Part shown: positions 1-64,000 of the stretch, in pieces
Layout of the letters: each line of letters starts with the position of its first letter
Numbering within the stretch: position 1 is the first letter of the stretch
From: a virus
Lineage: Duplodnaviria; Heunggongvirae; Uroviricota; Caudoviricetes
Direction: 5' to 3' (one strand)
DNA length: 64,000 nucleotides
IMG/VR virus record: IMGVR_UViG_2684623127_000005
Notes under the pieces: model-generated
The model's input: only the letters and a program-made list of their open reading frames with translations
The model's database searches: none
Told to the model about the DNA's origin: nothing
Program-made: the position numbers and the translations under genes

Positions 1-756
1 AGTGCCCTTAAGGAGTATGAGGATGCGGAACTGACAGCGGCGCGTATTGCTGCGGCGCTGGGACTGTATATCCGTAAAGGTGACGGACAGGACTATGAAG
101 ATCCGGGGATCAAAGAGACCGAGCGGGAAGTCCATATCACCCCGGGTATTATTTATGACGATTTGCGCAAGGGCGAGGATATCGGCATGGTCAAATCTGA
201 CCGTCCCAATCCCAACCTTGAAACTTTCCGCAACGGCCAGTTGCGTGCAGTGGCAGCAGGCAGTCGTCTGAGTTTTTCCAGTGCGGCGCGTAACTATAAC
301 GGCACCTACAGCGCCCAGCGGCAGGAGCTGGTCGAGTCCACGGATGGTTACCTGATCCTGCAGGACTGTTTTATTGGCGCGGTAACCCGCCCGGTGTACC
401 GGACATGGCTGAATATGGTGGTTGCGGCAGGTCTGCTGAAAATTCCGGCGGATGTGGAGATGAAAACGCTATATAACGCGACGTATTCCGGTCCGGTGAT
501 GCCGTGGATCGACCCGGTTAAGGAAGCTGAAGCCTGGAGAATTCAGATCCGGGGTGGTGCAGCGACAGAATCTGACTGGGTGCGTGCCGGTGGGCGCAAT
601 CCGGATGAGGTCAAACGTCGCCGCAAGGCTGAAATTGATGAAAACAGCAGACTGGGGCTGGTCTTTGATACTGACCCCGTCAACGACAAAGGAGGCAACA
701 GTGCCGGAACTGAACGACAGTATCAGCGCGACACCGAAAGCCAGCATGAAGAATAA
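1..756 (+). CDS. phage portal protein, C-terminal part (5'-truncated by window edge)
   Basis: Frame open from base 1 to stop at 754-756; translated tail is near-identical to the C-terminus of the complete portal at 45243..46745. Confidence 0.8.
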   Translation, partial: SALKEYEDAELTAARIAAALGLYIRKGDGQDYEDPGIKETEREVHITPGIIYDDLRKGEDIGMVKSDRPNPNLETFRNGQLRAVAAGSRLSFSSAARNYNGTYSAQRQELVESTDGYLILQDCFIGAVTRPVYRTWLNMVVAAGLLKIPADVEMKTLYNATYSGPVMPWIDPVKEAEAWRIQIRGGAATESDWVRAGGRNPDEVKRRRKAEIDENSRLGLVFDTDPVNDKGGNSAGTERQYQRDTESQHEE

Positions 757-2725
757 ATCCTGGTTCAGGATGCAAGCTGGGGGGCCGGGTGACGCGGATA
801 TTTATATTTATGACGAGATTGGTTTCTGGGGAGTTACCGCGAAGCAGTTTGTCAGCGAACTGAATGCACTGGGTGATATCACCCACATTAATCTCCATAT
901 CAATTCACCGGGTGGCGATGTCTTTGAAGGCATCGCCATTTTTAATGCCCTGAAAAATCAGGGGGCGACCATTACCGTGTATGTGGATGGCGTTGCCGCC
1001 TCGATGGCATCTGTGATTGCGATGGCCGGTGATACGGTCATTATGCCGGAAAATGCCTTCATGATGATCCATAAGCCATGGGGATTCAGTGGCGGGGATG
1101 CTGAGGATATGCGCAGTTATGCCGATTTGCTGGATAAAGTCGAATCGGTACTGTTGCCAGCCTATGCGCAGAAAACCGGAAAAACCACCGATGAAATTGC
1201 CGCCATGCTGGCGGATGAAACCTGGATGTCCGGTGCCGAATGTCTGGCACACGGATTTGCTGACCAGGTGACACCCGCTGTTGAGGCAATGGCATGTATT
1301 CAGTCAAAACGTACAGAGGAATTTAAAAAGATGCCGGAATCCATCCGAAACATGATTACTCCGCCACGCAACAGTGCCCCGCGTGATACCACAGTGACAA
1401 TCCCTGCACCGGCGGTAACAGAACCATCACCGGTACCGGCAGTGTCTGATGAGGCGACCATTCGCGCCCGCGTTATGGCTGAGCAGAAAGCCCGCATGTC
1501 AGGCATTAACGATCTGTTTGCCATGTTCGGCGGTCGCTATCAGACGCTTCAGGCACAGTGCGTGGCTGATCCTGACTGTTCGCTGGAAATGGCCCGTGAA
1601 CGTCTGCTGAATGAAATGGGCAAGGAGTCCTCGCCGACCAACAAAAATACACCGGCCCATATTTATGCCGGAAACGGCAATTTTGTGGGGGACGGGATCC
1701 GCCAGGCGATGCTGGCCCGTGCCGGATTTGAAAATGTCGAGAAGGATAACGCCTATAACGGGATGACCCTGCGTGAATGGGCTCGCATGTCACTGACGGA
1801 GCGCGGTATTGGGGTGGCCAGTTATAACCCCATGCAGATGGTCGGGCTGGCGCTGACGCACAGCACCTCTGATTTTGGCAATATTCTGCTGGATGTGTCG
1901 AACAAGGGGCTGATCCAGGGCTGGGAGGAATCAGAAGAAACCTTCCAGAAGTGGACCCGTAAGGGACGCCTGTCAGACTTCAAAACAGCGTATCGCGTGG
2001 GGATGGGCGGTTTTGGTTCTCTGCGCCAGGTTCGTGAGGGGGCGGAGTATAAATACATCACCACCTCAGATCGCAAGGAGACCATTGCACTGGCCACTTA
2101 CGGGGAGATTTTCTCCATCACCCGCCAGGCCATTATCAATGATGATCTGAATATGCTGGTGGACGTGCCGATGAAGATGGGGCGTGCGGCGAAGGCAACG
2201 ATTGGTGACCTGGTCTACAAGGTGCTGACGGATAACCCGAAACTGTCCGACGGTAAGGCGCTGTTCCATGCCGATCACAAAAATATTGCCACCGGGGGGA
2301 TCTCCGTTTCCGGACTGGATGCGGCCCGTCAGATGATGCGCCTGCAGAAAGAAGGCGATCGTGCCCTGAATATCCGTCCGGCCTTTATGCTGGTACCGGT
2401 GGCACTGGAGACGGTGGCGAACCAGACCATCAAATCGGCCAGTGTGAAAGGGGCGGATGCAAACGCCGGTGTCATTAACCCTATCCAGAACTTTGCTGAG
2501 GTGATTGCAGAAGCGCGTCTTGATGCGGCAGACCCGAAAACCTGGTATCTGGCGGCGGCACAGGGCACTGACACCATTGAAGTGGCCTGGCTGGATGGTG
2601 TGGACACGCCATACATTGATCAGCAGGAAGGTTTCACCACTGACGGCATTGCCACAAAAATCCGTATTGATGCCGGAGTGGCACCACTTGACTGGCGCGG
2701 GCTGGTGCGTTCGTCGGTGGCCTGA
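701..2725 (+). CDS. prohead protease (ClpP-like) / scaffold / major capsid fusion protein
   Basis: N-terminal ClpP-like serine protease signature (NSPGGDVFEGIAIFNAL...ASMAS), large C-terminal capsid-like domain; GTG start at 701 preceded by AAAGGAGG (alternative ATG at 746 overlapping portal stop); strong terminator downstream. Confidence 0.7.
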   Translation: MPELNDSISATPKASMKNKSWFRMQAGGPGDADIYIYDEIGFWGVTAKQFVSELNALGDITHINLHINSPGGDVFEGIAIFNALKNQGATITVYVDGVAASMASVIAMAGDTVIMPENAFMMIHKPWGFSGGDAEDMRSYADLLDKVESVLLPAYAQKTGKTTDEIAAMLADETWMSGAECLAHGFADQVTPAVEAMACIQSKRTEEFKKMPESIRNMITPPRNSAPRDTTVTIPAPAVTEPSPVPAVSDEATIRARVMAEQKARMSGINDLFAMFGGRYQTLQAQCVADPDCSLEMARERLLNEMGKESSPTNKNTPAHIYAGNGNFVGDGIRQAMLARAGFENVEKDNAYNGMTLREWARMSLTERGIGVASYNPMQMVGLALTHSTSDFGNILLDVSNKGLIQGWEESEETFQKWTRKGRLSDFKTAYRVGMGGFGSLRQVREGAEYKYITTSDRKETIALATYGEIFSITRQAIINDDLNMLVDVPMKMGRAAKATIGDLVYKVLTDNPKLSDGKALFHADHKNIATGGISVSGLDAARQMMRLQKEGDRALNIRPAFMLVPVALETVANQTIKSASVKGADANAGVINPIQNFAEVIAEARLDAADPKTWYLAAAQGTDTIEVAWLDGVDTPYIDQQEGFTTDGIATKIRIDAGVAPLDWRGLVRSSVA

Positions 2726-2747
2726 TAACCGCGTTATCACAATCACT

Positions 2748-2766
2748 GCCCGAAAGGGCTTTTTTT
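2748..2766 (+). terminator. rho-independent terminator after capsid gene
   Basis: GCCCGAAAGGGC hairpin followed by run of 7 T. Confidence 0.6.
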
Positions 2767-2812
2767 ATGCCTGAAAAACAGCCCCACAGGGGCTGTCCGG
2801 AGAAACAGCATT

Positions 2813-3139
2813 ATGGCGAAAAATTTTGTACAGGACGGTACCACCATTGAACTGGTGAATGCCGGAGATCAGACCATCCTGAGCGGTGCTGCGGTGGTGG
2901 TCGGCAGTATGGTGGCCGTGGCCATTACCGATATTCCTGCCGGTGAGGCCGGTGACGGTTTTGCCGAAGGCGTGTTCCTGCTGCCCAAACAGTCTGCTGA
3001 CGACATTCAGTCCGGCGCGGTGGTTTATCTGAAGGACGGGGTTGTGCAGCTGGCTGCAGACGGTGCGGTGGCAGCGGGGGTAGCCTGGGAAAATGCCCCT
3101 GCAAACAGCGCCACTGTGGCGGTAAAAATCAATGTCTGA
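2813..3139 (+). CDS. small head-associated structural protein (DUF2190-like, Ala/Gly/Val-rich)
   Basis: Position between capsid gene and tail-completion genes (lambda FI/D-like slot); composition typical of head decoration/completion proteins. Confidence 0.45.
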   Translation: MAKNFVQDGTTIELVNAGDQTILSGAAVVVGSMVAVAITDIPAGEAGDGFAEGVFLLPKQSADDIQSGAVVYLKDGVVQLAADGAVAAGVAWENAPANSATVAVKINV

Positions 3140-3413
3140 TCTGTTTACGCGAATGTGTTGCCGGATGGACGTGGCGACCGTTCGGGTGATGGGCAAACAG
3201 GCGGAGATTAACGGCGTCGTGTACGACGTGATGCCGGAGGAAGAGTCCGCGGAGATGGGGGCGCTTTCGGGCAGCCAGTTGTCACTGGTGGTGTTTTCAG
3301 CCCGGTACCGTCCGGCCCGTCATGATGTTGTTGTGTTTGCGGGGCGCACACTGACGGTGACCCGTTATGACACGTACAACGGTAAACCCCGGATTTTTGT
3401 CGAACAGGAATGA
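3132..3413 (+). CDS. head-tail joining protein (FII-like), putative
   Basis: Gene order (immediately upstream of Z homolog); overlapping start with previous gene. Confidence 0.45.
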   Translation: MSDLFTRMCCRMDVATVRVMGKQAEINGVVYDVMPEEESAEMGALSGSQLSLVVFSARYRPARHDVVVFAGRTLTVTRYDTYNGKPRIFVEQE

Positions 3414-3415
3414 GT

Positions 3416-4039
3416 ATGGCAATAAAAGGTCTGGCGCAGGCCATGAAAAATCTGGATGCAATTGATCGCCGTGCCGTTCCCCGGGCCTCTGCCACGACAC
3501 TGAACCGAGTGGCGGGGGCCATTATTGCGAAAACGGCCTCTTCAGTTGCCAGGGAGCTGGCCGTTCCCCGTCGTCTTATCCGTGCCCGCATCCGGTTAAG
3601 TCCGGCACGACCGGATAAGGTTTACGCAAAGGTTTACATCAATACCGGCAACCTGCCCGCCATCAAACTGGGGGAGGCCCGCGTTCGACTTTCCCGCAGA
3701 AAACGGAGAAAGAAAGGACAGCGTGCGGCCCTGAAAGGGGGCGGCAGTGTGCTGATTGTGGGGAAAAGACGGATCCCGGACGCCTTTATCACCCGGCTGG
3801 CTAACGGACGCTGGCATGTGATGCAGCGTATGCCGTGGGCATCATCATCCACCGGCGCGGACAGCAAAGGGAGGCCGAAACGCCACCGTCTGCCGATCGA
3901 AGTGGTGAAGATTACGACTGCCGGACCGCTGGCAGAAACCTTTGAACGTGAACGGGACCGGATGTACCGGGAAAAATTACCGGCGCAGATGATGAAAGCC
4001 ATGACGCATCAGTTACGCCTGGTGCTGAAAAGAAAATGA
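3416..4039 (+). CDS. Z: tail completion protein Z
   Basis: Protein MAIKGLAQAMKNLD...GQRAALKGGGSVLIVGKRRIPDAFITRLANGRWHVMQR closely resembles lambda gpZ; ATG at 3416 with AGGAA SD (ORF-track start 3410 also possible). Confidence 0.85.
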   Translation: MAIKGLAQAMKNLDAIDRRAVPRASATTLNRVAGAIIAKTASSVARELAVPRRLIRARIRLSPARPDKVYAKVYINTGNLPAIKLGEARVRLSRRKRRKKGQRAALKGGGSVLIVGKRRIPDAFITRLANGRWHVMQRMPWASSSTGADSKGRPKRHRLPIEVVKITTAGPLAETFERERDRMYREKLPAQMMKAMTHQLRLVLKRK

Positions 4040-4051
4040 CTGGGAGGGTGT

Positions 4052-4450
4052 ATGAAACACCGTGAAATACGGGCGGCAGTTCTGTCTGCCCTGAAAGAAA
4101 ATATTTCTGAGAGGGTGAGCTGGTTTGACGGTCGCCCGGTTTTTATTGATGAACAGGAACTGCCTGCTGTTGCTGTTTACCTGACAGATGCGTCTGCTGC
4201 TGACGAGTTCGTTGATGAGGGAACCTGGGAGGCGACACTGCATATTGAGGTTTTTCTCAGGGCAAAAGAACCGGACTCGGCACTGGATATGTGGATGGAA
4301 GAAAAAATTCTTCCTGCGCTGGAGGCAGTTCCCGGGCTCAGTGCATTACTGCTGAAGATGAATCTTCAGGGGTATGACTACCGCCGGGATGATGAGTTTA
4401 TGATGTGGGGATCGGCAGATCTCCTGTGGAAAATTACCTACGAGATGTGA
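4052..4450 (+). CDS. U: tail terminator protein U
   Basis: [11 protein letters not shown]...LHIEVFL...GYDYRRDD...ITYEM matches lambda gpU along full length. Confidence 0.9.
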
Positions 4451-4457
4451 GGACGAT

Positions 4458-5210
4458 ATGGCAACACCAAATCCCCTTGAGCCGGTAAAAGGTGCCGGTA
4501 CCACTCTGTGGGTTTACAACGGCAAGGGTGATGCTTATGCAAACCCGTTGTCAGACGATGACTGGCAGCGACTGGCTAAGGTGAAGGATCTGACGCCGGG
4601 CGAGATGACGGCAGAACCCTACGATGATAACTACCTGGATGATGAAGACGCGGACTGGACCGCGACCGGGCAGGGGCAGAAGTCTGCAGGAGATACCAGT
4701 TTTACGCTGGCCTGGAAACCGGGAGAAGAAGGTCAGAAAGGGCTTATAGGCTGGTTTGAAAGCGGGGATGTGCGGGCCTATAAAATCCGTTTCCCAAATG
4801 GCACGGTGGATGTGTTCCGTGGCTGGGTCAGCAGTATCGGTAAGGCCGTGACGGCGAAAGAAGTGATCACCCGCACGGTGAAAGTCACTAACGTGGGCAA
4901 ACCTTCCGTGGCGGAAGAACGCAGCGAAATTACGCCGGCCACTGCAATTAAGGTGACACCGACATCCGGTACGGTGGCAAAAGGGAAAACAACCACCCTG
5001 ACGGTTTCTTTTGAGCCGGAAAGTGCAACCGACAAGACGTTCAGAGCGGTTTCCGCCGATCCGTCGAAAGCCACCATTAGTGTGAAAGATATGACAATTA
5101 CGGTAAACGGCGTGGCGACAGGTAAGGTGCAGATCCCTGTGGTGAGCGGAAATGGTCAGTTCGCCGCAGTGGCTGAAGTCACCGTTACTGAAGCGGGCGC
5201 TGCAGGGTAA
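4458..5210 (+). CDS. V: major tail tube protein V (with C-terminal Ig-like domain)
   Basis: [28 protein letters not shown]...[41 protein letters not shown] matches lambda gpV. Confidence 0.9.
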
Positions 5211-5223
5211 ACGGAGGTAATAC

Positions 5224-5646
5224 ATGTTTCTGAAAACAGAACAATTTGAATATAACGGTGTGTCCGTCACGCTTTCCGAATTGTCTGCGCTGCAGCGGTT
5301 TGATTATATAAAGTTTGTTTCAGACGCAGAACAACAGGAGACAACGAAGCATGATGTCGTGCACATTAACCAGCGATATCTGGAAACGGCATCCCTGCTT
5401 GTGGCGATGTCGCTATGGCATTCCCATTCCCTCAAAGGCACTCTGGCCTCTCCGGAGACAGAGATGCAGCAGATCCGCCGTGAAGTGATGCTGGGATGGC
5501 CTGCTGATGCACTGAATCAGGCAACGAACCGGGTGCTTTATCTTTCAGGTATGCTGGATAACCGGCACGATGCCGATCCTGAACCAACCGGGAAAACAGA
5601 AGCGACTGAGCCGGTAACATCAAAAAAGCATTCGAAGGCGAGCTGA
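5224..5646 (+). CDS. G: tail assembly chaperone G
   Basis: MFLKTEQFEYNGVSVTLSELSALQR... matches lambda gpG. Confidence 0.85.
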   Translation: MFLKTEQFEYNGVSVTLSELSALQRFDYIKFVSDAEQQETTKHDVVHINQRYLETASLLVAMSLWHSHSLKGTLASPETEMQQIRREVMLGWPADALNQATNRVLYLSGMLDNRHDADPEPTGKTEATEPVTSKKHSKAS

Positions 5647-5981
5647 ACTTTGTCCTGAAACTGGCGCGTGAGATGGGGAGAGCCGACTGGCGCGCCATGC
5701 TTGCCGGGATGACATCCACCGAATATGCCGACTGGCGACGTTTTTACTGCACGCATTATTTTCAGGATACCCAGCTGGATATGCATTTTTCCGGGCTGAT
5801 GTACGCCGTACTCAGCCTGTTTTTTTGCGATCCGGATATGCATCCGGCGGATTTCAGCCTGTTCGCTCCGGAGGCAGAGGAAGGACAGGCGGAGACGCCG
5901 GACGAAAATGATGTACTGATGCAGAAGGCGGCGGGCCTCGCCGGTGGAGTCCGTTTCGGGGAGGAGGGAAGGAGGTTGTGA
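5224..5981 (+). CDS. T: tail assembly chaperone G-T fusion made by programmed -1 ribosomal frameshift
   Basis: Slippery heptamer A_AAA_AAG at 5622-5628 near the 3' end of G; the -1 frame stays open to 5981 and encodes a gpT-like extension (..KKAFEGELNFVLKLAREMGRADWRAML..). Confidence 0.7.
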
Positions 5982-6024
5982 CAGTTATTGATGGTATCAG
6001 AGGACATTTCAGGAGGTGACCACG

Positions 6025-8670
6025 ATGGCAGGTAATTTTGCCGATCTGACAGCCGTGCTGACACTGGATTCTGCCCGTTTTTCTGAAGAGGCAGCGCGGG
6101 TAAAAAAAGAGCTGGGTGAAACCAGTGCGCTTGCTGATTTGATGTCCGGGAAAGTCAGTCAGTCTTTCAGAAAACAGGCTGATGCTGCTGAGCAGAGTCT
6201 GAGCCGACAGGCGCTGGCTGCACAAAAAGCCGGGATATCAGTCGGACAGTATAAGGCTGCCATGCGCACACTGCCCGCACAGTTCACGGATATTGTCACT
6301 CAGCTTGCCGGTGGTCAGAATCCCTTCCTTATCATGCTGCAGCAGGGGGGGCAGATCAGCGATTCATTCGGTGGACCGCTCAGCCTGCTTACCCTGCTGA
6401 AGGAGGAACTTCTCGGGATCAGGGATGCCTCTGAATCATCAGAGGAGTCGCTGTCAGATACGGCAAATGCACTGGCTGAAAATGCCCGGAATGCCGGTGA
6501 GCTGGGACGATTTATGTCGGTGGCCCGTGTGGCGGCAGGTGGCGGGGTTGCCGTACTGGCCGCGCTTGCTGCCGCCGCCTGGCAGGCAGAGCAGGCTGAC
6601 CGGGCCTTATTGCGTTCACTGACCCTGACCGGAGGGGCTGCTGCCACCACAACGGCAGAATTGTGGAAAATGGCCGGGGTGATCAGCGATGAAGCCGGTG
6701 GTGGTATCAGACAGGCGGCAGAAAATCTGGCCCGTCTGGCAGAAAGCGGGAAATATACCGCCGGGCAGCTACGGATCATGGGGGAAACCTCTCAGAGATG
6801 GCTGCAGACGGTGGGGGACGATGCCGGGAAGGTGGAAAAAGCCTTTGAAGGGATTGCAGCAGATCCGGTGAAGGCGCTGGCCTCCCTGAATCAGCAGTAT
6901 AACTTCCTGAGCGTTTCCCAGTTACGCCATATTGATGAGCTTGAGCGCACGAAAGGTAAACAGGCTGCGGTGACGGAGGCGATGTCCCTGTTTGCGGATG
7001 TCATGAATGCACGTCTGGAGCAACTTGATAAAGCGGCCACGCCGGTGGAAAAAATCTGGGACGATGTTAAAACCTGGACTTCTGACGCATGGGCATGGAT
7101 AGGTGATCATACACTGGGGGCACTCAGTCTGATCACTGACGTGGTGGCAGGAACCGTTGAACAGGTGAAGCTGCTGCTTGTGCAGGGGGATCTGGCGCTG
7201 GCTGAATTTATTCAGTCAGCCTGGGAAACGACAAAGAATGTGCCCGGCGTTGGTGCGTTGTTTGGTGAACTGGCAGAAGAGAACCGCGTATTTATTGAGA
7301 AAACAAAACGTGATGAACTGGCGCTGAGAAAATCCATTGCGGAACGGGATGCGCGTATACGCCAGGGGGAAATGGGGTACATCAACCGTTCGCGTGCAAC
7401 AGGCGTCAGCAAAGGTCCGGGGCAGCAGGAAGCCGTCAGCCGTCTGGCTGAAGAGCTGACAGGTAAAAAGCATACATCACCGAAAACGCGCTCTGCCGGG
7501 GAGAGGGAAGAGGAGCAGGCAAGAGAGGCTCTGCTTGCCCTTGAAGCTGAGCTCAGGACGCTGGAAAAACACAGCGGTGCGAATGAGAAAATCAGCCGGC
7601 AGCGCCGTGATTTATGGAAGGCGGAAAGTCAGTATGCGGTCCTGAAAGAGGCTGCCACGAAACGACAGTTATCTGAGCAGGAAAAATCCCTGCTGGCGCA
7701 TAAAGACGAGACGCTGGAGTACAAACGCCAGCTGGCTGAGCTGGGCGACAAGGTTGAATACCAGAAACGCCTGAATGAGCTGGCACAGCAGGCGGTGCGG
7801 TTTGAAGAGCAGCAGAGCGCGAAGCAGGCCGCCATCAGCGCAAAAGCCCGCGGTCTCACTGACCGTCAGGCGCAGCGGGAGTCTGAAGCGCAGCGTCTTC
7901 GGGACGTGTACGGTGATAATCCGGCTGCGCTGGCGAAGGCCACATCGGCACTGAAGAACACCTGGTCTGCGGAGGAGCAGCTTCGTGGAAGCTGGATGGC
8001 CGGGCTGAAGTCCGGCTGGGGCGAGTGGGCGGAAAGTGCGACGGACAGTTTTTCGCAGGTTAAAAGTGCTGCCACGCAGACCTTTGACGGTATTGCACAG
8101 AATATGGCGGCGATGCTGACCGGTGCAGAGGCAGACTGGCGGGGATTCACCCGTTCGGTGCTGTCCATGATGACAGAAATCCTGCTTAAACAGGCCATGG
8201 TGGGCATTGTCGGGCGTATCGGCAGCGCCATTGGCGGTGCTTTCGGTGGTGGTGCGTCTGCCTCCACGGGGACGGCCATTCAGGCTGCGGCGGCGAACTT
8301 CCATTTCGCGACCGGGGGATTTACGGGGACGGGGGGTAAATATGAACCTGCGGGAATTGTTCATCGCGGGGAGTTTGTCTTCACGAAGGAGGCAACCAGC
8401 CGGATTGGCGTCGGCAACCTGTACCGCCTGATGCGGGGCTATGCGGAAGGGGGTTATGTGGGCGGTGCCGGAAGTCCGGCGCAGATGCGGCGGACGGAAG
8501 GCATTAATTTTAATCAGAACAATCACGTGGTGATTCAGAACGACGGCACCAACGGACAGGCGGGGCCGCAGCTGATGAAGGCGGTGTATGACATGGCCCG
8601 CAAGGGGGCGCAGGATGAGCTCCGGCTGCAGTTGCGTGATGGCGGTATGTTATCGGGGAGCAGGCGATGA
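6025..8670 (+). CDS. H: tail tape measure protein H
   Basis: Long stretches near-identical to lambda gpH (LLALEAELRTLEKHSGANEKISRQRRDLWKAESQYAVLKEAA..., ATGGFTGTGGKYEPAGIVHRGEFVFTKEATSRIGVGNLYRLMRGYA); ATG 6025 with AGGAGG 8 nt upstream. Confidence 0.9.
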   Translation: MAGNFADLTAVLTLDSARFSEEAARVKKELGETSALADLMSGKVSQSFRKQADAAEQSLSRQALAAQKAGISVGQYKAAMRTLPAQFTDIVTQLAGGQNPFLIMLQQGGQISDSFGGPLSLLTLLKEELLGIRDASESSEESLSDTANALAENARNAGELGRFMSVARVAAGGGVAVLAALAAAAWQAEQADRALLRSLTLTGGAAATTTAELWKMAGVISDEAGGGIRQAAENLARLAESGKYTAGQLRIMGETSQRWLQTVGDDAGKVEKAFEGIAADPVKALASLNQQYNFLSVSQLRHIDELERTKGKQAAVTEAMSLFADVMNARLEQLDKAATPVEKIWDDVKTWTSDAWAWIGDHTLGALSLITDVVAGTVEQVKLLLVQGDLALAEFIQSAWETTKNVPGVGALFGELAEENRVFIEKTKRDELALRKSIAERDARIRQGEMGYINRSRATGVSKGPGQQEAVSRLAEELTGKKHTSPKTRSAGEREEEQAREALLALEAELRTLEKHSGANEKISRQRRDLWKAESQYAVLKEAATKRQLSEQEKSLLAHKDETLEYKRQLAELGDKVEYQKRLNELAQQAVRFEEQQSAKQAAISAKARGLTDRQAQRESEAQRLRDVYGDNPAALAKATSALKNTWSAEEQLRGSWMAGLKSGWGEWAESATDSFSQVKSAATQTFDGIAQNMAAMLTGAEADWRGFTRSVLSMMTEILLKQAMVGIVGRIGSAIGGAFGGGASASTGTAIQAAAANFHFATGGFTGTGGKYEPAGIVHRGEFVFTKEATSRIGVGNLYRLMRGYAEGGYVGGAGSPAQMRRTEGINFNQNNHVVIQNDGTNGQAGPQLMKAVYDMARKGAQDELRLQLRDGGMLSGSRR

Positions 8671-8996
8671 AAACATTTCGCTGGAAAGTGAAGCCGGATA
8701 TGGAGGTGAACTCGCAGCCATCGGTGCGTGAAGTGCGTTTTGGTGACGGGTATTCGCAGCGTATGGCGGCGGGGCTGAATGCTGACCTGAAAACATACCG
8801 TGTGACGCTTTCCGTGACCCGGGAGGAGGCCCGACATCTGGAGGCATTCCTGGCAGAGCACGGAGGCTGGAAGGCATTTTTGTGGAAGCCACCCTATGCA
8901 TACCGGCAGATAAAGGTGACCTGTGCCGGGTGGTCTGCGCGGGTCGGGATGTTGCGCGTTGAGTTCAGCGCGGAGTTTAAGCAGGTGGTGAACTGA
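8667..8996 (+). CDS. M: minor tail protein M
   Basis: MKTFRWKVKPDMEV...RVEFSAEFKQVVN matches lambda gpM. Confidence 0.9.
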   Translation: MKTFRWKVKPDMEVNSQPSVREVRFGDGYSQRMAAGLNADLKTYRVTLSVTREEARHLEAFLAEHGGWKAFLWKPPYAYRQIKVTCAGWSARVGMLRVEFSAEFKQVVN

Positions 8997-9694
8997 TGCA
9001 GGATATTCACGAAGAAAGTCTGAACGAGTCGGTTAAATCAGAGCAGTCACCGCGGGTGGTACTCTGGGAAATCGACCTGACGGCGCAGGGCGGTGAGCGG
9101 TATTTTTTCTGCAATGAGCTGAATGAAAAAGGGGAGGCGGTTACCTGGCAGGGGCGGCAATATCAGGCATACCCGATTGACGGCAGTGGCTTTGAGATGA
9201 ACGGGAAGGGCAGCAGTGCCAGACCGTCGCTGACGGTGTCGAATCTGTTTGGTCTGGTCACCGGGATGGCGGAGGACCTGCAGAGCCTGGTGGGGGCCAC
9301 GGTGGTCCGCCGCCGGGTGTATGCCCGTTTTCTGGATGCGGTGAATTTTGTGGCAGGCAATCCTGAGGCAGACCCTGAGCAGGAGCTGACGGACCGGTGG
9401 GTGGTGGAGCAGATGTCATCGCTGACGGCCATGACGGCCTCGTTTGTGCTGGCGACACCGACGGAGACGGACGGGGCGCTGTTTCCCGGTCGCATCATGC
9501 TGGCGAACACCTGTATGTGGGATTACCGGGGCGATGAATGCGGGTATAACGGTCCGGCAGTGGCGGATGAGTTCGACAACCCCACCACGGATATCCGGAA
9601 GGACAGATGCAGTAAATGCATGCGCGGGTGTGAGATGCGCGGCATGGTGGCTAATTTTGGCGGTTTCCTTTCCATCAATAAACTTTCGCAGTAA
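8996..9694 (+). CDS. L: minor tail protein L
   Basis: MQDIHEESLNES...GRIMLANTCMW...NFGGFLSINKLSQ matches lambda gpL. Confidence 0.9.
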   Translation: MQDIHEESLNESVKSEQSPRVVLWEIDLTAQGGERYFFCNELNEKGEAVTWQGRQYQAYPIDGSGFEMNGKGSSARPSLTVSNLFGLVTGMAEDLQSLVGATVVRRRVYARFLDAVNFVAGNPEADPEQELTDRWVVEQMSSLTAMTASFVLATPTETDGALFPGRIMLANTCMWDYRGDECGYNGPAVADEFDNPTTDIRKDRCSKCMRGCEMRGMVANFGGFLSINKLSQ

Positions 9695-9704
9695 ATCCTG
9701 TTTT

Positions 9705-19842: not shown

Positions 19843-20973
19843 TCAAATGACCAGTTTTTTCCATTCCTTACCGCGTGCGTCGTTGTAAATATCGGTCATT
19901 TTTTGATTCGAATGGCCTAGCAAAATTTTGGTATCAACCCCCTGCTCTCTGAACAATCGCTCTGATAAAGATCTCTGCTCATGGAAAGAGGGAGGGGTGC
20001 CATTAGCACGCCAGTTGTAATCCACAGAATCCCGGGCTTTTTTAAATGCAACGGTTAATGTTGCTGGCTTAACCATCCCGCCGCGCTTAGCTGTCCCTTT
20101 CGCGTGATGGTGGTGCAATAGCCACGGACTAAGAACGCAATCGCGGCAGGATGACACCACATCATCCAGGGTGAGATTTAATTTATCGCAACGCAGAGCC
20201 AGAGGGATGGCAATCCGGGTTCCTGTTTTTTGCTGTTCGACATGAAGATAACCATCCCGGATATCCGAAAATTGCATTTTGCAAATATCTGAAAGGCGCT
20301 GGCCTGTCATCAGTGCCAGCAGCATACCGCGCTGTAAAAAGTAACCATCCTTTTCCGCTGCGTTATAAATCATCATCCACTCATCAAAAGTCAGTCGCTG
20401 TCTTGATATCCGCACCTGCGGTTTTTTTGCCGATTCTGCAGGGTTAAAGCCTGGCGGGACATCGCCCGTTTGCTGAGCTTCCCGGAAAACATCGATCAGT
20501 ACTTTCCTGAAAATTTGTCCCATTCTGTTATGTCCTCTGGCCTTGTACTCTTCCAGTACTGATACCACATCTTTTACGGTTATGGCATCTAACGGTCTGG
20601 TGCCAAAACGTTCATCAAATACCCTGAGAGGGGCCGCTTTCTGTTTCAGCGTGTTGAGTTTGATCTCGCCGTTTTCATATCTTTCCTGTTGAATTTTTCT
20701 GTAATTATTCAGAAAAATGGTAACGGTTGATGAACCGCCGGTATCACTAATAATTTTCTCCTGCAGACTGAGCATTTGTTCCATTTGCTGCCGGGCAAGA
20801 CGGCTGTTCGCTTCTGCTGCAATAGTTTCTGCCAGTTTCTGGTCAATACTGCCGAGACCGTGATTTTTGCCTGTTATGGGATGCCTGTAACGCCAGTAAA
20901 CTTTGTTATTTCTTTTGTCAAAATACGGAGATAATCCCGGAACATCGGTTTTATATTTTCGCGGGCGCGCCAT
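19843..20973 (-). CDS. int: lambda-family tyrosine integrase
   Basis: 376 aa; C-terminus ..LLGHSNQKMTDIYNDARGKEWKKLVI resembles lambda Int tail; overlaps xis. Confidence 0.9.
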   Translation of the reverse strand: MARPRKYKTDVPGLSPYFDKRNNKVYWRYRHPITGKNHGLGSIDQKLAETIAAEANSRLARQQMEQMLSLQEKIISDTGGSSTVTIFLNNYRKIQQERYENGEIKLNTLKQKAAPLRVFDERFGTRPLDAITVKDVVSVLEEYKARGHNRMGQIFRKVLIDVFREAQQTGDVPPGFNPAESAKKPQVRISRQRLTFDEWMMIYNAAEKDGYFLQRGMLLALMTGQRLSDICKMQFSDIRDGYLHVEQQKTGTRIAIPLALRCDKLNLTLDDVVSSCRDCVLSPWLLHHHHAKGTAKRGGMVKPATLTVAFKKARDSVDYNWRANGTPPSFHEQRSLSERLFREQGVDTKILLGHSNQKMTDIYNDARGKEWKKLVI

Positions 20974-21199
20974 CTTCCAGTATCCTCTTCAAAGCAGGGT
21001 GATCTGTGGCGATCACCTCCGGCTTGTTTACCATTCCGACAAAGCGAGCTTGCGGATCCACTCGCCAGCGTCTTCCAACTTTTTTGGGGAGAGGAAATAT
21101 CATTCCGGCTTTAGCGTATTTACTTAACGTACTCGGAGTTGGGACCGGTTCACTGAATTCCTCTTTTGCCCACTCAGTGAGCAGAATAAGTCTTGCCAT
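20951..21199 (-). CDS. xis: excisionase
   Basis: 82-aa basic protein immediately upstream of and overlapping int. Confidence 0.75.
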   Translation of the reverse strand: MARLILLTEWAKEEFSEPVPTPSTLSKYAKAGMIFPLPKKVGRRWRVDPQARFVGMVNKPEVIATDHPALKRILEDGAPAKI

Positions 21200-21263
21200 G
21201 AGCGTCGTTCGCTAATCATGGTCGCCGCCACTATAGCTGGTGGGCAACGACCGGGGTTGAACA

Positions 21264-23735
21264 TTAAAAATCAGCCTGATTCGGGATCAGTTTTTGCCAG
21301 ATAACTGAAACGTATTTTGCCTGGTAACGGGCGTCATCAAGTGCATTATGGCGCTCACCTTCGAATGGAATAGCCGTTCTGGCATCGAAGTCTATGGCTT
21401 TCCCCAGCTCAACGATTGTGCGTACATCGCGATCGTTGTAGTAACGCCACGGGCAGGGGATCCCCTGCCGTTCGTATGAACGGCGCAAAATCGTGTTGTC
21501 GAAGTTGGCTCCATTTCCCCAGACCTGAACAAAAAATTCACCGGAGTTTTCGTCGATAAATTCCCGCAATTGTAATAGTGCATCATCTAACGGGATTTCA
21601 TCGGTCATAATGGCAGATTGCGCTTCGCGTGATTGCTTAAGCCACCATTTAATGGTGTCCCGATCAATGACCCCGCCAGCAGTTTCCAGATCGATAGTCT
21701 TACTAAATTCCGGTCCCATATCTCCGGTTTGCGGATCGAAAAATATTGCACCTATTGAGATGATCGGGGCATCAGGATTTTTTCCCATGGTTTCAAGGTC
21801 GATCATTAGATGGTCACACGTCCTGCTGGTGGATGTGATTTCTTGATGACCGTTCACCTTAATTGAGTGATCTGCCGTCTCGCCAGTTTCATTATCGCTA
21901 TCGTGATGCTGATTGCCGTCAGTGTTCTCCTTGTGTGGATGTTCAGCGCCTTCCATTTCCTCCGGATCATCTTCCTGAACTTCAACCTGATACTCTTCAT
22001 CGAATGTTTCCTGGTATGTTGCGTCGCCCATCACCGCGCCACAATCAGGGCAGTTGCCGCCGCCGGTCTGACCGCAGGCGGTGCAGACTTTTTCCGGTTC
22101 CTGTTGCGCTACTGGCTCAGGTTGTTTCGTTTCTGGCTCGTTTTGTTGCGTATTTGGGCTGTTTTGTTCCGCTTTCTGGTCGTTCTGTTCCGTTTCTTGC
22201 TGGTTCTGGTTCACAGAATCGCGGGTTTCAATCCCCTTCACCCATTTCGGATCATTCGGGTCGCTAATCCCTGCAACAAATTCACCACGTGATGCGGCGA
22301 GCAACTGATTGGCGTCAGGCTGGCTGATATTGGCTGCCTGCATAATTTTCTTTACTTCGTCAGCGGTAACTTTTACCGGTTCTGGTTGTTCAGAATTTTG
22401 TGCGGTATTTGCATTTTGCGGTAAGCCTGTGTATGTGCCATTTTTTCGGGCAAAATATTCTTCTTTTGTGATTTCAGTAGCCCCGGCAGCCAGCGCCTTA
22501 TCCAGACCAGAAAGTTTGTTTGCGCGACCGTATTTTTCGCCATCCTTGTCGGTGAAGAGGAAGTAGAACGGCCCCTCACGCTCTACAGATGGTTCGACTT
22601 CCACTTTGCATTCGGTTTTTTCGTTGTCCGGAATTGCCGTTTCCACTGCATCAGTTTCTGGTACTGGCGACGAGAGAGTGTCAGTTGCGCTCTGATTTGT
22701 TCCTTCATCTTCAAACACGCCCTTTGTAGTCAGGTATTCAGTAATGTATTTGTTCAGTGCCACAGGGTCTTTGTGAATGTCGATCGGACGTTCACGGACA
22801 AGGCCAAAAATAGTCTGGCGGTCGTAGCGAAGGGCATCAGGCTGTTTGCGCATTGATGCCGAGATACGCTTCCAGTCTTCGCGGTCGTTGTCGATAACTT
22901 CATTTTTTGCCCAGCGATGGATGCTGCCGTCAATGTTTCCGGCATCCACATCACCAGGCCAGAGAGCGTAGGCCAGTTCGTCATCCAGTGTTTTCCATGT
23001 CTGCTTATATTCGCGACGAATGACTGCAGTGACAGGGGGGATTTTTTCTGCTGAGTTTTCAGTGTGCTGTCGGTGGACTCTGGCGCGGGCGAGATCAACA
23101 ACAGACGTGTATTTTCCGGTTTCCTTGCGTTCACCTTCGCGACGTTTTTTCCAGATGCGCATTTCTGCCTGAATTTCGGGCCATTTGGCACCAGGCTTAC
23201 ATTTATGCTTAACCCACCCGATGGCATGCAGCTTAAGCTCCGGATACATGGCGTTAACTTCTGGCATTTTCATCAACGCTTCAACGATATGTCCGTCGAA
23301 TGTTGCCATGTCTTCCTGCAACAATTCCTGCGCGCTAATCACCATATCAACGGTGATGTTTTCACATGTGTCGAACTTAACCATGACAGCGTTCTGTACT
23401 TCAGGGGCCAGCTTGTCAAAAGCGACGTTCATCGGATCGGATTCAGTCTCAACCGGGACAAAGGAAGCAGCCCCCTCATCCCAGCGGTTTTCCTGCATAT
23501 ATTCAGCATCCCAGGAATCGAGGGCAGGGCGGGGTATACCGGGTTTATCCTCGCAAACAAGAAATTTATAAGCGCAGTCCTGAGCAGCCGGATAATGCTC
23601 CAGGAATTGCCAGTGAAATTTTGCGCGGGCGCGACGTTCATCACCGGCTTCAATGGCAGTGGCTACAGCGACTGCACCTTCTTCCTTTATTGCCTGTTCG
23701 TCCGGAATGGCGGCGCAAATAAAGACTTTACTCAT
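21264..23735 (-). CDS. prophage exonuclease: RecE (exonuclease VIII)-like N-terminal/central region fused to DEDD (DnaQ-like) 3'-5' exonuclease C-terminal domain
   Basis: Central block LLAASRGEFVAGISDPNDPKWVKGIETRD matches Rac RecE; C-terminus has DEDDh motifs (MIDLETMG..., ...HNALDDARY); acidic/Gln-rich low-complexity linker. Confidence 0.7.
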   Translation of the reverse strand: MSKVFICAAIPDEQAIKEEGAVAVATAIEAGDERRARAKFHWQFLEHYPAAQDCAYKFLVCEDKPGIPRPALDSWDAEYMQENRWDEGAASFVPVETESDPMNVAFDKLAPEVQNAVMVKFDTCENITVDMVISAQELLQEDMATFDGHIVEALMKMPEVNAMYPELKLHAIGWVKHKCKPGAKWPEIQAEMRIWKKRREGERKETGKYTSVVDLARARVHRQHTENSAEKIPPVTAVIRREYKQTWKTLDDELAYALWPGDVDAGNIDGSIHRWAKNEVIDNDREDWKRISASMRKQPDALRYDRQTIFGLVRERPIDIHKDPVALNKYITEYLTTKGVFEDEGTNQSATDTLSSPVPETDAVETAIPDNEKTECKVEVEPSVEREGPFYFLFTDKDGEKYGRANKLSGLDKALAAGATEITKEEYFARKNGTYTGLPQNANTAQNSEQPEPVKVTADEVKKIMQAANISQPDANQLLAASRGEFVAGISDPNDPKWVKGIETRDSVNQNQQETEQNDQKAEQNSPNTQQNEPETKQPEPVAQQEPEKVCTACGQTGGGNCPDCGAVMGDATYQETFDEEYQVEVQEDDPEEMEGAEHPHKENTDGNQHHDSDNETGETADHSIKVNGHQEITSTSRTCDHLMIDLETMGKNPDAPIISIGAIFFDPQTGDMGPEFSKTIDLETAGGVIDRDTIKWWLKQSREAQSAIMTDEIPLDDALLQLREFIDENSGEFFVQVWGNGANFDNTILRRSYERQGIPCPWRYYNDRDVRTIVELGKAIDFDARTAIPFEGERHNALDDARYQAKYVSVIWQKLIPNQADF

Positions 23736-23827
23736 TTTGTTTTACCTCATTACAGATTTAAGGGTGAACAAATCCCTGCCATTGCTGGCATATAAGAATG
23801 AAATCGGATGTTTATTACGGAACTGTT

Positions 23828-24073
23828 TTAAAGACCTGCCGGGATTTCGTTATTATCATGGTGAATAACTTTATCGACAGGGTAACAGTTACCGGGAATT
23901 TTCTGTTCGGTTGCTGCAGTCACACACTCCTGCATTGTCCTGTGAACACTGACTGCAATATCAACTGGCTCTCCGGAAACAAGAAAAACTGTCAGAACAA
24001 GTGCAAATGCTGTATTCATTGCCAGCATCCTTTTTGTATCGGACGTAAACGGGCCAGCATTGAAAGAATGCAT
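23828..24073 (-). CDS. hypothetical small protein with hydrophobic signal-like segment
   Basis: ORF in early-leftward region; MNTAFALVLTVFLVSG hydrophobic stretch. Confidence 0.3.
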   Translation of the reverse strand: MHSFNAGPFTSDTKRMLAMNTAFALVLTVFLVSGEPVDIAVSVHRTMQECVTAATEQKIPGNCYPVDKVIHHDNNEIPAGL

Positions 24074-24691
24074 ATTTTATTTAATAACTCCCGTTCGTGT
24101 TTTCTCTTGTTAATGGCATCTTCAGTAAATACAGGGTTACTGATAGTGACACCAATTTCAAAACAACCTTCAGACGTATTAACGTTTGGTAATAACGTTT
24201 CCATTATCGCGTCCTCAACAATGAATTTTGTGATGCAGTGCCTGGTGCCTCCAGGTGACGTTAACCAGTTAACAATTAACGCCGGATACAGAGAATCCAC
24301 CCATAACACTGTTTTTGGTTTTAACTGTTCCGCGTGCGCTCAGCCGCATTCACCGCATCACAAAATTCACTTTAAAAAGGGCGGCAGAGCAGTCACGGAG
24401 TAAAACTGATACCGCCAAACGTCACCAGAAAATTGATAACAGAGGGCGTTGCAGCGGGGTTGTCACTTAAGCGTATGGTCAGCCTGACAACCCGGTGTCC
24501 TCAAGGGGAAGGAATAACCCCGCCATACTTACCGCCGCGCCATTTCGCGGATTGCCACAACCAGAAGCGCACGGTCGAAGAAATTTAACGACAAGACTTA
24601 TATGCAAAGGGATCTCGCCGTGCGCTTTCGTGTTATGCCCTGACTTTTCAGGGTAAATTAACCTGTGGAAACCTGTTTTTACTGGCGCTAA

Positions 24692-24949
24692 TCAGTTAGC
24701 GTTTCTGGCTAACCAGCGATGCGCGGCAGCTTCGGTTTTAAACGTTTTACTTTTGGTATACGTCATCGCGGTAAACGTGCCGTCCTGATTGGGAAACACG
24801 CCACATACCAGAGATTCGTTGTTGCCAAGCTCGATAGTATCCATGCTGACCTCATTTCCCCTTAACGCCGGGTAGCGGAACTGTTTGCTGAGAACACCGT
24901 GCGGTGTCTTGATGGGTGGTAATTTAGTTTTCTCATGAGTGTTGGTCAA
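24692..24949 (-). CDS. hypothetical protein, first gene of leftward early operon (true start probably internal ATG at 24844)
   Basis: Lies immediately left of OL-like operator; track start is TTG inside the operator, internal ATG has GAGG SD. Confidence 0.3.
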   Translation of the reverse strand: MTNTHEKTKLPPIKTPHGVLSKQFRYPALRGNEVSMDTIELGNNESLVCGVFPNQDGTFTAMTYTKSKTFKTEAAAHRWLARNAN

Positions 24950-24959
24950 GTATTTTTAA

Positions 24960-24971
24960 TGAGAAAACTCA
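24960..24971. promoter_or_regulatory. OL-like operator palindrome
   Basis: TGAGAAAACTCA, same palindrome as in repressor-cro intergenic region. Confidence 0.5.
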
Positions 24972-25033
24972 ATATTTAATGCAAAATAAAGCCAATACAT
25001 TGAAATGTAAGGCTTTAAAATTTGTGAAGGGGG

Positions 25034-25441
25034 TTACTGATGTTTGTTACGTTTGCGAGCTTCTAGTAGCTCGGTGAATAGGCGATTAAAATTCTCAACG
25101 CGGGCACGGAGTTCGCTGATTTGTGCTTGCTGCTCTGATTTTGGAAGTGCGCGATACAATCGCAACATCTCCAACTCATCTTCCGATAAGTCTAAGGCGC
25201 TGTTGAGTGCAACTGGTGGATCTGGTGTTTTATCCTCGTCACCAAACAGTATCCAAGTTGGTGAACATTGCAATACCTCAGCCAGGCGATGCAAATTTTG
25301 CCCGCGCGGGGCTGTATGGTCGCTTTCCCATAGTGAAATTGATGAGCCAGATACGCCAGCGGCTTTGCTTAAATCGTTTTGACTTAAACCAACCTGTTTG
25401 CGTCTTTCTCTAATTCGTTGACCTAAAGTTTTCTCGTTCAT
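25034..25441 (-). CDS. prophage repressor, XRE-family HTH (RacR/DicA-like, no peptidase domain)
   Basis: N-terminal HTH (LGQRIRERRKQVGLSQNDLSKAAGVSGSSISLWE), divergent from cro-like gene, flanked by identical palindromic operators; no SD (leaderless-like). Confidence 0.75.
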   Translation of the reverse strand: MNEKTLGQRIRERRKQVGLSQNDLSKAAGVSGSSISLWESDHTAPRGQNLHRLAEVLQCSPTWILFGDEDKTPDPPVALNSALDLSEDELEMLRLYRALPKSEQQAQISELRARVENFNRLFTELLEARKRNKHQ

Positions 25442-25491
25442 ATTTAGATATCTTAATAACCCTTGACTTGAGATTCCTTGAGTGATTACTA

Positions 25492-25505
25492 TTGAGAAAA
25501 CTCAA
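25492..25505. promoter_or_regulatory. OR-like operator palindrome
   Basis: TTGAGAAAACTCAA perfect inverted repeat; additional TTGAG half-sites at 25468-25482. Confidence 0.5.
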
Positions 25506-25518
25506 CTTTGGAGGGGTG

Positions 25519-25746
25519 ATGTTTAAATCAGACGTAATTAATTTTTATGGGACGAAAGCCAAAGTAGCGAAAGCTGCTGGTGTTGATCCATCTGCTGTTT
25601 CTCAATGGGGGGAACTGGTTCCTGAAGGTCGCGCGATGCGCCTGCAAGAGGCATCCGGCGGGGAACTTCAGTACGACCCCAAAGTTTATGACGAATATCG
25701 TAAGGCAAAGCGGGCGGGGCGGTTGAACAATGAAAATCACCCCTGA
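25519..25746 (+). CDS. Cro-like regulator (YdaS-like)
   Basis: Small protein divergent from repressor; GGAGG SD before ATG 25519; ..KAKVAKAAGVDPSAVSQW.. HTH-like. Confidence 0.6.
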   Translation: MFKSDVINFYGTKAKVAKAAGVDPSAVSQWGELVPEGRAMRLQEASGGELQYDPKVYDEYRKAKRAGRLNNENHP

Positions 25747-26281
25747 ACAGGTTTGTGAGGCTCTGGATGCCTGGGTATGTCGACCAGGAATGACACAGGA
25801 GCAGGCGACGATATTAATCACGGAAGCATTCTGGGCTCTGAAAGAACGCCCGAACATCGATGTTCAACGCGTCACGTTTAATGATGGCGAGGTTGATCAA
25901 CGGGCGCTGGGCGTTAACCGGGTGAAGATATTCGAACGCTGGAAAGCTATCGACACCAGGGATAAGCGGGAAAAATTCACGGCGCTGATTCCGGCAATTA
26001 TGGAGGCTATCCGAATTAGTGATTTCAGGTTGTATCGTGAGATCAGTGATGGAAAAAGCATTACGTACATGATCGCCGGATTAAACAAAGAATATGGCGA
26101 TGTGGTGGAGTCCGGGCTGCTTTTTGCGGATCCAGCTGTTGTGGAACGTGAGACTGACGAGCTTATAGAAAAAGCTATTGCTTTCAAGCATGCGTATCGT
26201 CAGCAATATCAATATTACTTTGCAGATAAACAAATATCTGCCAGGGGTTCGTATGAGTATCGATGCACTACGATGGGCTAA
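25730..26281 (+). CDS. YdaT-like protein (Rac/Qin-type immunity region, CII-position)
   Basis: Position and overlap after cro-like gene; resemblance to YdaT family from memory. Confidence 0.45.
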   Translation: MKITPEQVCEALDAWVCRPGMTQEQATILITEAFWALKERPNIDVQRVTFNDGEVDQRALGVNRVKIFERWKAIDTRDKREKFTALIPAIMEAIRISDFRLYREISDGKSITYMIAGLNKEYGDVVESGLLFADPAVVERETDELIEKAIAFKHAYRQQYQYYFADKQISARGSYEYRCTTMG

Positions 26282-27293
26282 AAAGGTGAAAACCGGCAGT
26301 TCATCCAGTAAGTCTGTATTGACCTGGCTTGCTGATATGTGCGGTGCCGATTTGTGTGCATACCCGTCTGTATCTGCACTGGCAGATGTAACGGAACTGA
26401 ACAAAAAGACTGTGCAGGACAGCTTACGACACCTGATGGAGATTGGGTTAATTGTTGATACCGGTGAGAGAAAAGGCAGAACAAAGCAAATTGTGGTGTA
26501 CCGACTTATCGGTGTAGAAGAAAGTGTTGCCGAGCCTGAATACACCCAAAAACGGGTGTCTTTAAAGGTGGGTAAAATTGGTGCTGTTAATAAAAACAGT
26601 ACCGAAAACGGTTATGTTTCAGCACAAAAGAGCCCCAAAAACGGAACTCTTTGTTGCATGGAAAATAACCAAAGACACCCAAATTTTCCATCAAAGACAC
26701 CCAAAAACGGATCACGGAACCCAAAGGAACCCAAAGATCTAAACCCCACACATAACGCACGCGAGAGTGCTCCGACCAGTGAGCAGGAAGTTTTGTCGTT
26801 ACAGGCAGCCCCCCATGTATTCCTGGATGGCCTGAGCGAACCCATCGGAAAATTTCCGATGACCGATAGCTGGTATCCGTCACGGGATTTTCGACGACGG
26901 GCTGCGTTGTGGGGGATGGCTTTGCCGGAGACAGAATTTACACCTGCTGAACTTACCGCATTCCGGGACTACTGGGCAGCGGAGGGGAAAGTGTTTACGC
27001 AGATTCAGTGGGAGCAGAAATTCGCCCGTCACGTAAATCACGTCAGGGCGCAGGTTAAACCAGTCAGCAAGGGGGTAAACCATGCAGCAGCACCAGGTGG
27101 CACCGCATCACGGGCAGTTCAGGAAATTCGGGCAGCACGTGAGCAGTGGGAACGTGAAAACGGATTTATCAGCGACGGAAACGGCCTGGAAGCTGTGGGA
27201 ACTCATGGGGGAGGTTTATTCGAACCGCTGGACCCAGAAGAACGGGGCCGCACCTTCGAAGCTCTGGATTGCACAGATTGGCGCGATGACTGA
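26253..27293 (+). CDS. replication initiation protein (O-like: N-terminal wHTH, C-terminal DnaT-like domain)
   Basis: Position; N-terminal wHTH; C-terminal ..WYPSRDFRRRAALWGMALPETEFTPAELTAFRDYWAAEGK.. DnaT-like. Confidence 0.6.
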   Translation: MSIDALRWAKKVKTGSSSSKSVLTWLADMCGADLCAYPSVSALADVTELNKKTVQDSLRHLMEIGLIVDTGERKGRTKQIVVYRLIGVEESVAEPEYTQKRVSLKVGKIGAVNKNSTENGYVSAQKSPKNGTLCCMENNQRHPNFPSKTPKNGSRNPKEPKDLNPTHNARESAPTSEQEVLSLQAAPHVFLDGLSEPIGKFPMTDSWYPSRDFRRRAALWGMALPETEFTPAELTAFRDYWAAEGKVFTQIQWEQKFARHVNHVRAQVKPVSKGVNHAAAPGGTASRAVQEIRAAREQWERENGFISDGNGLEAVGTHGGGLFEPLDPEERGRTFEALDCTDWRDD

Positions 27294-27747
27294 GCAGCAA
27301 ATCCGGCAGGTCTGCCGCCAGTGCATGGACCGCTGCCGGGCGGGTGAAACATGGCCTCCGGACCTGGCTGAGTTTGTGGCGCTGATTTCGGAAAGCGGGG
27401 CCAATCCATTTGGCCTGACGGTGGATGCTGTGATGGAGGAGTATCGCCGCTGGCGTAATGAGTCCTGGCGATATAACGGAAGCGACAAATATCCGTGGCC
27501 TCAGCCTGTGCTGTATCACATTTGCCTCGAGATGCGTTCAAAGGGGATTGAACGCCAGATGACCGAAGGGGAATTAAAACGGCTTGCAGAACGGCAGCTG
27601 ACGAAATGGGCAAAGCATGTTAGTAACGGCCTGAGCGTTCCGCCAGTACGGCGACAACTGGCGGCACCAAAACGCCCGTTGGGACCAACGCCAATTGAGT
27701 TGCTGAAACAGGAGTATGAACGCCGGAAAGCGGCTGGTTTTGTCTGA
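27082..27747 (+). CDS. replication protein P-like (DnaB helicase loader); start uncertain (27082, 27205 or 27286)
   Basis: C-terminal two thirds align with lambda P (..FVALISES..YPWPQPVLYHICLEMR..ELKRLAERQLTKW..); ATG 27286 overlaps O-like stop (ATGA), ATG 27082 has GGGGG SD. Confidence 0.65.
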   Translation: MQQHQVAPHHGQFRKFGQHVSSGNVKTDLSATETAWKLWELMGEVYSNRWTQKNGAAPSKLWIAQIGAMTEQQIRQVCRQCMDRCRAGETWPPDLAEFVALISESGANPFGLTVDAVMEEYRRWRNESWRYNGSDKYPWPQPVLYHICLEMRSKGIERQMTEGELKRLAERQLTKWAKHVSNGLSVPPVRRQLAAPKRPLGPTPIELLKQEYERRKAAGFV

Positions 27748-27780
27748 TTTGAGAAGTATTTTTATCCGGAGGAAGTTTTA

Positions 27781-28551
27781 ATGGAAACCGTATTGCATGC
27801 ACTGAAAGCGATGGGTAAAGCCAATTCTGTTGAACTGGCGGCACGAATTGATATCAGCCGTGAAGAAGTTCTCAACGAACTGTGGGAGCTCAAAAAAAAT
27901 GGCGTTGTTGATAAAACGGGTCACACCTGGTTTCTGGCTGTCGAAGGTGAATCCCGGGTAACCGAAGAGCGGCCAGTAAAATCTGAAACACAGGATATGC
28001 TGACCGAAGAGGTCGCTCCAAAAGTTAGCGCTAACATGATGATTGAGTTTATCGCTCAGGAGGGGGCTAAAACCTGTGAAGAAATAGCGGGTAAGTTCGG
28101 TGTCAGTACTCGCAAGGTTGCTTCCACGCTGGCGGTGGTAACCGCAACGGGGCGGCTGGCACGCGTTAATCAGAACGGTAGATTTCGTTACTGCATGCCG
28201 GGCGATAATTTACCAGCAGAGCCGAAAGCCGCGCTGGTAACGGAAAATGATGGTAAGGCCTTTCCTCAGCCAGCAGGTGCTGCGTTACCAGTCCGGGAAG
28301 CCGCAACACAGGAAGAAATAAAAACTGAAAGTGTGGCGGTCACAGTGCAGTCACAGCCGTTGTTCACCAGAAAACATCCGGATGGTCTGATTTTACCATC
28401 GCTGCATGTGGCTAACCGCGAGCTGCGCCGGGCAAAAGGTCAGGTTCAGAAGTGGGAGCGTGTCTGCGCCGCGCTGCGGGAGCTGAACAAGCACCGGGAT
28501 ATTGTTCGGCAGATTGTCGATTCATCCGGTCGTATTGTGTCGGAAAAGTGA
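27781..28551 (+). CDS. hypothetical protein with two winged-helix-like segments
   Basis: Good SD (GGAGGAAG); nin-region position. Confidence 0.45.
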   Translation: METVLHALKAMGKANSVELAARIDISREEVLNELWELKKNGVVDKTGHTWFLAVEGESRVTEERPVKSETQDMLTEEVAPKVSANMMIEFIAQEGAKTCEEIAGKFGVSTRKVASTLAVVTATGRLARVNQNGRFRYCMPGDNLPAEPKAALVTENDGKAFPQPAGAALPVREAATQEEIKTESVAVTVQSQPLFTRKHPDGLILPSLHVANRELRRAKGQVQKWERVCAALRELNKHRDIVRQIVDSSGRIVSEK

Positions 28552-28566
28552 TTGCCGGAGGCGCTT

Positions 28567-28947
28567 ATGGCGAAACCTTTTACACACGAACAGCGTGAAG
28601 AACTGAAGGCCCGAATTATCGGGCTGGTACGCAAAAATGAACGCATGACGATATCACAACTGGAGAGAGCGACGGGAGCAGGCTGGCATTCAGTCAGACG
28701 TTGCCTTGTGGATGTACTGGCTTGTGGCGATTTATACATGCCCGGTAAATACGGTGTTTTTGCATCAGAACAGGTGTATCGCGTATGGCGTAAGGCAGCG
28801 GAGAAAACAACCGACCAGACATTGATTCGAAAGTTACCAGACGGAGAAATACGCCGCTATGACAGGCATCAGAACATAATTTGCAGTGAGTGCCGAAATA
28901 GCGAAGTTATGCAGCGTGTACTGGCGTTCTGTCAGGGGAATTTTTAG
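28567..28947 (+). CDS. hypothetical protein
   Basis: ATG with GGAGG SD; ORF-track start 28552 is TTG. Confidence 0.4.
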   Translation: MAKPFTHEQREELKARIIGLVRKNERMTISQLERATGAGWHSVRRCLVDVLACGDLYMPGKYGVFASEQVYRVWRKAAEKTTDQTLIRKLPDGEIRRYDRHQNIICSECRNSEVMQRVLAFCQGNF

Positions 28948-29019
28948 GAGGTGGTGCTGTGAGTGAAATTAGCTATCAGGCTTCAATTGCCGCTGGCATT
29001 CGCATCAAAGGAGAGGTGC

Positions 29020-29376
29020 ATGGAAATAAAACCAGAAGATGAGTTAAGTAATATTGTTTTATTTCCGGTAAAAGAGGATGACCCACGTAATCAGGTTAAT
29101 TTTCTTTATGAGCCATCGGAAAGACCATATTGCCATCACGCCTCTGTCCGGGTTGACGAAAAAGAGCGTCAGGTCCGCTGTAAAATCTGCGGTGCAGTTG
29201 TGGAGCCATTTGACTGGATGCTCTCTGTGGCGAAAAGAGAAACCAGACTGGCAGATGATGTAAGGCTCTTGCGTCAGGAGGAGCGGGAAAGGCGAAAAAA
29301 TATAGAAAAGCTAATTCAGATTGAGCGTAACGCGAAAGCGCGGATACGCAGGGCGACAAAATCCAGAACTGAATAA
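29020..29376 (+). CDS. hypothetical protein with Cys/His cluster (possible zinc ribbon)
   Basis: ATG 29020 with AAAGGAGAGG SD; CHH...CKIC motif. Confidence 0.4.
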   Translation: MEIKPEDELSNIVLFPVKEDDPRNQVNFLYEPSERPYCHHASVRVDEKERQVRCKICGAVVEPFDWMLSVAKRETRLADDVRLLRQEERERRKNIEKLIQIERNAKARIRRATKSRTE

Positions 29377-29470
29377 TTAAATTTAGCTCTGTTAAAAATT
29401 TAATCCTTAACCGGAGGGGGGGGAGGCGCCCTCAGAACATCAGGAGGCTGTCCGGCAGGGCGGTAGTTAA

Positions 29471-29644
29471 ATGCGAAAGTTCAAAATAATTATTGAAACG
29501 GGAATAGCCGGTGGAGATTTCGAGGATGAATTCGAAGTGGATGATGATGCGACGCCTGATGAAATACATGACGAAGCAAAAGATATTTTCTTTAACTACT
29601 GCAATTACTCATATCACGAAATAAAAGACGAAGAGGAAGAATAA
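29471..29644 (+). CDS. small highly acidic hypothetical protein (57 aa)
   Basis: Hand-translated: MRKFKIIIETGIAGGDFEDEFEVDDDATPDEIHDEAKDIFFNYCNYSYHEIKDEEEE; below ORF-track size cutoff; weak SD. Confidence 0.25.
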   Translation: MRKFKIIIETGIAGGDFEDEFEVDDDATPDEIHDEAKDIFFNYCNYSYHEIKDEEEE

Positions 29645-29903
29645 AATGGCTGATTTTGCTTCAACTAAATATAACGCCAATTTTGAAGAATGGCATGAAC
29701 TGTTAATGGACTATGTAGAGTTACCGCGGTGGAAGCATGGCGTGATATGAAGTTGCATAAGAAGTTGCTTTCTTTATCTGGAAATAATATATCCTCTAAC
29801 GGGAAAGAAATAGAAAATGGTGACTTTAATGAATCCAACCCCCAATAAAAAGAGGTTGGGAATACTATGGTTAAATTAGAGTAAATATCTTGGATATCTA
29901 AAA

Positions 29904-30620
29904 TTAGGTTACTTTTACGCCTATAAAGGTGTAATCATCCATTATGTTTTTCTCAATCCTTTTTCTTAAACTACTCGCAAAAGCTGTTGGTGAGAGCATT
30001 GTCTTCTCAGAAAACCTTGGTCTGACATCCCAATGCTTATAGGCACCATCAGTCATTGCATAGAGTTGAAGATAGCCATTATAAATTAGCTGGCTAATCG
30101 GAAAAGACATTAACTCAAAATTCAAATCCGTTGTATTTGATAAAGCATTCGTTAGGACTGAAGATAGCCGTTCTTTATGATTTCTTAAATTACGTAATTT
30201 ATGTTCACCAGAATCAAGGAGTTCTTGATATCTCGTTTGATCAGTGGTTAACTGATTTAGTTTATTGTTTTTATTGAAGTATACTCGGCAATCACCGGAA
30301 TGACCAATTAACACTTCATTTTTTTTGATCTGAACAATTGTTAAGGTTGTGGCAGTGCTAATATCTAAATTGTCAATTTCTTTTTTAGCTGAATGAAATG
30401 CACTTTCAATTGAGAAAAAGGAAGTGCCTAGCGTGTGTCTAATGCCACGAATGGCTGCATGAGATGCAAGCATTGAATGTTCAGAGGAACCAACCCCATC
30501 AGCTACTGCAAAGACAATGTTAAAATCGCTATCAAAAGATGGCGGTAAATAAAAGTCTTCATTTTCTTTTTTTTGGGGTTGTTTTAGGCTAAAACATGCC
30601 ATTTCAATTATGTTCTTCAT
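29904..30620 (-). CDS. PP2C-family Ser/Thr protein phosphatase
   Basis: 238 aa; PP2C signatures VADGVGS and MTDGAYK; ATG at 30620 with GGAGG SD 6 nt upstream, start lies inside 3' end of kinase gene (17-nt overlap). Confidence 0.85.
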   Translation of the reverse strand: MKNIIEMACFSLKQPQKKENEDFYLPPSFDSDFNIVFAVADGVGSSEHSMLASHAAIRGIRHTLGTSFFSIESAFHSAKKEIDNLDISTATTLTIVQIKKNEVLIGHSGDCRVYFNKNNKLNQLTTDQTRYQELLDSGEHKLRNLRNHKERLSSVLTNALSNTTDLNFELMSFPISQLIYNGYLQLYAMTDGAYKHWDVRPRFSEKTMLSPTAFASSLRKRIEKNIMDDYTFIGVKVT

Positions 30621-31398
30621 GATTTACCTCCCCCGTCACTTTTAAAAAATCTTCCAGTAACTCCCGTGTGCTTTGATATCGTTCTTCAGGCCAATGTGCG
30701 CAACATTTTGCAATCAATCTTTTTAATTTTTCACTTCTTTCTGTGGGATATATATCAGTGATAATTTTACCTGCTGCAAATATGTCACTTTGAAAAGAAA
30801 AAAGACCGCTATCATGTATTTCGGGCGCTCGATATCCATCTGTGCCCATGTGATTAGGCTTAAATTTTGTTTTGATTTCGGCCCGTAAGGTATCTCTGTC
30901 TTTTACTAGACCAAAATCAGATATTTTATACTTTCCATCGGCATAATAAAGTATGTTTCCTGGTTTTAAATCACGATGTATATAGTTGTTTTCATGTATG
31001 GTGATAATTCCTTTTAAAATCTGAGTAACAGCAGACTTCCTCTCCGCGTAGTTCATACCATTGCGGATGGCTTCATATAAGTTACACTCTGCCAATTCCA
31101 TAACAAAATAAGGTTTATCACCATTTGTATTAAATAAAACTATTGGCGCTATTGAATCATAGTTTATTCTATTGAGAGTGCATTGTGTTTTGATCTCAAC
31201 TAAAAAACGCTGTCTTAAATCAGTCAACTCTTTTATAGCGGTCTTGTCAAAGTCCGGGCAAGGTGAAAAGTATTTGCGAGCATATGTGGTCATGTGGGTC
31301 TGGGTTAAGTTATAGACATCAACCTTAAATACTTCGCCAAAACTCCCTTGTCCTAAACTGCGACCATCTTTAAGTAAATAATTACCGCACCGATCCAC
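30604..31398 (-). CDS. Hanks-type Ser/Thr protein kinase (catalytic domain only)
   Basis: 264 aa; GQGSFGEV glycine loop, ARK, HRDLKPGNIL catalytic loop, DFGL, GYRAPE activation-loop motif; GTG start with AGGGGG SD. Confidence 0.9.
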   Translation of the reverse strand: MDRCGNYLLKDGRSLGQGSFGEVFKVDVYNLTQTHMTTYARKYFSPCPDFDKTAIKELTDLRQRFLVEIKTQCTLNRINYDSIAPIVLFNTNGDKPYFVMELAECNLYEAIRNGMNYAERKSAVTQILKGIITIHENNYIHRDLKPGNILYYADGKYKISDFGLVKDRDTLRAEIKTKFKPNHMGTDGYRAPEIHDSGLFSFQSDIFAAGKIITDIYPTERSEKLKRLIAKCCAHWPEERYQSTRELLEDFLKVTGEVNHEEHN

Positions 31399-31554
31399 GG
31401 CGCCCCCTTAACTCTCAGTAATGGATTGATAAGACTGGAAAAACATGCATTACCTCCTTTTATACACGTTTGCTATTTTTATTGCAATGCCTCACCTGTG
31501 GGCACTTAGAAAGGTGAGATTCTGATGAGTCTTTAACTGATTGAATTCGTTCCA

Positions 31555-31571
31555 ATGTGGGAATCCCACAT
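31555..31571. promoter_or_regulatory. perfect 17-bp palindrome in kinase-hok intergenic region (candidate operator)
   Basis: ATGTGGGAATCCCACAT read directly. Confidence 0.3.
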
Positions 31572-31808
31572 CGGGAGAACATTACCAATAGGGATAAAAA
31601 CGATTTGTGGGAAAAGGGGAGTTAAGTAAAATTGCTGCGGGTGCTTGAGGCTATCTGTCTCAGGCATGAACACCAAAAGGCAGATAGAGAAAAGCCCCAG
31701 TTAACATTACGCGTCCGGCAAGACGCTTAACATTAATCTGAGGCCATATCTATGCTCTACACACGTAGGTTAGCCTCTTACGTGCCGAAAGGCAAGGAGA
31801 AGCAGGCT

Positions 31809-31964
31809 ATGAAGCAGCAAAAGGCGATGCTAATCGCCCTGATCGTCATCTGTTTAACCGTCATAGTGACGGCACTGGTAACGAGGAAAGACCTCTGCGA
31901 GGTACGAATCCGAACCGGCCAGACGGAGGTCGCTGTCTTCACAGCTTACGAACCTGAGGAGTAA
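31809..31964 (+). CDS. hok: Hok/Gef-family type I toxin
   Basis: MKQQKAMLIALIVICLTVIVTALVTRKDLCEVRIRTGQTEVAVFTAYEPEE is a canonical Hok; in-frame upstream extension from 31752 (mok-like leader); antisense sok presumably overlaps ~31700-31810 on minus strand. Confidence 0.85.
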   Translation: MKQQKAMLIALIVICLTVIVTALVTRKDLCEVRIRTGQTEVAVFTAYEPEE

Positions 31965-32183
31965 GAGACTGGCGGGGGAGAAATCCCTCGCCACCTCTGA
32001 TGTGTCAGGCATCCTCAACGCACCCGCACTTAACCCGCTTCGGCGGGTTTTTGTTTTTATTTTCAACGCGTTTGAAGTTCCGGACGGCGCCGGAATAGAA
32101 TCAAAAATACTTAAGTAGCGCGCAGGGAGAAGAGGGATGGACCCCGAACAGGGGAGTGCTATTTATCTGGAAGGATTCTGTTG

Positions 32184-32441
32184 ATGAGAATCGAAGAATT
32201 ACGTGAAATTTTTAGTGAAGATGGCCTCTATACTGTGCGCGTTGAGAATGGCGCTATTGTCAGCCACTGCCGTATTAAATGTTTACAGTCTCAACAAAGG
32301 AAGAGTGGAGCTGCGTTAATTCATTTTGTGGATGGGCTTGTGACGGATGGTTTTATTTTGCGTGCAAATGAATTTGTCACATCGTTGCCGTCTCTGAAAG
32401 AAGCTGGGATTAAGGCTGGTTTTTCTGCTTTTGAAGATTAG
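32184..32441 (+). CDS. hypothetical protein
   Basis: ORF with ATG at 32184. Confidence 0.4.
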   Translation: MRIEELREIFSEDGLYTVRVENGAIVSHCRIKCLQSQQRKSGAALIHFVDGLVTDGFILRANEFVTSLPSLKEAGIKAGFSAFED

Positions 32442-32510
32442 TGAATTCATCTACAATTCAGCGCAGGGCTGAACCCCTGCTGAGTAACACTGTGCCACCG
32501 GAGAAAGCCG

Positions 32511-32789
32511 ATGGCGCAAAATTCCAGACTACACAATTCTGATAATTCAGCCGTCTTTGCCAGCGGGCACGGGCGGCGTTCTCATGCATTCAAATCTGAC
32601 TGGTACCAGCATCCCCCATGCACTGAAGAACAGGCCGAATGGCTCATTCAGTGTTACCGCAGGCGCGGATGCGAGGTTAAAAAAGCCCTTAGCCTCGACT
32701 ACCGTCACTGGATAATCTCCGTCAGGCCCCCTTACTCCGAACGGCCACCGCGTCCGTCCCGCACATTCCAGCAACGGATCTGGAGGTAA
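32511..32789 (+). CDS. hypothetical protein
   Basis: ORF with ATG 32511; stop overlaps SD of ydfU-like gene. Confidence 0.4.
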   Translation: MAQNSRLHNSDNSAVFASGHGRRSHAFKSDWYQHPPCTEEQAEWLIQCYRRRGCEVKKALSLDYRHWIISVRPPYSERPPRPSRTFQQRIWR

Positions 32790-32790
32790 T

Positions 32791-33840
32791 GTGCGGGTAT
32801 TACTTCGACCTGTTCTGGTACCGGAACTCGGTCTGGTTATCGTTAAGCCAGGCCGTGAATCAATGTCAGCATTCCATAACGGCAGAATACTGGTGGAGCC
32901 GGAACCAAAAAGCATGCGAGCTCTGCCGTCCGGGGTTGTACCTGCCGTTCACCAGCCGCTGGCGGAAGATAAATCACTACTGCCATTTTTCAGCGATGAG
33001 CGGGTGATCCGTGCTGCGGGTGGCGCTGGTGCACTGTCTGACTGGTTATTACGTCACGTGAAATCCTGCCAGTGGCTACACGGTGATTATCATCACAGCG
33101 AAACCGTCATTCACCGTTACGGTACCGGCGCGATGGTGTTGTGCTGGCACTGCGACAACCAGCTGCGGGAGCAGACATCTGATTCACTGGATCAACTTGC
33201 TCAACAGAATCTGGCCGCCTGGATGATTGACATCATCCGTCACGCAATGAATGGCGCACAGGAGCGTGAATTATCTCTGGCTGAATTATCCTGGTGGGCG
33301 GTCCGCAATCAGGTGGCGGACGCGCTACCGGAAGCGGTATTACGTCGTTCGCTGGGGTTGCGTGCGGAAAAAATCCGCTCCGTATACCGTGAAAGCGACA
33401 TCATACCGGGAGAACAGACCGCCACCAGCATACTGAAGCAGCGCACAAAAAATATTGCGCTACCGTCTCACACCCACCAGCAACAGAACCCACCACAGGA
33501 AAAGACGGTGGTCAGCATTGCCGTTGATCCGGAGTCTCCGGAATCCTTCATGAAACGACCTAAACGTCGCCGCTGGGTAAATGAGAAATACACACGCTGG
33601 GTAAAGACACAGCCGTGTGCGTGTTGTGGTAAGCCAGCCGACGATCCCCATCACCTGATTGGTCATGGTCAGGGCGGAATGGGGACAAAATCTCACGATA
33701 TTTTCACGCTACCGCTGTGTCGGGAGCATCACAACGAGCTTCATGCGGATCCGCTGGCGTTCGAAGAAAAGCATGGTTCTCAGGTTGATTTAATTTTTCG
33801 TTTTCTTGATCACGCCTTTGCAACTGGCGTGCTTGGGTAA
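32791..33840 (+). CDS. ydfU: YdfU-like DUF968 protein with C-terminal HNH-like Cys/His motif
   Basis: 349 aa (same length as Qin YdfU as I recall); GTG start with GGAGG SD; C-terminus CACCGKPADDPHHLIGHG...CREHHNELH. Confidence 0.65.
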   Translation: MRVLLRPVLVPELGLVIVKPGRESMSAFHNGRILVEPEPKSMRALPSGVVPAVHQPLAEDKSLLPFFSDERVIRAAGGAGALSDWLLRHVKSCQWLHGDYHHSETVIHRYGTGAMVLCWHCDNQLREQTSDSLDQLAQQNLAAWMIDIIRHAMNGAQERELSLAELSWWAVRNQVADALPEAVLRRSLGLRAEKIRSVYRESDIIPGEQTATSILKQRTKNIALPSHTHQQQNPPQEKTVVSIAVDPESPESFMKRPKRRRWVNEKYTRWVKTQPCACCGKPADDPHHLIGHGQGGMGTKSHDIFTLPLCREHHNELHADPLAFEEKHGSQVDLIFRFLDHAFATGVLG

Positions 33841-33852
33841 AAGAGGTGACTG

Positions 33853-34227
33853 ATGCTCATAGATTTGGTTTTACCTTACCCGCCGACGGTGAACACTTAC
33901 TGGCGACGCCGTGGCAGCACATATTTTGTATCAAAAGCCGGGGAGCGTTATCGCCGGGCAGTGGCGCTTATTGTTCGCCAGCAGCGACTGAAATTAAGCC
34001 TGTCCGGACGGCTGGCAATAAAAATTATTGCAGAGCCACCGGATAAGCGCCGCCGTGACCTGGACAATATTCTGAAAGCACCGCTGGATGCGCTGACGCA
34101 CGCGGGGTTGTTAATGGACGATGAGCAGTTTGATGAAATCAATATTGTACGTGGAAAGCCAGTATCTGGTGGACGTCTGGGGGTGAAGATTTACCCCATA
34201 ATGCTTGAAGGGCAGGTCAAAAAATGA
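33853..34227 (+). CDS. rusA: Holliday junction resolvase RusA
   Basis: ..PYPPTVNTYWRRRG..., ..DKRRRDLDNILKAPLDALTHAGLLMDDEQ.. match RusA catalytic core. Confidence 0.85.
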   Translation: MLIDLVLPYPPTVNTYWRRRGSTYFVSKAGERYRRAVALIVRQQRLKLSLSGRLAIKIIAEPPDKRRRDLDNILKAPLDALTHAGLLMDDEQFDEINIVRGKPVSGGRLGVKIYPIMLEGQVKK

Positions 34228-35045
34228 AACTGGAAGATTTACCGAAATACTACTCCCCAAAATCCCCTGGCCTGACCGATGCATCGGCCTCAACGTCAAA
34301 AGATGCGCTGAGTATCACTGATGTGATGGCCGCGCAGGGCATGACACAGAATCGGGCTGAGATGGGGTTTTCTGCGTTCCTTGGGAAAATGGGCATTAGT
34401 ATGAATGACAGAGAGCGGGCAACAGAATTGCTGACAGAATATGCACTCAGTCGGTGTGATCGCGTGGCGGCGTTAAGAAAACTCCCGGCAGAAATAAAAC
34501 CGGCAGTGATGCGTATTATGGCTTCGTATGCGTTTGAAGATTATGCCCGTAGCGCGGCGAGCAAAAAACAGTGCTCCTGCTGTCACGGAAAAAAATTTAT
34601 TGAAAGCGAGGTTTTTACAAACAAGATCCAGTATCCGGATGGTAAGCCGCCGGTATGGGCAAAGTGTACGAAAGGTGTGTATCCGTCTTACTGGGAAGAA
34701 TGGAAAAAAGTCAGGGAGGTGGTAAAAGTTGCCTGTCCGGAGTGTGGCGGAAAGGGTGAGGTTTCCACCGCCTGTAAGGATTGCCGTGGGCGTGGTGTCG
34801 CCATTCATCGTGAAGAGTCGGTAAAACGTGGTATGCCTGTTATCAGAGACTGCCAGCGTTGTGGTGGTCGTGGCTGTGAAAGACTACCATCAACGGAGGC
34901 ATTTAATGCCATATGTAATGTAACCGATGCCATATCTCTTGATACATGGAAAAAAACAGTTAAACGTTTTTACGATACGCTGGTGGTGCAGTTTGATATT
35001 GAAGAAGCATGGGCAGAACAACAACTGAAAAAGGTGACCAGATAG
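34224..35045 (+). CDS. late-gene antiterminator Q-like protein (with DnaJ-type CxxCxGxG zinc finger)
   Basis: Position directly upstream of lambda-like pR'/tR'; CPECGGKGEVSTACKDCRGRG zinc finger; family assignment by context. Confidence 0.55.
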   Translation: MKLEDLPKYYSPKSPGLTDASASTSKDALSITDVMAAQGMTQNRAEMGFSAFLGKMGISMNDRERATELLTEYALSRCDRVAALRKLPAEIKPAVMRIMASYAFEDYARSAASKKQCSCCHGKKFIESEVFTNKIQYPDGKPPVWAKCTKGVYPSYWEEWKKVREVVKVACPECGGKGEVSTACKDCRGRGVAIHREESVKRGMPVIRDCQRCGGRGCERLPSTEAFNAICNVTDAISLDTWKKTVKRFYDTLVVQFDIEEAWAEQQLKKVTR

Positions 35046-35050
35046 CTTTG

Positions 35051-35078
35051 TTGATTTTTCCCGAATCTGTGGTAAATT
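35051..35078 (+). promoter_or_regulatory. candidate late promoter pR' (and qut region)
   Basis: TTGATT-16nt-TAAATT followed by TGCCCTAACGATGGG, strongly resembling lambda pR' -10 TAAATT and ...CAACGATGGG initial transcribed region. Confidence 0.5.
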
Positions 35079-35127
35079 TGCCCTAACGATGGGCGTTTTA
35101 TGCCTGACGTTAGAAGATTTTTTACAC

Positions 35128-35149
35128 CCCGCCGCCTGGCGGGTTTTTT
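35128..35149 (+). terminator. tR'-like rho-independent terminator
   Basis: CCCGCC-GCCT-GGCGGG hairpin + TTTTTT about 50 nt downstream of candidate pR'. Confidence 0.6.
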
Positions 35150-35271
35150 ATGACTGAAATCGCGTCAGTACAGTAAACGCGCTGGTGGCGGTGAATACCG
35201 GTCTTTCAGCTTGCTGGCTTTTTTGACAAGAGTTATTGGTGTGTCACGTTAACCGAAAAAGGGAAAAAGAC

Positions 35272-35469
35272 ATGCTGAAACAGCAGGATATGACAGAAAC
35301 TGCCAGAGCAGTGTTTAATGAATTAAGCGTCACCGAACCGGCGACAGTCGGGGAGATTGCGCAGAATACTTACCTTTCACGCGAACGCTGCCAGTTAATA
35401 CTGACCCAGCTTGTTATGGCGGGTCTGGCAGACTATCAGTTCGGTTGTTACAGACGCCTTCAGTCCTGA
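35272..35469 (+). CDS. hypothetical small protein
   Basis: ORF with ATG 35272 after tR'. Confidence 0.3.
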   Translation: MLKQQDMTETARAVFNELSVTEPATVGEIAQNTYLSRERCQLILTQLVMAGLADYQFGCYRRLQS

Positions 35470-35619
35470 AGGCTTTTTTATTTGTGGTAAATGGGCGACT
35501 GGTGGGTGTTAGGGGCACTCACCAGCCATCTGCTCATGCGTCCGGATCACAAGCAAACCTCAGGCCCACTGCTTTGCGCAAAAGCAGAATGAGCCTATCA
35601 GAGACAGGCTTAATGATCC

Positions 35620-36678
35620 ATGCTTAATACTGTAAAAATATCCAGCTGTGAGTTAGTCAACGCCGACTGCCTGGAATTTATCCGGTCGTTACCCGAAAAT
35701 TCTGTTGACCTGATAGTCACGGACCCGCCGTACTTTAAAGTGAAGCCCGAGGGCTGGGATAACCAGTGGAAGGGCGACGATGATTACCTGAAGTGGCTGG
35801 ACCAGTGTCTGGCGCAGTTCTGGCGGGTGCTGAAACCTGCCGGAAGTCTTTACCTGTTCTGTGGCCATCGCCTGGCATCTGATATCGAAATCATGATGCG
35901 TGAACGCTTCAGTGTGCTGAACCATATTATCTGGGCGAAGCCGTCCGGACGCTGGAACGGGTGCAACAAGGAAAGCCTGAGGGCGTATTTCCCCGCCACA
36001 GAGCGCATTCTGTTCGCGGAACATTATCAGGGGCCGTATCGTCCGAAAGATGCCGGGTATGAGGCGAAGGGCAGGGCACTGAAACAGCATGTGATGGCTC
36101 CGCTGATTTCTTACTTTCGTGATGCGCGTGCTGCCCTGGGGATAACGGCAAAACAGATAGTGGATGCCACAGGAAAGAAAAACATGGTGTCGCACTGGTT
36201 CAGTGCCAGTCAGTGGCAGCTACCGAACGAAAGCGATTATCTGAAATTACAGGCGCTGTTTGCCCGGGTGGCAGAAGAGAAGCATCAGCGGGGTGAACTG
36301 GAGAAGCCCCACCACCAGCTGCTGGAGACGTATACTTCACTGAACCGGCAGTATGCGGAACTACAGAGTGAATATAAGCATCTGCGGCGGTATTTTGGCG
36401 TGACGGCGCAGGTGCCGTACACGGATGTGTGGACGCATAAACCGGTGCAGTACTATCCCGGGAAACATCCGTGCGAAAAACCGGCAGAAATGCTGCAGCA
36501 GATAATCAGTGCGAGCAGTCGTCCGGGTGACCTGGTTGCAGATTTCTTCATGGGGTCGGGTTCGACAGTCAAAGCCGCGATGGCGCTGGGGCGTCGTGCA
36601 ACTGGCGTTGAGCTGGAGACTGAACGTTTTGAGCAGACGGTCAGGGAAGTACAGGATTTAGTCAGTCAGAACGGATGA
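35620..36678 (+). CDS. DNA methyltransferase (amino-MTase; N6-adenine or N4-cytosine; motif IV before motif I, beta-class order)
   Basis: DPPY motif IV near N-terminus (LIVTDPPYF), FMGSGST motif I near C-terminus. Confidence 0.85.
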   Translation: MLNTVKISSCELVNADCLEFIRSLPENSVDLIVTDPPYFKVKPEGWDNQWKGDDDYLKWLDQCLAQFWRVLKPAGSLYLFCGHRLASDIEIMMRERFSVLNHIIWAKPSGRWNGCNKESLRAYFPATERILFAEHYQGPYRPKDAGYEAKGRALKQHVMAPLISYFRDARAALGITAKQIVDATGKKNMVSHWFSASQWQLPNESDYLKLQALFARVAEEKHQRGELEKPHHQLLETYTSLNRQYAELQSEYKHLRRYFGVTAQVPYTDVWTHKPVQYYPGKHPCEKPAEMLQQIISASSRPGDLVADFFMGSGSTVKAAMALGRRATGVELETERFEQTVREVQDLVSQNG

Positions 36679-36926
36679 TATTGCAGAATTAACCGGGTAT
36701 CAGGTACGCCCCGAAAATTTTAAATGTCTCACAATTCAGACGGTTGACAGTTGTCTGGTTTGCGGGGAGTTTGTTAAAAGAAACTGGCATGGTGAATCCC
36801 CCTGAGCGGAGGGGCATATCAGCGCAGGTGTTTCTACTCTATCCTTTCTGTGCGGGTTCAGGTGCTGATACTGAACTCACCGGGAGGCACCCGGCACCAT
36901 GCATATGGTTAACAGACACGTAGCGA

Positions 36927-36952
36927 AGCCCCTCTCCGGAGGGGCTTTTTTT
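36927..36952 (+). terminator. strong rho-independent terminator upstream of nanS-p
   Basis: AGCCCCTCTCCGGAGGGGCT hairpin + TTTTTTT. Confidence 0.6.
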
Positions 36953-37181
36953 ATGGGCAAAAAAAGCCCGCGCTGGGAGACGCGGGCGGCAAGGAATAAA
37001 CAACAAAACGTGAAGTAATATTTCAGCTGGCGAATAATACCCCATGGTAATCACTCTGCGCAACTGCGCGGCCTTTTTCGAATTGCGGGCTGTAAGTCTC
37101 CCTTCTGCCATTGTCCTGTAACTTCCGGACTTCAGCCCGCTCTTTATCTGATTCAGTACACTATCCCGGCCGGGAGGATTC

Positions 37182-39128
37182 ATGACATTTAAACATTACG
37201 ATGTGGTCAGGGCGGCATCGCCGTCAGACCTTGCTGATGCACTTGCGCAAAAAATTCGTGAAGGATGGCAACCATACGGTGGGCCGTTTTCTTCGTATAC
37301 GGATGATGGCGCAGCACTTATTCAGGCGATTGTCGCAGAAGGTGATGTGAGCACACCTGTTGTGGTGAAGCCGACAGGTGGAGAAGGTGCAGTAATCAGT
37401 GCCACCAGCGACCCGGAGTATTACTTTGTTGTGGTTCTGGCAGGGCAGTCAAACGGCATGTCGTATGGTGAAGGTCTTCCGCTGCCGGAGACATATGACC
37501 GTCCGGACCCGCGTATTAAGCAGCTGGCGCGCCGCAGTACGGTGACACCGGGCGGTGCAGCATGCAAATATAACGACATCATTCCGGCGGACCATTGTCT
37601 GCATGATGTGCAGGACATGAGCCGCCTTAACCATCCGAAAGCGGACCTGTCAAAGGGGCAGTACGGAACCGTGGGGCAGGGGCTGCATATCGCCAAAAAA
37701 CTGCTGCCGTTTATACCGGCGAATGCGGGCATTCTGCTGGTTCCGTGCTGTCGTGGTGGTTCAGCGTTCACCACCGGAGCTGATGGCACATACAGTGACG
37801 CGAGTGGTGCTTCGGAGAATTCAACCCGCTGGGGTGTGGACAAGCCGCTGTATAAGGACCTTATCGGTCGAACAAAAGCAGCACTGAAGAAGAATCCGAA
37901 AAATGTGCTGTTTGCCGTGGTGTGGATGCAGGGGGAATTTGATTTTGGCGGTACGCCGGCAAATCACGCAGCACAGTTTGGTGCGCTGGTTGATAAATTC
38001 CGTGCAGACCTGGCGGATATGGCAGGTCAGTGCGTCGGTGGCTCTGCTGGCGGTGTTCCCTGGATATGTGGAGATACGACGTATTTCTGGAAGCAGAAGA
38101 ACGAATCCACGTACCAGACGGTGTACGGCAGCTATAAAAACAAAACGGAAAAGAATATCCATTTCGTACCGTTCATGACCGATGAGAACGGGGTGAATGT
38201 GCCGACGAACAAACCGGAAGAAGACCCGGACATTCCGGGTATCGGATATTACGGTTCGAAATGGCGTGACAGCTCAGCCACCTGGACGTCACAGGACAGG
38301 GCGAGCCATTTCAGCGCCTGGGCACGCCGTGGGATTATTTCCGACCGTCTGGCAACGGCGATTTTGCGCCATGCGGGAAGAGTGGCGCTAAACGCGGGGG
38401 CATCATCGACAGTATCAGAGGTGCGCCCTTCATCGCCTTCCGGTGCAGAAGCCACAGGCGTCACAACACTGCTCTCTTACCTTGCCAGCGAGTCAGAGGG
38501 AAGCCTGAAAGTACAGGGATGGTCAGCCAGTGGCGGCAGGGCAGAAGTGGTCAGCGATGCGGAGGGAACCGGAGGTAAGGCAGTGAAGCTGACCAAGGAG
38601 GCCGGTAAAAGCAGCTGGGTGCTGGAGTACGCCGCGGGCAACGGTGCGGCTCTGTTACAGAAAGGGGGGCAGATTCGCTGCCGCTTTAAGGTTTCGGGAG
38701 CGCTGGCTGCGAACCAGTATGTTATGGCGTTTTACTGGCCGGTCTCTTCACTGCCACAGGGCGTTGCCCTGACCGGAGACGGGGGGAATAACCTGCTGGC
38801 AGCGTTCTACATCCAGACAGATGCAAAAGACCTGAATGTGATGTACCACAATGCGAAAGTGGCGACAAACAACCTGAAACTGGGAACCTTTGGCGCATTT
38901 GATAACGAATGGCATACGCTGGCTTTCCGCTTTGCCGGGAATAACAGCCTTCAGGTGACGCCGGTTATTGATGGTCAGGATGGCACACCGTTCACGCTGA
39001 CGCAGTCACCGGTCAGTGCATTTGCGGCGGATAAACTGCATGTGACAGACATTACCAGGAATGCGACTTACCCGGTACTGATAGACAGCATTGCGGTGGA
39101 AGTGAACAGCACAGACACTGCGGCATGA
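37182..39128 (+). CDS. nanS: prophage sialate 9-O-acetylesterase NanS-p (SGNH/DUF303 esterase with C-terminal lectin-like domain)
   Basis: 648 aa; resembles the esterase encoded downstream of stx in Stx phages; ..VVLAGQSNG.. catalytic Ser block; GGAGG SD. Confidence 0.7.
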   Translation: MTFKHYDVVRAASPSDLADALAQKIREGWQPYGGPFSSYTDDGAALIQAIVAEGDVSTPVVVKPTGGEGAVISATSDPEYYFVVVLAGQSNGMSYGEGLPLPETYDRPDPRIKQLARRSTVTPGGAACKYNDIIPADHCLHDVQDMSRLNHPKADLSKGQYGTVGQGLHIAKKLLPFIPANAGILLVPCCRGGSAFTTGADGTYSDASGASENSTRWGVDKPLYKDLIGRTKAALKKNPKNVLFAVVWMQGEFDFGGTPANHAAQFGALVDKFRADLADMAGQCVGGSAGGVPWICGDTTYFWKQKNESTYQTVYGSYKNKTEKNIHFVPFMTDENGVNVPTNKPEEDPDIPGIGYYGSKWRDSSATWTSQDRASHFSAWARRGIISDRLATAILRHAGRVALNAGASSTVSEVRPSSPSGAEATGVTTLLSYLASESEGSLKVQGWSASGGRAEVVSDAEGTGGKAVKLTKEAGKSSWVLEYAAGNGAALLQKGGQIRCRFKVSGALAANQYVMAFYWPVSSLPQGVALTGDGGNNLLAAFYIQTDAKDLNVMYHNAKVATNNLKLGTFGAFDNEWHTLAFRFAGNNSLQVTPVIDGQDGTPFTLTQSPVSAFAADKLHVTDITRNATYPVLIDSIAVEVNSTDTAA

Positions 39129-39264
39129 TAAAAAAAACCGCCAGCGACAGGAATGGACGCTGGCGGTGGTGATACCTATGGAGAAAAAATAAAGGAACGA
39201 TACTTTCGTACTCTGGTTTTTTAATGAAAACAGTTCTTATTGTCAACAATAACGGAAAGAAATT

Positions 39265-39444
39265 ATGACATTTCTGAACCAGTTAATGCTGTACTTCTGT
39301 ACGGTGGTCTGTGTGCTGTATCTCCTTTCGGGTGGATACCGGGCCATGCGTGACGTCTGGCGCAGACAGATTGACAAAAGGGCCGCTGAGAAAATCAGCG
39401 CCAGTCAGTCAGCCGGAAGCAAACCCGAAGAGCCGCTCATTTAG
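39265..39444 (+). CDS. small hydrophobic protein (59 aa)
   Basis: Hand-translated MTFLNQLMLYFCTVVCVLYLLSGGYRAMRDVWRRQIDKRAAEKISASQSAGSKPEEPLI; GGAAAGA SD. Confidence 0.3.
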   Translation: MTFLNQLMLYFCTVVCVLYLLSGGYRAMRDVWRRQIDKRAAEKISASQSAGSKPEEPLI

Positions 39445-39484
39445 CGGCAACTTTCTTAATCACATCTTTCGACGAGAAAATCCC

Positions 39485-39730
39485 ATGTCAGAAATTACAT
39501 CCCTGGTCACTGCTGAAGCAGTGAAGGAAGTCCTGCGCTCTGAAGAAGTCCGGAGCGCACTGAAACAGAAACTTCGCCATAACCTGGAAGCGCGTCTTGA
39601 TGCAGAAGTGGATGCCATTCTGGATGAACTGCTGGGCGCACCGGCAGCTCCGGAGCCGGAAGGCATCGCGGGTGAGGGGAGTGCTTCAGATAGCGGTGAC
39701 CCCACACCGGACAGCGACATGATGATGTAA
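39485..39730 (+). CDS. hypothetical protein with acidic C-terminus
   Basis: ATG at 39485 within ORF-track entry 39311..39730. Confidence 0.35.
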
Positions 39731-39807
39731 GCATGCGTCAGGGACCATCGGTGTGTGCCGGTGGTCTTTTTTATTGTTGTGAGCTTCCGGATTGCGGGAG
39801 GCGGGGT

Positions 39808-40023
39808 ATGAACCAGATGGAAAAAATCACAACAGGTGTGTCATACACCACGTCAGCGGTGGGAACGGGCTACTGGTTCCTGCAGTTGCTGGACAGGGTT
39901 TCCCCGTCTCAGTGGGCGGCAATAGGCGTGCTGGGGAGTCTGCTGTTTGGGCTGCTGACATATCTGACGAACCTGTATTTCAAGATTAAAGAAGACCGGC
40001 GTAAGGCGGCACGGGGAGAGTAA
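39808..40023 (+). CDS. S: class II holin (phage 21 S-type pinholin) with dual start motif
   Basis: [71 protein letters not shown] matches S21; Met at 39808 and 39817. Confidence 0.8.
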
Positions 40024-40027
40024 GCTG

Positions 40028-40561
40028 ATGAGCAGGAAACTCCGCTATGGTTTATCGGCTGCCGTTCTGGCGCTGATTGCCGCAGGTGCTTCTGCGCCTG
40101 AAATCCTCGACCAGTTTCTGGATGAAAAGGAAGGTAACCACACCACGGCATACCGTGATGGTGCGGGTATCTGGACCATCTGCCGTGGAGCCACCCGGGT
40201 GGATGGTAAGCCTGTGATTCCTGGCATGAAGCTGTCGAAGGAAAAATGCGACCGGGTTAACGCTATCGAACGGGATAAGGCGCTGGCATGGGTGGAGCGT
40301 AATATAAAAGTTCCACTGACCGAGCCACAAAAAGCAGGTATCGCGTCATTCTGTCCGTACAACATTGGTCCCGGTAAGTGTTTCCCGTCGACGTTTTACA
40401 GACGAATTAATGCAGGTGATCGAAAAGGTGCCTGCGAAGCGATTCGCTGGTGGATTAAGGACGGCGGCAGAGACTGCCGTATTCGTTCAAACAACTGTTA
40501 CGGTCAGATATCCCGTCGTGACCAGGAGAGCGCGCTGGCGTGCTGGGGAATCGACAGATAA
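40028..40561 (+). CDS. R: SAR endolysin (lysozyme with N-terminal signal-anchor-release domain)
   Basis: Hydrophobic Gly/Ala-rich N-terminus (LSAAVLALIAAGASA) followed by lysozyme catalytic region EGNHTTAYRDGAGIWTICRGAT. Confidence 0.85.
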   Translation: MSRKLRYGLSAAVLALIAAGASAPEILDQFLDEKEGNHTTAYRDGAGIWTICRGATRVDGKPVIPGMKLSKEKCDRVNAIERDKALAWVERNIKVPLTEPQKAGIASFCPYNIGPGKCFPSTFYRRINAGDRKGACEAIRWWIKDGGRDCRIRSNNCYGQISRRDQESALACWGIDR

Positions 40562-40832
40562 GAAGAATATTTTGCTGAAAAATGAGGTTTGCTTACATGG
40601 ACGGATAACACGAAATCCTGCGAACTGGCAAAATGTAAGTGAATAAAGTCAACAAGATTGTTTCATGAAGAGGCACCGTAATGGTGCCTTTGTCATTTCT
40701 GCGCTTCGCACAAGCGTAAATAAACCAAAGAACCTTTCAGGATGACCCTTGAGGATACCGGTTTGGCTGTCGGTGCCTTTCTGTGGGCTGGATTCCTGTG
40801 AGACAAGGTTCATCACTAAAAGGAAATAACCG

Positions 40833-41231
40833 ATGAATATGATGGCCGTGCCGTTTCACGGCAACTCTCTTTATGTAGTTAACCATAATGGCGAACCATA
40901 CGTTCCCATGAAACCTGTCGTTGCGGGGATGGGGCTGGCCTGGCAATCACAGTTGGCTAAGTTAAGACAGCGTTTTGCGTCAACTATAACGGAAATCGTT
41001 ATGGTTGCTGAGGATGGGAAACAACGCAATATGGTGTCCATGCCACTTCGAAAACTTGCCGGCTGGCTACAAACCATTAATCCCAACAAAGTAAAACCCG
41101 AAATCCGCGATAAGGTCATCCGGTATCAGGAAGAGTGCGACGATGTTCTTTACGAGTACTGGACGAAGGGTTTTGTCGTTAATCCCCGTAAAATGAGCGT
41201 GATGGAAGAACTCAACCAGGCTTGGTGCTGA
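40833..41231 (+). CDS. Bro-N/antirepressor-family protein, putative
   Basis: Resemblance to phage Ant/Bro-N N-terminal domains; location inside lysis cassette. Confidence 0.45.
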   Translation: MNMMAVPFHGNSLYVVNHNGEPYVPMKPVVAGMGLAWQSQLAKLRQRFASTITEIVMVAEDGKQRNMVSMPLRKLAGWLQTINPNKVKPEIRDKVIRYQEECDDVLYEYWTKGFVVNPRKMSVMEELNQAWC

Positions 41232-41556
41232 CATGAAACGGGATAAAAACATTGCCAGTGTGTTTGCTACCGGGCTGAATGAGTGGAAACAGGTTAAAGC
41301 CGCGCATGTATCAAAAATCCGTACGCTGGTAAATGAAGCGAATATGCTGATTGATTTTGTCCTGGCTGATACAGGCAAAGGGAAAATAACAAAGGCGGAT
41401 TGATGGGGTGGCTAATGATATCAGATAAACTCATAACGCTGGTGAAGAGCCTCTGTGTACTTGTCGGCATTTCATTTTTAGTCATGCTGGTTGCCATTTT
41501 CTTTTCCACCGCCTGGCGAGTCCTGACGTTATCGGGACTGGTGGGGTGAAAGAGAG

Positions 41557-42024
41557 ATGAACCGTGTTCTGTGTGTGGTGATTATTGTCCTGGCGGTTGG
41601 CTGTGGTGCGCTGTGGCTGGCAACAAACCATTACCGTGACAACGCGCTCACCTACAAAGCGCAGCGTGATAAAAAAGCCAGAGAGCTGGAACAGGCGAAT
41701 GCCACCATTACTGACATGCAGGTGCGCCAGCGTGATGTTGCTGCGCTCGATGCAAAATACTCGAGGGAGTTAGCCGATGCGAGAGCTGAAAATGAAACTC
41801 TGCGTGCTGATGTTGCCGCTGGTCGTAAGCGCCTGCGGATCAACGCCATCTGCTCCGGTACCGTGCGTGAAGCCACCGGCACCTCCGGCGTGGATAATGC
41901 AACCGGCCCCCGACTGGCAGACACCGCTGAACGGGATTATTTCATCCTCAGAGAACGGTTGATGACAATGCAGAAGCAGCTGGAAGGGGCACAGGACTAT
42001 ATCCGCACTCAGTGCCTGAACTAA
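41557..42024 (+). CDS. Rz: i-spanin Rz
   Basis: N-terminal TM segment, ..[36 protein letters not shown].. matches lambda Rz. Confidence 0.85.
41792..41962 (+). CDS. Rz1: o-spanin Rz1 (lipoprotein embedded in +1 frame of Rz)
   Basis: [15 protein letters not shown] lipobox, Pro-rich remainder. Confidence 0.7.
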
Positions 42025-42221
42025 GTTTTGCTGATGCGCCGTATCGTCACCGTATTCCTGCATTAACAGAGACCGCAGCCCGACAGGGAGACTCCTCTGC
42101 GAGAGTGTGCGGGGATAATCAAAAACGATACACACCGGGGTTTACCGCGTTAACGGAGCGCGGTGTTGTCCCCTCATAGTCGCCAGTCCGGTGCGATGGT
42201 GGAAGAAACTGGATTTTGTTG

Positions 42222-42300
42222 CAAATGATAACCATTATCATTTTTGCGGGTCCTCCTGGTGGGGTGGGCCTGAACACGGGGCGGGCGGCGCGGAAAAAGG
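42222..42300. other. cos site region (cosQ/cosN), candidate
   Basis: AAATGATAACCATTATCATTTTTGCGGGTCCTCCTGGTGGGG...ACGGGGCGGGCGGCGCGG resembles lambda right-end/cosN (..ATCATTATCACTTTACGGGTCCTTTCCGGTGATCC..ACGGGGCGGCGACCT) directly upstream of terminase small subunit. Confidence 0.5.
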
Positions 42301-42437
42301 CGCATTTTTTGATTTTTATGGCACCATCACCGCCAGTGTAAGTTGTTGATATATAGAAAAATAAAAATTTTTAGTGTCGAATCTGGTTGTTTTTTGTTCA
42401 TCACTGGTGTGTGTTTACATAATTTTCAGGGGGAGTT

Positions 42438-42914
42438 ATGGATCGTGAATTAAAAAATCTGCATCTGAATATTTCCCAACTGGCCGCATTATCCGGTGCT
42501 CATCGACAGACTGTTGCGGCTCGGGTAAAAAACATAAGCCCAGCCGGTGGTCATGAGAGCAATCTCAAACTGTACCGACTGACAGATATCCTTGCCGAGC
42601 TGATGAAAGCTCCTCTGCCTGTAGATAACGAGGAAATGGATCCTCATGCGCGTAAAGCATGGTACCAGTCAGAACGTGACCGACTGAAATTTGAGCAGGA
42701 AACTGGTCAGCTTGTGCCAGTCAGTGATGTCAGGCGGTCCTTTTCTGTCGTGGTGAAAGCGATAGTTCAGGTACTGGAAACCTGGCCTGACCGGCTGGAG
42801 AGGGACAGGGGGTGGACCGCATCACAACTGAATGAAGTACAGATTGTGGTTGATGAGATCCGCGACACACTGGAAAAGGCAGTCATTGACTGTTGTGATG
42901 AGGCCGATATGTGA
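42438..42914 (+). CDS. terminase small subunit
   Basis: Position after cos, before large terminase; N-terminal HTH-like segment; AGGGGGAG SD. Confidence 0.7.
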   Translation: MDRELKNLHLNISQLAALSGAHRQTVAARVKNISPAGGHESNLKLYRLTDILAELMKAPLPVDNEEMDPHARKAWYQSERDRLKFEQETGQLVPVSDVRRSFSVVVKAIVQVLETWPDRLERDRGWTASQLNEVQIVVDEIRDTLEKAVIDCCDEADM

Positions 42915-45034
42915 ATCAGGTGAACGAGAGCCATAGCCGCGCATCCGATATCTGGCGCGAAGTGGCCTCGCTGTTTCGCCCACCTGGCCGGTTACCAGTA
43001 GCGGAAGCCATCAGGCGTTATATGCGGGTTCCACGGGGAGCCAATACTTCCGGTCCGTGGGAGTCATCGCTGACGCCCTATATGATTGACCCCATTAATA
43101 CATTATCAGCCCGTGAATATGACGCGGTGGTGTTTGTGGGACCTGCGCGAACCGGGAAAACCGAAGGGCTGATTGATGGCTGGATTGTGTACGGCATCAT
43201 CTGTGATCCGGCGGATATGCTGGTGGTGCAGATGACTGAGACGAAGGCGCGTGAGCATTCCAGAACGCGTCTTTCCAGGACGTTTCGCCACAGTCCGGAG
43301 GTCAGCAAGCGCCTCAGTCCTTCCCGTAATGACAACAACGTCCACGATAAAATGTTTCTTGACGGCTCCTTCCTGAAGATTGGCTGGCCGTCGATCACCG
43401 TCTTTTCCTCTTCGGATTACCGTCGTGTGGCGCTGACGGATTATGACCGTTTCCCTGAAAACGTGGACGGGGAAGGGGATGCCTTCACGCTGGCCTCAAA
43501 GCGTACCACCACCTTTATGTCCTCGGGGATGACCCTGGTCGAGAGTTCACCGGGGCGGGATATCACCGATACCAAATGGCGTTGTGGTGGCGCACATGAG
43601 GCACCGCCAACAACGGGTATCCTGTCACTGTATAACCGGGGAGACCGCCGCCGGTGGTACTGGCCGTGTCCGCACTGCGGGGAATATTTTCAGCCGGTGA
43701 TGGATAACATGACCGGATACCGGAATAACCCGGATTTTGTGGCTGCCGGTCAGGCTGCCCGTCTGATGTGTCCGCATTGTCGCGGGCTGATTGCCCCTGA
43801 GCAGAAACGCGAACTGAATAACCAGGGGATCTGGCTTCGTGAAGGTGAACGGGCGGCGGCGGACGGCAGTATCACCGGAACGCCACGAAACTCCCGGATT
43901 GCGTCATTTTGGATGGAGGGGCCAGCTGCGGCGTTTCAGACCTGGGAACAACTGATTTTTAAACTGCTGGCGGCAGAAGAAGAGTATGAGCGAACCGGCA
44001 GTGAAGAGACCCTGAAAGCGGTGGTGAACACCGATATCGGACGACCCTATCTGCCCCGTTCAGCCACGGAACAGCGTAAAAGTGAACTGCTTGAACAGCG
44101 TGCCGAGCCGTTTCCCCGGCGATCTGTGCCGGATGGTGTGCGTTTTATTGAGGCAACGGTTGACGTACAGGGCGGTAAAAATCGCCGTTTTGTTGTGCAG
44201 ATCACCGGATACGGAGAGCAGGGGGAACGCTGGATTGTTGATCGCTACAACATCCGGCATTCACTGCGCTGCAGTCCCAACGGTGAAAGTCTGCCGGTTG
44301 ATCCGGCGGCATATCCGGAGGACTGGGATTTGTTGCTGACGGATGTGTTCCATAAAACATGGCCGCTGGCTTCTGATCCGGATGTGCGCATGCGTCTGAT
44401 GGCCATGGCGGTGGATACGGGAGGGGAAGCCGGGGTGACAGATAACGCCTATCGTTTCTGGCGTCGTTGCCGGAGTGACGGACTGGGCAACAGGGTGTTT
44501 CTGTTCAAGGGGGATGGACTTCGCCGTGACAGGCTGATTAACCGAACCTTCCCGGATAATACCGGCAGAAGTGCCCGCCGTGCCAGAGCCAGTGGCGATG
44601 TCGCGCTGTGGCTGGTTCAGACGGATGCGTTTAAGGATCGTGTAAATAATGCCCTGTGGCGTGACACACCAGGGCCGAACTATATCCACTTTCCCGACTG
44701 GCTGGGGCGGTGGTTTTACGATGAGCTGACCTATGAAGAGCGCGGCAGTGACGGAAAATGGCGAAAACCGGGCAGGGGCGCTAACGAAGCGTTTGACCTG
44801 CTGGTTTATGCGGATGCGCTTGCCGTTCTGCATGGTTACGAAAAGATCCGCTGGCCCTCCGCACCGGACTGGGCACAGCGGGAAACGTGGCTCGTCTTCC
44901 CGCAGGAGCGTTCTGGTGAAACGGTATCCCCGGAACTGACGGCCGGGGCAGAAAAACGCCGTCGCCGGAAGAAAAAACTGCGGACGGAGCGTGCGGAAGA
45001 TAATCCATGGATAACATCAGGAGGCTGGTTGTGA
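42911..45034 (+). CDS. terminase large subunit (lambda gpA-like)
   Basis: 707 aa; Walker A-like VFVGPARTGKT; size and position. Confidence 0.85.
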   Translation: MNQVNESHSRASDIWREVASLFRPPGRLPVAEAIRRYMRVPRGANTSGPWESSLTPYMIDPINTLSAREYDAVVFVGPARTGKTEGLIDGWIVYGIICDPADMLVVQMTETKAREHSRTRLSRTFRHSPEVSKRLSPSRNDNNVHDKMFLDGSFLKIGWPSITVFSSSDYRRVALTDYDRFPENVDGEGDAFTLASKRTTTFMSSGMTLVESSPGRDITDTKWRCGGAHEAPPTTGILSLYNRGDRRRWYWPCPHCGEYFQPVMDNMTGYRNNPDFVAAGQAARLMCPHCRGLIAPEQKRELNNQGIWLREGERAAADGSITGTPRNSRIASFWMEGPAAAFQTWEQLIFKLLAAEEEYERTGSEETLKAVVNTDIGRPYLPRSATEQRKSELLEQRAEPFPRRSVPDGVRFIEATVDVQGGKNRRFVVQITGYGEQGERWIVDRYNIRHSLRCSPNGESLPVDPAAYPEDWDLLLTDVFHKTWPLASDPDVRMRLMAMAVDTGGEAGVTDNAYRFWRRCRSDGLGNRVFLFKGDGLRRDRLINRTFPDNTGRSARRARASGDVALWLVQTDAFKDRVNNALWRDTPGPNYIHFPDWLGRWFYDELTYEERGSDGKWRKPGRGANEAFDLLVYADALAVLHGYEKIRWPSAPDWAQRETWLVFPQERSGETVSPELTAGAEKRRRRKKKLRTERAEDNPWITSGGWL

Positions 45035-45243
45035 GCACAGAAGAAGCCAGAGAAATGATACAGCGGTACCGTGAAGCGGAAATGGCCGTACTGGAGGGAA
45101 AGTCTGTCACCTTCAACGGGCAGCAACTGACGCTGGAAAGCCTTTCTCAGATCCGCGCCGGACGTCAGGAGTGGGAACGCAGGCTTGCCGCGATGGTGAG
45201 CCGCAGGCGGGGAAAACCGGGATTTAAACTGGCGAGGTTTTAA
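45031..45243 (+). CDS. W: head-tail joining protein W
   Basis: GTG 45031 with AGGAGG SD; 70 aa; C-terminus ..RRRGKPGFKLARF resembles lambda gpW ..RRRGPAGFYV. Confidence 0.7.
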   Translation: MSTEEAREMIQRYREAEMAVLEGKSVTFNGQQLTLESLSQIRAGRQEWERRLAAMVSRRRGKPGFKLARF

Positions 45244-46745
45244 TGGCAATTATTGATGATGTGATCGGCGTGTTTTCCCCCGGGTGGAAAGCAGCCAGAC
45301 TGCGTTCAAGGGCGTTAATCATGGCCTATGAGGCGGTGAAACCGACCCGGACACATAAAGCCCGGCGGGAAAATCGCTCTGCTGATCAGCTCAGTAAATA
45401 CGGTGCGGTTTCCCTGCGGGAGCAGGCCCGTTTTCTGGATATCAATCATGACCTGGTGATTGGTGTGTTTGACAAGCTGGAAGAGCGGGTGATTGGTGCC
45501 AGGGGAATTATTGTGGAGCCTCAGCCATTACGAAAAAACGGGGAAATGGCGGCTGAGCTGGCTGCGGATATCCGCCGTTTGTGGGCTGAATGGTCCGTGA
45601 GTCCGGATGTGACAGGGCAGTATACCCGTCCTGTGCTTGAACGTTTACTGCTGCGGACCTGGCTGCGGGATGGTGAAGTGTTTGCGCAGATGGTCAGTGG
45701 TGCGGGAAACGGTCTGGAACGGACGGCGGGAGTGCCATTCTGGCTTGAGGCGATGGAGCCGGATTTTGTTCCCATGCGCACTGATGAATCCGCCGGACTG
45801 AATCAGGGGGTTTTTCTTGATGAGTGGGGAAGACCGAAAAAATATCTGGTTTATAAAAATTATCCGGTCAGCGGCCGGCAGAGTGATACGAAAGAAATCG
45901 CTGCCGGAAAAATGATCCACCTGAAGTTCACTCGTCGTCTGCATCAGACGCGAGGCTCATCCATGTTATCGGGGGTGCTGATGCGGATCAGTGCCCTTAA
46001 GGAGTATGAGGATGCGGAACTGACAGCGGCGCGTATTGCTGCGGCGCTGGGACTGTATATCCGTAAAGGTGACGGACAGGACTATGAAGATCCGGGGAGC
46101 AAAGAGACCGAGCGGGAAGTCCATATCACCCCGGGTATTATTTATGACGATTTGCGCAAGGGCGAGGATATCGGCATGGTCAAATCTGACCGTCCCAATC
46201 CCAACCTTGAAACTTTCCGCAACGGCCAGTTGCGTGCAGTGGCAGCAGGCAGTCGTCTGAGTTTTTCCAGTGCGGCGCGTAACTATAACGGCACCTACAG
46301 CGCCCAGCGGCAGGAGCTGGTCGAGTCCACGGATGGTTACCTGATCCTGCAGGACTGTTTTATTGGCGCGGTAACCCGCCCGGTGTACCGGACATGGCTG
46401 AATATGGTGGTTGCGGCAGGTCTGCTGAAAATTCCGGCGGATGTGGAGATGAAAACGCTATATAACGCGACGTATTCCGGTCCGGTGATGCCGTGGATCG
46501 ACCCGGTTAAGGAAGCTGAAGCCTGGAGAATTCAGATCCGGGGTGGTGCAGCGACAGAATCTGACTGGGTGCGTGCTGGTGGGCGCAATCCGGATGAGGT
46601 CAAACGTCGCCGCAAGGCTGAAATTGATGAAAACAGCAGACTGGGGCTGGTCTTTGATACTGACCCCGTCAACGACAAAGGAGGCAACAGTGCCGGAACT
46701 GAACAACAGCGTCAGCAGGCCACCGACAGCCAGCATGAAGAATAA
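45243..46745 (+). CDS. portal protein
   Basis: 500 aa, position after W, before protease/capsid. Confidence 0.85.
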   Translation: MAIIDDVIGVFSPGWKAARLRSRALIMAYEAVKPTRTHKARRENRSADQLSKYGAVSLREQARFLDINHDLVIGVFDKLEERVIGARGIIVEPQPLRKNGEMAAELAADIRRLWAEWSVSPDVTGQYTRPVLERLLLRTWLRDGEVFAQMVSGAGNGLERTAGVPFWLEAMEPDFVPMRTDESAGLNQGVFLDEWGRPKKYLVYKNYPVSGRQSDTKEIAAGKMIHLKFTRRLHQTRGSSMLSGVLMRISALKEYEDAELTAARIAAALGLYIRKGDGQDYEDPGSKETEREVHITPGIIYDDLRKGEDIGMVKSDRPNPNLETFRNGQLRAVAAGSRLSFSSAARNYNGTYSAQRQELVESTDGYLILQDCFIGAVTRPVYRTWLNMVVAAGLLKIPADVEMKTLYNATYSGPVMPWIDPVKEAEAWRIQIRGGAATESDWVRAGGRNPDEVKRRRKAEIDENSRLGLVFDTDPVNDKGGNSAGTEQQRQQATDSQHEE

Positions 46746-48714
46746 ATCCTGGTTCAGGATGCTGGCGGGTAGTCAGGGTGAGGCAGATATTTATATTTAT
46801 GACGAGATTGGTTTCTGGGGAGTTACCGCGAAGCAGTTTGTCAGCGATATGAATGCCCTGGGTGATATCACCCACATTAATCTCCATATCAATTCACCGG
46901 GTGGCGATGTCTTTGAAGGCATCGCCATTTTTAATGCCCTGAAAAATCAGGGGGCGACCATTACCGTGTATGTGGATGGCGTTGCCGCCTCGATGGCATC
47001 TGTGATTGCGATGGCCGGTGATACGGTCATTATGCCGGAAAATGCCTTCATGATGATCCATAAGCCATGGGGATTCAGTGGCGGGGATGCTGAGGATATG
47101 CGCAGTTATGCCGATTTGCTGGATAAAGTCGAATCGGTACTGTTGCCAGCCTATGCGCAGAAAACCGGAAAAACCACCGATGAAATTGCCGCCATGCTGG
47201 CGGATGAAACCTGGATGTCCGGTGCCGAATGTCTGGCACACGGATTTGCTGACCAGGTGACACCCGCTGTTGAGGCAATGGCATGTATTCAGTCAAAACG
47301 TACAGAGGAATTTAAAAAGATGCCGGAATCCATCCGAAACATGATTACTCCGCCACGCAACAGTGCCCCGCGTGATACCACAGTGACAATCCCTGCACCG
47401 GCGGTAACAGAACCATCACCGGTACCGGCAGTGTCTGATGAGGCGACCATTCGCGCCCGCGTTATGGCAGAACAGAAAGCCCGCATGTCAGGCATTAACG
47501 ATCTGTTTGCCATGTTCGGTGGTCGCTATCAGACGCTTCAGGCACAGTGCGTGGCTGATCCTGACTGTTCGCTGGAAATGGCCCGTGAACGACTGCTGAA
47601 TGAAATGGGCAAGGAGTCCTCGCCGACCAACAAAAATACACCGGCCCATATTTATGCCGGAAACGGCAATTTTGTGGGGGACGGGATCCGCCAGGCGATG
47701 CTGGCCCGTGCCGGATTTGAAAATGTCGAGAAGGATAACGCCTATAACGGGATGACCCTGCGTGAATGGGCTCGCATGTCACTGACGGAGCGCGGTATTG
47801 GGGTGGCCAGTTATAACCCCATGCAGATGGTCGGGCTGGCGCTGACGCACAGCACCTCTGATTTTGGCAATATTCTGCTGGATGTGTCGAACAAGGGGCT
47901 GATCCAGGGCTGGGAGGAATCAGAAGAAACCTTCCAGAAGTGGACCCGTAAGGGACGCCTGTCAGACTTCAAAACAGCGTATCGCGTGGGGATGGGCGGT
48001 TTTGGTTCTCTGCGCCAGGTTCGTGAGGGGGCGGAGTATAAATACATCACCACCTCAGATCGCAAGGAGACCATTGCACTGGCCACTTACGGGGAGATTT
48101 TCTCCATCACCCGCCAGGCCATTATCAATGATGATCTGAATATGCTGGTGGACGTGCCGATGAAGATGGGGCGTGCGGCGAAGGCAACGATTGGTGACCT
48201 GGTCTACAAGGTGCTGACGGATAACCCGAAACTGTCCGACGGTAAGGCGCTGTTCCATGCCGATCACAAAAATATTGCCACCGGGGGGATCTCCGTTTCC
48301 GGACTGGATGCGGCCCGTCAGATGATGCGCCTGCAGAAAGAAGGCGATCGTGCCCTGAATATCCGTCCGGCCTTTATGCTGGTACCGGTGGCACTGGAGA
48401 CGGTGGCGAACCAGACCATCAAATCGGCCAGTGTGAAAGGGGCGGATGCAAACGCCGGTGTCATTAACCCTATCCAGAACTTTGCTGAGGTGATTGCAGA
48501 AGCGCGTCTTGATGCGGCAGACCCGAAAACCTGGTATCTGGCGGCGGCACAGGGCACTGACACCATTGAAGTGGCCTGGCTGGATGGTGTGGACACGCCA
48601 TACATTGATCAGCAGGAAGGTTTCACCACTGACGGCATTGCCACAAAAATCCGTATTGATGCCGGAGTGGCACCACTTGACTGGCGCGGGCTGGTGCGTT
48701 CGTCGGTGGCCTGA
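46690..48714 (+). CDS. prohead protease / scaffold / major capsid fusion protein (copy 2)
   Basis: Near-identical to 701..2725. Confidence 0.7.
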   Translation: MPELNNSVSRPPTASMKNKSWFRMLAGSQGEADIYIYDEIGFWGVTAKQFVSDMNALGDITHINLHINSPGGDVFEGIAIFNALKNQGATITVYVDGVAASMASVIAMAGDTVIMPENAFMMIHKPWGFSGGDAEDMRSYADLLDKVESVLLPAYAQKTGKTTDEIAAMLADETWMSGAECLAHGFADQVTPAVEAMACIQSKRTEEFKKMPESIRNMITPPRNSAPRDTTVTIPAPAVTEPSPVPAVSDEATIRARVMAEQKARMSGINDLFAMFGGRYQTLQAQCVADPDCSLEMARERLLNEMGKESSPTNKNTPAHIYAGNGNFVGDGIRQAMLARAGFENVEKDNAYNGMTLREWARMSLTERGIGVASYNPMQMVGLALTHSTSDFGNILLDVSNKGLIQGWEESEETFQKWTRKGRLSDFKTAYRVGMGGFGSLRQVREGAEYKYITTSDRKETIALATYGEIFSITRQAIINDDLNMLVDVPMKMGRAAKATIGDLVYKVLTDNPKLSDGKALFHADHKNIATGGISVSGLDAARQMMRLQKEGDRALNIRPAFMLVPVALETVANQTIKSASVKGADANAGVINPIQNFAEVIAEARLDAADPKTWYLAAAQGTDTIEVAWLDGVDTPYIDQQEGFTTDGIATKIRIDAGVAPLDWRGLVRSSVA

Positions 48715-48736
48715 TAACCGCGTTATCACAATCACT

Positions 48737-48755
48737 GCCCGAAAGGGCTTTTTTT
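48737..48755 (+). terminator. rho-independent terminator after capsid gene (copy 2)
   Basis: GCCCGAAAGGGC + T7. Confidence 0.6.
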
Positions 48756-48801
48756 ATGCCTGAAAAACAGCCCCACAGGGGCTGTCCGGAGAAACAGCAT
48801 T

Positions 48802-49128
48802 ATGGCGAAAAATTTTGTACAGGACGGTACCACCATTGAACTGGTGAATGCCGGAGATCAGACCATCCTGAGCGGTGCTGCGGTGGTGGTCGGCAGTATG
48901 GTGGCCGTGGCCATTACCGATATTCCTGCCGGTGAGGCCGGTGACGGTTTTGCCGAAGGCGTGTTCCTGCTGCCCAAACAGTCTGCTGACGACATTCAGT
49001 CCGGCGCGGTGGTTTATCTGAAGGACGGGGTTGTGCAGCTGGCTGCAGACGGTGCGGTGGCAGCGGGGGTAGCCTGGGAAAATGCCCCTGCAAACAGCGC
49101 CACTGTGGCGGTAAAAATCAATGTCTGA
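48802..49128 (+). CDS. small head-associated structural protein (copy 2)
   Basis: Identical to 2813..3139. Confidence 0.45.
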   Translation: MAKNFVQDGTTIELVNAGDQTILSGAAVVVGSMVAVAITDIPAGEAGDGFAEGVFLLPKQSADDIQSGAVVYLKDGVVQLAADGAVAAGVAWENAPANSATVAVKINV

Positions 49129-49402
49129 TCTGTTTACGCGAATGTGTTGCCGGATGGACGTGGCGACCGTTCGGGTGATGGGCAAACAGGCGGAGATTAA
49201 CGGCGTCGTGTACGACGTGATGCCGGAGGAAGAGTCCGCGGAGATGGGGGCGCTTTCGGGCAGCCAGTTGTCACTGGTGGTGTTTTCAGCCCGGTACCGT
49301 CCGGCCCGTCATGATGTTGTTGTGTTTGCGGGGCGCACACTGACGGTGACCCGTTATGACACGTACAACGGTAAACCCCGGATTTTTGTCGAACAGGAAT
49401 GA
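49121..49402 (+). CDS. head-tail joining protein, putative (copy 2)
   Basis: Identical to 3132..3413. Confidence 0.45.
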   Translation: MSDLFTRMCCRMDVATVRVMGKQAEINGVVYDVMPEEESAEMGALSGSQLSLVVFSARYRPARHDVVVFAGRTLTVTRYDTYNGKPRIFVEQE

Positions 49403-49404
49403 GT

Positions 49405-50028
49405 ATGGCAATAAAAGGTCTGGCGCAGGCCATGAAAAATCTGGATGCAATTGATCGCCGTGCCGTTCCCCGGGCCTCTGCCACGACACTGAACCGAGTG
49501 GCGGGGGCCATTATTGCGAAAACGGCCTCTTCAGTTGCCAGGGAGCTGGCCGTTCCCCGTCGTCTTATCCGTGCCCGCATCCGGTTAAGTCCGGCACGAC
49601 CGGATAAGGTTTACGCAAAGGTTTACATCAATACCGGCAACCTGCCCGCCATCAAACTGGGGGAGGCCCGCGTTCGACTTTCCCGCAGAAAACGGAGAAA
49701 GAAAGGACAGCGTGCGGCCCTGAAAGGGGGCGGCAGTGTGCTGATTGTGGGGAAAAGACGGATCCCGGACGCCTTTATCACCCGGCTGGCTAACGGACGC
49801 TGGCATGTGATGCAGCGTATGCCGTGGGCATCATCATCCACCGGCGCGGACAGCAAAGGGAGGCCGAAACGCCACCGTCTGCCGATCGAAGTGGTGAAGA
49901 TTACGACTGCCGGACCGCTGGCAGAAACCTTTGAACGTGAACGGGACCGGATGTACCGGGAAAAATTACCGGCGCAGATGATGAAAGCCATGACGCATCA
50001 GTTACGCCTGGTGCTGAAAAGAAAATGA
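49405..50028 (+). CDS. Z: tail completion protein Z (copy 2)
   Basis: Identical to copy 1. Confidence 0.85.
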   Translation: MAIKGLAQAMKNLDAIDRRAVPRASATTLNRVAGAIIAKTASSVARELAVPRRLIRARIRLSPARPDKVYAKVYINTGNLPAIKLGEARVRLSRRKRRKKGQRAALKGGGSVLIVGKRRIPDAFITRLANGRWHVMQRMPWASSSTGADSKGRPKRHRLPIEVVKITTAGPLAETFERERDRMYREKLPAQMMKAMTHQLRLVLKRK

Positions 50029-50040
50029 CTGGGAGGGTGT

Positions 50041-50439
50041 ATGAAACACCGTGAAATACGGGCGGCAGTTCTGTCTGCCCTGAAAGAAAATATTTCTGAG
50101 AGGGTGAGCTGGTTTGACGGTCGCCCGGTTTTTATTGATGAACAGGAACTGCCTGCTGTTGCTGTTTACCTGACAGATGCGTCTGCTGCTGACGAGTTCG
50201 TTGATGAGGGAACCTGGGAGGCGACACTGCATATTGAGGTTTTTCTCAGGGCAAAAGAACCGGACTCGGCACTGGATATGTGGATGGAAGAAAAAATTCT
50301 TCCTGCGCTGGAGGCAGTTCCCGGGCTCAGTGCATTACTGCTGAAGATGAATCTTCAGGGGTATGACTACCGCCGGGATGATGAGTTTATGATGTGGGGA
50401 TCGGCAGATCTCCTGTGGAAAATTACCTACGAGATGTGA
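50041..50439 (+). CDS. U: tail terminator protein U (copy 2)
   Basis: Identical to copy 1. Confidence 0.9.
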
Positions 50440-50446
50440 GGACGAT

Positions 50447-51199
50447 ATGGCAACACCAAATCCCCTTGAGCCGGTAAAAGGTGCCGGTACCACTCTGTGG
50501 GTTTACAACGGCAAGGGTGATGCTTATGCAAACCCGTTGTCAGACGATGACTGGCAGCGACTGGCTAAGGTGAAGGATCTGACGCCGGGCGAGATGACGG
50601 CAGAACCCTACGATGATAACTACCTGGATGATGAAGACGCGGACTGGACCGCGACCGGGCAGGGGCAGAAGTCTGCAGGAGATACCAGTTTTACGCTGGC
50701 CTGGAAACCGGGAGAAGAAGGTCAGAAAGGGCTTATAGGCTGGTTTGAAAGCGGGGATGTGCGGGCCTATAAAATCCGTTTCCCAAATGGCACGGTGGAT
50801 GTGTTCCGTGGCTGGGTCAGCAGTATCGGTAAGGCCGTGACGGCGAAAGAAGTGATCACCCGCACGGTGAAAGTCACTAACGTGGGCAAACCTTCCGTGG
50901 CGGAAGAACGCAGCGAAATTACGCCGGCCACTGCAATTAAGGTGACACCGACATCCGGTACGGTGGCAAAAGGGAAAACAACCACCCTGACGGTTTCTTT
51001 TGAGCCGGAAAGTGCAACCGACAAGACGTTCAGAGCGGTTTCCGCCGATCCGTCGAAAGCCACCATTAGTGTGAAAGATATGACAATTACGGTAAACGGC
51101 GTGGCGACAGGTAAGGTGCAGATCCCTGTGGTGAGCGGAAATGGTCAGTTCGCCGCAGTGGCTGAAGTCACCGTTACTGAAGCGGGCGCTGCAGGGTAA
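50447..51199 (+). CDS. V: major tail protein V (copy 2)
   Basis: Identical to copy 1. Confidence 0.9.
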
Positions 51200-51212
51200 A
51201 CGGAGGTAATAC

Positions 51213-51635
51213 ATGTTTCTGAAAACAGAACAATTTGAATATAACGGTGTGTCCGTCACGCTGTCGGAGCTGTCTGCGCTGCAGCGGTTTGATTATATGA
51301 AGTTTGTTTCAGACGCAGCACAACAGGAGACAACGAAGCATAATGCCGTGCACATTAACCAGCGATATCTGGAAACGGCATCCCTGCTTGTGGCGATGTC
51401 GCTATGGCATTCCCATTCCCTCAAAGGCACTCTGGCCTCTCCGGAGACAGAGATGCAGCAGATCCGCCGTGAAGTGATGCTGGGATGGCCTGCTGATGCA
51501 CTGAATCAGGCAACGAACCGGGTGCTTTATCTTTCAGGTATGCTGGATAACCGGCACGATGCCGATCCTGAACCAACCGGGAAAGCAGAAGCGACAGAGC
51601 CGGTAACATCAAAAAAGCATTCGAAGGTGAGCTGA
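51213..51635 (+). CDS. G: tail assembly chaperone G (copy 2)
   Basis: Near-identical to copy 1. Confidence 0.85.
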   Translation: MFLKTEQFEYNGVSVTLSELSALQRFDYMKFVSDAAQQETTKHNAVHINQRYLETASLLVAMSLWHSHSLKGTLASPETEMQQIRREVMLGWPADALNQATNRVLYLSGMLDNRHDADPEPTGKAEATEPVTSKKHSKVS

Positions 51636-51970
51636 ACTTTGTCCTGAAACTGGCGCGTGAGATGGGGAGAGCCGACTGGCGCGCCATGCTTGCCGGGATG
51701 ACATCCACCGAATATGCCGACTGGCGACGTTTTTACTGCACGCATTATTTTCAGGATACCCAGCTGGATATGCATTTTTCCGGGCTGACGTACGCCGTAC
51801 TCAGCCTGTTTTTTTGCGATCCGGATATGCATCCGGCGGATTTCAGCCTGTTCGCTCCGGAGGCAGAGGAAGGACAGGCGGAGACGCCGGACGAAAATGA
51901 TGTACTGATGCAGAAGGCGGCGGGCCTCGCCGGTGGAGTCCGTTTCGGGGAGGAGGGAAGGAGGTTGTGA
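51213..51970 (+). CDS. T: tail assembly chaperone G-T frameshift product (copy 2)
   Basis: Slippery A_AAA_AAG at 51611-51617; -1 frame open to 51970. Confidence 0.7.
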
Positions 51971-52013
51971 CAGTTATTGATGGTATCAGAGGACATTTCA
52001 GGAGGTGACCACG

Positions 52014-54659
52014 ATGGCAGGTAATTTTGCCGATCTGACAGCCGTGCTGACACTGGATTCTGCCCGTTTTTCTGAAGAGGCAGCGCGGGTAAAAAAAGAG
52101 CTGGGTGAAACCAGTGCGCTTGCTGATTTGATGTCCGGGAAAGTCAGTCAGTCTTTCAGAAAACAGGCTGATGCTGCTGAGCAGAGTCTGAGCCGACAGG
52201 CGCTGGCTGCACAAAAAGCCGGGATATCAGTCGGACAGTATAAGGCTGCCATGCGCACACTGCCCGCACAGTTCACGGATATTGTCACTCAGCTTGCCGG
52301 TGGTCAGAATCCCTTCCTTATCATGCTGCAGCAGGGGGGGCAGATCAGCGATTCATTCGGTGGACCGCTCAGCCTGCTTACCCTGCTGAAGGAGGAACTT
52401 CTCGGGATCAGGGATGCCTCTGAATCATCAGAGGAGTCGCTGTCAGATACGGCAAATGCACTGGCTGAAAATGCCCGGAATGCCGGTGAGCTGGGACGAT
52501 TTATGTCGGTGGCCCGTGTGGCGGCAGGTGGCGGGGTTGCCGTACTGGCCGCGCTTGCTGCCGCCGCCTGGCAGGCAGAGCAGGCTGACCGGGCCTTATT
52601 GCGTTCACTGATCCTGACCGGAGGGGCGGCTGCCACCACAACGGCAGAATTGTGGAAAATGGCCGGGGTGATCAGCGATGAAGCCGGTGGTGGTATCAGA
52701 CAGGCGGCAGAAAATCTGGCCCGTCTGGCAGAAAGCGGGAAATATACCGCCGGGCAGCTACGGATCATGGGGGAAACCTCTCAGAGATGGCTGCAGACGG
52801 TGGGGGACGATGCCGGGAAGGTGGAAAAAGCCTTTGAAGGGATTGCAGCAGATCCGGTGAAGGCGCTGGCCTCCCTGAATCAGCAGTATAACTTCCTGAG
52901 CGTTTCCCAGTTACGCCATATTGATGAGCTTGAGCGCACGAAAGGTAAACAGGCTGCGGTGACGGAGGCGATGTCCCTGTTTGCGGATGTCATGAATGCA
53001 CGTCTGGAGCAACTTGATAAAGCGGCCACGCCGGTGGAAAAAATCTGGGACGATGTTAAAACCTGGACTTCTGACGCATGGGCATGGATAGGTGATCATA
53101 CACTGGGGGCACTCAGTCTGATCACTGACGTGGTGGCCGGAACCGTTGAACAGGTGAAGCTGCTGCTTGTGCAGGGGGATCTGGCGCTGGCTGAATTTAT
53201 TCAGTCAGCCTGGGAAACGACAAAGAATGTGCCCGGCGTTGGTGCGTTGTTTGGTGAACTGGCAGAAGAGAACCGCGTATTTATTGAGAAAACAAAACGC
53301 GATGAACTGGCGCTGAGAAAATCCATTGCGGAACGGGATGCGCGTATACGCCAGGGGGAAATGGGGTACATCAACCGCTCGCGTGCAACAGGCGTCAGCA
53401 AAGGTCCTGGGCAGCAGGAAGCCGTCAGCCGTCTGGCTGAAGAGCTGACAGGTAAAAAGCATACATCACCGAAAACGCGCTCTGCCGGGGAGAGGGAAGA
53501 GGAGCAGGCAAGAGAGGCTCTGCTTGCCCTTGAAGCTGAGCTCAGGACGCTGGAAAAACACAGCGGTGCGAATGAGAAAATTAGCCGGCAGCGCCGTGAT
53601 TTATGGAAGGCGGAAAGTCAGTATGCGGTCCTGAAAGAGGCTGCCACGAAACGGCAGTTATCCGGGCAGGAAAAATCCCTGCTGGCCCATGAGAAAGAGA
53701 CGCTGGAGTACAAACGCCAGCTGGCTGACCTGGGCGACAAGGTTGAACACCAGAAACGCCTGAATGAGCTGGCACAGCAGGCGGTGCGGTTTGAAGAGCA
53801 GCAGAGCGCGAAGCAGGCCGCCATCAGCGCAAAAGCCCGCGGTCTCACTGACCGTCAGGCGCAGCGGGAGTCTGAAGCGCAGCGTCTTCGGGACGTGTAC
53901 GGTGATAATCCGCAGGCGCTGGCCCGGGTCACCGGGGCACTGAAACAGACATGGGCGGATGAAGACATGCTGCGCGGTGACTGGCTGGCCGGGCTGAAGT
54001 CCGGCTGGGGGGAGTGGGCGGAAAGTGCGACGGACAGTTTTTCGCAGGTTAAAAGTGCTGCCACGCAGACCTTTGACGGTATTGCACAGAATATGGCGGC
54101 GATGCTGACCGGTGCAGAGGCAGACTGGCGGGGATTCACCCGTTCGGTGCTGTCCATGATGACAGAAATCCTGCTTAAACAGGCCATGGTGGGCATTGTC
54201 GGGCGTATCGGCAGCGCCATTGGCGGTGCTTTCGGTGGTGGTGCATCTGCTTCCTCGGGGACGGCCATTGAGGCTGCGGCGGCGAACTTCCATTTCGCGA
54301 CCGGAGGATTTACGGGGACGGGCGGCAAATATGAGCCTGCGGGGATAGTTCACCGCGGGGAGTTTGTTTTCACGAAAGAGGCAACCAGCCGGATAGGTGT
54401 GGGGAATCTTTACCGTCTGATGCGCGGCTATGCGGAAGGTGGTTATGTGGGTGGTGCCGGAAGTCCGGCGCAGATGCGGCGGGCGGAAGGTATTAATTTT
54501 AATCAGAACAATCACGTGGTGATTCAGAACGACGGTATCAACGGACAGGCGGGGCCGCAGCTGATGAAGGCGGTGTATGACATGGCCCGCAAGGGGGCGC
54601 AGGATGAACTCCGGCTGCAGTTGCGTGATGGCGGTATGTTATCAGGGAGCGGGCGATGA
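52014..54659 (+). CDS. H: tail tape measure protein H (copy 2)
   Basis: Near-identical to copy 1 with scattered substitutions in C-terminal third. Confidence 0.9.
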   Translation: MAGNFADLTAVLTLDSARFSEEAARVKKELGETSALADLMSGKVSQSFRKQADAAEQSLSRQALAAQKAGISVGQYKAAMRTLPAQFTDIVTQLAGGQNPFLIMLQQGGQISDSFGGPLSLLTLLKEELLGIRDASESSEESLSDTANALAENARNAGELGRFMSVARVAAGGGVAVLAALAAAAWQAEQADRALLRSLILTGGAAATTTAELWKMAGVISDEAGGGIRQAAENLARLAESGKYTAGQLRIMGETSQRWLQTVGDDAGKVEKAFEGIAADPVKALASLNQQYNFLSVSQLRHIDELERTKGKQAAVTEAMSLFADVMNARLEQLDKAATPVEKIWDDVKTWTSDAWAWIGDHTLGALSLITDVVAGTVEQVKLLLVQGDLALAEFIQSAWETTKNVPGVGALFGELAEENRVFIEKTKRDELALRKSIAERDARIRQGEMGYINRSRATGVSKGPGQQEAVSRLAEELTGKKHTSPKTRSAGEREEEQAREALLALEAELRTLEKHSGANEKISRQRRDLWKAESQYAVLKEAATKRQLSGQEKSLLAHEKETLEYKRQLADLGDKVEHQKRLNELAQQAVRFEEQQSAKQAAISAKARGLTDRQAQRESEAQRLRDVYGDNPQALARVTGALKQTWADEDMLRGDWLAGLKSGWGEWAESATDSFSQVKSAATQTFDGIAQNMAAMLTGAEADWRGFTRSVLSMMTEILLKQAMVGIVGRIGSAIGGAFGGGASASSGTAIEAAAANFHFATGGFTGTGGKYEPAGIVHRGEFVFTKEATSRIGVGNLYRLMRGYAEGGYVGGAGSPAQMRRAEGINFNQNNHVVIQNDGINGQAGPQLMKAVYDMARKGAQDELRLQLRDGGMLSGSGR

Positions 54660-54985
54660 AAACCTTTCGCTGGAAAGTGAAGCCGGATATGGAGGTGAAC
54701 TCGCAGCCATCGGTGCGTGAAGTGCGTTTTGGTGACGGGTACTCACAGCGTATGGCGGCAGGGCTGAATGCTGACCTGAAAACATACCGGGTGACGCTTT
54801 CCGTGACCCGGGAGGAGGCCCGGCATCTGGAAGCGTTTCTGGCAGAGCACGGGGGCTGGAAGGCATTTTTGTGGAAGCCACCCTATGCATACCGGCAGAT
54901 AAAGGTGACCTGTGCCGGGTGGTCTGCGCGGGTCGGGATGTTGCGCGTTGAGTTCAGCGCGGAGTTTAAGCAGGTGGTGAACTGA
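54656..54985 (+). CDS. M: minor tail protein M (copy 2)
   Basis: Identical protein to copy 1. Confidence 0.9.
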   Translation: MKTFRWKVKPDMEVNSQPSVREVRFGDGYSQRMAAGLNADLKTYRVTLSVTREEARHLEAFLAEHGGWKAFLWKPPYAYRQIKVTCAGWSARVGMLRVEFSAEFKQVVN

Positions 54986-55683
54986 TGCAGGACATTCATG
55001 AAGAAAGTCTGAACGAGTCGGTTAAATCAGAGCACTCACCGCGGGTGGTGCTCTGGGAAATCGACCTGACGGTGCAGGGCGGTGAGCGGTATTTTTTCTG
55101 CAATGAGCTGAATGAAAAAAGGGAGCCGGTGACCTGGCAGGGGCGGCAATATCAGGCGTACCCGATTGAGGGCAGTGGCTTTGAGATGAACGGAAAGGGC
55201 AGCAGTGCCCGCCCGTCGCTGACGGTGTCCAATCTGTTCGGTCTTGTCACCGGGATGGCGGAGGATTTGCAGAGCCTGGTGGGTGCCACGGTGGTCCGCC
55301 GCCGGGTGTATGCGCGTTTTCTGGATGCGGTGAACTTTGTGGCAGGCAATCCGGAGGCCGACCCGGAGCAGGAGCTGAGCGACCGCTGGGTGGTGGAGCA
55401 GATGTCATCGCTGACGGCCATGACGGCCTCGTTTGTGCTGGCCACACCGACCGAGACGGACGGGGCGCTGTTTCCCGGTCGCATCATGCTGGCGAACACC
55501 TGTATGTGGACCTACCGCTCTGATGAGTGTGGTTACACGGGCGGGGCGGTGGCGGATGAGTTCGACAACCCCACCACGGATATCCGGAAGGACAGATGCA
55601 GTAAATGCATGCGCGGGTGTGAGATGCGCGGCATGGTGGCTAATTTCGGCGGTTTCCTTTCCATTAACAAACTTTCGCAGTAA
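54985..55683 (+). CDS. L: minor tail protein L (copy 2)
   Basis: Near-identical to copy 1. Confidence 0.9.
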   Translation: MQDIHEESLNESVKSEHSPRVVLWEIDLTVQGGERYFFCNELNEKREPVTWQGRQYQAYPIEGSGFEMNGKGSSARPSLTVSNLFGLVTGMAEDLQSLVGATVVRRRVYARFLDAVNFVAGNPEADPEQELSDRWVVEQMSSLTAMTASFVLATPTETDGALFPGRIMLANTCMWTYRSDECGYTGGAVADEFDNPTTDIRKDRCSKCMRGCEMRGMVANFGGFLSINKLSQ

Positions 55684-55688
55684 ATCCA

Positions 55689-56432
55689 ATGACACAGACA
55701 GAATCAGCGATTCTGGCGCATGCCCGGCGGTGTGTGCCTGCGGAGTCGTGCGGCTTCGTGGTGAGAACGCCGGAGGGGGAGCGGTATATCCCTTGTGTGA
55801 ATATCTCTGCAGAGCCGGAGGCGTATTTTCGTATTGCACCGGAAGACTGGCTGCGGGCAGAGATGCAGGGGGAGATTGTGGCACTGGTCCACAGTCATCC
55901 CGGTGGTCTGCCCTGGCTGAGCGAGGCCGACCGGCGGCTGCAGATAAAAAGTGCACTGTCCTGGTGGCTGGTCTGCCGGGGGGAAATTCATAAATTCCGC
56001 TGTGTGCCACATCTGACAGGACGGCGCTTTGAGCACGGGGTGACGGACTGTTACACGCTGTTCCGGGATGCTTATCATCTGGCGGGGACTGAAATGCCGG
56101 ATTTTGAGCGTGAGGATGACTGGTGGCGCAACGGTCAGAACCTTTACCTGGACAATATGGCGGTCACCGGCTTTTACCGGGTGCCCCTGTCCTCTGCACA
56201 GGCGGGCGATATTCTGCTGTGCTGCTTTGGTGCTTCGGTACCGAACCATGCCGCCATTTACTGCGGCAACGGTGAGCTGCTTCACCATCTGCCTGAACAA
56301 CTGAGTAAACGGGAGAGGTATTCCGAAAAATGGCAACGACGAACGCATTCTGTCTGGCGTCACCGCCACTGGCACGCATCTGCCTTCACGGGGATTTGCA
56401 ACGATTTGGCCGCCGCCTCAGCCTGTACGTGA
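55689..56432 (+). CDS. K: tail assembly protein K (copy 2)
   Basis: Near-identical to copy 1. Confidence 0.9.
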   Translation: MTQTESAILAHARRCVPAESCGFVVRTPEGERYIPCVNISAEPEAYFRIAPEDWLRAEMQGEIVALVHSHPGGLPWLSEADRRLQIKSALSWWLVCRGEIHKFRCVPHLTGRRFEHGVTDCYTLFRDAYHLAGTEMPDFEREDDWWRNGQNLYLDNMAVTGFYRVPLSSAQAGDILLCCFGASVPNHAAIYCGNGELLHHLPEQLSKRERYSEKWQRRTHSVWRHRHWHASAFTGICNDLAAASACT

Positions 56433-57007
56433 ACACGGCAGCGGAAGCCATCCGTGCCCTGTCGCTGCAGATGCCGGGATTCCGCCGTCAGATGAACGAA
56501 GGCTGGTACCAGATACGTATTCGCGGTGAGGACACGGCACCGGAGGCGGTGTACGCCCGTCTTCACGAACCTCTGGGTGAGGGGGCGGTCATCCATATTG
56601 TGCCGCGACTGGCCGGAGCCGGAAAGGGTGGACTGCAGATTGTGCTGGGGGCGGCAGCCATCGTGGGCTCTTTCTTCACTGCCGGGGCATCAATGGCGTT
56701 ATGGGGTTCAGCCCTGGCAGCCGGTGGTTTTTCTGCCACCACGATGCTGTTTTCTCTGGGGGCCAGCATGATTCTGGGTGGTGTGGCCCAGATGCTGGCC
56801 CCGAAGGCAAAAACACCGGATTACCGCGCAACGGATAACGGCAGACAGAACACGTACTTTTCGTCACTGGACAACATGATTGCCCAGGGTAACCCGATGC
56901 CGGTGCCTTATGGTGAAATGCTGGTTGGTTCACGACGGATATCCCAGGACATCAGCACCCGTGATGAGGGCGGAGACGGGAAAGTGGTGGTTATCGGGCG
57001 GGGATGA
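56330..57007 (+). CDS. I: tail assembly protein I (copy 2)
   Basis: Near-identical to copy 1. Confidence 0.85.
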   Translation: MATTNAFCLASPPLARICLHGDLQRFGRRLSLYVNTAAEAIRALSLQMPGFRRQMNEGWYQIRIRGEDTAPEAVYARLHEPLGEGAVIHIVPRLAGAGKGGLQIVLGAAAIVGSFFTAGASMALWGSALAAGGFSATTMLFSLGASMILGGVAQMLAPKAKTPDYRATDNGRQNTYFSSLDNMIAQGNPMPVPYGEMLVGSRRISQDISTRDEGGDGKVVVIGRG

Positions 57008-57247
57008 AAATAAAAAAATCCCGCAGAGTTAGCGGAGCTGCGGGAGAGAACGATGAAGATTAACGTTATGGAGTTATTTTTCAGGCATCAAAAAAGTAAC
57101 GCAGCGTCATTATTGCGGCTACAGGCAATTGCCGGAAATGTGAAGAGTTTCAGAAATTTTATTCCGTCATGACACAGGCACCCTCCGGGGTGCCTGTTGT
57201 TTTCTGGCATAAACAGATTCAGACATCAGACAGGAGAGGGGGACAGA

Positions 57248-64000: not shown

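Follow-up and report, generated by a model that had tools for sequence, protein, structure and literature searches.

A mobile two-gene kinase-PP2C cassette of temperate phages and P4-like satellites: a candidate kinase-toxin/phosphatase-antidote module

What does a phage gain from two adjacent genes, read against its own early rightward operon, that code for a protein kinase and for a phosphatase of the kind that would undo its work? We addressed this question at a locus within a window of 64,000 nucleotides (the whole stretch of DNA analysed) from a Caudoviricetes genome, here an E. coli prophage, IMG/VR record IMGVR_UViG_2684623127_000005. GC content is 0.33-0.38 across positions 29600-31400 and 0.45-0.59 in the flanks, with a value of 0.359 for the cassette itself versus 0.501 in the 3-kb flanks. 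Replication genes, DUF977 and DUF7167 lie on the plus strand, followed by the PP2C and kinase genes on the minus strand and then, again on the plus strand, by hokD/sok, DUF968 (ydfU), rusA and Q. An earlier note on this DNA had placed an A+T-rich block between the replication/nin genes and ydfU-rusA-Q, transcribed against the early rightward operon; base composition and gene order both agree, the cassette being antisense to the early operon and distant from the late promoter, and they support an insert that is A+T-rich, was acquired horizontally and is read in opposition to the early-right operon. The relevant features, in window positions, are:

29736..31592, no strand: limits of the insert in the nin slot, the segment that differs from related phages without the cassette
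29906..31478, minus strand: cassette core and mobile unit, from 80 nt upstream of the kinase start through the PP2C stop
29904..30620, minus strand: predicted single-domain PPM/PP2C Ser/Thr phosphatase, 238 aa, ATG start (ORF list)
30604..31398, minus strand: Hanks-type (ePK) kinase, predicted Ser/Thr, 264 aa, GTG start (ORF list)
30604..30631, minus strand: translational-coupling junction, with GGAGG, a 6-nt spacer, the PP2C ATG and the kinase stop in the sequence
31408..31446, minus strand: 12-codon upstream mini-ORF (MFFQSYQSITES), with GGAGG 6 nt upstream, ending 9 nt before the kinase GTG
31459..31487, minus strand: candidate promoter TTGCAA-17 nt-TATAAA, read by hand from the sequence
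31639..31964, plus strand: hok/sok (hokD) type I toxin-antitoxin locus (Rfam sok, 117 bits), divergent from the kinase and outside the cassette

Profile-HMM searches, which the earlier note had proposed as a check, recovered Pkinase for the first protein (Pfam, 1.4e-31, with Pkinase-family matches only) and PP2C_2 for the second (1.4e-10). The kinase contains the motifs GQGSFGEV, ARK, HRDLKPGNIL, DFGL and GYRAPE, which together with the remaining positions supply the full set of Hanks features, namely the VAIK Lys, the alphaC Glu, the HRDxKxxN loop, DFG, APE, the alphaF Asp and the alphaH-I Arg. From the Gly-rich loop (G16xG18xxG21-V23) to R240, and including K145, all of these residues are present and invariant or nearly so; G18, G21, V23, A40, K42, E68, H141-R142-D143, N148, D161-F162-G163, E193, D205 and R240 are invariant among 28 homologues. 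The AF2 model (pLDDT 90.6) displays a complete ePK fold, with the kinase domain spanning residues 1-260. With Pfam detecting Pkinase only and the predicted fold running end to end, the earlier description of the 264-aa protein as a bare catalytic domain with every Hanks motif intact holds, and the domain is of the RD type (HRD). Based on the HRDLKPGN and GTxxYxAPE motifs, we predict specificity for Ser/Thr and not Tyr. In the activation loop T170, T177 and T186 are candidate sites of autophosphorylation. The top fold matches are tyrosine kinases (FGFR2, RET); an assignment to that class was rejected and the matches taken to reflect the ePK fold in general, since both the catalytic loop and the P+1 motif are of the Ser/Thr type.

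The phosphatase additionally matches the NCBIfam model Stp1_PP2C at 8.6e-19, a score under the NCBIfam cutoff, and contains the motifs VADGVGS and MTDGAYK. Across alignments of 30-51 homologues D22 (NED), D41-G42 (ADGVG), G109-D110 (GDCR), D191-G192 (TDGA) and D228-D229 (DDYT) are invariant, as are T91-T92, so that the metal-binding Asp motifs claimed for this 238-aa protein at the outset are indeed retained. Metal-binding aspartates of motifs I, II, VIII and XI combined with the PP2C beta-sandwich fold place it in the PPM/PP2C family; its AF2 model (pLDDT 93.7) is best matched in Foldseek by MspP, tPphA, PstP and Stp1 at TM 0.72-0.78. Realignment, raised previously as a way in which missing catalytic residues might come to light, instead found all of them kept and invariant or nearly so across homologues, and from these intact residues both enzymes look catalytically competent.

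We then examined how tightly the two genes are bound to each other. In the window a GGAGG at 30631-30627, inside the 3' end of the kinase gene, precedes the PP2C ATG (30620-30618) by a 6-nt spacer, and the kinase stop lies at 30606-30604, giving an overlap of 17 nt (30604-30620); the ORF list and the sequence thus reproduce the arrangement first reported for these minus-strand genes. Among 98 related loci scored for junction spacing, 59 have -4 nt (the commonest junction, a 4-nt ATGA overlap), 10 have -17, 26 others range from -8 to +4, and +16, +106 and +287 occur once each. The tight junction is kept in 96 of the 98, which supports the coupled operon that had been suggested. The arrangement indicates that one mRNA yields kinase and PP2C with obligatory coupling, so that production of the kinase always entails production of the phosphatase. 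The order is kinase then PP2C, two genes, in the window and all related loci, and in all 80 IMG/VR viral loci retrieved with PP2C patterns alone the gene next upstream, on the same strand, is a kinase homologue. Furthermore, the distance matrices of the two proteins correlate at r=0.88, a value reached by 0 of 2000 Mantel permutations: kinase and PP2C co-evolve as a pair. Both genes are under strong purifying selection (dN/dS 0.06-0.12). The observation is no product of chance: the ORFs are conserved with invariant catalytic residues in homologues 33-100% identical. Where the cassette decays, the kinase is broken and the PP2C intact in five independent loci and the reverse in one; a 5:1 bias is the direction that a kinase-toxin/PP2C-antidote reading would predict, but is not significant (about p=0.1). 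At locus L031 the kinase is intact and the PP2C frameshifted, so either the kinase alone is tolerated there or the frameshift is a homopolymer sequencing error.

Throughout the Gammaproteobacteria the kinase-PP2C (KP) pair occurs as a stand-alone, mobile cassette of two genes, carried as accessory cargo by temperate phages, P4-like satellites and small islands. Homologues turn up frequently in Vibrio, Photobacterium, Aeromonas, Acinetobacter, Xenorhabdus and plant-associated Enterobacterales; of the 35 carriers in E. coli, the majority are STEC, ETEC or livestock isolates. Within E. coli the cassette has been maintained, at 92-100% identity, in the same slot of mosaic Rac-like prophages. The borders of the mobile unit are given by a copy in P4-like satellites, lodged between psu and int, with which blastn homology (80%) begins and ends exactly at 29906 and 31478; it stops at the PP2C stop, i.e. 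no further gene belongs to the unit. In accordance with this, tallies of Pfam and PADLOC matches in the two ORFs that flank each of 54 dereplicated cassettes to either side yielded no third conserved gene, the immediate neighbors being varied phage core genes and no known defence genes. Cassette GC lies below flank GC in 50 of 51 loci.

The slots themselves are diverse. In four loci (L043, L064, L080 and L096) the cassette immediately follows an S24 cI repressor gene in the same orientation, and several cassettes adjoin the immunity region (cI, Cro, YdaS hits). Others lie after Q, between the Rz/lysis and terminase genes, or in the present nin slot, and outside phages the cassette also occurs in a small integrase + Mob island (Vibrio) and in chromosomal islets. 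About 14 of the 54 dereplicated cassettes come after lysozyme/Rz and about 6 after Q; in either group the orientation is that of the late genes, and terminase lies downstream. Several classic moron slots (cI-downstream, post-Q, Rz-terminase and P4 psu-int) exchange the same cargo. The P4 psu-int hotspot is a reservoir of anti-phage systems (Rousset 2022, PMC9122126), and the earlier note's interpretation is strengthened by homologous cassettes in slots expressed in lysogens or known for defence cargo (cI-downstream and P4 psu-int).

The nin slot offers less. Related phages without the cassette match only query positions 1-336 and 2194-2401 of 29400-31800, and their slot is filled by other cargo. 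The earlier note had suggested searching there for further defence genes; in two related phages the slot holds small unknown ORFs with zero PADLOC hits, and because of this alternative cargo the nin slot is unsupported as a defence hotspot. A 57-aa ORF at 29665-29838 in the window gave no hits, and the neighboring hokD is annotated in an identical O103:H2 prophage.

A consensus scan returned no convincing promoter or terminator for the cassette, with nothing upstream of the kinase and with promoter and terminator counts no higher than in shuffled sequence. The candidate promoter at 31459..31487 escaped this simple scan because the scan demands T at -10 position 6; its -10, at 31464-31459, and its spacing are kept in the P4-borne copy, while its -35 lies at the homology border. 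The Shine-Dalgarno site of the upstream mini-ORF is not conserved in the P4 copy, and the mini-ORF conflicts with the candidate promoter, as the predicted transcription start falls at or after that site.

To interpret the pair we turned to KKP (PfpC-PfkB-PfkA), a kinase-kinase-phosphatase module of Pf6, P2, P4 and Mu-like prophages (Guo et al. 2024, Nat Commun, PMC11341870), in which the prophage kinases act as toxin and the PP2C, itself inhibited by T4 Gp59, as antitoxin (PMC11341870). Our best reading, to which we give an even chance of being right, is that the KP pair is a minimal kinase-toxin/phosphatase-antidote module which the lysogen expresses and which causes incoming phages to abort or be excluded. 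In the uninfected lysogen, PP2C would keep the RD-type kinase (at its activation loop) and its substrates dephosphorylated and the system silent. An infecting phage would upset the kinase/PP2C balance, the simplest trigger, by analogy with KKP, being inhibition of the phosphatase by a phage protein that binds to it. As the pair has no separate sensor domain, one of the two enzymes would itself have to be the sensor. The freed kinase would then phosphorylate proteins of the host, the phage or both on which growth and replication depend, so that growth stops, infection aborts or the invader is excluded, and the prophage's clone is protected. In such a scheme the kinase would serve as toxin and the phosphatase as enzymatic antidote, following a type VII-like toxin-antitoxin logic, for which coupled translation, co-evolution and the 5:1 bias in decay are indirect evidence.

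Strict synteny, co-evolution, selection, exact mobile borders, the slots occupied, low GC, the KKP precedent and the direction of decay speak for this defence reading, which in our estimation they leave evenly poised. Against it stand the neighbors, which are phage core genes, a PP2C without a PADLOC hit, a kinase that PADLOC matches through its generic core only, the scan that yielded no convincing promoter or terminator, and the intact kinase beside a frameshifted PP2C in L031. Moreover, many copies are in late operon orientation and could be of service in the lytic cycle instead. On that account the pair, expressed while the phage grows, would serve host takeover or counter-defence in the manner of the T7 gp0.7 kinase, the phosphatase keeping damage in check, and the copies that follow lysozyme/Rz or Q and are co-oriented with late genes favor it. 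We nonetheless consider it very unlikely: the cassette of the window runs antisense to the early operon and at a distance from the late promoter, satellites and non-phage islets carry the cassette too, and the Q-to-lysis and Rz-to-terminase intervals are classic lambdoid moron slots, often with their own promoters. A role of the pair as a pure addiction (post-segregational killing) module, stabilizing the mobile element with no anti-phage activity, would accommodate the opposing enzyme activities, which fit toxin/antidote logic, the hok/sok locus next to the cassette, and the 5 to 1 ratio of kinase-loss to PP2C-loss alleles. However, such a module needs a labile antidote and there is no sign of PP2C instability, a toxin-first order with coupled translation is unusual among classical toxin-antitoxin pairs, and the P4 defence hotspot and cI-downstream slot point to inter-phage conflict, making pure addiction distinctly unlikely.

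Regulation of lysogeny or host physiology, whereby the pair would tune the phosphorylation of a host or prophage regulator (e.g. an H-NS-family silencer) and so control induction or lysogen traits, strikes us as unlikely, though it has a direct parallel in the second role of KKP, regulation via the H-NS-family silencer MvaU (PMC11341870). Being A+T-rich, the cassette is a likely H-NS target; the copies adjoining the immunity region, and the persistence of E. coli copies in one slot of Rac-like prophages, also fit. Yet the P4 satellites, the Vibrio island and the chromosomal islets that bear the cassette have no prophage to regulate, and the pair is without a DNA-binding or sensor domain. Roles as lysogeny regulator and in defence are not mutually exclusive. 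That the enzymes are eukaryote-directed virulence effectors of STEC prophages is scarcely credible: the eukaryotic-like kinase and the prevalence of STEC, ETEC or livestock isolates among E. coli carriers might suggest it, but homologues abound in the other genera named above and in plant-associated Enterobacterales, an antagonistic phosphatase always accompanies the kinase, the cassette site is no effector locus, and no library scan gave any resemblance to NleH or OspG.

Returning to the defence reading, it can be extended to a broader proposal, which we hold somewhat more doubtfully, that KP is a widespread anti-phage system devoid of sensor domains: two single-domain enzymes of ~250 aa would form a self-contained phospho-switch, with the phosphatase (or kinase) acting as a guarded sensor hit by phage proteins, in a lineage independent of and simpler than KKP that has settled in five or more distinct hotspots of temperate phages and satellites. 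Should the pair prove to be a switch for defence or of the toxin-antitoxin kind, no simpler immune system based on phosphorylation would be known than this bare kinase and bare phosphatase in ~1.6 kb, an unusually tractable model for the way in which reversible phosphorylation detects infection and settles the fate of the cell. It would also add a family that PADLOC 2.0 fails to recognize as a system and widen knowledge of the accessory cargo in prophages of STEC and other pathogens.

Among characterized systems KKP is the closest to the KP cassette, and as it has already established the principle in prophages, the kinase-toxin/PP2C-antitoxin concept is itself less new than the earlier note, which does not mention KKP, implied. 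The two share a Hanks kinase + PP2C operon borne by prophages or satellites, the P4 psu-int and P2 hotspots, a restriction to Gram-negative bacteria and, as far as may be presumed for KP, the logic of opposing enzymes (toxin/antitoxin). They differ in that KKP is a triplet ordered PP2C, kinase, kinase, whereas KP has two genes, kinase then PP2C; KKP kinases are of 350-430 aa with C-terminal FHA/cold-shock domains essential for toxicity, whereas the KP kinase, of 264 aa, is bare, Pfam and AF2 revealing neither a PfkA-type cold-shock nor a PfkB-type FHA domain; and PfpC has a long C-terminal tail (358 aa in E. coli E1167), as against a KP PP2C of 238 aa. In BLASTP comparisons with the E. coli E1167 KKP proteins, taken from the Rousset 2022 supplement, the PP2C aligned over the catalytic core only, at 25% identity (E=1e-3), and the kinase likewise over catalytic cores only, at 30% and 33% (1e-12 and 6e-9). 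Gene order, domain content and this superfamily-level identity (25-33%) led us to reject membership of KP in KKP. A 343-aa kinase, P0102, considered as a KKP-type relative, proved unrelated from its genomic context. Open-access papers and bioRxiv contained nothing beyond KKP on the two-gene family or its RefSeq accessions. The portions of the Rousset 2022 supplements covered here list a 'Pkinase + PP2C_2' set in a P2 hotspot, plus KKP-type triplets, and record a cloned KKP-type construct, pFR102, with no two-gene construct among those rows.

The earlier note could map the pair to no named system, and the PADLOC search that it proposed leads to the same view: the kinase hits PD-T4-6, mad6 and Stk2 through its generic catalytic core only, and the PP2C hits no model at E<=0.1. 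The kinase core scores 1e-32 against PD-T4-6, covering 187/327 and 187/292 profile positions (57-64%), and 3e-25 against Stk2, covering 199/500 (162-360), so that coverage is partial in each. Like the KP kinase, Stk2 (Staphylococcus), PD-T4-6 (E. coli) and 933W Stk are Hanks-type kinases, and they act in abortive infection or exclusion; they are, however, single larger proteins with extra domains and without a phosphatase partner, whereas the KP kinase is always paired. The 933W record gave no match at E<=1e-8 in the phage collection. A PP2C combined with a Hanks kinase also recalls the TerY-P triad, which Gao et al. in 2020 reportedly presented as a defence system of a TerY vWA protein, a PP2C and a Ser/Thr kinase. 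TerY-P needs the TerY/vWA gene, whereas the KP neighbors are DUF7167 and hok; with no adjacent TerY/vWA gene and a PP2C lacking a PADLOC hit, membership was rejected. Finally, the housekeeping pairs PknB/PstP, Stk1/Stp1 and PrkC/PrpC combine the same two enzyme folds in adjacent, often overlapping genes, and the KP proteins score far under the NCBIfam cutoffs (89 vs 450 and 68 vs 230). In those pairs the phosphatase precedes the kinase, the reverse of the KP order, the kinases are membrane-bound with PASTA sensors and the genes belong to the chromosomal core, whereas the KP proteins are soluble minimal domains carried on mobile elements.

The kinase and PP2C phosphatase genes lie on the minus strand of the window where the earlier note had placed them: in the ORF list the two frames share 17 nt, and on reading the sequence a GGAGG is found at 30631-30627, within the final codons of the kinase and 6 nt 5' of the phosphatase ATG. 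The A+T-rich block first reported is likewise evident (GC 0.33-0.38 over 29600-31400, against 0.45-0.59 on both sides). The identical region of E. coli O103:H2 12009 is annotated with cI-like, cro, ydaT, replication, DUF1627, DUF977 and DUF7167 genes on the plus strand, continuing with the PP2C and kinase genes on the minus strand and then hokD, DUF968, RusA and Q on the plus strand. Based on this annotation, the pair occupies the part of a Rac-like lambdoid prophage equivalent to nin, runs antisense to the early-right operon and has hok/sok as its neighbour, which agrees with the orientation and nin-type neighbours originally proposed. As hok/sok adjoins the kinase divergently, two toxin-type modules stand back to back in the nin region. 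The feature is genuine and its initial description accurate. The local features are as follows:

29904-30620, minus strand: PP2C ORF, 238 codons, ATG start
30567-30574 and 30319-30326, minus strand: two A8 homopolymer runs of the PP2C gene
30604-31398, minus strand: kinase ORF, 264 codons, GTG start
31408-31446, minus strand: 12-codon mini-ORF MFFQSYQSITES, with a perfect GGAGG-6 nt-ATG
31487-31459, minus strand: candidate promoter TTGCAA-17-TATAAA, its -10 conserved in the homologous cassette of P4-like satellites (the P4 copy)
31639-31964, plus strand: hok/sok (hokD) type I toxin-antitoxin locus (Rfam sok, 117 bits), directly divergent from the kinase

A promoter scan found no clear promoter for the cassette, and the predicted transcription start of the candidate conflicts with the strong Shine-Dalgarno site of the mini-ORF. 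The latter ends 9 nt before the kinase GTG. In the P4 copy its Shine-Dalgarno site is not conserved, although the peptide frame roughly is; a leader peptide is one reading of it, a chance occurrence the other.

The wider window contains two tandem lambdoid prophages, whose tail/morphogenesis regions (1-17134 and 45990-63110) form a 17.1-kb direct repeat (96.7% identity) with its two copies some 46 kb from each other, an arrangement prone to recombination, deletion or collapse during assembly. The DicF/dicB cell-division-inhibitor module is typical of Qin/Rac-type prophages, the dicB gene being known from the annotation of the identical O103:H2 prophage. Further features of these prophages are:

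19843-20973, minus strand: integrase of the second prophage
24379-24430, minus strand: DicF antisense sRNA (Rfam, 76.7 bits)
36758-36958, plus strand: full-length match to the STnc100 sRNA family (148 bits), downstream of the Q/DNA-methyltransferase region

Profile searches recovered Pfam Pkinase for the kinase (1.4e-31) and, for the phosphatase, Pfam PP2C_2 (1.4e-10) and the NCBIfam Stp1-type model (8.6e-19, far under its equivalog cutoff), and every catalytic motif quoted in the earlier note was found. In an alignment of 28 kinases (33-83% identical) the Hanks signatures are all invariant (G18/G21/V23, A40-x-K42, E68, H141-R142-D143, N148, D161-F-G163, E193 of APE, D205 and R240), and this remains so with 54 sequences aligned; the PP2C metal ligands D22, D41-G42, G109-D110, D191-G192 and D228-D229 are equally invariant in alignments of 30-51 phosphatases. 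Confident AlphaFold2 models (pLDDT 93.7 for the phosphatase, 90.6 for the kinase) comprise a phosphatase that superposes on the bacterial PPM enzymes MspP, tPphA, PstP and Stp1 (TM 0.72-0.78) and a complete ePK fold with no appended part, whose sole disordered portion is the activation loop (residues 172-176). The best structural matches of the kinase are tyrosine kinases; nevertheless, its HRDLKPGN and GTDGYRAPE motifs suggest a Ser/Thr type. With dN/dS of 0.06-0.12 for both genes against 80%- and 86%-identical DNA copies, both enzymes appear to be active and maintained by selection.

Both protein families are compact (kinases of 255-265 aa, PP2Cs of 238-250 aa) and belong to Gammaproteobacteria, with carriers including many Enterobacterales, Vibrio, Photobacterium, Aeromonas, Shewanella, Acinetobacter and Glaesserella. 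Searched exhaustively with phmmer, 1.84 billion representatives yielded only 11 PP2C clusters at E<=1e-30 and, with the threshold relaxed to E<=1e-10, 67; weaker hits belong to the generic PP2C background. Peptide patterns taken from the PP2C alone picked out 126 viral contigs in IMG/VR; 80 loci were fetched, and every one has a kinase homologue immediately upstream of the PP2C on the same strand. The distance from kinase stop to PP2C start is -4 nt (ATGA or GTGA) in 59 of 98 loci scored, -17 nt in the ten that make up the window's E. coli clade, and within -8 to +4 in almost every other locus, usually with a purine-rich Shine-Dalgarno-like motif upstream of the PP2C start (e.g. GGAGG, AAGGAG, GGGGG). 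These tight junctions argue that the coupled translation first suggested for this copy is a family-wide property rather than an accident of the window. Pairwise distances of the two proteins correlate closely (r=0.88; none of 2000 Mantel permutations as high), and the pair is a mobile, co-evolving two-gene cassette. Homology with the P4 copy begins at 31478, 80 nt before the kinase GTG, and ends with the PP2C stop at 29906, which delimits the mobile unit sharply; the segment that varies relative to related cassette-less phages is 29736-31592. At the left border of this homology a GCATTGC motif is shared (31478-31490 versus about 6905-6920 of L011, a viral locus with the cassette), and in P4 satellites it appears to be part of the conserved cos-proximal flank, judging from the P4 flanks in the Rousset construct table; one possibility is microhomology at a junction made by illegitimate recombination, which would provide the -35 element as well.

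The slots occupied are diverse. An 84%-identical variant of E. coli, Klebsiella and Salmonella sits between psu and int of P4-like satellites, a locus shown by Rousset et al. 2022 (PMC9122126) to serve as a repository for anti-phage systems. Elsewhere the cassette is found between Rz and terminase (a Xenorhabdus prophage, Escherichia phage Flotzy), in the interval from Q to the lysis genes (Cronobacter phiES15), in a small island with integrase and Mob_Pre (Vibrio) and in chromosomal islets (Aeromonas, Acinetobacter). A Pfam tally covering the two nearest ORFs to either side of 54 dereplicated cassettes recorded lysozyme (14), Rz (8), HTH_3 (8), YdaS (6), Q (6) and S24 peptidase (5) upstream, and small terminases (about 9) and integrase (2) downstream. 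At four loci the cassette is co-oriented just downstream of an S24 cI-type repressor, adjacent in L064, L080 and L096 and with one small ORF intervening in L043; this position is the counterpart of the rexAB region of lambda, which lysogens transcribe. Cassette GC is below that of the flanks in 50 of 51 loci (mean 37.7% versus 46.9%). The cassette resides in lysogen-expressed or defence-cargo slots. The thought that this particular nin slot is itself a defence hotspot found no support in two related phages, whose cargo there consists of small ORFs of no known function. In Aeromonas copies (L017-L019) a DUF4760 gene (8590-9237) follows 6 nt after the PP2C and may be an accessory third gene of that lineage only; DUF4760 also figures in the P2-hotspot cargo lists (PMC9122126). 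The cassette core is rare in E. coli: among 5426 complete genomes 35, mostly STEC, ETEC and livestock isolates, have it, always chromosomal and with both genes annotated intact. Of these copies, 29 reach 99% identity or more, four share 92% identity and occupy the same DUF7167/hokD slot of differently mosaic prophages, and two represent an 80%-identical variant, a variant of 84% protein identity being known from P4 satellites.

With both active sites intact and conserved, and expression obligatorily coupled, kinase first and phosphatase second, we posit, with about even confidence, that the resting phosphatase restrains the kinase until an infecting phage tips the balance towards growth arrest or a replication block. 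Being of the RD type, the kinase would probably require activation-loop phosphorylation; in the resting lysogen the PP2C would hold it and its substrates dephosphorylated, and an incoming phage would shift the balance, most simply through a protein blocking the phosphatase as in the PfpC-PfkB-PfkA prophage system (KKP), whereupon host and/or phage proteins would be phosphorylated. Lacking a sensor domain, the pair would have to sense through one of its own enzymes. Five independent loci (L033, L038, L072, L073/L074, L094) have a truncated or frameshifted kinase beside a fully intact PP2C (99-100% identity), against one with the reverse, which faintly hints at the pattern of decay that a harmful kinase would be predicted to leave. 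In that one (L031, an IMG/VR E. coli contig, 4461-5172) the kinase is 100% intact and two frameshifts break the PP2C; as both lie about where the gene has its A8 runs, this may be a sequencing artefact, or else slipped-strand inactivation of the phosphatase. Counting against the model, the genes flanking the cassettes are not defence genes and the cassette has no clear promoter.

That the cassette instead regulates lysogeny or host physiology is unlikely, even with KKP performing both jobs and some copies adjoining the immunity region, and a pure addiction module we hold to be improbable. A role in lytic-cycle takeover or counter-defence, as the co-orientation of many copies with late genes might imply, is a shade more improbable still, given that the window copy is antisense to the early operon and others reside in satellites and non-phage islets; eukaryote-directed effectors are hardly credible for a family spread so widely across environments and in which the phosphatase partner is obligatory.

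Turning to known systems, the kinase matches the PADLOC profiles mad6, PD-T4-6 and Stk2 over its catalytic core only, so that membership of these systems is improbable, and the PP2C has no PADLOC match, which rules out TerY-P. The 933W Stk is also rejected: the phage collection searched includes the 933W record, and this gave no match at E<=1e-8. The closest characterized system is KKP, an operon of PfpC (PP2C), PfkB (kinase-FHA) and PfkA (kinase-CSD) on prophages, P2 or P4, in which both kinases are jointly the toxin, the phosphatase is the antitoxin, T4 Gp59 triggers defence by inhibiting PfpC, and Pf lysogeny is also governed via MvaU phosphorylation (Guo et al. 2024, PMC11341870). The cassette resembles its working in outline but departs from it in how many genes it has, in their order and in accessory domains, and against the KKP-type operon of E. 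coli E1167 (pFR102, Rousset supplement) the similarity is confined to catalytic cores (PP2C 25% identity, E=1e-3; kinases 30%, 1e-12, and 33%, 6e-9), so membership is rejected. The cassette, which the earlier note could not map to a named system from sequence alone, indeed maps to none. Open-access papers and bioRxiv yielded no mention of the two-gene family or its RefSeq accessions, and all database names of both proteins are generic; the Rousset tables list a 'Pkinase + PP2C_2' set in a P2 hotspot (PMC9122126), and the covered portion of the construct table holds no two-gene kinase-PP2C construct. Prophage kinase/PP2C modules are already known, and with KKP as precedent the cassette is not categorically new. 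These cassettes form a distinct, compact and previously unnamed 'KP' family, whose function we infer only from anatomy and context; it is an appealing minimal system, and one that the tools now used to annotate defence do not cover.

Follow-up and report, generated by a model that had tools for sequence, protein, structure and literature searches.

A 51-residue reading frame resembling the Hok/Gef toxins lies in the intergenic DNA beside a divergent kinase/PP2C operon, and its presence raises the question of whether it belongs to a complete type I toxin–antitoxin locus, to the relic of one, or to a composite addiction or defence island of which the kinase and the phosphatase would form the other part. 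The preliminary description of the window (the whole 64-kb stretch of DNA analysed here) had proposed a hok/sok-type toxin locus, noting that hok loci occur in nin regions of cryptic prophages, and had suggested a composite from its pairing with the kinase/PP2C module. The first of these proposals is upheld by the present analysis and the second is not. Very probably, the locus is an intact member of the hok/mok/sok family, carried by a lambdoid prophage inserted next to ompW, in which the HokD allele of the toxin is combined with a complete hokW-type leader; it would act in the manner known from plasmid R1 and hokW, with the kinase/PP2C operon as a separate cargo.

The host element is a lambdoid prophage integrated beside ompW in Escherichia coli of the Shiga-toxin type. 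The region is 100% identical to several STEC chromosomes, including that of the O103:H2 strain 12009, in which the gene is annotated as 'type I toxin-antitoxin system toxin HokD'. The hok gene is flanked by replication genes on one side and by the DUF968/RusA/Q module on the other, and is co-oriented with the early rightward operon, which starts with a cro-like gene, includes the replication genes and extends to Q; the kinase/PP2C pair lies on the opposite strand. The features assigned to the locus are listed in Table 1.

Table 1. Positions in the window of the observed and predicted features of the hok/mok/sok locus.
Feature	Position	Strand	Remarks
hok promoter (predicted)	31605..31632	+	Weak; putative -35 TTGTGG (31605-31610), -10 TAAAAT (31627-31632), 6 nt before the mRNA start
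Full-length hok mRNA (predicted), about 418 nt	31639..32056	+	5' end, position 1 of the RF01794 match; 3' end, intrinsic terminator
tac box GGGUGCUUGAGG	31639..31650	+	5' end of the mRNA; pairs with fbi in the full-length minimum-energy fold
Sok antisense RNA (predicted), 77 nt	31684..31760	-	Ends mapped from the annotated K-12 sokC and sokB
ucb (anti-SD) box GCCCC	31694..31698	+	Pairs with the mok SD (31740-31744) in the full-length fold
Two TTAACATTA copies and inner hairpin	31701..31735		Arms and 18-nt insert of the Sok terminator stem
Sok target hairpin	31740..31777	+	mok SD GAGGC (31740-31744) paired with dcb GCCUC (31773-31777)
mok reading frame	31752..31964	+	70 codons, in frame with hok, same stop codon
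Sok promoter (predicted)	31767..31795	-	-35 TTGCCT (31795-31790), 17-nt spacer, -10 TAACCT (31772-31767), +1 at 31760
hok Shine-Dalgarno (SD) AAGGAG	31794..31799	+	Inside the box CAAGGAGAA..AGGCYATGAA
hok toxin gene	31809..31964	+	51 aa; Pfam HOK_GEF; RefSeq WP_000813254.1, named HokD
GC-rich stem-loop	31970..31993	+	From the fold; expected protective 3' end of the processed hok mRNA
fbi box CCUCAACGCACCC	32013..32025	+	Pairs with tac
Intrinsic hok terminator	32032..32058	+	AACCCGC-TTCG-GCGGGTT and T-run; from the terminator scan

The identification of the toxin itself was borne out. The 51-aa peptide, in keeping with a family of toxins of about 50 aa that have one transmembrane segment, matches Pfam HOK_GEF (PF01848) over profile positions 1-42/42 with an E-value of 1.2e-23 and a score of 82.9 bits, the cut-off being 22 bits; the NCBIfam Hok models also match it, with scores below their strict cut-offs. 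The protein is identical to K-12 HokD/RelF, and its coding sequence differs from that of K-12 hokD by a single synonymous base. The in-frame mok-like leader that had been proposed upstream likewise corresponds to mokC and mokW: its start codon aligns with both of theirs, it carries an SD of its own (GAGG at 31740-31743), and the mok and hok frames are both open. The predicted folds bury the hok SD in a hairpin, and the box that contains it is invariant from the R1-type loci through hokD. From the hok promoter to the hok terminator the locus spans ~31605 to ~32058; the interval of 31690-31964 in which it had been placed does lie within it, but the locus is larger.

The leader was recognised by Rfam family RF01794, which matches 31639-31814 on the plus strand with 117.1 bits (gathering score 59 bits) over model positions 1-157/157 and has no other match in the 64-kb window. 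Although named 'sok', this family models the leader of the sense hok mRNA and ends at the hok AUG. Upstream of it, a -10 hexamer of the form T-A-x-x-A-T, at a constant distance from GGGTGC, is invariant in the alignment (TAGAAT in 933W, TAGGAT in PPompW, TATAAT in hokC, TAAGAT in hokE), and the -35 hexamer is tentatively assigned as TTGTGG. The hok and Sok promoters are both weak matches to the consensus, and a consensus promoter scan flagged neither of them; the hok terminator was found. The only match of the promoter scan in the leader, a plus-strand TTAACA-18-TATGCT at 31727-31756, was set aside as a chance occurrence, two sites being seen against 0.9 expected in the region scanned. The terminator is common to K-12 hokD and PPompW and is not present in 933W. 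An Rfam resemblance to isrK at 31972-32053 was also rejected: at 24.9 bits it is below the cut-off of 50 and reflects a generic likeness of the hok 3' end to a stem-loop followed by a terminator. True isrK matches, of 67-75 bits, occur in other loci (L031, L033).

The full-length hok mRNA folds with a predicted energy of -172.1 kcal/mol (z = -6.4). In this minimum-energy fold the tac/fbi helix consists of 12 pairs around one bulged C, with a duplex energy of -21.5 kcal/mol compared with -14.2 ± 2.1 for shuffled tac. The fbi box is located 48-52 nt past the stop codon here and in hokB, 933W, PPompW and an Atlantibacter plasmid, and its pairing with tac is kept through compensatory changes in hokB (GGGUGCCUGAGA with UCUCAUGGCACCC) and in the plasmid loci; the pTP6-3 plasmid locus, whose leader is unalignable and in which the tac motif is absent in the range examined, was excluded from the comparisons. 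The closed state with both tac/fbi and ucb/SD pairing corresponds to the one described for R1 (PMC9841398), and it is the R1 model that forms the basis for expecting the GC-rich stem-loop downstream of hok to protect the 3' end of the processed mRNA (PMC9841398).

Shorter segments of the leader fold differently. Within the first 52 nt, tac pairs with 31658-31667 to give a nascent, metastable hairpin, and in a 62-nt fold the ucb box and the preceding A-run pair with tac (-25.8 kcal/mol, z = -4.0). Energy minimisation of the 3'-truncated mRNA retained the metastable hairpin and the closed SD and gave no switch to the open form; therefore, the open form was judged from folds of sub-fragments, from the consensus structure in Rfam and from a fold under constraint. 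In the isolated leader it lies ~6 kcal/mol above the minimum-energy fold. A leader without the conserved fold elements had been named beforehand as a possible sign of a decayed locus; the tac/fbi and ucb/SD pairings, the SD/dcb hairpin and the metastable hairpin were all found.

The antisense RNA was located by comparison with annotated relatives. Both annotated ends of K-12 sokC and of sokB project onto 31760 and 31684, and the annotated 933W sokW projects onto 31760-31690, so that three independent annotations agree. The predicted RNA opens at its 5' end with 15 single-stranded nt (GUAGAGCAUAGAUAU), continues into the long hairpin of the terminator and ends in a CUUUUCUCU tail, and its fold has an energy of -31.8 kcal/mol (z = -4.65). 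Its promoter has the same -35, spacer and -10 sequences as that of 933W sokW in the alignment, and a mutation in the sokW -10 abolishes antitoxin activity (PMC8621323). At the level of sequence, a Sok gene with its own promoter and terminator thus appears to cover the mok SD and start, giving a predicted antisense transcript.

The direct repeats to which the preliminary description had drawn attention, at ~31700 and ~31726, do exist: TTAACATTA occurs exactly twice in the 64-kb window (31701-31709 and 31727-31735), compared with 0.16 occurrences expected by chance. Their proposed role in the Sok promoter did not hold, the promoter being located to the right of the repeats, inside mok; the two copies form arms of the terminator hairpin. 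On the Sok strand the pairing of these quasi-palindromic arms, UUAAUGUUA with UAAUGUUAA, includes two G·U wobbles at its centre, and an inner hairpin, GCGUC...GACGC, lies between the two copies. The hairpin has an energy of -28.1 kcal/mol on the minus strand and -17.8 on the plus strand, i.e. it is ~10 kcal/mol stronger in the antisense RNA, because the G·U wobbles turn into A·C mismatches in the sense strand. This strand asymmetry suggests that the antisense RNA is the structure under selection.

The closest characterised relative is the mokW/hokW/sokW locus of 933W and VT2-Sakai Sp5, with 93% nucleotide identity over 397 nt. The two share the in-frame mok/hok arrangement with one stop codon, the 18-nt insert in the Sok hairpin (absent in hokC, hokB and O157 PPompW), and the tac and fbi boxes. 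They differ in four C-terminal residues of the toxin (FTAYEPEE here, FVDYESEK in HokW), in 5 of the 18 nt of the Sok-tail/target-loop segment, where the YUNR motif is present in 933W and not here, and in the 3' terminator. The 933W locus is situated in an early-left accessory region near att, whereas the present one occupies a nin-like region upstream of DUF968/RusA/Q.

K-12 hokD (relF), the third gene of relBEF in the cryptic prophage Qin, shares with the present locus the Hok protein, the 3' UTR, the fbi box and the terminator, as well as the downstream synteny of a rem-like gene, DUF968 (ydfU) and Q. It differs upstream, where relBE stands in place of the hok promoter, the tac and ucb boxes, Sok and the start of mok; homology is clear only from the hok SD onwards. 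No relBE was found upstream of hok in the window, where a full leader is present instead. The name 'HokD' fits the protein only and not a locus of the K-12 type, and the present locus has the appearance of an intact precursor of the K-12 hokD arrangement.

K-12 mokC/hokC/sokC (hokC is also known as gef) has a very similar leader with an identical tac box, the mok start at the position aligned with 31752 and the same in-frame arrangement with one stop codon; it is, in contrast, chromosomal and outside any prophage, has IS186 just downstream, and its Sok hairpin is devoid of the 18-nt insert. The R1 hok/sok (parB) locus agrees in its architecture, in having tac, fbi, ucb, dcb and mok, in the Sok promoter inside mok, and in the conserved box from SD to start. 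R1 is nevertheless plasmid-borne, its toxin is only a distant relative (44% identity between HokW and R1 Hok; PMC8621323), its tac and fbi sequences differ with compensatory changes, and its Sok hairpin also lacks the insert. Every family feature examined is present here, with the exception of YUNR in the target loop.

The mechanism proposed here follows the R1 and hokW paradigms, the sequence elements that it requires having been found in this locus. For R1, the folding model, the 3' processing of the hok mRNA, the toxicity of Hok and its neutralisation by Sok have been shown (PMC9841398); HokW, too, has been shown to be toxic and to be neutralised by sokW under the control of the sokW promoter (PMC8621323), a neutralisation that depends in part on RNase III and Hfq (PMC8621323). 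By analogy, the weak hok promoter would give rise to a stable mRNA of about 418 nt (31639 to ~32056), whose 5' tac box would be held in the metastable hairpin during transcription. In the finished RNA, tac would pair with the 3' fbi box and ucb would sequester the mok SD, so that ribosomes and Sok are both excluded. Slow 3' trimming would remove fbi, and the leader would refold into the tac/ucb stem and the SD/dcb hairpin. As long as the unstable 77-nt Sok is present, its 5' tail would pair with the hairpin loop and the mok start, and RNase III would cleave the duplex. Once Sok has decayed, e.g. after prophage loss, transcription shut-off or induction, mok would be translated, and with it, by translational coupling, hok, the 51-aa peptide of which would damage the inner membrane.

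Such a system is likely to serve prophage maintenance, to help lysis upon induction as described for hokW-sokW, or to do both. It is possible, though on balance somewhat unlikely, that its main role is that of an accessory lysis or phage-release factor upon prophage induction and not post-segregational addiction or phage exclusion; the molecular system would be unchanged. Deletion of hokW-sokW halves the release of Sp5 phage (PMC8621323), and treatment with mitomycin C decreases the level of sokW RNA and increases that of HokW in a way that depends on RecA (PMC8621323). Since hok is co-oriented with the early rightward operon, read-through transcripts upon induction are also conceivable here. 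The lysis role has, however, been demonstrated for the Sp5 allele only, which occupies a different position in its phage genome, and the lysis and addiction/exclusion roles are not mutually exclusive.

The missing YUNR motif merits separate consideration. The inner stem of the target hairpin contains the mok AUG and closes a 9-nt loop, CUCUACACA (31755-31763), which is complementary to the 5' end of Sok; the hairpin folds with -13.2 kcal/mol (z = -2.8) and is the counterpart of helix three in the consensus structure of Rfam. The YUNR U-turn motif is absent from this loop and is the sole canonical RNA element found missing. The loop reads CUCU here, as against CUGA, CUAG, CUCG or CUCA in all other aligned loci, and YUNR is present at the aligned position in 933W, PPompW, hokB, the R1-type locus, the Atlantibacter plasmid and E66, i.e. 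in all other aligned members. For hok/Sok specifically, the motif matters in that it speeds up binding; it is not a criterion of family membership. More generally, YUNR is an element of initial RNA-RNA recognition (PMC2943612). Its absence means that Sok binding could be slower, or could be initiated otherwise, in this allele.

The differences from close alleles are concentrated in the same 18-nt Sok-tail/loop segment (7/18 and 5/18, compared with 0-4 per 40-60 nt elsewhere), and this concentration hints at a diversification of pairing specificity. STEC prophages carry 5-8 hok/sok copies per genome. A rather unlikely extension joins two readings: that the hok/sok copies of STEC prophages are diversifying in the Sok-tail/target-loop segment, and that the hok module acts as a stabilising anchor beside a hot spot of cargo insertion.

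The absence of YUNR could also be taken to indicate a decayed relic, comparable to K-12 hokD/relF or to the IS-disrupted hokA, hokC and hokE of K-12, with an intact toxin ORF that has lost its regulation or expression. Many chromosomal hok loci are indeed inactivated: the whole hokD leader is replaced by relBE in K-12, IS186 lies just downstream of hokE as well as of hokC, IS150 lies upstream of hokA, and a sister prophage of the present one has an IS element in its hok leader. In the window, however, all other regulatory elements are present and uninterrupted, the two reading frames are open, the Sok promoter is the same as in sokW, whose activity has been demonstrated experimentally, and no IS element lies within 31600-32060. 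Decay of the locus is thus very unlikely, and an intact hok/mok/sok locus remains the preferred reading.

The relation to the neighbouring operon was assessed from the DNA between them and from the distribution of both modules. The distance from the GTG of the kinase (31398, minus strand) to the ATG of hok (31809) is 410 bp, in agreement with the ~400 bp of shared intergenic DNA described earlier. In a composite addiction or defence island, the two would be co-regulated by way of this intergenic DNA, or hok/sok would serve specifically to stabilise the kinase cassette. The linkage is tight within E. coli: essentially every kinase/PP2C cassette is found directly upstream of hok (kinase in 32 genomes, junction n = 33), including a 92%-diverged cassette allele (E66) and prophages with another hok 3' flank (O145) or other replication genes. 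The kinase, moreover, resembles the PADLOC defence kinases mad6 (1e-37) and PD-T4-6 (1e-32). A relationship to the 933W Stk kinase was considered and discarded, tblastn against the phage collection giving a single Escherichia phage match, Flotzy (39%).

The distributions of the two modules are, however, very different. Of 5,426 complete E. coli genomes, 4,942 have a hok locus (median two copies, maximum ten; roughly 12,900 places of the hokD/hokW type in all), compared with 32 that have the kinase/PP2C pair, so that hok almost always occurs without the kinase. Homologues of the kinase were also examined for nearby hok/sok by ORF listings, Rfam scans and searches for a conserved DNA signature. 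Within 3-4 kb of five relatives with 66-83% identity (from Scandinavium, Buttiauxella and viral contigs), neither a sok match nor the hok signature was found, and kinase/PP2C pairs at 39-83% identity occupy other islands or phage slots with no hok nearby. In phage Flotzy, the 39%-identical kinase and a co-oriented downstream gene are located between the lysis and terminase genes, again without hok. Co-retention across diverged homologues therefore fails, neither the relatives with up to 83% identity nor the Flotzy kinase having hok/sok beside them.

The 410-bp intergenic DNA is itself a mosaic of two independently conserved flanks: ~100 nt beside the kinase are conserved with Scandinavium, and to the right of ~31541 the DNA is shared with the O157 PPompW prophage, which has no such kinase; 933W also shares the hok module itself, which starts at ~31593. 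The slot upstream of hok holds different genes in different prophages, namely relBE in K-12 Qin and paa/adfO in O157 PPompW, and a close physical linkage of ~240 bp suffices for joint persistence within one phage lineage. The differing distributions, the mosaic intergenic DNA, the hok-less relatives and the varied cargo of the slot make the composite island that had been suggested very unlikely. The simplest reading is that accessory genes insert into a slot next to a resident hok module, the kinase/PP2C pair being neighbouring cargo.

The locus is thus an unremarkable type I toxin–antitoxin locus of the hok/mok/sok family that appears to be intact and had been annotated before. It carries little weight as a discovery: RefSeq annotates it, both Rfam and Pfam recognise it, and a relative of 93% identity has been characterised experimentally. 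If the diversification of the Sok-tail/loop segment is true, cognate pairs would be insulated from one another, and the U-turn-less allele might use a different or slower initial recognition. The value of the locus is that of a reference: it would show the ancestral, intact state of the hokD/relF locus that is truncated in K-12, and it indicates that the neighbouring kinase/PP2C cassette is to be judged as an independent two-gene module and not as part of a toxin–antitoxin composite.

The order of the genes downstream of hok in the window (32181-32441 and 32511-32789) agrees with that of Qin, the cryptic prophage of K-12, which runs hokD - rem - (small ORF) - ydfU (DUF968) - Q, and the window looks like an intact version of that part of Qin. 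In K-12, relBE replaces the hok leader and rusA is missing. Two small RNAs, DicF and STnc100, which are typical of Rac/Qin-like prophages, were also identified using Rfam, the DicF match adjoining the position of dicB as annotated in the identical prophage. A further match to isrK (31972-32053, plus strand) spans the hok 3' UTR stem-loop, the fbi pairing box and the terminator; its score of 24.9 bits (E = 0.027) lies below the cut-off of 50, and the match is probably a likeness of shape only.

Features of the window, with their coordinates
Feature	Position	Strand	Remarks
DicF RNA	24379-24430	minus	Rfam, 76.7 bits
Ser/Thr kinase and PP2C phosphatase	29904-31398	minus	two genes, overlapping reading frames
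Promoter-like TTGCAA-17-TATAAA	within 31399-31497	minus-strand sense	
GGAGG, then short ORF (ATGCATGTTTTTCCAGTCTTATCAATCCATTACTGA)	within 31399-31497	minus-strand sense	
Near-perfect palindrome CCAATGTGGGA/TCCCACATCGG	31552-31574		about 30 nt 5' of hok -35
Allele-difference cluster	31746-31763		mok-start, target-loop and Sok 5'-tail segment; comparison with E66 and 933W
STnc100 sRNA	36758-36958	plus	Rfam, 148 bits; 3' of the Q antiterminator gene

The kinase/PP2C cassette gives the impression of a mobile unit in its own right, a candidate for anti-phage defence. Among the defence models of PADLOC, its kinase matches mad6 (1e-37), PD-T4-6 (1e-32) and Stk2. The cassette is rare in E. coli (32 of 5,426 genomes). 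Scandinavium and Buttiauxella carry it too, at 80-83% identity, within small islands. In phage Flotzy, another slot holds a kinase of 39% identity, followed by a co-oriented gene with no assigned function. The roughly 100 nt 5' of the kinase GTG (31399-31497) are likewise kept in Scandinavium and Buttiauxella and may constitute the operon's own promoter and leader.

The palindrome upstream of the hok promoter has no T-run after it and could serve either as a binding site for a protein or, in RNA, as a hairpin. It is retained through compensatory changes in the O157 prophage PPompW, as CCGATATGGGAA/TTCCCATATCGG, and is absent from the Stx2 phage 933W. In a sister prophage, that of E. coli OkiPb01712, the kinase and hokD are separated by an IS-type integrase pseudogene (4859-5932 of the comparison locus L008). 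Its end falls about 72 bp short of the hok start, within the hok leader, an arrangement similar to the IS inactivation of hokA, hokC and hokE in K-12.

Compared with its closest relatives, E66 (a locus with a diverged allele of the kinase/PP2C cassette) and 933W, the hok allele of the window is changed at 7 and 5, respectively, of the 18 positions of the allele-difference cluster, against 0-4 changes per 40-60 nt outside it. No YUNR U-turn motif is present in the target loop CUCUACACA, whereas every other family member examined carries YUNR at the aligned loop position. Such clustered changes may mean that the several copies of hok/sok present per genome have diversified in their pairing specificity.

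Follow-up and report, generated by a model that had tools for sequence, protein, structure and literature searches.

A Probable Q-Dependent Late Switch and Accessory Gene Slot in a Non-Stx Lambdoid Prophage of Escherichia coli

The 64 kb of DNA analyzed here (IMG/VR record IMGVR_UViG_2684623127_000005; hereafter the window) matches a prophage of E. coli O103:H2 12009 at 100% identity. From its sequence, we conclude that the region around 35–39 kb is probably (probability about 0.8) a Q-dependent late switch followed by an accessory ("moron") slot, in a non-Stx lambdoid prophage of enterohaemorrhagic-type E. coli. The features were assigned as follows.

34224–35045, + strand: Q, late antiterminator of the Q-lambda family, 273 aa (Pfam PF03589)
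35051–35078, + strand: pR'-type late promoter (sequence; alignment to lambda, P22 and phi80 pR')
35085–35090, + strand: sigma-dependent pause element AACGAT, as in lambda and P22
35085–35149, + strand: predicted terminated pR' RNA, ~65 nt (fold; counterpart of lambda 6S RNA and StxS)
35128–35149, + strand: tR' intrinsic terminator, 6-bp all-GC stem, then T6 (terminator scan)
35272–35469, + strand: small winged-helix protein, 65 aa, first gene of the methylase cassette (phrog_331)
35456–35479, + strand: intrinsic terminator overlapping the winged-helix gene stop codon (terminator scan)
35480–35619, + strand: conserved 5' leader, ~140 nt (41-locus alignment; RNAalifold and pair counts)
35620–36678, + strand: beta-class N6-adenine methyltransferase of the M.EcoGI/M.EcoGII (non-specific) family, 352 aa (Pfam PF01555)
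36692–36724, + strand: empty stx junction (blastn against Stx2_EH1910)
36758–36958, + strand: sRNA STnc100 (RF02076), full-length match, 148.1 bits
36959–36987, − strand: leftward terminator, in opposed orientation next to the STnc100 terminator (terminator scan)
37182–39128, + strand: NanS-p, prophage 9-O-acetyl-sialic-acid esterase with a C-terminal lectin-like domain (Pfam, PDB)

Late Antiterminator and pR'/tR' Region

By sequence, the Q-like gene of the original prediction encodes a true member of the Q-lambda family. The protein matched PF03589 (5.1e-50) and lambda Q (PDB 7UBM, 1e-39), the latter in two segments (residues 1–122 and 182–273). Residues ~123–181 form a ~60-aa zinc-finger insert, which is extra in comparison with lambda Q and is shared with phi80-like Q proteins; a weak Pfam match to DnaJ_CXXCXGXG was also detected. 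The phi80 Q is 40% identical over the full length, and the closest relatives, from mEp237 and Kpn_R1, show 56–62% identity.

The −35 hexamer TTGATT (35051–35056) begins 5 nt past the Q stop codon (35043–35045) and is separated by 16 nt from the −10 hexamer TAAATT (35073–35078), which has TGg just 5' of it. This arrangement was located where the original prediction had placed it, as was the lambda pR'-like sequence after the −10, TGCCCTAACGATGGG (35079–35093), whose pause element is identical to that of lambda. The promoter matches the consensus at 8 of 12 positions and is thus absent from the list of a generic sigma-70 scan; its weak hexamers and the 16-nt spacer, rather than 17 nt, are evidence against the late-switch reading. 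A search of the 64 kb for the lambda-pR'-specific string TAAATTTGNNNNAACGATGGG gave a single hit, without mismatches, against a chance expectation of ~0.02 matches even with 2 mismatches allowed. The pause element pattern is likewise unique within the window.

The −10, the 6-nt gap, the pause element AACGATGGG and the 3' hairpin with its T-run align with lambda, P22, phi80, Gifsy-2, mEp237 and others, and the P22 and phi80 records annotate the aligned sites as pR', qut or Q-binding site, and tR'. Together with the family of Q, this alignment supports the predicted pR'/tR' assignment. The first A of the element is marked as the RNA 5' end in the P22 record; we infer that the transcript starts at 35085 (+1) and that the polymerase pauses at +16/+17 (35100–35101). 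With the lambda/P22 gene 23/phi80 gene 17 late regulatory cassette, as defined in PMC9388147, the window shares a PF03589 Q, the TAAATT −10, the 6 nt to +1 and an identical AACGATGGG. In contrast to lambda, the spacer is 16 nt long and of another sequence, TTTCCCGAATCTGTGG, and the Q-binding specificity should therefore differ from that of lambda. A candidate Q-binding element, TTTCCCGAATCTGTG, sits within this spacer at the position of the Q-binding site annotated in phi80, and the spacer block is common only to mEp237 and Kpn_R1, the phages with the closest Q proteins. This position, and the co-variation with the Q phylogeny, suggest that TTTCCCGAATCTGTG binds Q.

The predicted hairpin and T-run were found as CCCGCC/GGCGGG (35128–35143) followed by TTTTTT. 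Related phages carry the variant CCCGTC...GGCGGG, in which a G-U pair preserves the stem. In several related phages the homology with the window stops exactly past 35151. The terminator lies at +44 to +65, as in P22, phi80 and Gifsy-2 (44–65 nt past +1), whereas lambda tR' is at +194. Terminator-like sites are enriched across 34000–40200 (17, versus 6.2 ± 2.4 in shuffles).

The predicted pR' RNA folds at −21.9 kcal/mol (z = −2.5) with a 5' hairpin at 35085–35111, and such a hairpin with an AACG/CGUU closure was present in 8/8 Q-lambda-type leaders examined; the RNA had no Rfam match. Its predicted biogenesis, by constitutive pR' transcription ending at tR' in the lysogen, resembles that of lambda 6S RNA and StxS (PMC7547250). 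StxS, however, belongs to a 144-aa Q clade and is processed from 258 nt to 74 nt, while the RNA predicted in the window is ~65 nt and accompanies a 273-aa Q of the Q-lambda family.

Slot between tR' and nanS-p

The original prediction described the methylase as lying at the stx position of Stx phages. The slot itself is the same: in 933W (NC_000924), which has the same overall order of Q, pR', terminators, nanS-p and lysis genes, tRNAs and stx2AB occupy the tR'-to-nanS-p interval. 933W differs in its short Q, which its record compares with those of H19B and DLP12, and in lacking the methylase cassette from this slot. The idea of replacement did not hold, since the Stx2a phage Stx2_EH1910 (LC567834) has both, in the order Q, pR'/tR', small ORF, methylase (96%), three tRNAs, stx2AB, STnc100-like element and nanS-p; it also shares DUF1378, DUF826, holin and endolysin genes with the window, which lacks the three tRNAs, stx2AB and iraM. 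The blastn homology stops at 36691 and restarts at 36725, and Stx2_EH1910 carries 1.65 kb of tRNA–stx2AB at this junction; identical breakpoints were observed in IMG/VR loci. As predicted, tRNA genes were absent (from the whole window), and the suggested tblastn search with StxA/StxB gave a best E-value of 0.7, with no hit within 35–39.3 kb.

All of the 30 best phage hits match the methylase region, including Stx2a, Stx2c and Stx2d converting phages, and the annotated records among them (17/17) contain entries for a DNA methylase as well as stx2A. We rejected the methylase as an stx replacement; many Stx2 phages carry the cassette upstream of tRNAs–stx2AB. The winged-helix and methylase cassette also lies immediately 3' of Q, ahead of the lysis genes, in Pantoea (Q-lambda), Klebsiella (Q82) and Salmonella (Q21), always 3' of the Q gene wherever Q is detectable. 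Judged by these comparisons, the methylase and winged-helix genes are an independent cassette and no alternative to stx, and the stretch from tR' to STnc100/nanS-p is a hotspot of recombination. In related phages, the methylase cassette, the tRNA cassette and stx2AB are freely combined there; the window has the methylase cassette only.

STnc100 scored far above its gathering score of 47 (E = 1.5e-33). Its terminator (36925–36955; hairpin 36925–36948, then a T-run) corresponds to the "second strong terminator" of the original prediction, which the terminator scan recovered and which is the 3' end of STnc100. The element has been reported 75 nt 3' of stx2B in Stx2 phages (PMC12370729), and the window copy is about 75% identical to that 3' of stx2B in Stx2_EH1910. 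As in the STnc100/PasD family (RF02076; bioRxiv 10.64898/2026.05.13.724894; PMC12370729), it lies 3' of a PF03589 Q and adjoins a sialic-acid esterase gene. The leftward terminator has a stem of 8 pairs (7 GC) followed by T7; it gave a weak OmrA-B-like match (26 bits, E = 0.22), and Stx2_EH1910 has iraM, on the minus strand, at its position. The DUF1737, SASA and DUF6645 domains of nanS-p and its matches to PDB 6YP6 "NanS-p" (3.7e-140) and 3PT5 NanS (2.7e-116) agree with the esterase predicted before the lysis genes.

Winged-Helix Gene, Methylase and Conserved Leader

The winged-helix gene and its terminator (35272–35479), as well as the conserved leader 5' of the methylase, had been overlooked in the original prediction. 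The 65-aa protein matched phrog_331 (1.7e-37), with sub-threshold winged-helix matches only in Pfam, and has 340 homologues across Enterobacterales; NCBI names it "TrmB family transcriptional regulator". Its AlphaFold model (pLDDT 90.6) has an H-S-H-H-wing topology, and the modeled structure gave generic winged-helix fold matches. A hairpin of variable sequence was found at the position of 35456–35479 in 43/43 related loci, passing a lax terminator test in 37 of them. About one third of methylase loci lack the winged-helix gene and still keep the leader.

The amino-methyltransferase prediction was confirmed by Pfam N6_N4_Mtase (5.6e-44), with DPPY at residues 35–38 and FMGSGST at residues 310–316. 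Like M.EcoGII and M.EcoGI, the enzyme is prophage-borne, with the beta-class order DPPY ... FxGxG. It is identical to M.EcoGII at 327/349 residues, about 94%, an approximate value because the M.EcoGII sequence was machine-read from the PMC11551740 supplement; against this sequence, the window enzyme has 22 substitutions or indels. It is 99% identical to the methylase of phage 1720a-02, named as a close relative of M.EcoGII (PMC5778455). Both M.EcoGII and M.EcoGI are non-specific adenine methyltransferases from E. coli O104:H4 prophages (PMC5778455). Sequence comparison thus shows the family membership, and we infer that the window enzyme acts on adenine in any sequence context. Since the family is non-specific, no target motif is expected from a methylome comparison.

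The leader precedes M.EcoGII-type genes in 38/41 species loci and, in 32/32 loci, shows higher conservation than the coding sequence. RNAalifold and pair counts on the 41-locus alignment (A5) indicated some covariation. Leader model R1 scored 136 bits in the window (35461–35622) and found 51 further copies, each directly adjoining a methylase gene; no Rfam match was obtained at E ≤ 10. The sequence 5' of the methylase ATG has no Shine–Dalgarno sequence, and GGAUCA (35544–35549) can pair with UGAUCC (35614–35619), just 5' of the AUG. The leader is probably a structured RNA.

Proposed Mechanism and Alternatives

By homology, RNA polymerase in the lysogen would initiate at pR', pause at AACGAT and terminate at tR', giving the ~65-nt RNA. 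Upon induction, Q would be produced, bind the spacer element and load onto the paused polymerase, which would then bypass tR', the terminator at 35456–35479 and the STnc100 terminator, reading through the winged-helix gene, the leader and methylase, then nanS-p, and finally the genes for lysis and morphogenesis. The two upstream terminators and the leader lacking a ribosome-binding site would keep a toxic methylase off in the lysogen, so that it is made only when phage DNA nears packaging.

It is quite unlikely that the methylase is instead expressed from its own promoter, independently of Q, with the leader RNA, acting on translation, as the main control of its output. Ten nucleotides of the pR' −10 region (35068–35077), TGTGGTAAAT, recur at 35483–35492, around which such a promoter might lie, and the missing Shine–Dalgarno sequence, the GGAUCA/UGAUCC pairing and the strong conservation suggest post-transcriptional control. 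The −10-like hexamer is, however, out of register across species (GGAAAT, GAAAAT, TAAATG), there is no conserved −35, and the promoter scan of the + strand was empty from tR' to the methylase. In 43/43 loci the leader is immediately preceded by a hairpin, in most cases with a T-run, and the consistent position 3' of Q also argues against independent expression. A role mainly in RNA modification or host reprogramming, rather than in restriction protection, is unlikely. RNA and DNA:RNA hybrids are indeed in vitro substrates of M.EcoGII (PMC5778455), and the modeled winged-helix fold of the partner also resembles RNA-binding winged helices, e.g., SelB. Nevertheless, the reported Stx-phage "16S rRNA methyltransferase" M.ECPA8_3172P-PNB-2 is another enzyme (208 aa, early-left region of phage PA8), and the position of the window methylase gene at the head of the late operon fits DNA modification before packaging.

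We consider it very unlikely that the region is a decaying cryptic-prophage remnant in which promoter, methylase and esterase are relics without current regulated function. The window contains two neighbouring prophages with 17 kb in common at 96.7% identity, a typical STEC mosaic load. An antirepressor gene nearby carries a frameshift, and the prophage is possibly defective in part. Every gene from Q through lysozyme is nonetheless intact, 5.1 kb is 99.9–100% identical across strains typed O103, O121, O45 and O157, the same modules are present in inducible Stx2 phages, and the non-coding elements are kept across genera. The sequence is also 100% identical in several STEC genomes, with the ORFs of the region all annotated intact.

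Discussion

Under the Q-dependent late switch, the arrangement recalls Mu com-mom, in which a small activator gene and a structured leader accompany a toxic DNA-modification gene in a late position. Both systems have a toxic, lysogen-silent DNA-modifying enzyme (PMC12707154), and the window likewise has a ~65-aa protein gene and a leader able to hide the start region, both 5' of it. The small protein is a winged helix, whereas Com is a zinc finger, and the resemblance is, speculatively, functional only.

Among the papers searched, we found none linking M.EcoGII to Q antitermination, the winged-helix partner or the leader. The likely benefit of late methylase expression would be the shielding of progeny DNA from restriction. 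Publications on M.EcoGII take the same view, late expression for self-protection or anti-restriction (PMC5778455, PMC12707154), which makes the finding ordinary and already explained. Apart from the leader, its one unexplained item, the region, with its well-known non-specific methylase, known sRNA and known sialic-acid esterase, represents the already understood late-gene control of a pathogenic E. coli prophage of the lambda type.

Gene Order and Source Prophage

Chromosomal prophages of several STEC strains, among them E. coli O103:H2 strain 12009, carry the segment 34200–39300 (5.1 kb) at 100% identity. The RefSeq annotation of the O103:H2 12009 copy lists the same ORFs and zero RNA genes. 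The genes in and around this segment are:

32791–33840, plus strand, DUF968 protein
33853–34227, plus strand, RusA
34224–35045, plus strand, Q-like protein, 273 aa (PF03589)
35272–35469, plus strand, small ORF, 65 aa (phrog_331)
35620–36678, plus strand, N6_N4 methyltransferase, 352 aa (PF01555)
37182–39128, plus strand, NanS-p, 648 aa (DUF1737, SASA, and DUF6645 domains)
39265–39444, plus strand, DUF1378 protein
39485–39730, plus strand, DUF826 protein
39808–40023, plus strand, P21-type holin
40028–40561, plus strand, lysozyme

The window carries a 17 kb direct repeat (1–17134 and 45990–63110, 96.7% identity). The window spans two lambdoid prophages that lie next to each other, or a tandem prophage, and the morphogenesis regions are almost identical. 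The early region contains a DicF RNA (24379–24430, minus strand, 76.7 bits) and a hok/sok-type sok RNA (31639–31814, plus strand, 117 bits) that adjoins hokD; this pair is typical of Qin-like prophages.

A Predicted Q-Lambda-Type Late Switch

The Q-like protein was assigned as a true member of the Q-lambda family. It matches Pfam PF03589 (5.1e-50) and lambda Q (PDB 7UBM, 1e-39), the latter in two blocks flanking a ~60-aa insertion. This insertion (residues ~123–181) contains extra CxxC pairs at the place of the zinc-ribbon "arm" of lambda Q, and the same segment is found in the Q proteins of phi80, Gifsy-2, ES18, and SfV.

A Q cassette comprises the Q gene, pR', a Q-binding element, a sigma-dependent pause element, and a terminator (PMC9388147). 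The original prediction of a pR'/tR' late switch downstream of Q was borne out by alignment with the annotated lambda, P22, and phi80 sites. The predicted pR' promoter (35051–35078) consists of TTGATT (35051–35056), 16 nt, and TAAATT (35073–35078), with the −35 hexamer beginning 5 nt past the Q stop codon. It is followed by TGCCCTAACGATGGG at 35079–35093 and, past the pause site but before the late genes, by a hairpin with a six-pair all-GC stem and a T6 run (35128–35149). The promoter is weak by consensus (8/12 positions), so that a generic scan misses it. The lambda-specific string TAAATTTGNNNNAACGATGGG occurs once in the 64 kb, compared with ~0.02 expected occurrences. The sigma-dependent pause element AACGAT (35085–35090, +1 to +6), is the same as in lambda and P22 and is followed by GGG; this pattern is unique in the window.

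We lined up the DNA following the Q stop codon from eight Q-lambda-family phages (the window, mEp237, Klebsiella Kpn_R1, Gifsy-2, phi80, a Stx2c phage, P22, and lambda). All eight showed a −35 hexamer, a 16–17-nt spacer, a −10 hexamer, and, after 5–7 nt, AACGATGGG (AACGCTGGG in phi80). A hairpin plus T-run was located 40–60 nt further downstream in seven of the eight, lambda being the exception. The P22 and phi80 GenBank records label these same elements as pR', qut or Q-binding site, and tR'. By homology, transcription would start at 35085, the pause element at 35085–35090 would cause a pause at 35100/35101, and termination would yield an RNA of ~65 nt; Q dependence is predicted on the same grounds. 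The spacer block TTTCCCGAATCTGTG is common only to the two phages with the closest Q (56–62% identity), as expected for a Q-binding element co-evolving with its Q, and is positioned as the annotated Q site of phi80. We infer that it is a candidate Q-binding element. Among 39 close IMG/VR relatives, the promoter is nearly invariant and the variation lies mostly in the terminator, where pairing is preserved. We did not find a mapped promoter for this Q type in a study of pR' diversity (PMC6266700).

The predicted pR' RNA would resemble StxS in its working without being a member of the StxS group. StxS is a pR'–tR' transcript of the 144-aa Q clade, 258 nt in length and processed to 74 nt, whereas the window RNA belongs to a 273-aa Q of the Q-lambda family, with a pR'–tR' distance of ~65 nt. 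The pR' leader RNAs were folded as single sequences; RNAalifold on seven of them gave no structure, MAFFT having misaligned the terminators. In all eight Q-lambda-type late leaders examined, the first 24–28 nt formed a 5'-terminal hairpin closed by AACG/CGUU (35085–35111 in the window; dG −4.2 to −9.3 kcal/mol), with an invariant CGTT at ~+21 to +27. Additionally, the 10-mer TGTGGTAAAT, which spans most of the pR' −10 hexamer, occurs at 35068–35077 and again at 35483–35492, where the leader of the methylase gene begins, with ATGGGCG within ~20 nt after both copies. This recurrence may be due to chance or may reflect recombination in the past.

The Methylase and Its Winged-Helix Partner

The methylase contains DPPY (motif IV) at residues 35–38, followed by a central recognition region and FMGSG (motif I) at residues 310–314. 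It is 99% identical to the enzyme of phage 1720a-02, which has been named a close relative of M.EcoGII (PMC5778455). It shares 327 of 349 residues with M.EcoGII itself, and a few of the differences may be reading errors, since the M.EcoGII sequence was machine-read from the supplement of PMC11551740. M.EcoGII, a prophage enzyme of 349 aa, methylates adenine irrespective of sequence context; it is silent in the lysogen, and its expression harms the cell (Murray et al., PMC5778455). The window methylase is accordingly placed among the M.EcoGI/M.EcoGII non-specific beta-class adenine methyltransferases, with an activity predicted from its family. The original prediction had proposed identifying a target motif, which likely does not exist because the family is non-specific; its idea that late expression serves self-protection is a view already in the literature (PMC5778455).

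The methylase sits behind tR' and a second terminator (35456–35479), and a sigma-70 scan found no promoter-like sites between tR' and this second terminator or the methylase. Two upstream terminators with no promoter between them would provide a mechanism for the silence reported in lysogens. Among the top-ranked papers of a literature search, we did not find a link between M.EcoGII and antitermination.

The second terminator is the small ORF's own. This ORF of 65 aa is a genuine, conserved gene of phrog_331, with 340 homologues in Enterobacterales to which NCBI gives the name TrmB-family regulators. Pfam gave no match above threshold, with weak winged-helix matches below it. The AlphaFold model is a winged helix (pLDDT 90.6), and a fold search returned generic winged helices, which do not discriminate DNA from RNA binding. 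In prophages of Pantoea, Klebsiella, and Salmonella, the small gene, ~150 nt, and the methylase lie directly after Q and before the lysis genes, downstream of Q genes from three families (PF03589, PF06323, and PF06530). The small gene and the methylase form a mobile two-gene cassette. The small gene is present in 27 of 41 species-representative M.EcoGII-like loci, and the others have different upstream neighbours or none.

We also considered whether the two genes correspond to M.ECPA8_3172P-PNB-2, the two-subunit 16S rRNA methyltransferase of Stx phages (Koudelka; bioRxiv 10.1101/2023.09.20.558713), and rejected this identity on the basis of gene, size, and location. In phage PA8 (KP682374), gp5/gp6 encode a 208-aa methylase (2228–2854) and a 143-aa protein (2851–3282), both on the minus strand near attL, a locus other than that of the window methylase.

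A Shared Insertion Hotspot

The window prophage is not Stx-converting, as there is no stxA or stxB between Q and the lysis genes. The best tblastn E-value for StxA/StxB was 0.7 in the whole window, with no match in 35–39.3 kb, and the window contains no tRNA genes; both absences had been noted from the sequence. The original prediction placed the methylase where Stx phages carry stx. The two do share a slot, the stretch between tR' and nanS-p, but the methylase and toxin cassettes are independent of each other.

In the Stx2 phage 933W (NC_000924), Q, pR', and the terminators are followed by three tRNAs, stx2AB, and nanS-p, without a methylase. The Stx2a phage Stx2_EH1910 (LC567834) shares Q, the small ORF, and the methylase with the window, at 96% identity up to window position 36691, and then continues with three tRNAs, stx2AB, an STnc100-like element (~75% identical to window 36725–36950), iraM in the opposite orientation, and nanS-p. 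The methylase region was matched in all of the best 30 phage matches, which include Stx2a, Stx2c, and Stx2d converting phages, and in the annotated records among them (17/17) a DNA methylase is listed together with stx2A. In 80 IMG/VR contigs that share the Q allele of the window, many combinations of the methylase cassette, a tRNA cassette, and stx2AB fill the slot after tR'; the methylase is present in ~45 and demonstrably absent in at least 20. Homology breakpoints lie at 35151 (after tR'), 35266 (before the small ORF), and 36691 (after the methylase). These mixed combinations and breakpoints indicate that the methylase and toxin cassettes are independent inserts in one hotspot, and the empty toxin site of the window is at about 36692–36724. 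Since the methylase cassette is independent of stx and often lies upstream of it, many Stx2 phages should express it along with Shiga toxin.

STnc100 and NanS-p

The Rfam model of STnc100 (RF02076) matched 36758–36958 with 148.1 bits against a gathering score of 47, over model positions 1–206 of 206. The "second strong terminator" of the original prediction is present as a ten-pair hairpin plus T-run at 36925–36955, but it belongs to STnc100 as its 3' end. In Stx2 phages, STnc100 is reported 75 nt downstream of stx2B (PMC12370729). It is also reported to be related to PasD and to lie beside Q (PF03589) and a sialic-acid esterase gene (bioRxiv 10.64898/2026.05.13.724894). The esterase of the window is a predicted NanS-p enzyme with a SASA domain and a C-terminal lectin-like domain, matching PDB 6YP6 at 3.7e-140 and 3PT5 at 2.7e-116.

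Several minus-strand signals were observed near these elements. A strong leftward terminator (36987–36966 plus T7) adjoins the STnc100 terminator in back-to-back orientation; in Stx2_EH1910, its position is occupied by the minus-strand iraM. A weak OmrA-B-like match lies within 36959–37047 (26 bits, E = 0.22), and a weak Esr41-like match (39130–39206, 29.5 bits, far under the gathering score of 102) lies directly past the nanS-p stop codon and encloses a minus-strand terminator-like hairpin plus T8. A CA-rich stretch led us to search 36959–37080 for the anti-sRNAs AgvB and AsxR, which gave no Rfam match at E ≤ 1 beyond the weak OmrA-B-like one.

A Conserved Leader Upstream of the Methylase

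A stretch of ~140 nt (35480–35619), hereafter the leader, separates the second terminator from the methylase ATG and is more conserved than both flanking genes. The median identity to the Salmonella reference is 89% for the leader versus 74% for the methylase CDS, and the leader value is the higher in 32/32 loci. The block occurs in 38 of the 41 species loci, with or without the small gene. In related loci, a hairpin of variable sequence, mostly with a T-rich tail, always lies 5' of it. A covariance model of the leader, R1, detected one copy in the window (136 bits, 35461–35622) and 51 in viral contigs, of which 49 abut an intact methylase start codon and two lie 5' of a disrupted methylase gene. 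In the viral contigs, this model detected no weaker or more divergent copies; a loose pattern scan of these contigs returned many chance matches, from which the model singled out the 51 true copies.

RNAalifold yielded a long-range helix (35492–35496/35593–35597) around two helices:

P1, 35497–35506 paired with 35518–35527
P2, 35531–35538 paired with 35548–35555

In the single alignment from which the structure was both derived and tested, 96.6% of the cells were paired, compared with 23–43% when the partners were slid, and both-side changes appeared in 21 cells versus at most 4 in the slid controls. The pair 35531/35555 is CG in 20 sequences, AU in 10, UA in 6, and UG in 4, and is never unpaired. 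Covariation is thin because most columns are invariant, and the pair counts lend the structure modest support. Two alternative pairings fit equally well, ATGGGC/GCTCAT and GGAUCA (35544–35549)/UGAUCC (35614–35619), the latter directly 5' of the AUG; both would compete with the RNAalifold fold. A local helix, GGCCCAC/GTGAGCC, was only 45% paired, but its columns were misplaced for most rows, so that this figure is uninformative.

A small ORF in the leader (MGGWWVL) runs for 32–33 codons in the window and in Pantoea and ends after seven codons in many loci; single-nucleotide indels split the block and the stop codons are variable, which rules out a conserved leader peptide. A conserved sigma-70 promoter 5' of the methylase was sought, and none was in register. 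The leader contains no Shine-Dalgarno sequence, and it has no Rfam match even at E ≤ 10.

We consider the leader a candidate cis-regulatory RNA. Tentatively, with a probability of roughly 0.3, it may be an undescribed structured element that gates the translation of M.EcoGII-type methyltransferases, possibly through a switch between two alternative folds, one of which masks the start region. The leader and the hairpin or terminator that always precedes it would then keep the toxic methylase silent in lysogens and release it only late in infection. The small winged-helix protein might modulate the leader, as Com of phage Mu acts on mom.

Discussion

All elements named in the original prediction lie where it placed them. 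It was right on the late switch, half right on the slot, and in line with the literature on the methylase. The finding is ordinary, because every named component falls in a described family and public genomes already contain the sequence. The Q/pR'/tR' switch is of the textbook kind, and the M.EcoGII-type methylase, STnc100, and NanS-p have each been described already. The finding as it stands, a re-reading of a sequenced STEC prophage, is of little import. The leader RNA is the single item that might repay more work. It is so far unexplained and may represent a novel regulatory element. The methylase, used by NEB and others as a non-specific m6A tool, is in nature the first cassette behind a late terminator, and this position offers a concrete, testable explanation of why it is reportedly silent in lysogens.
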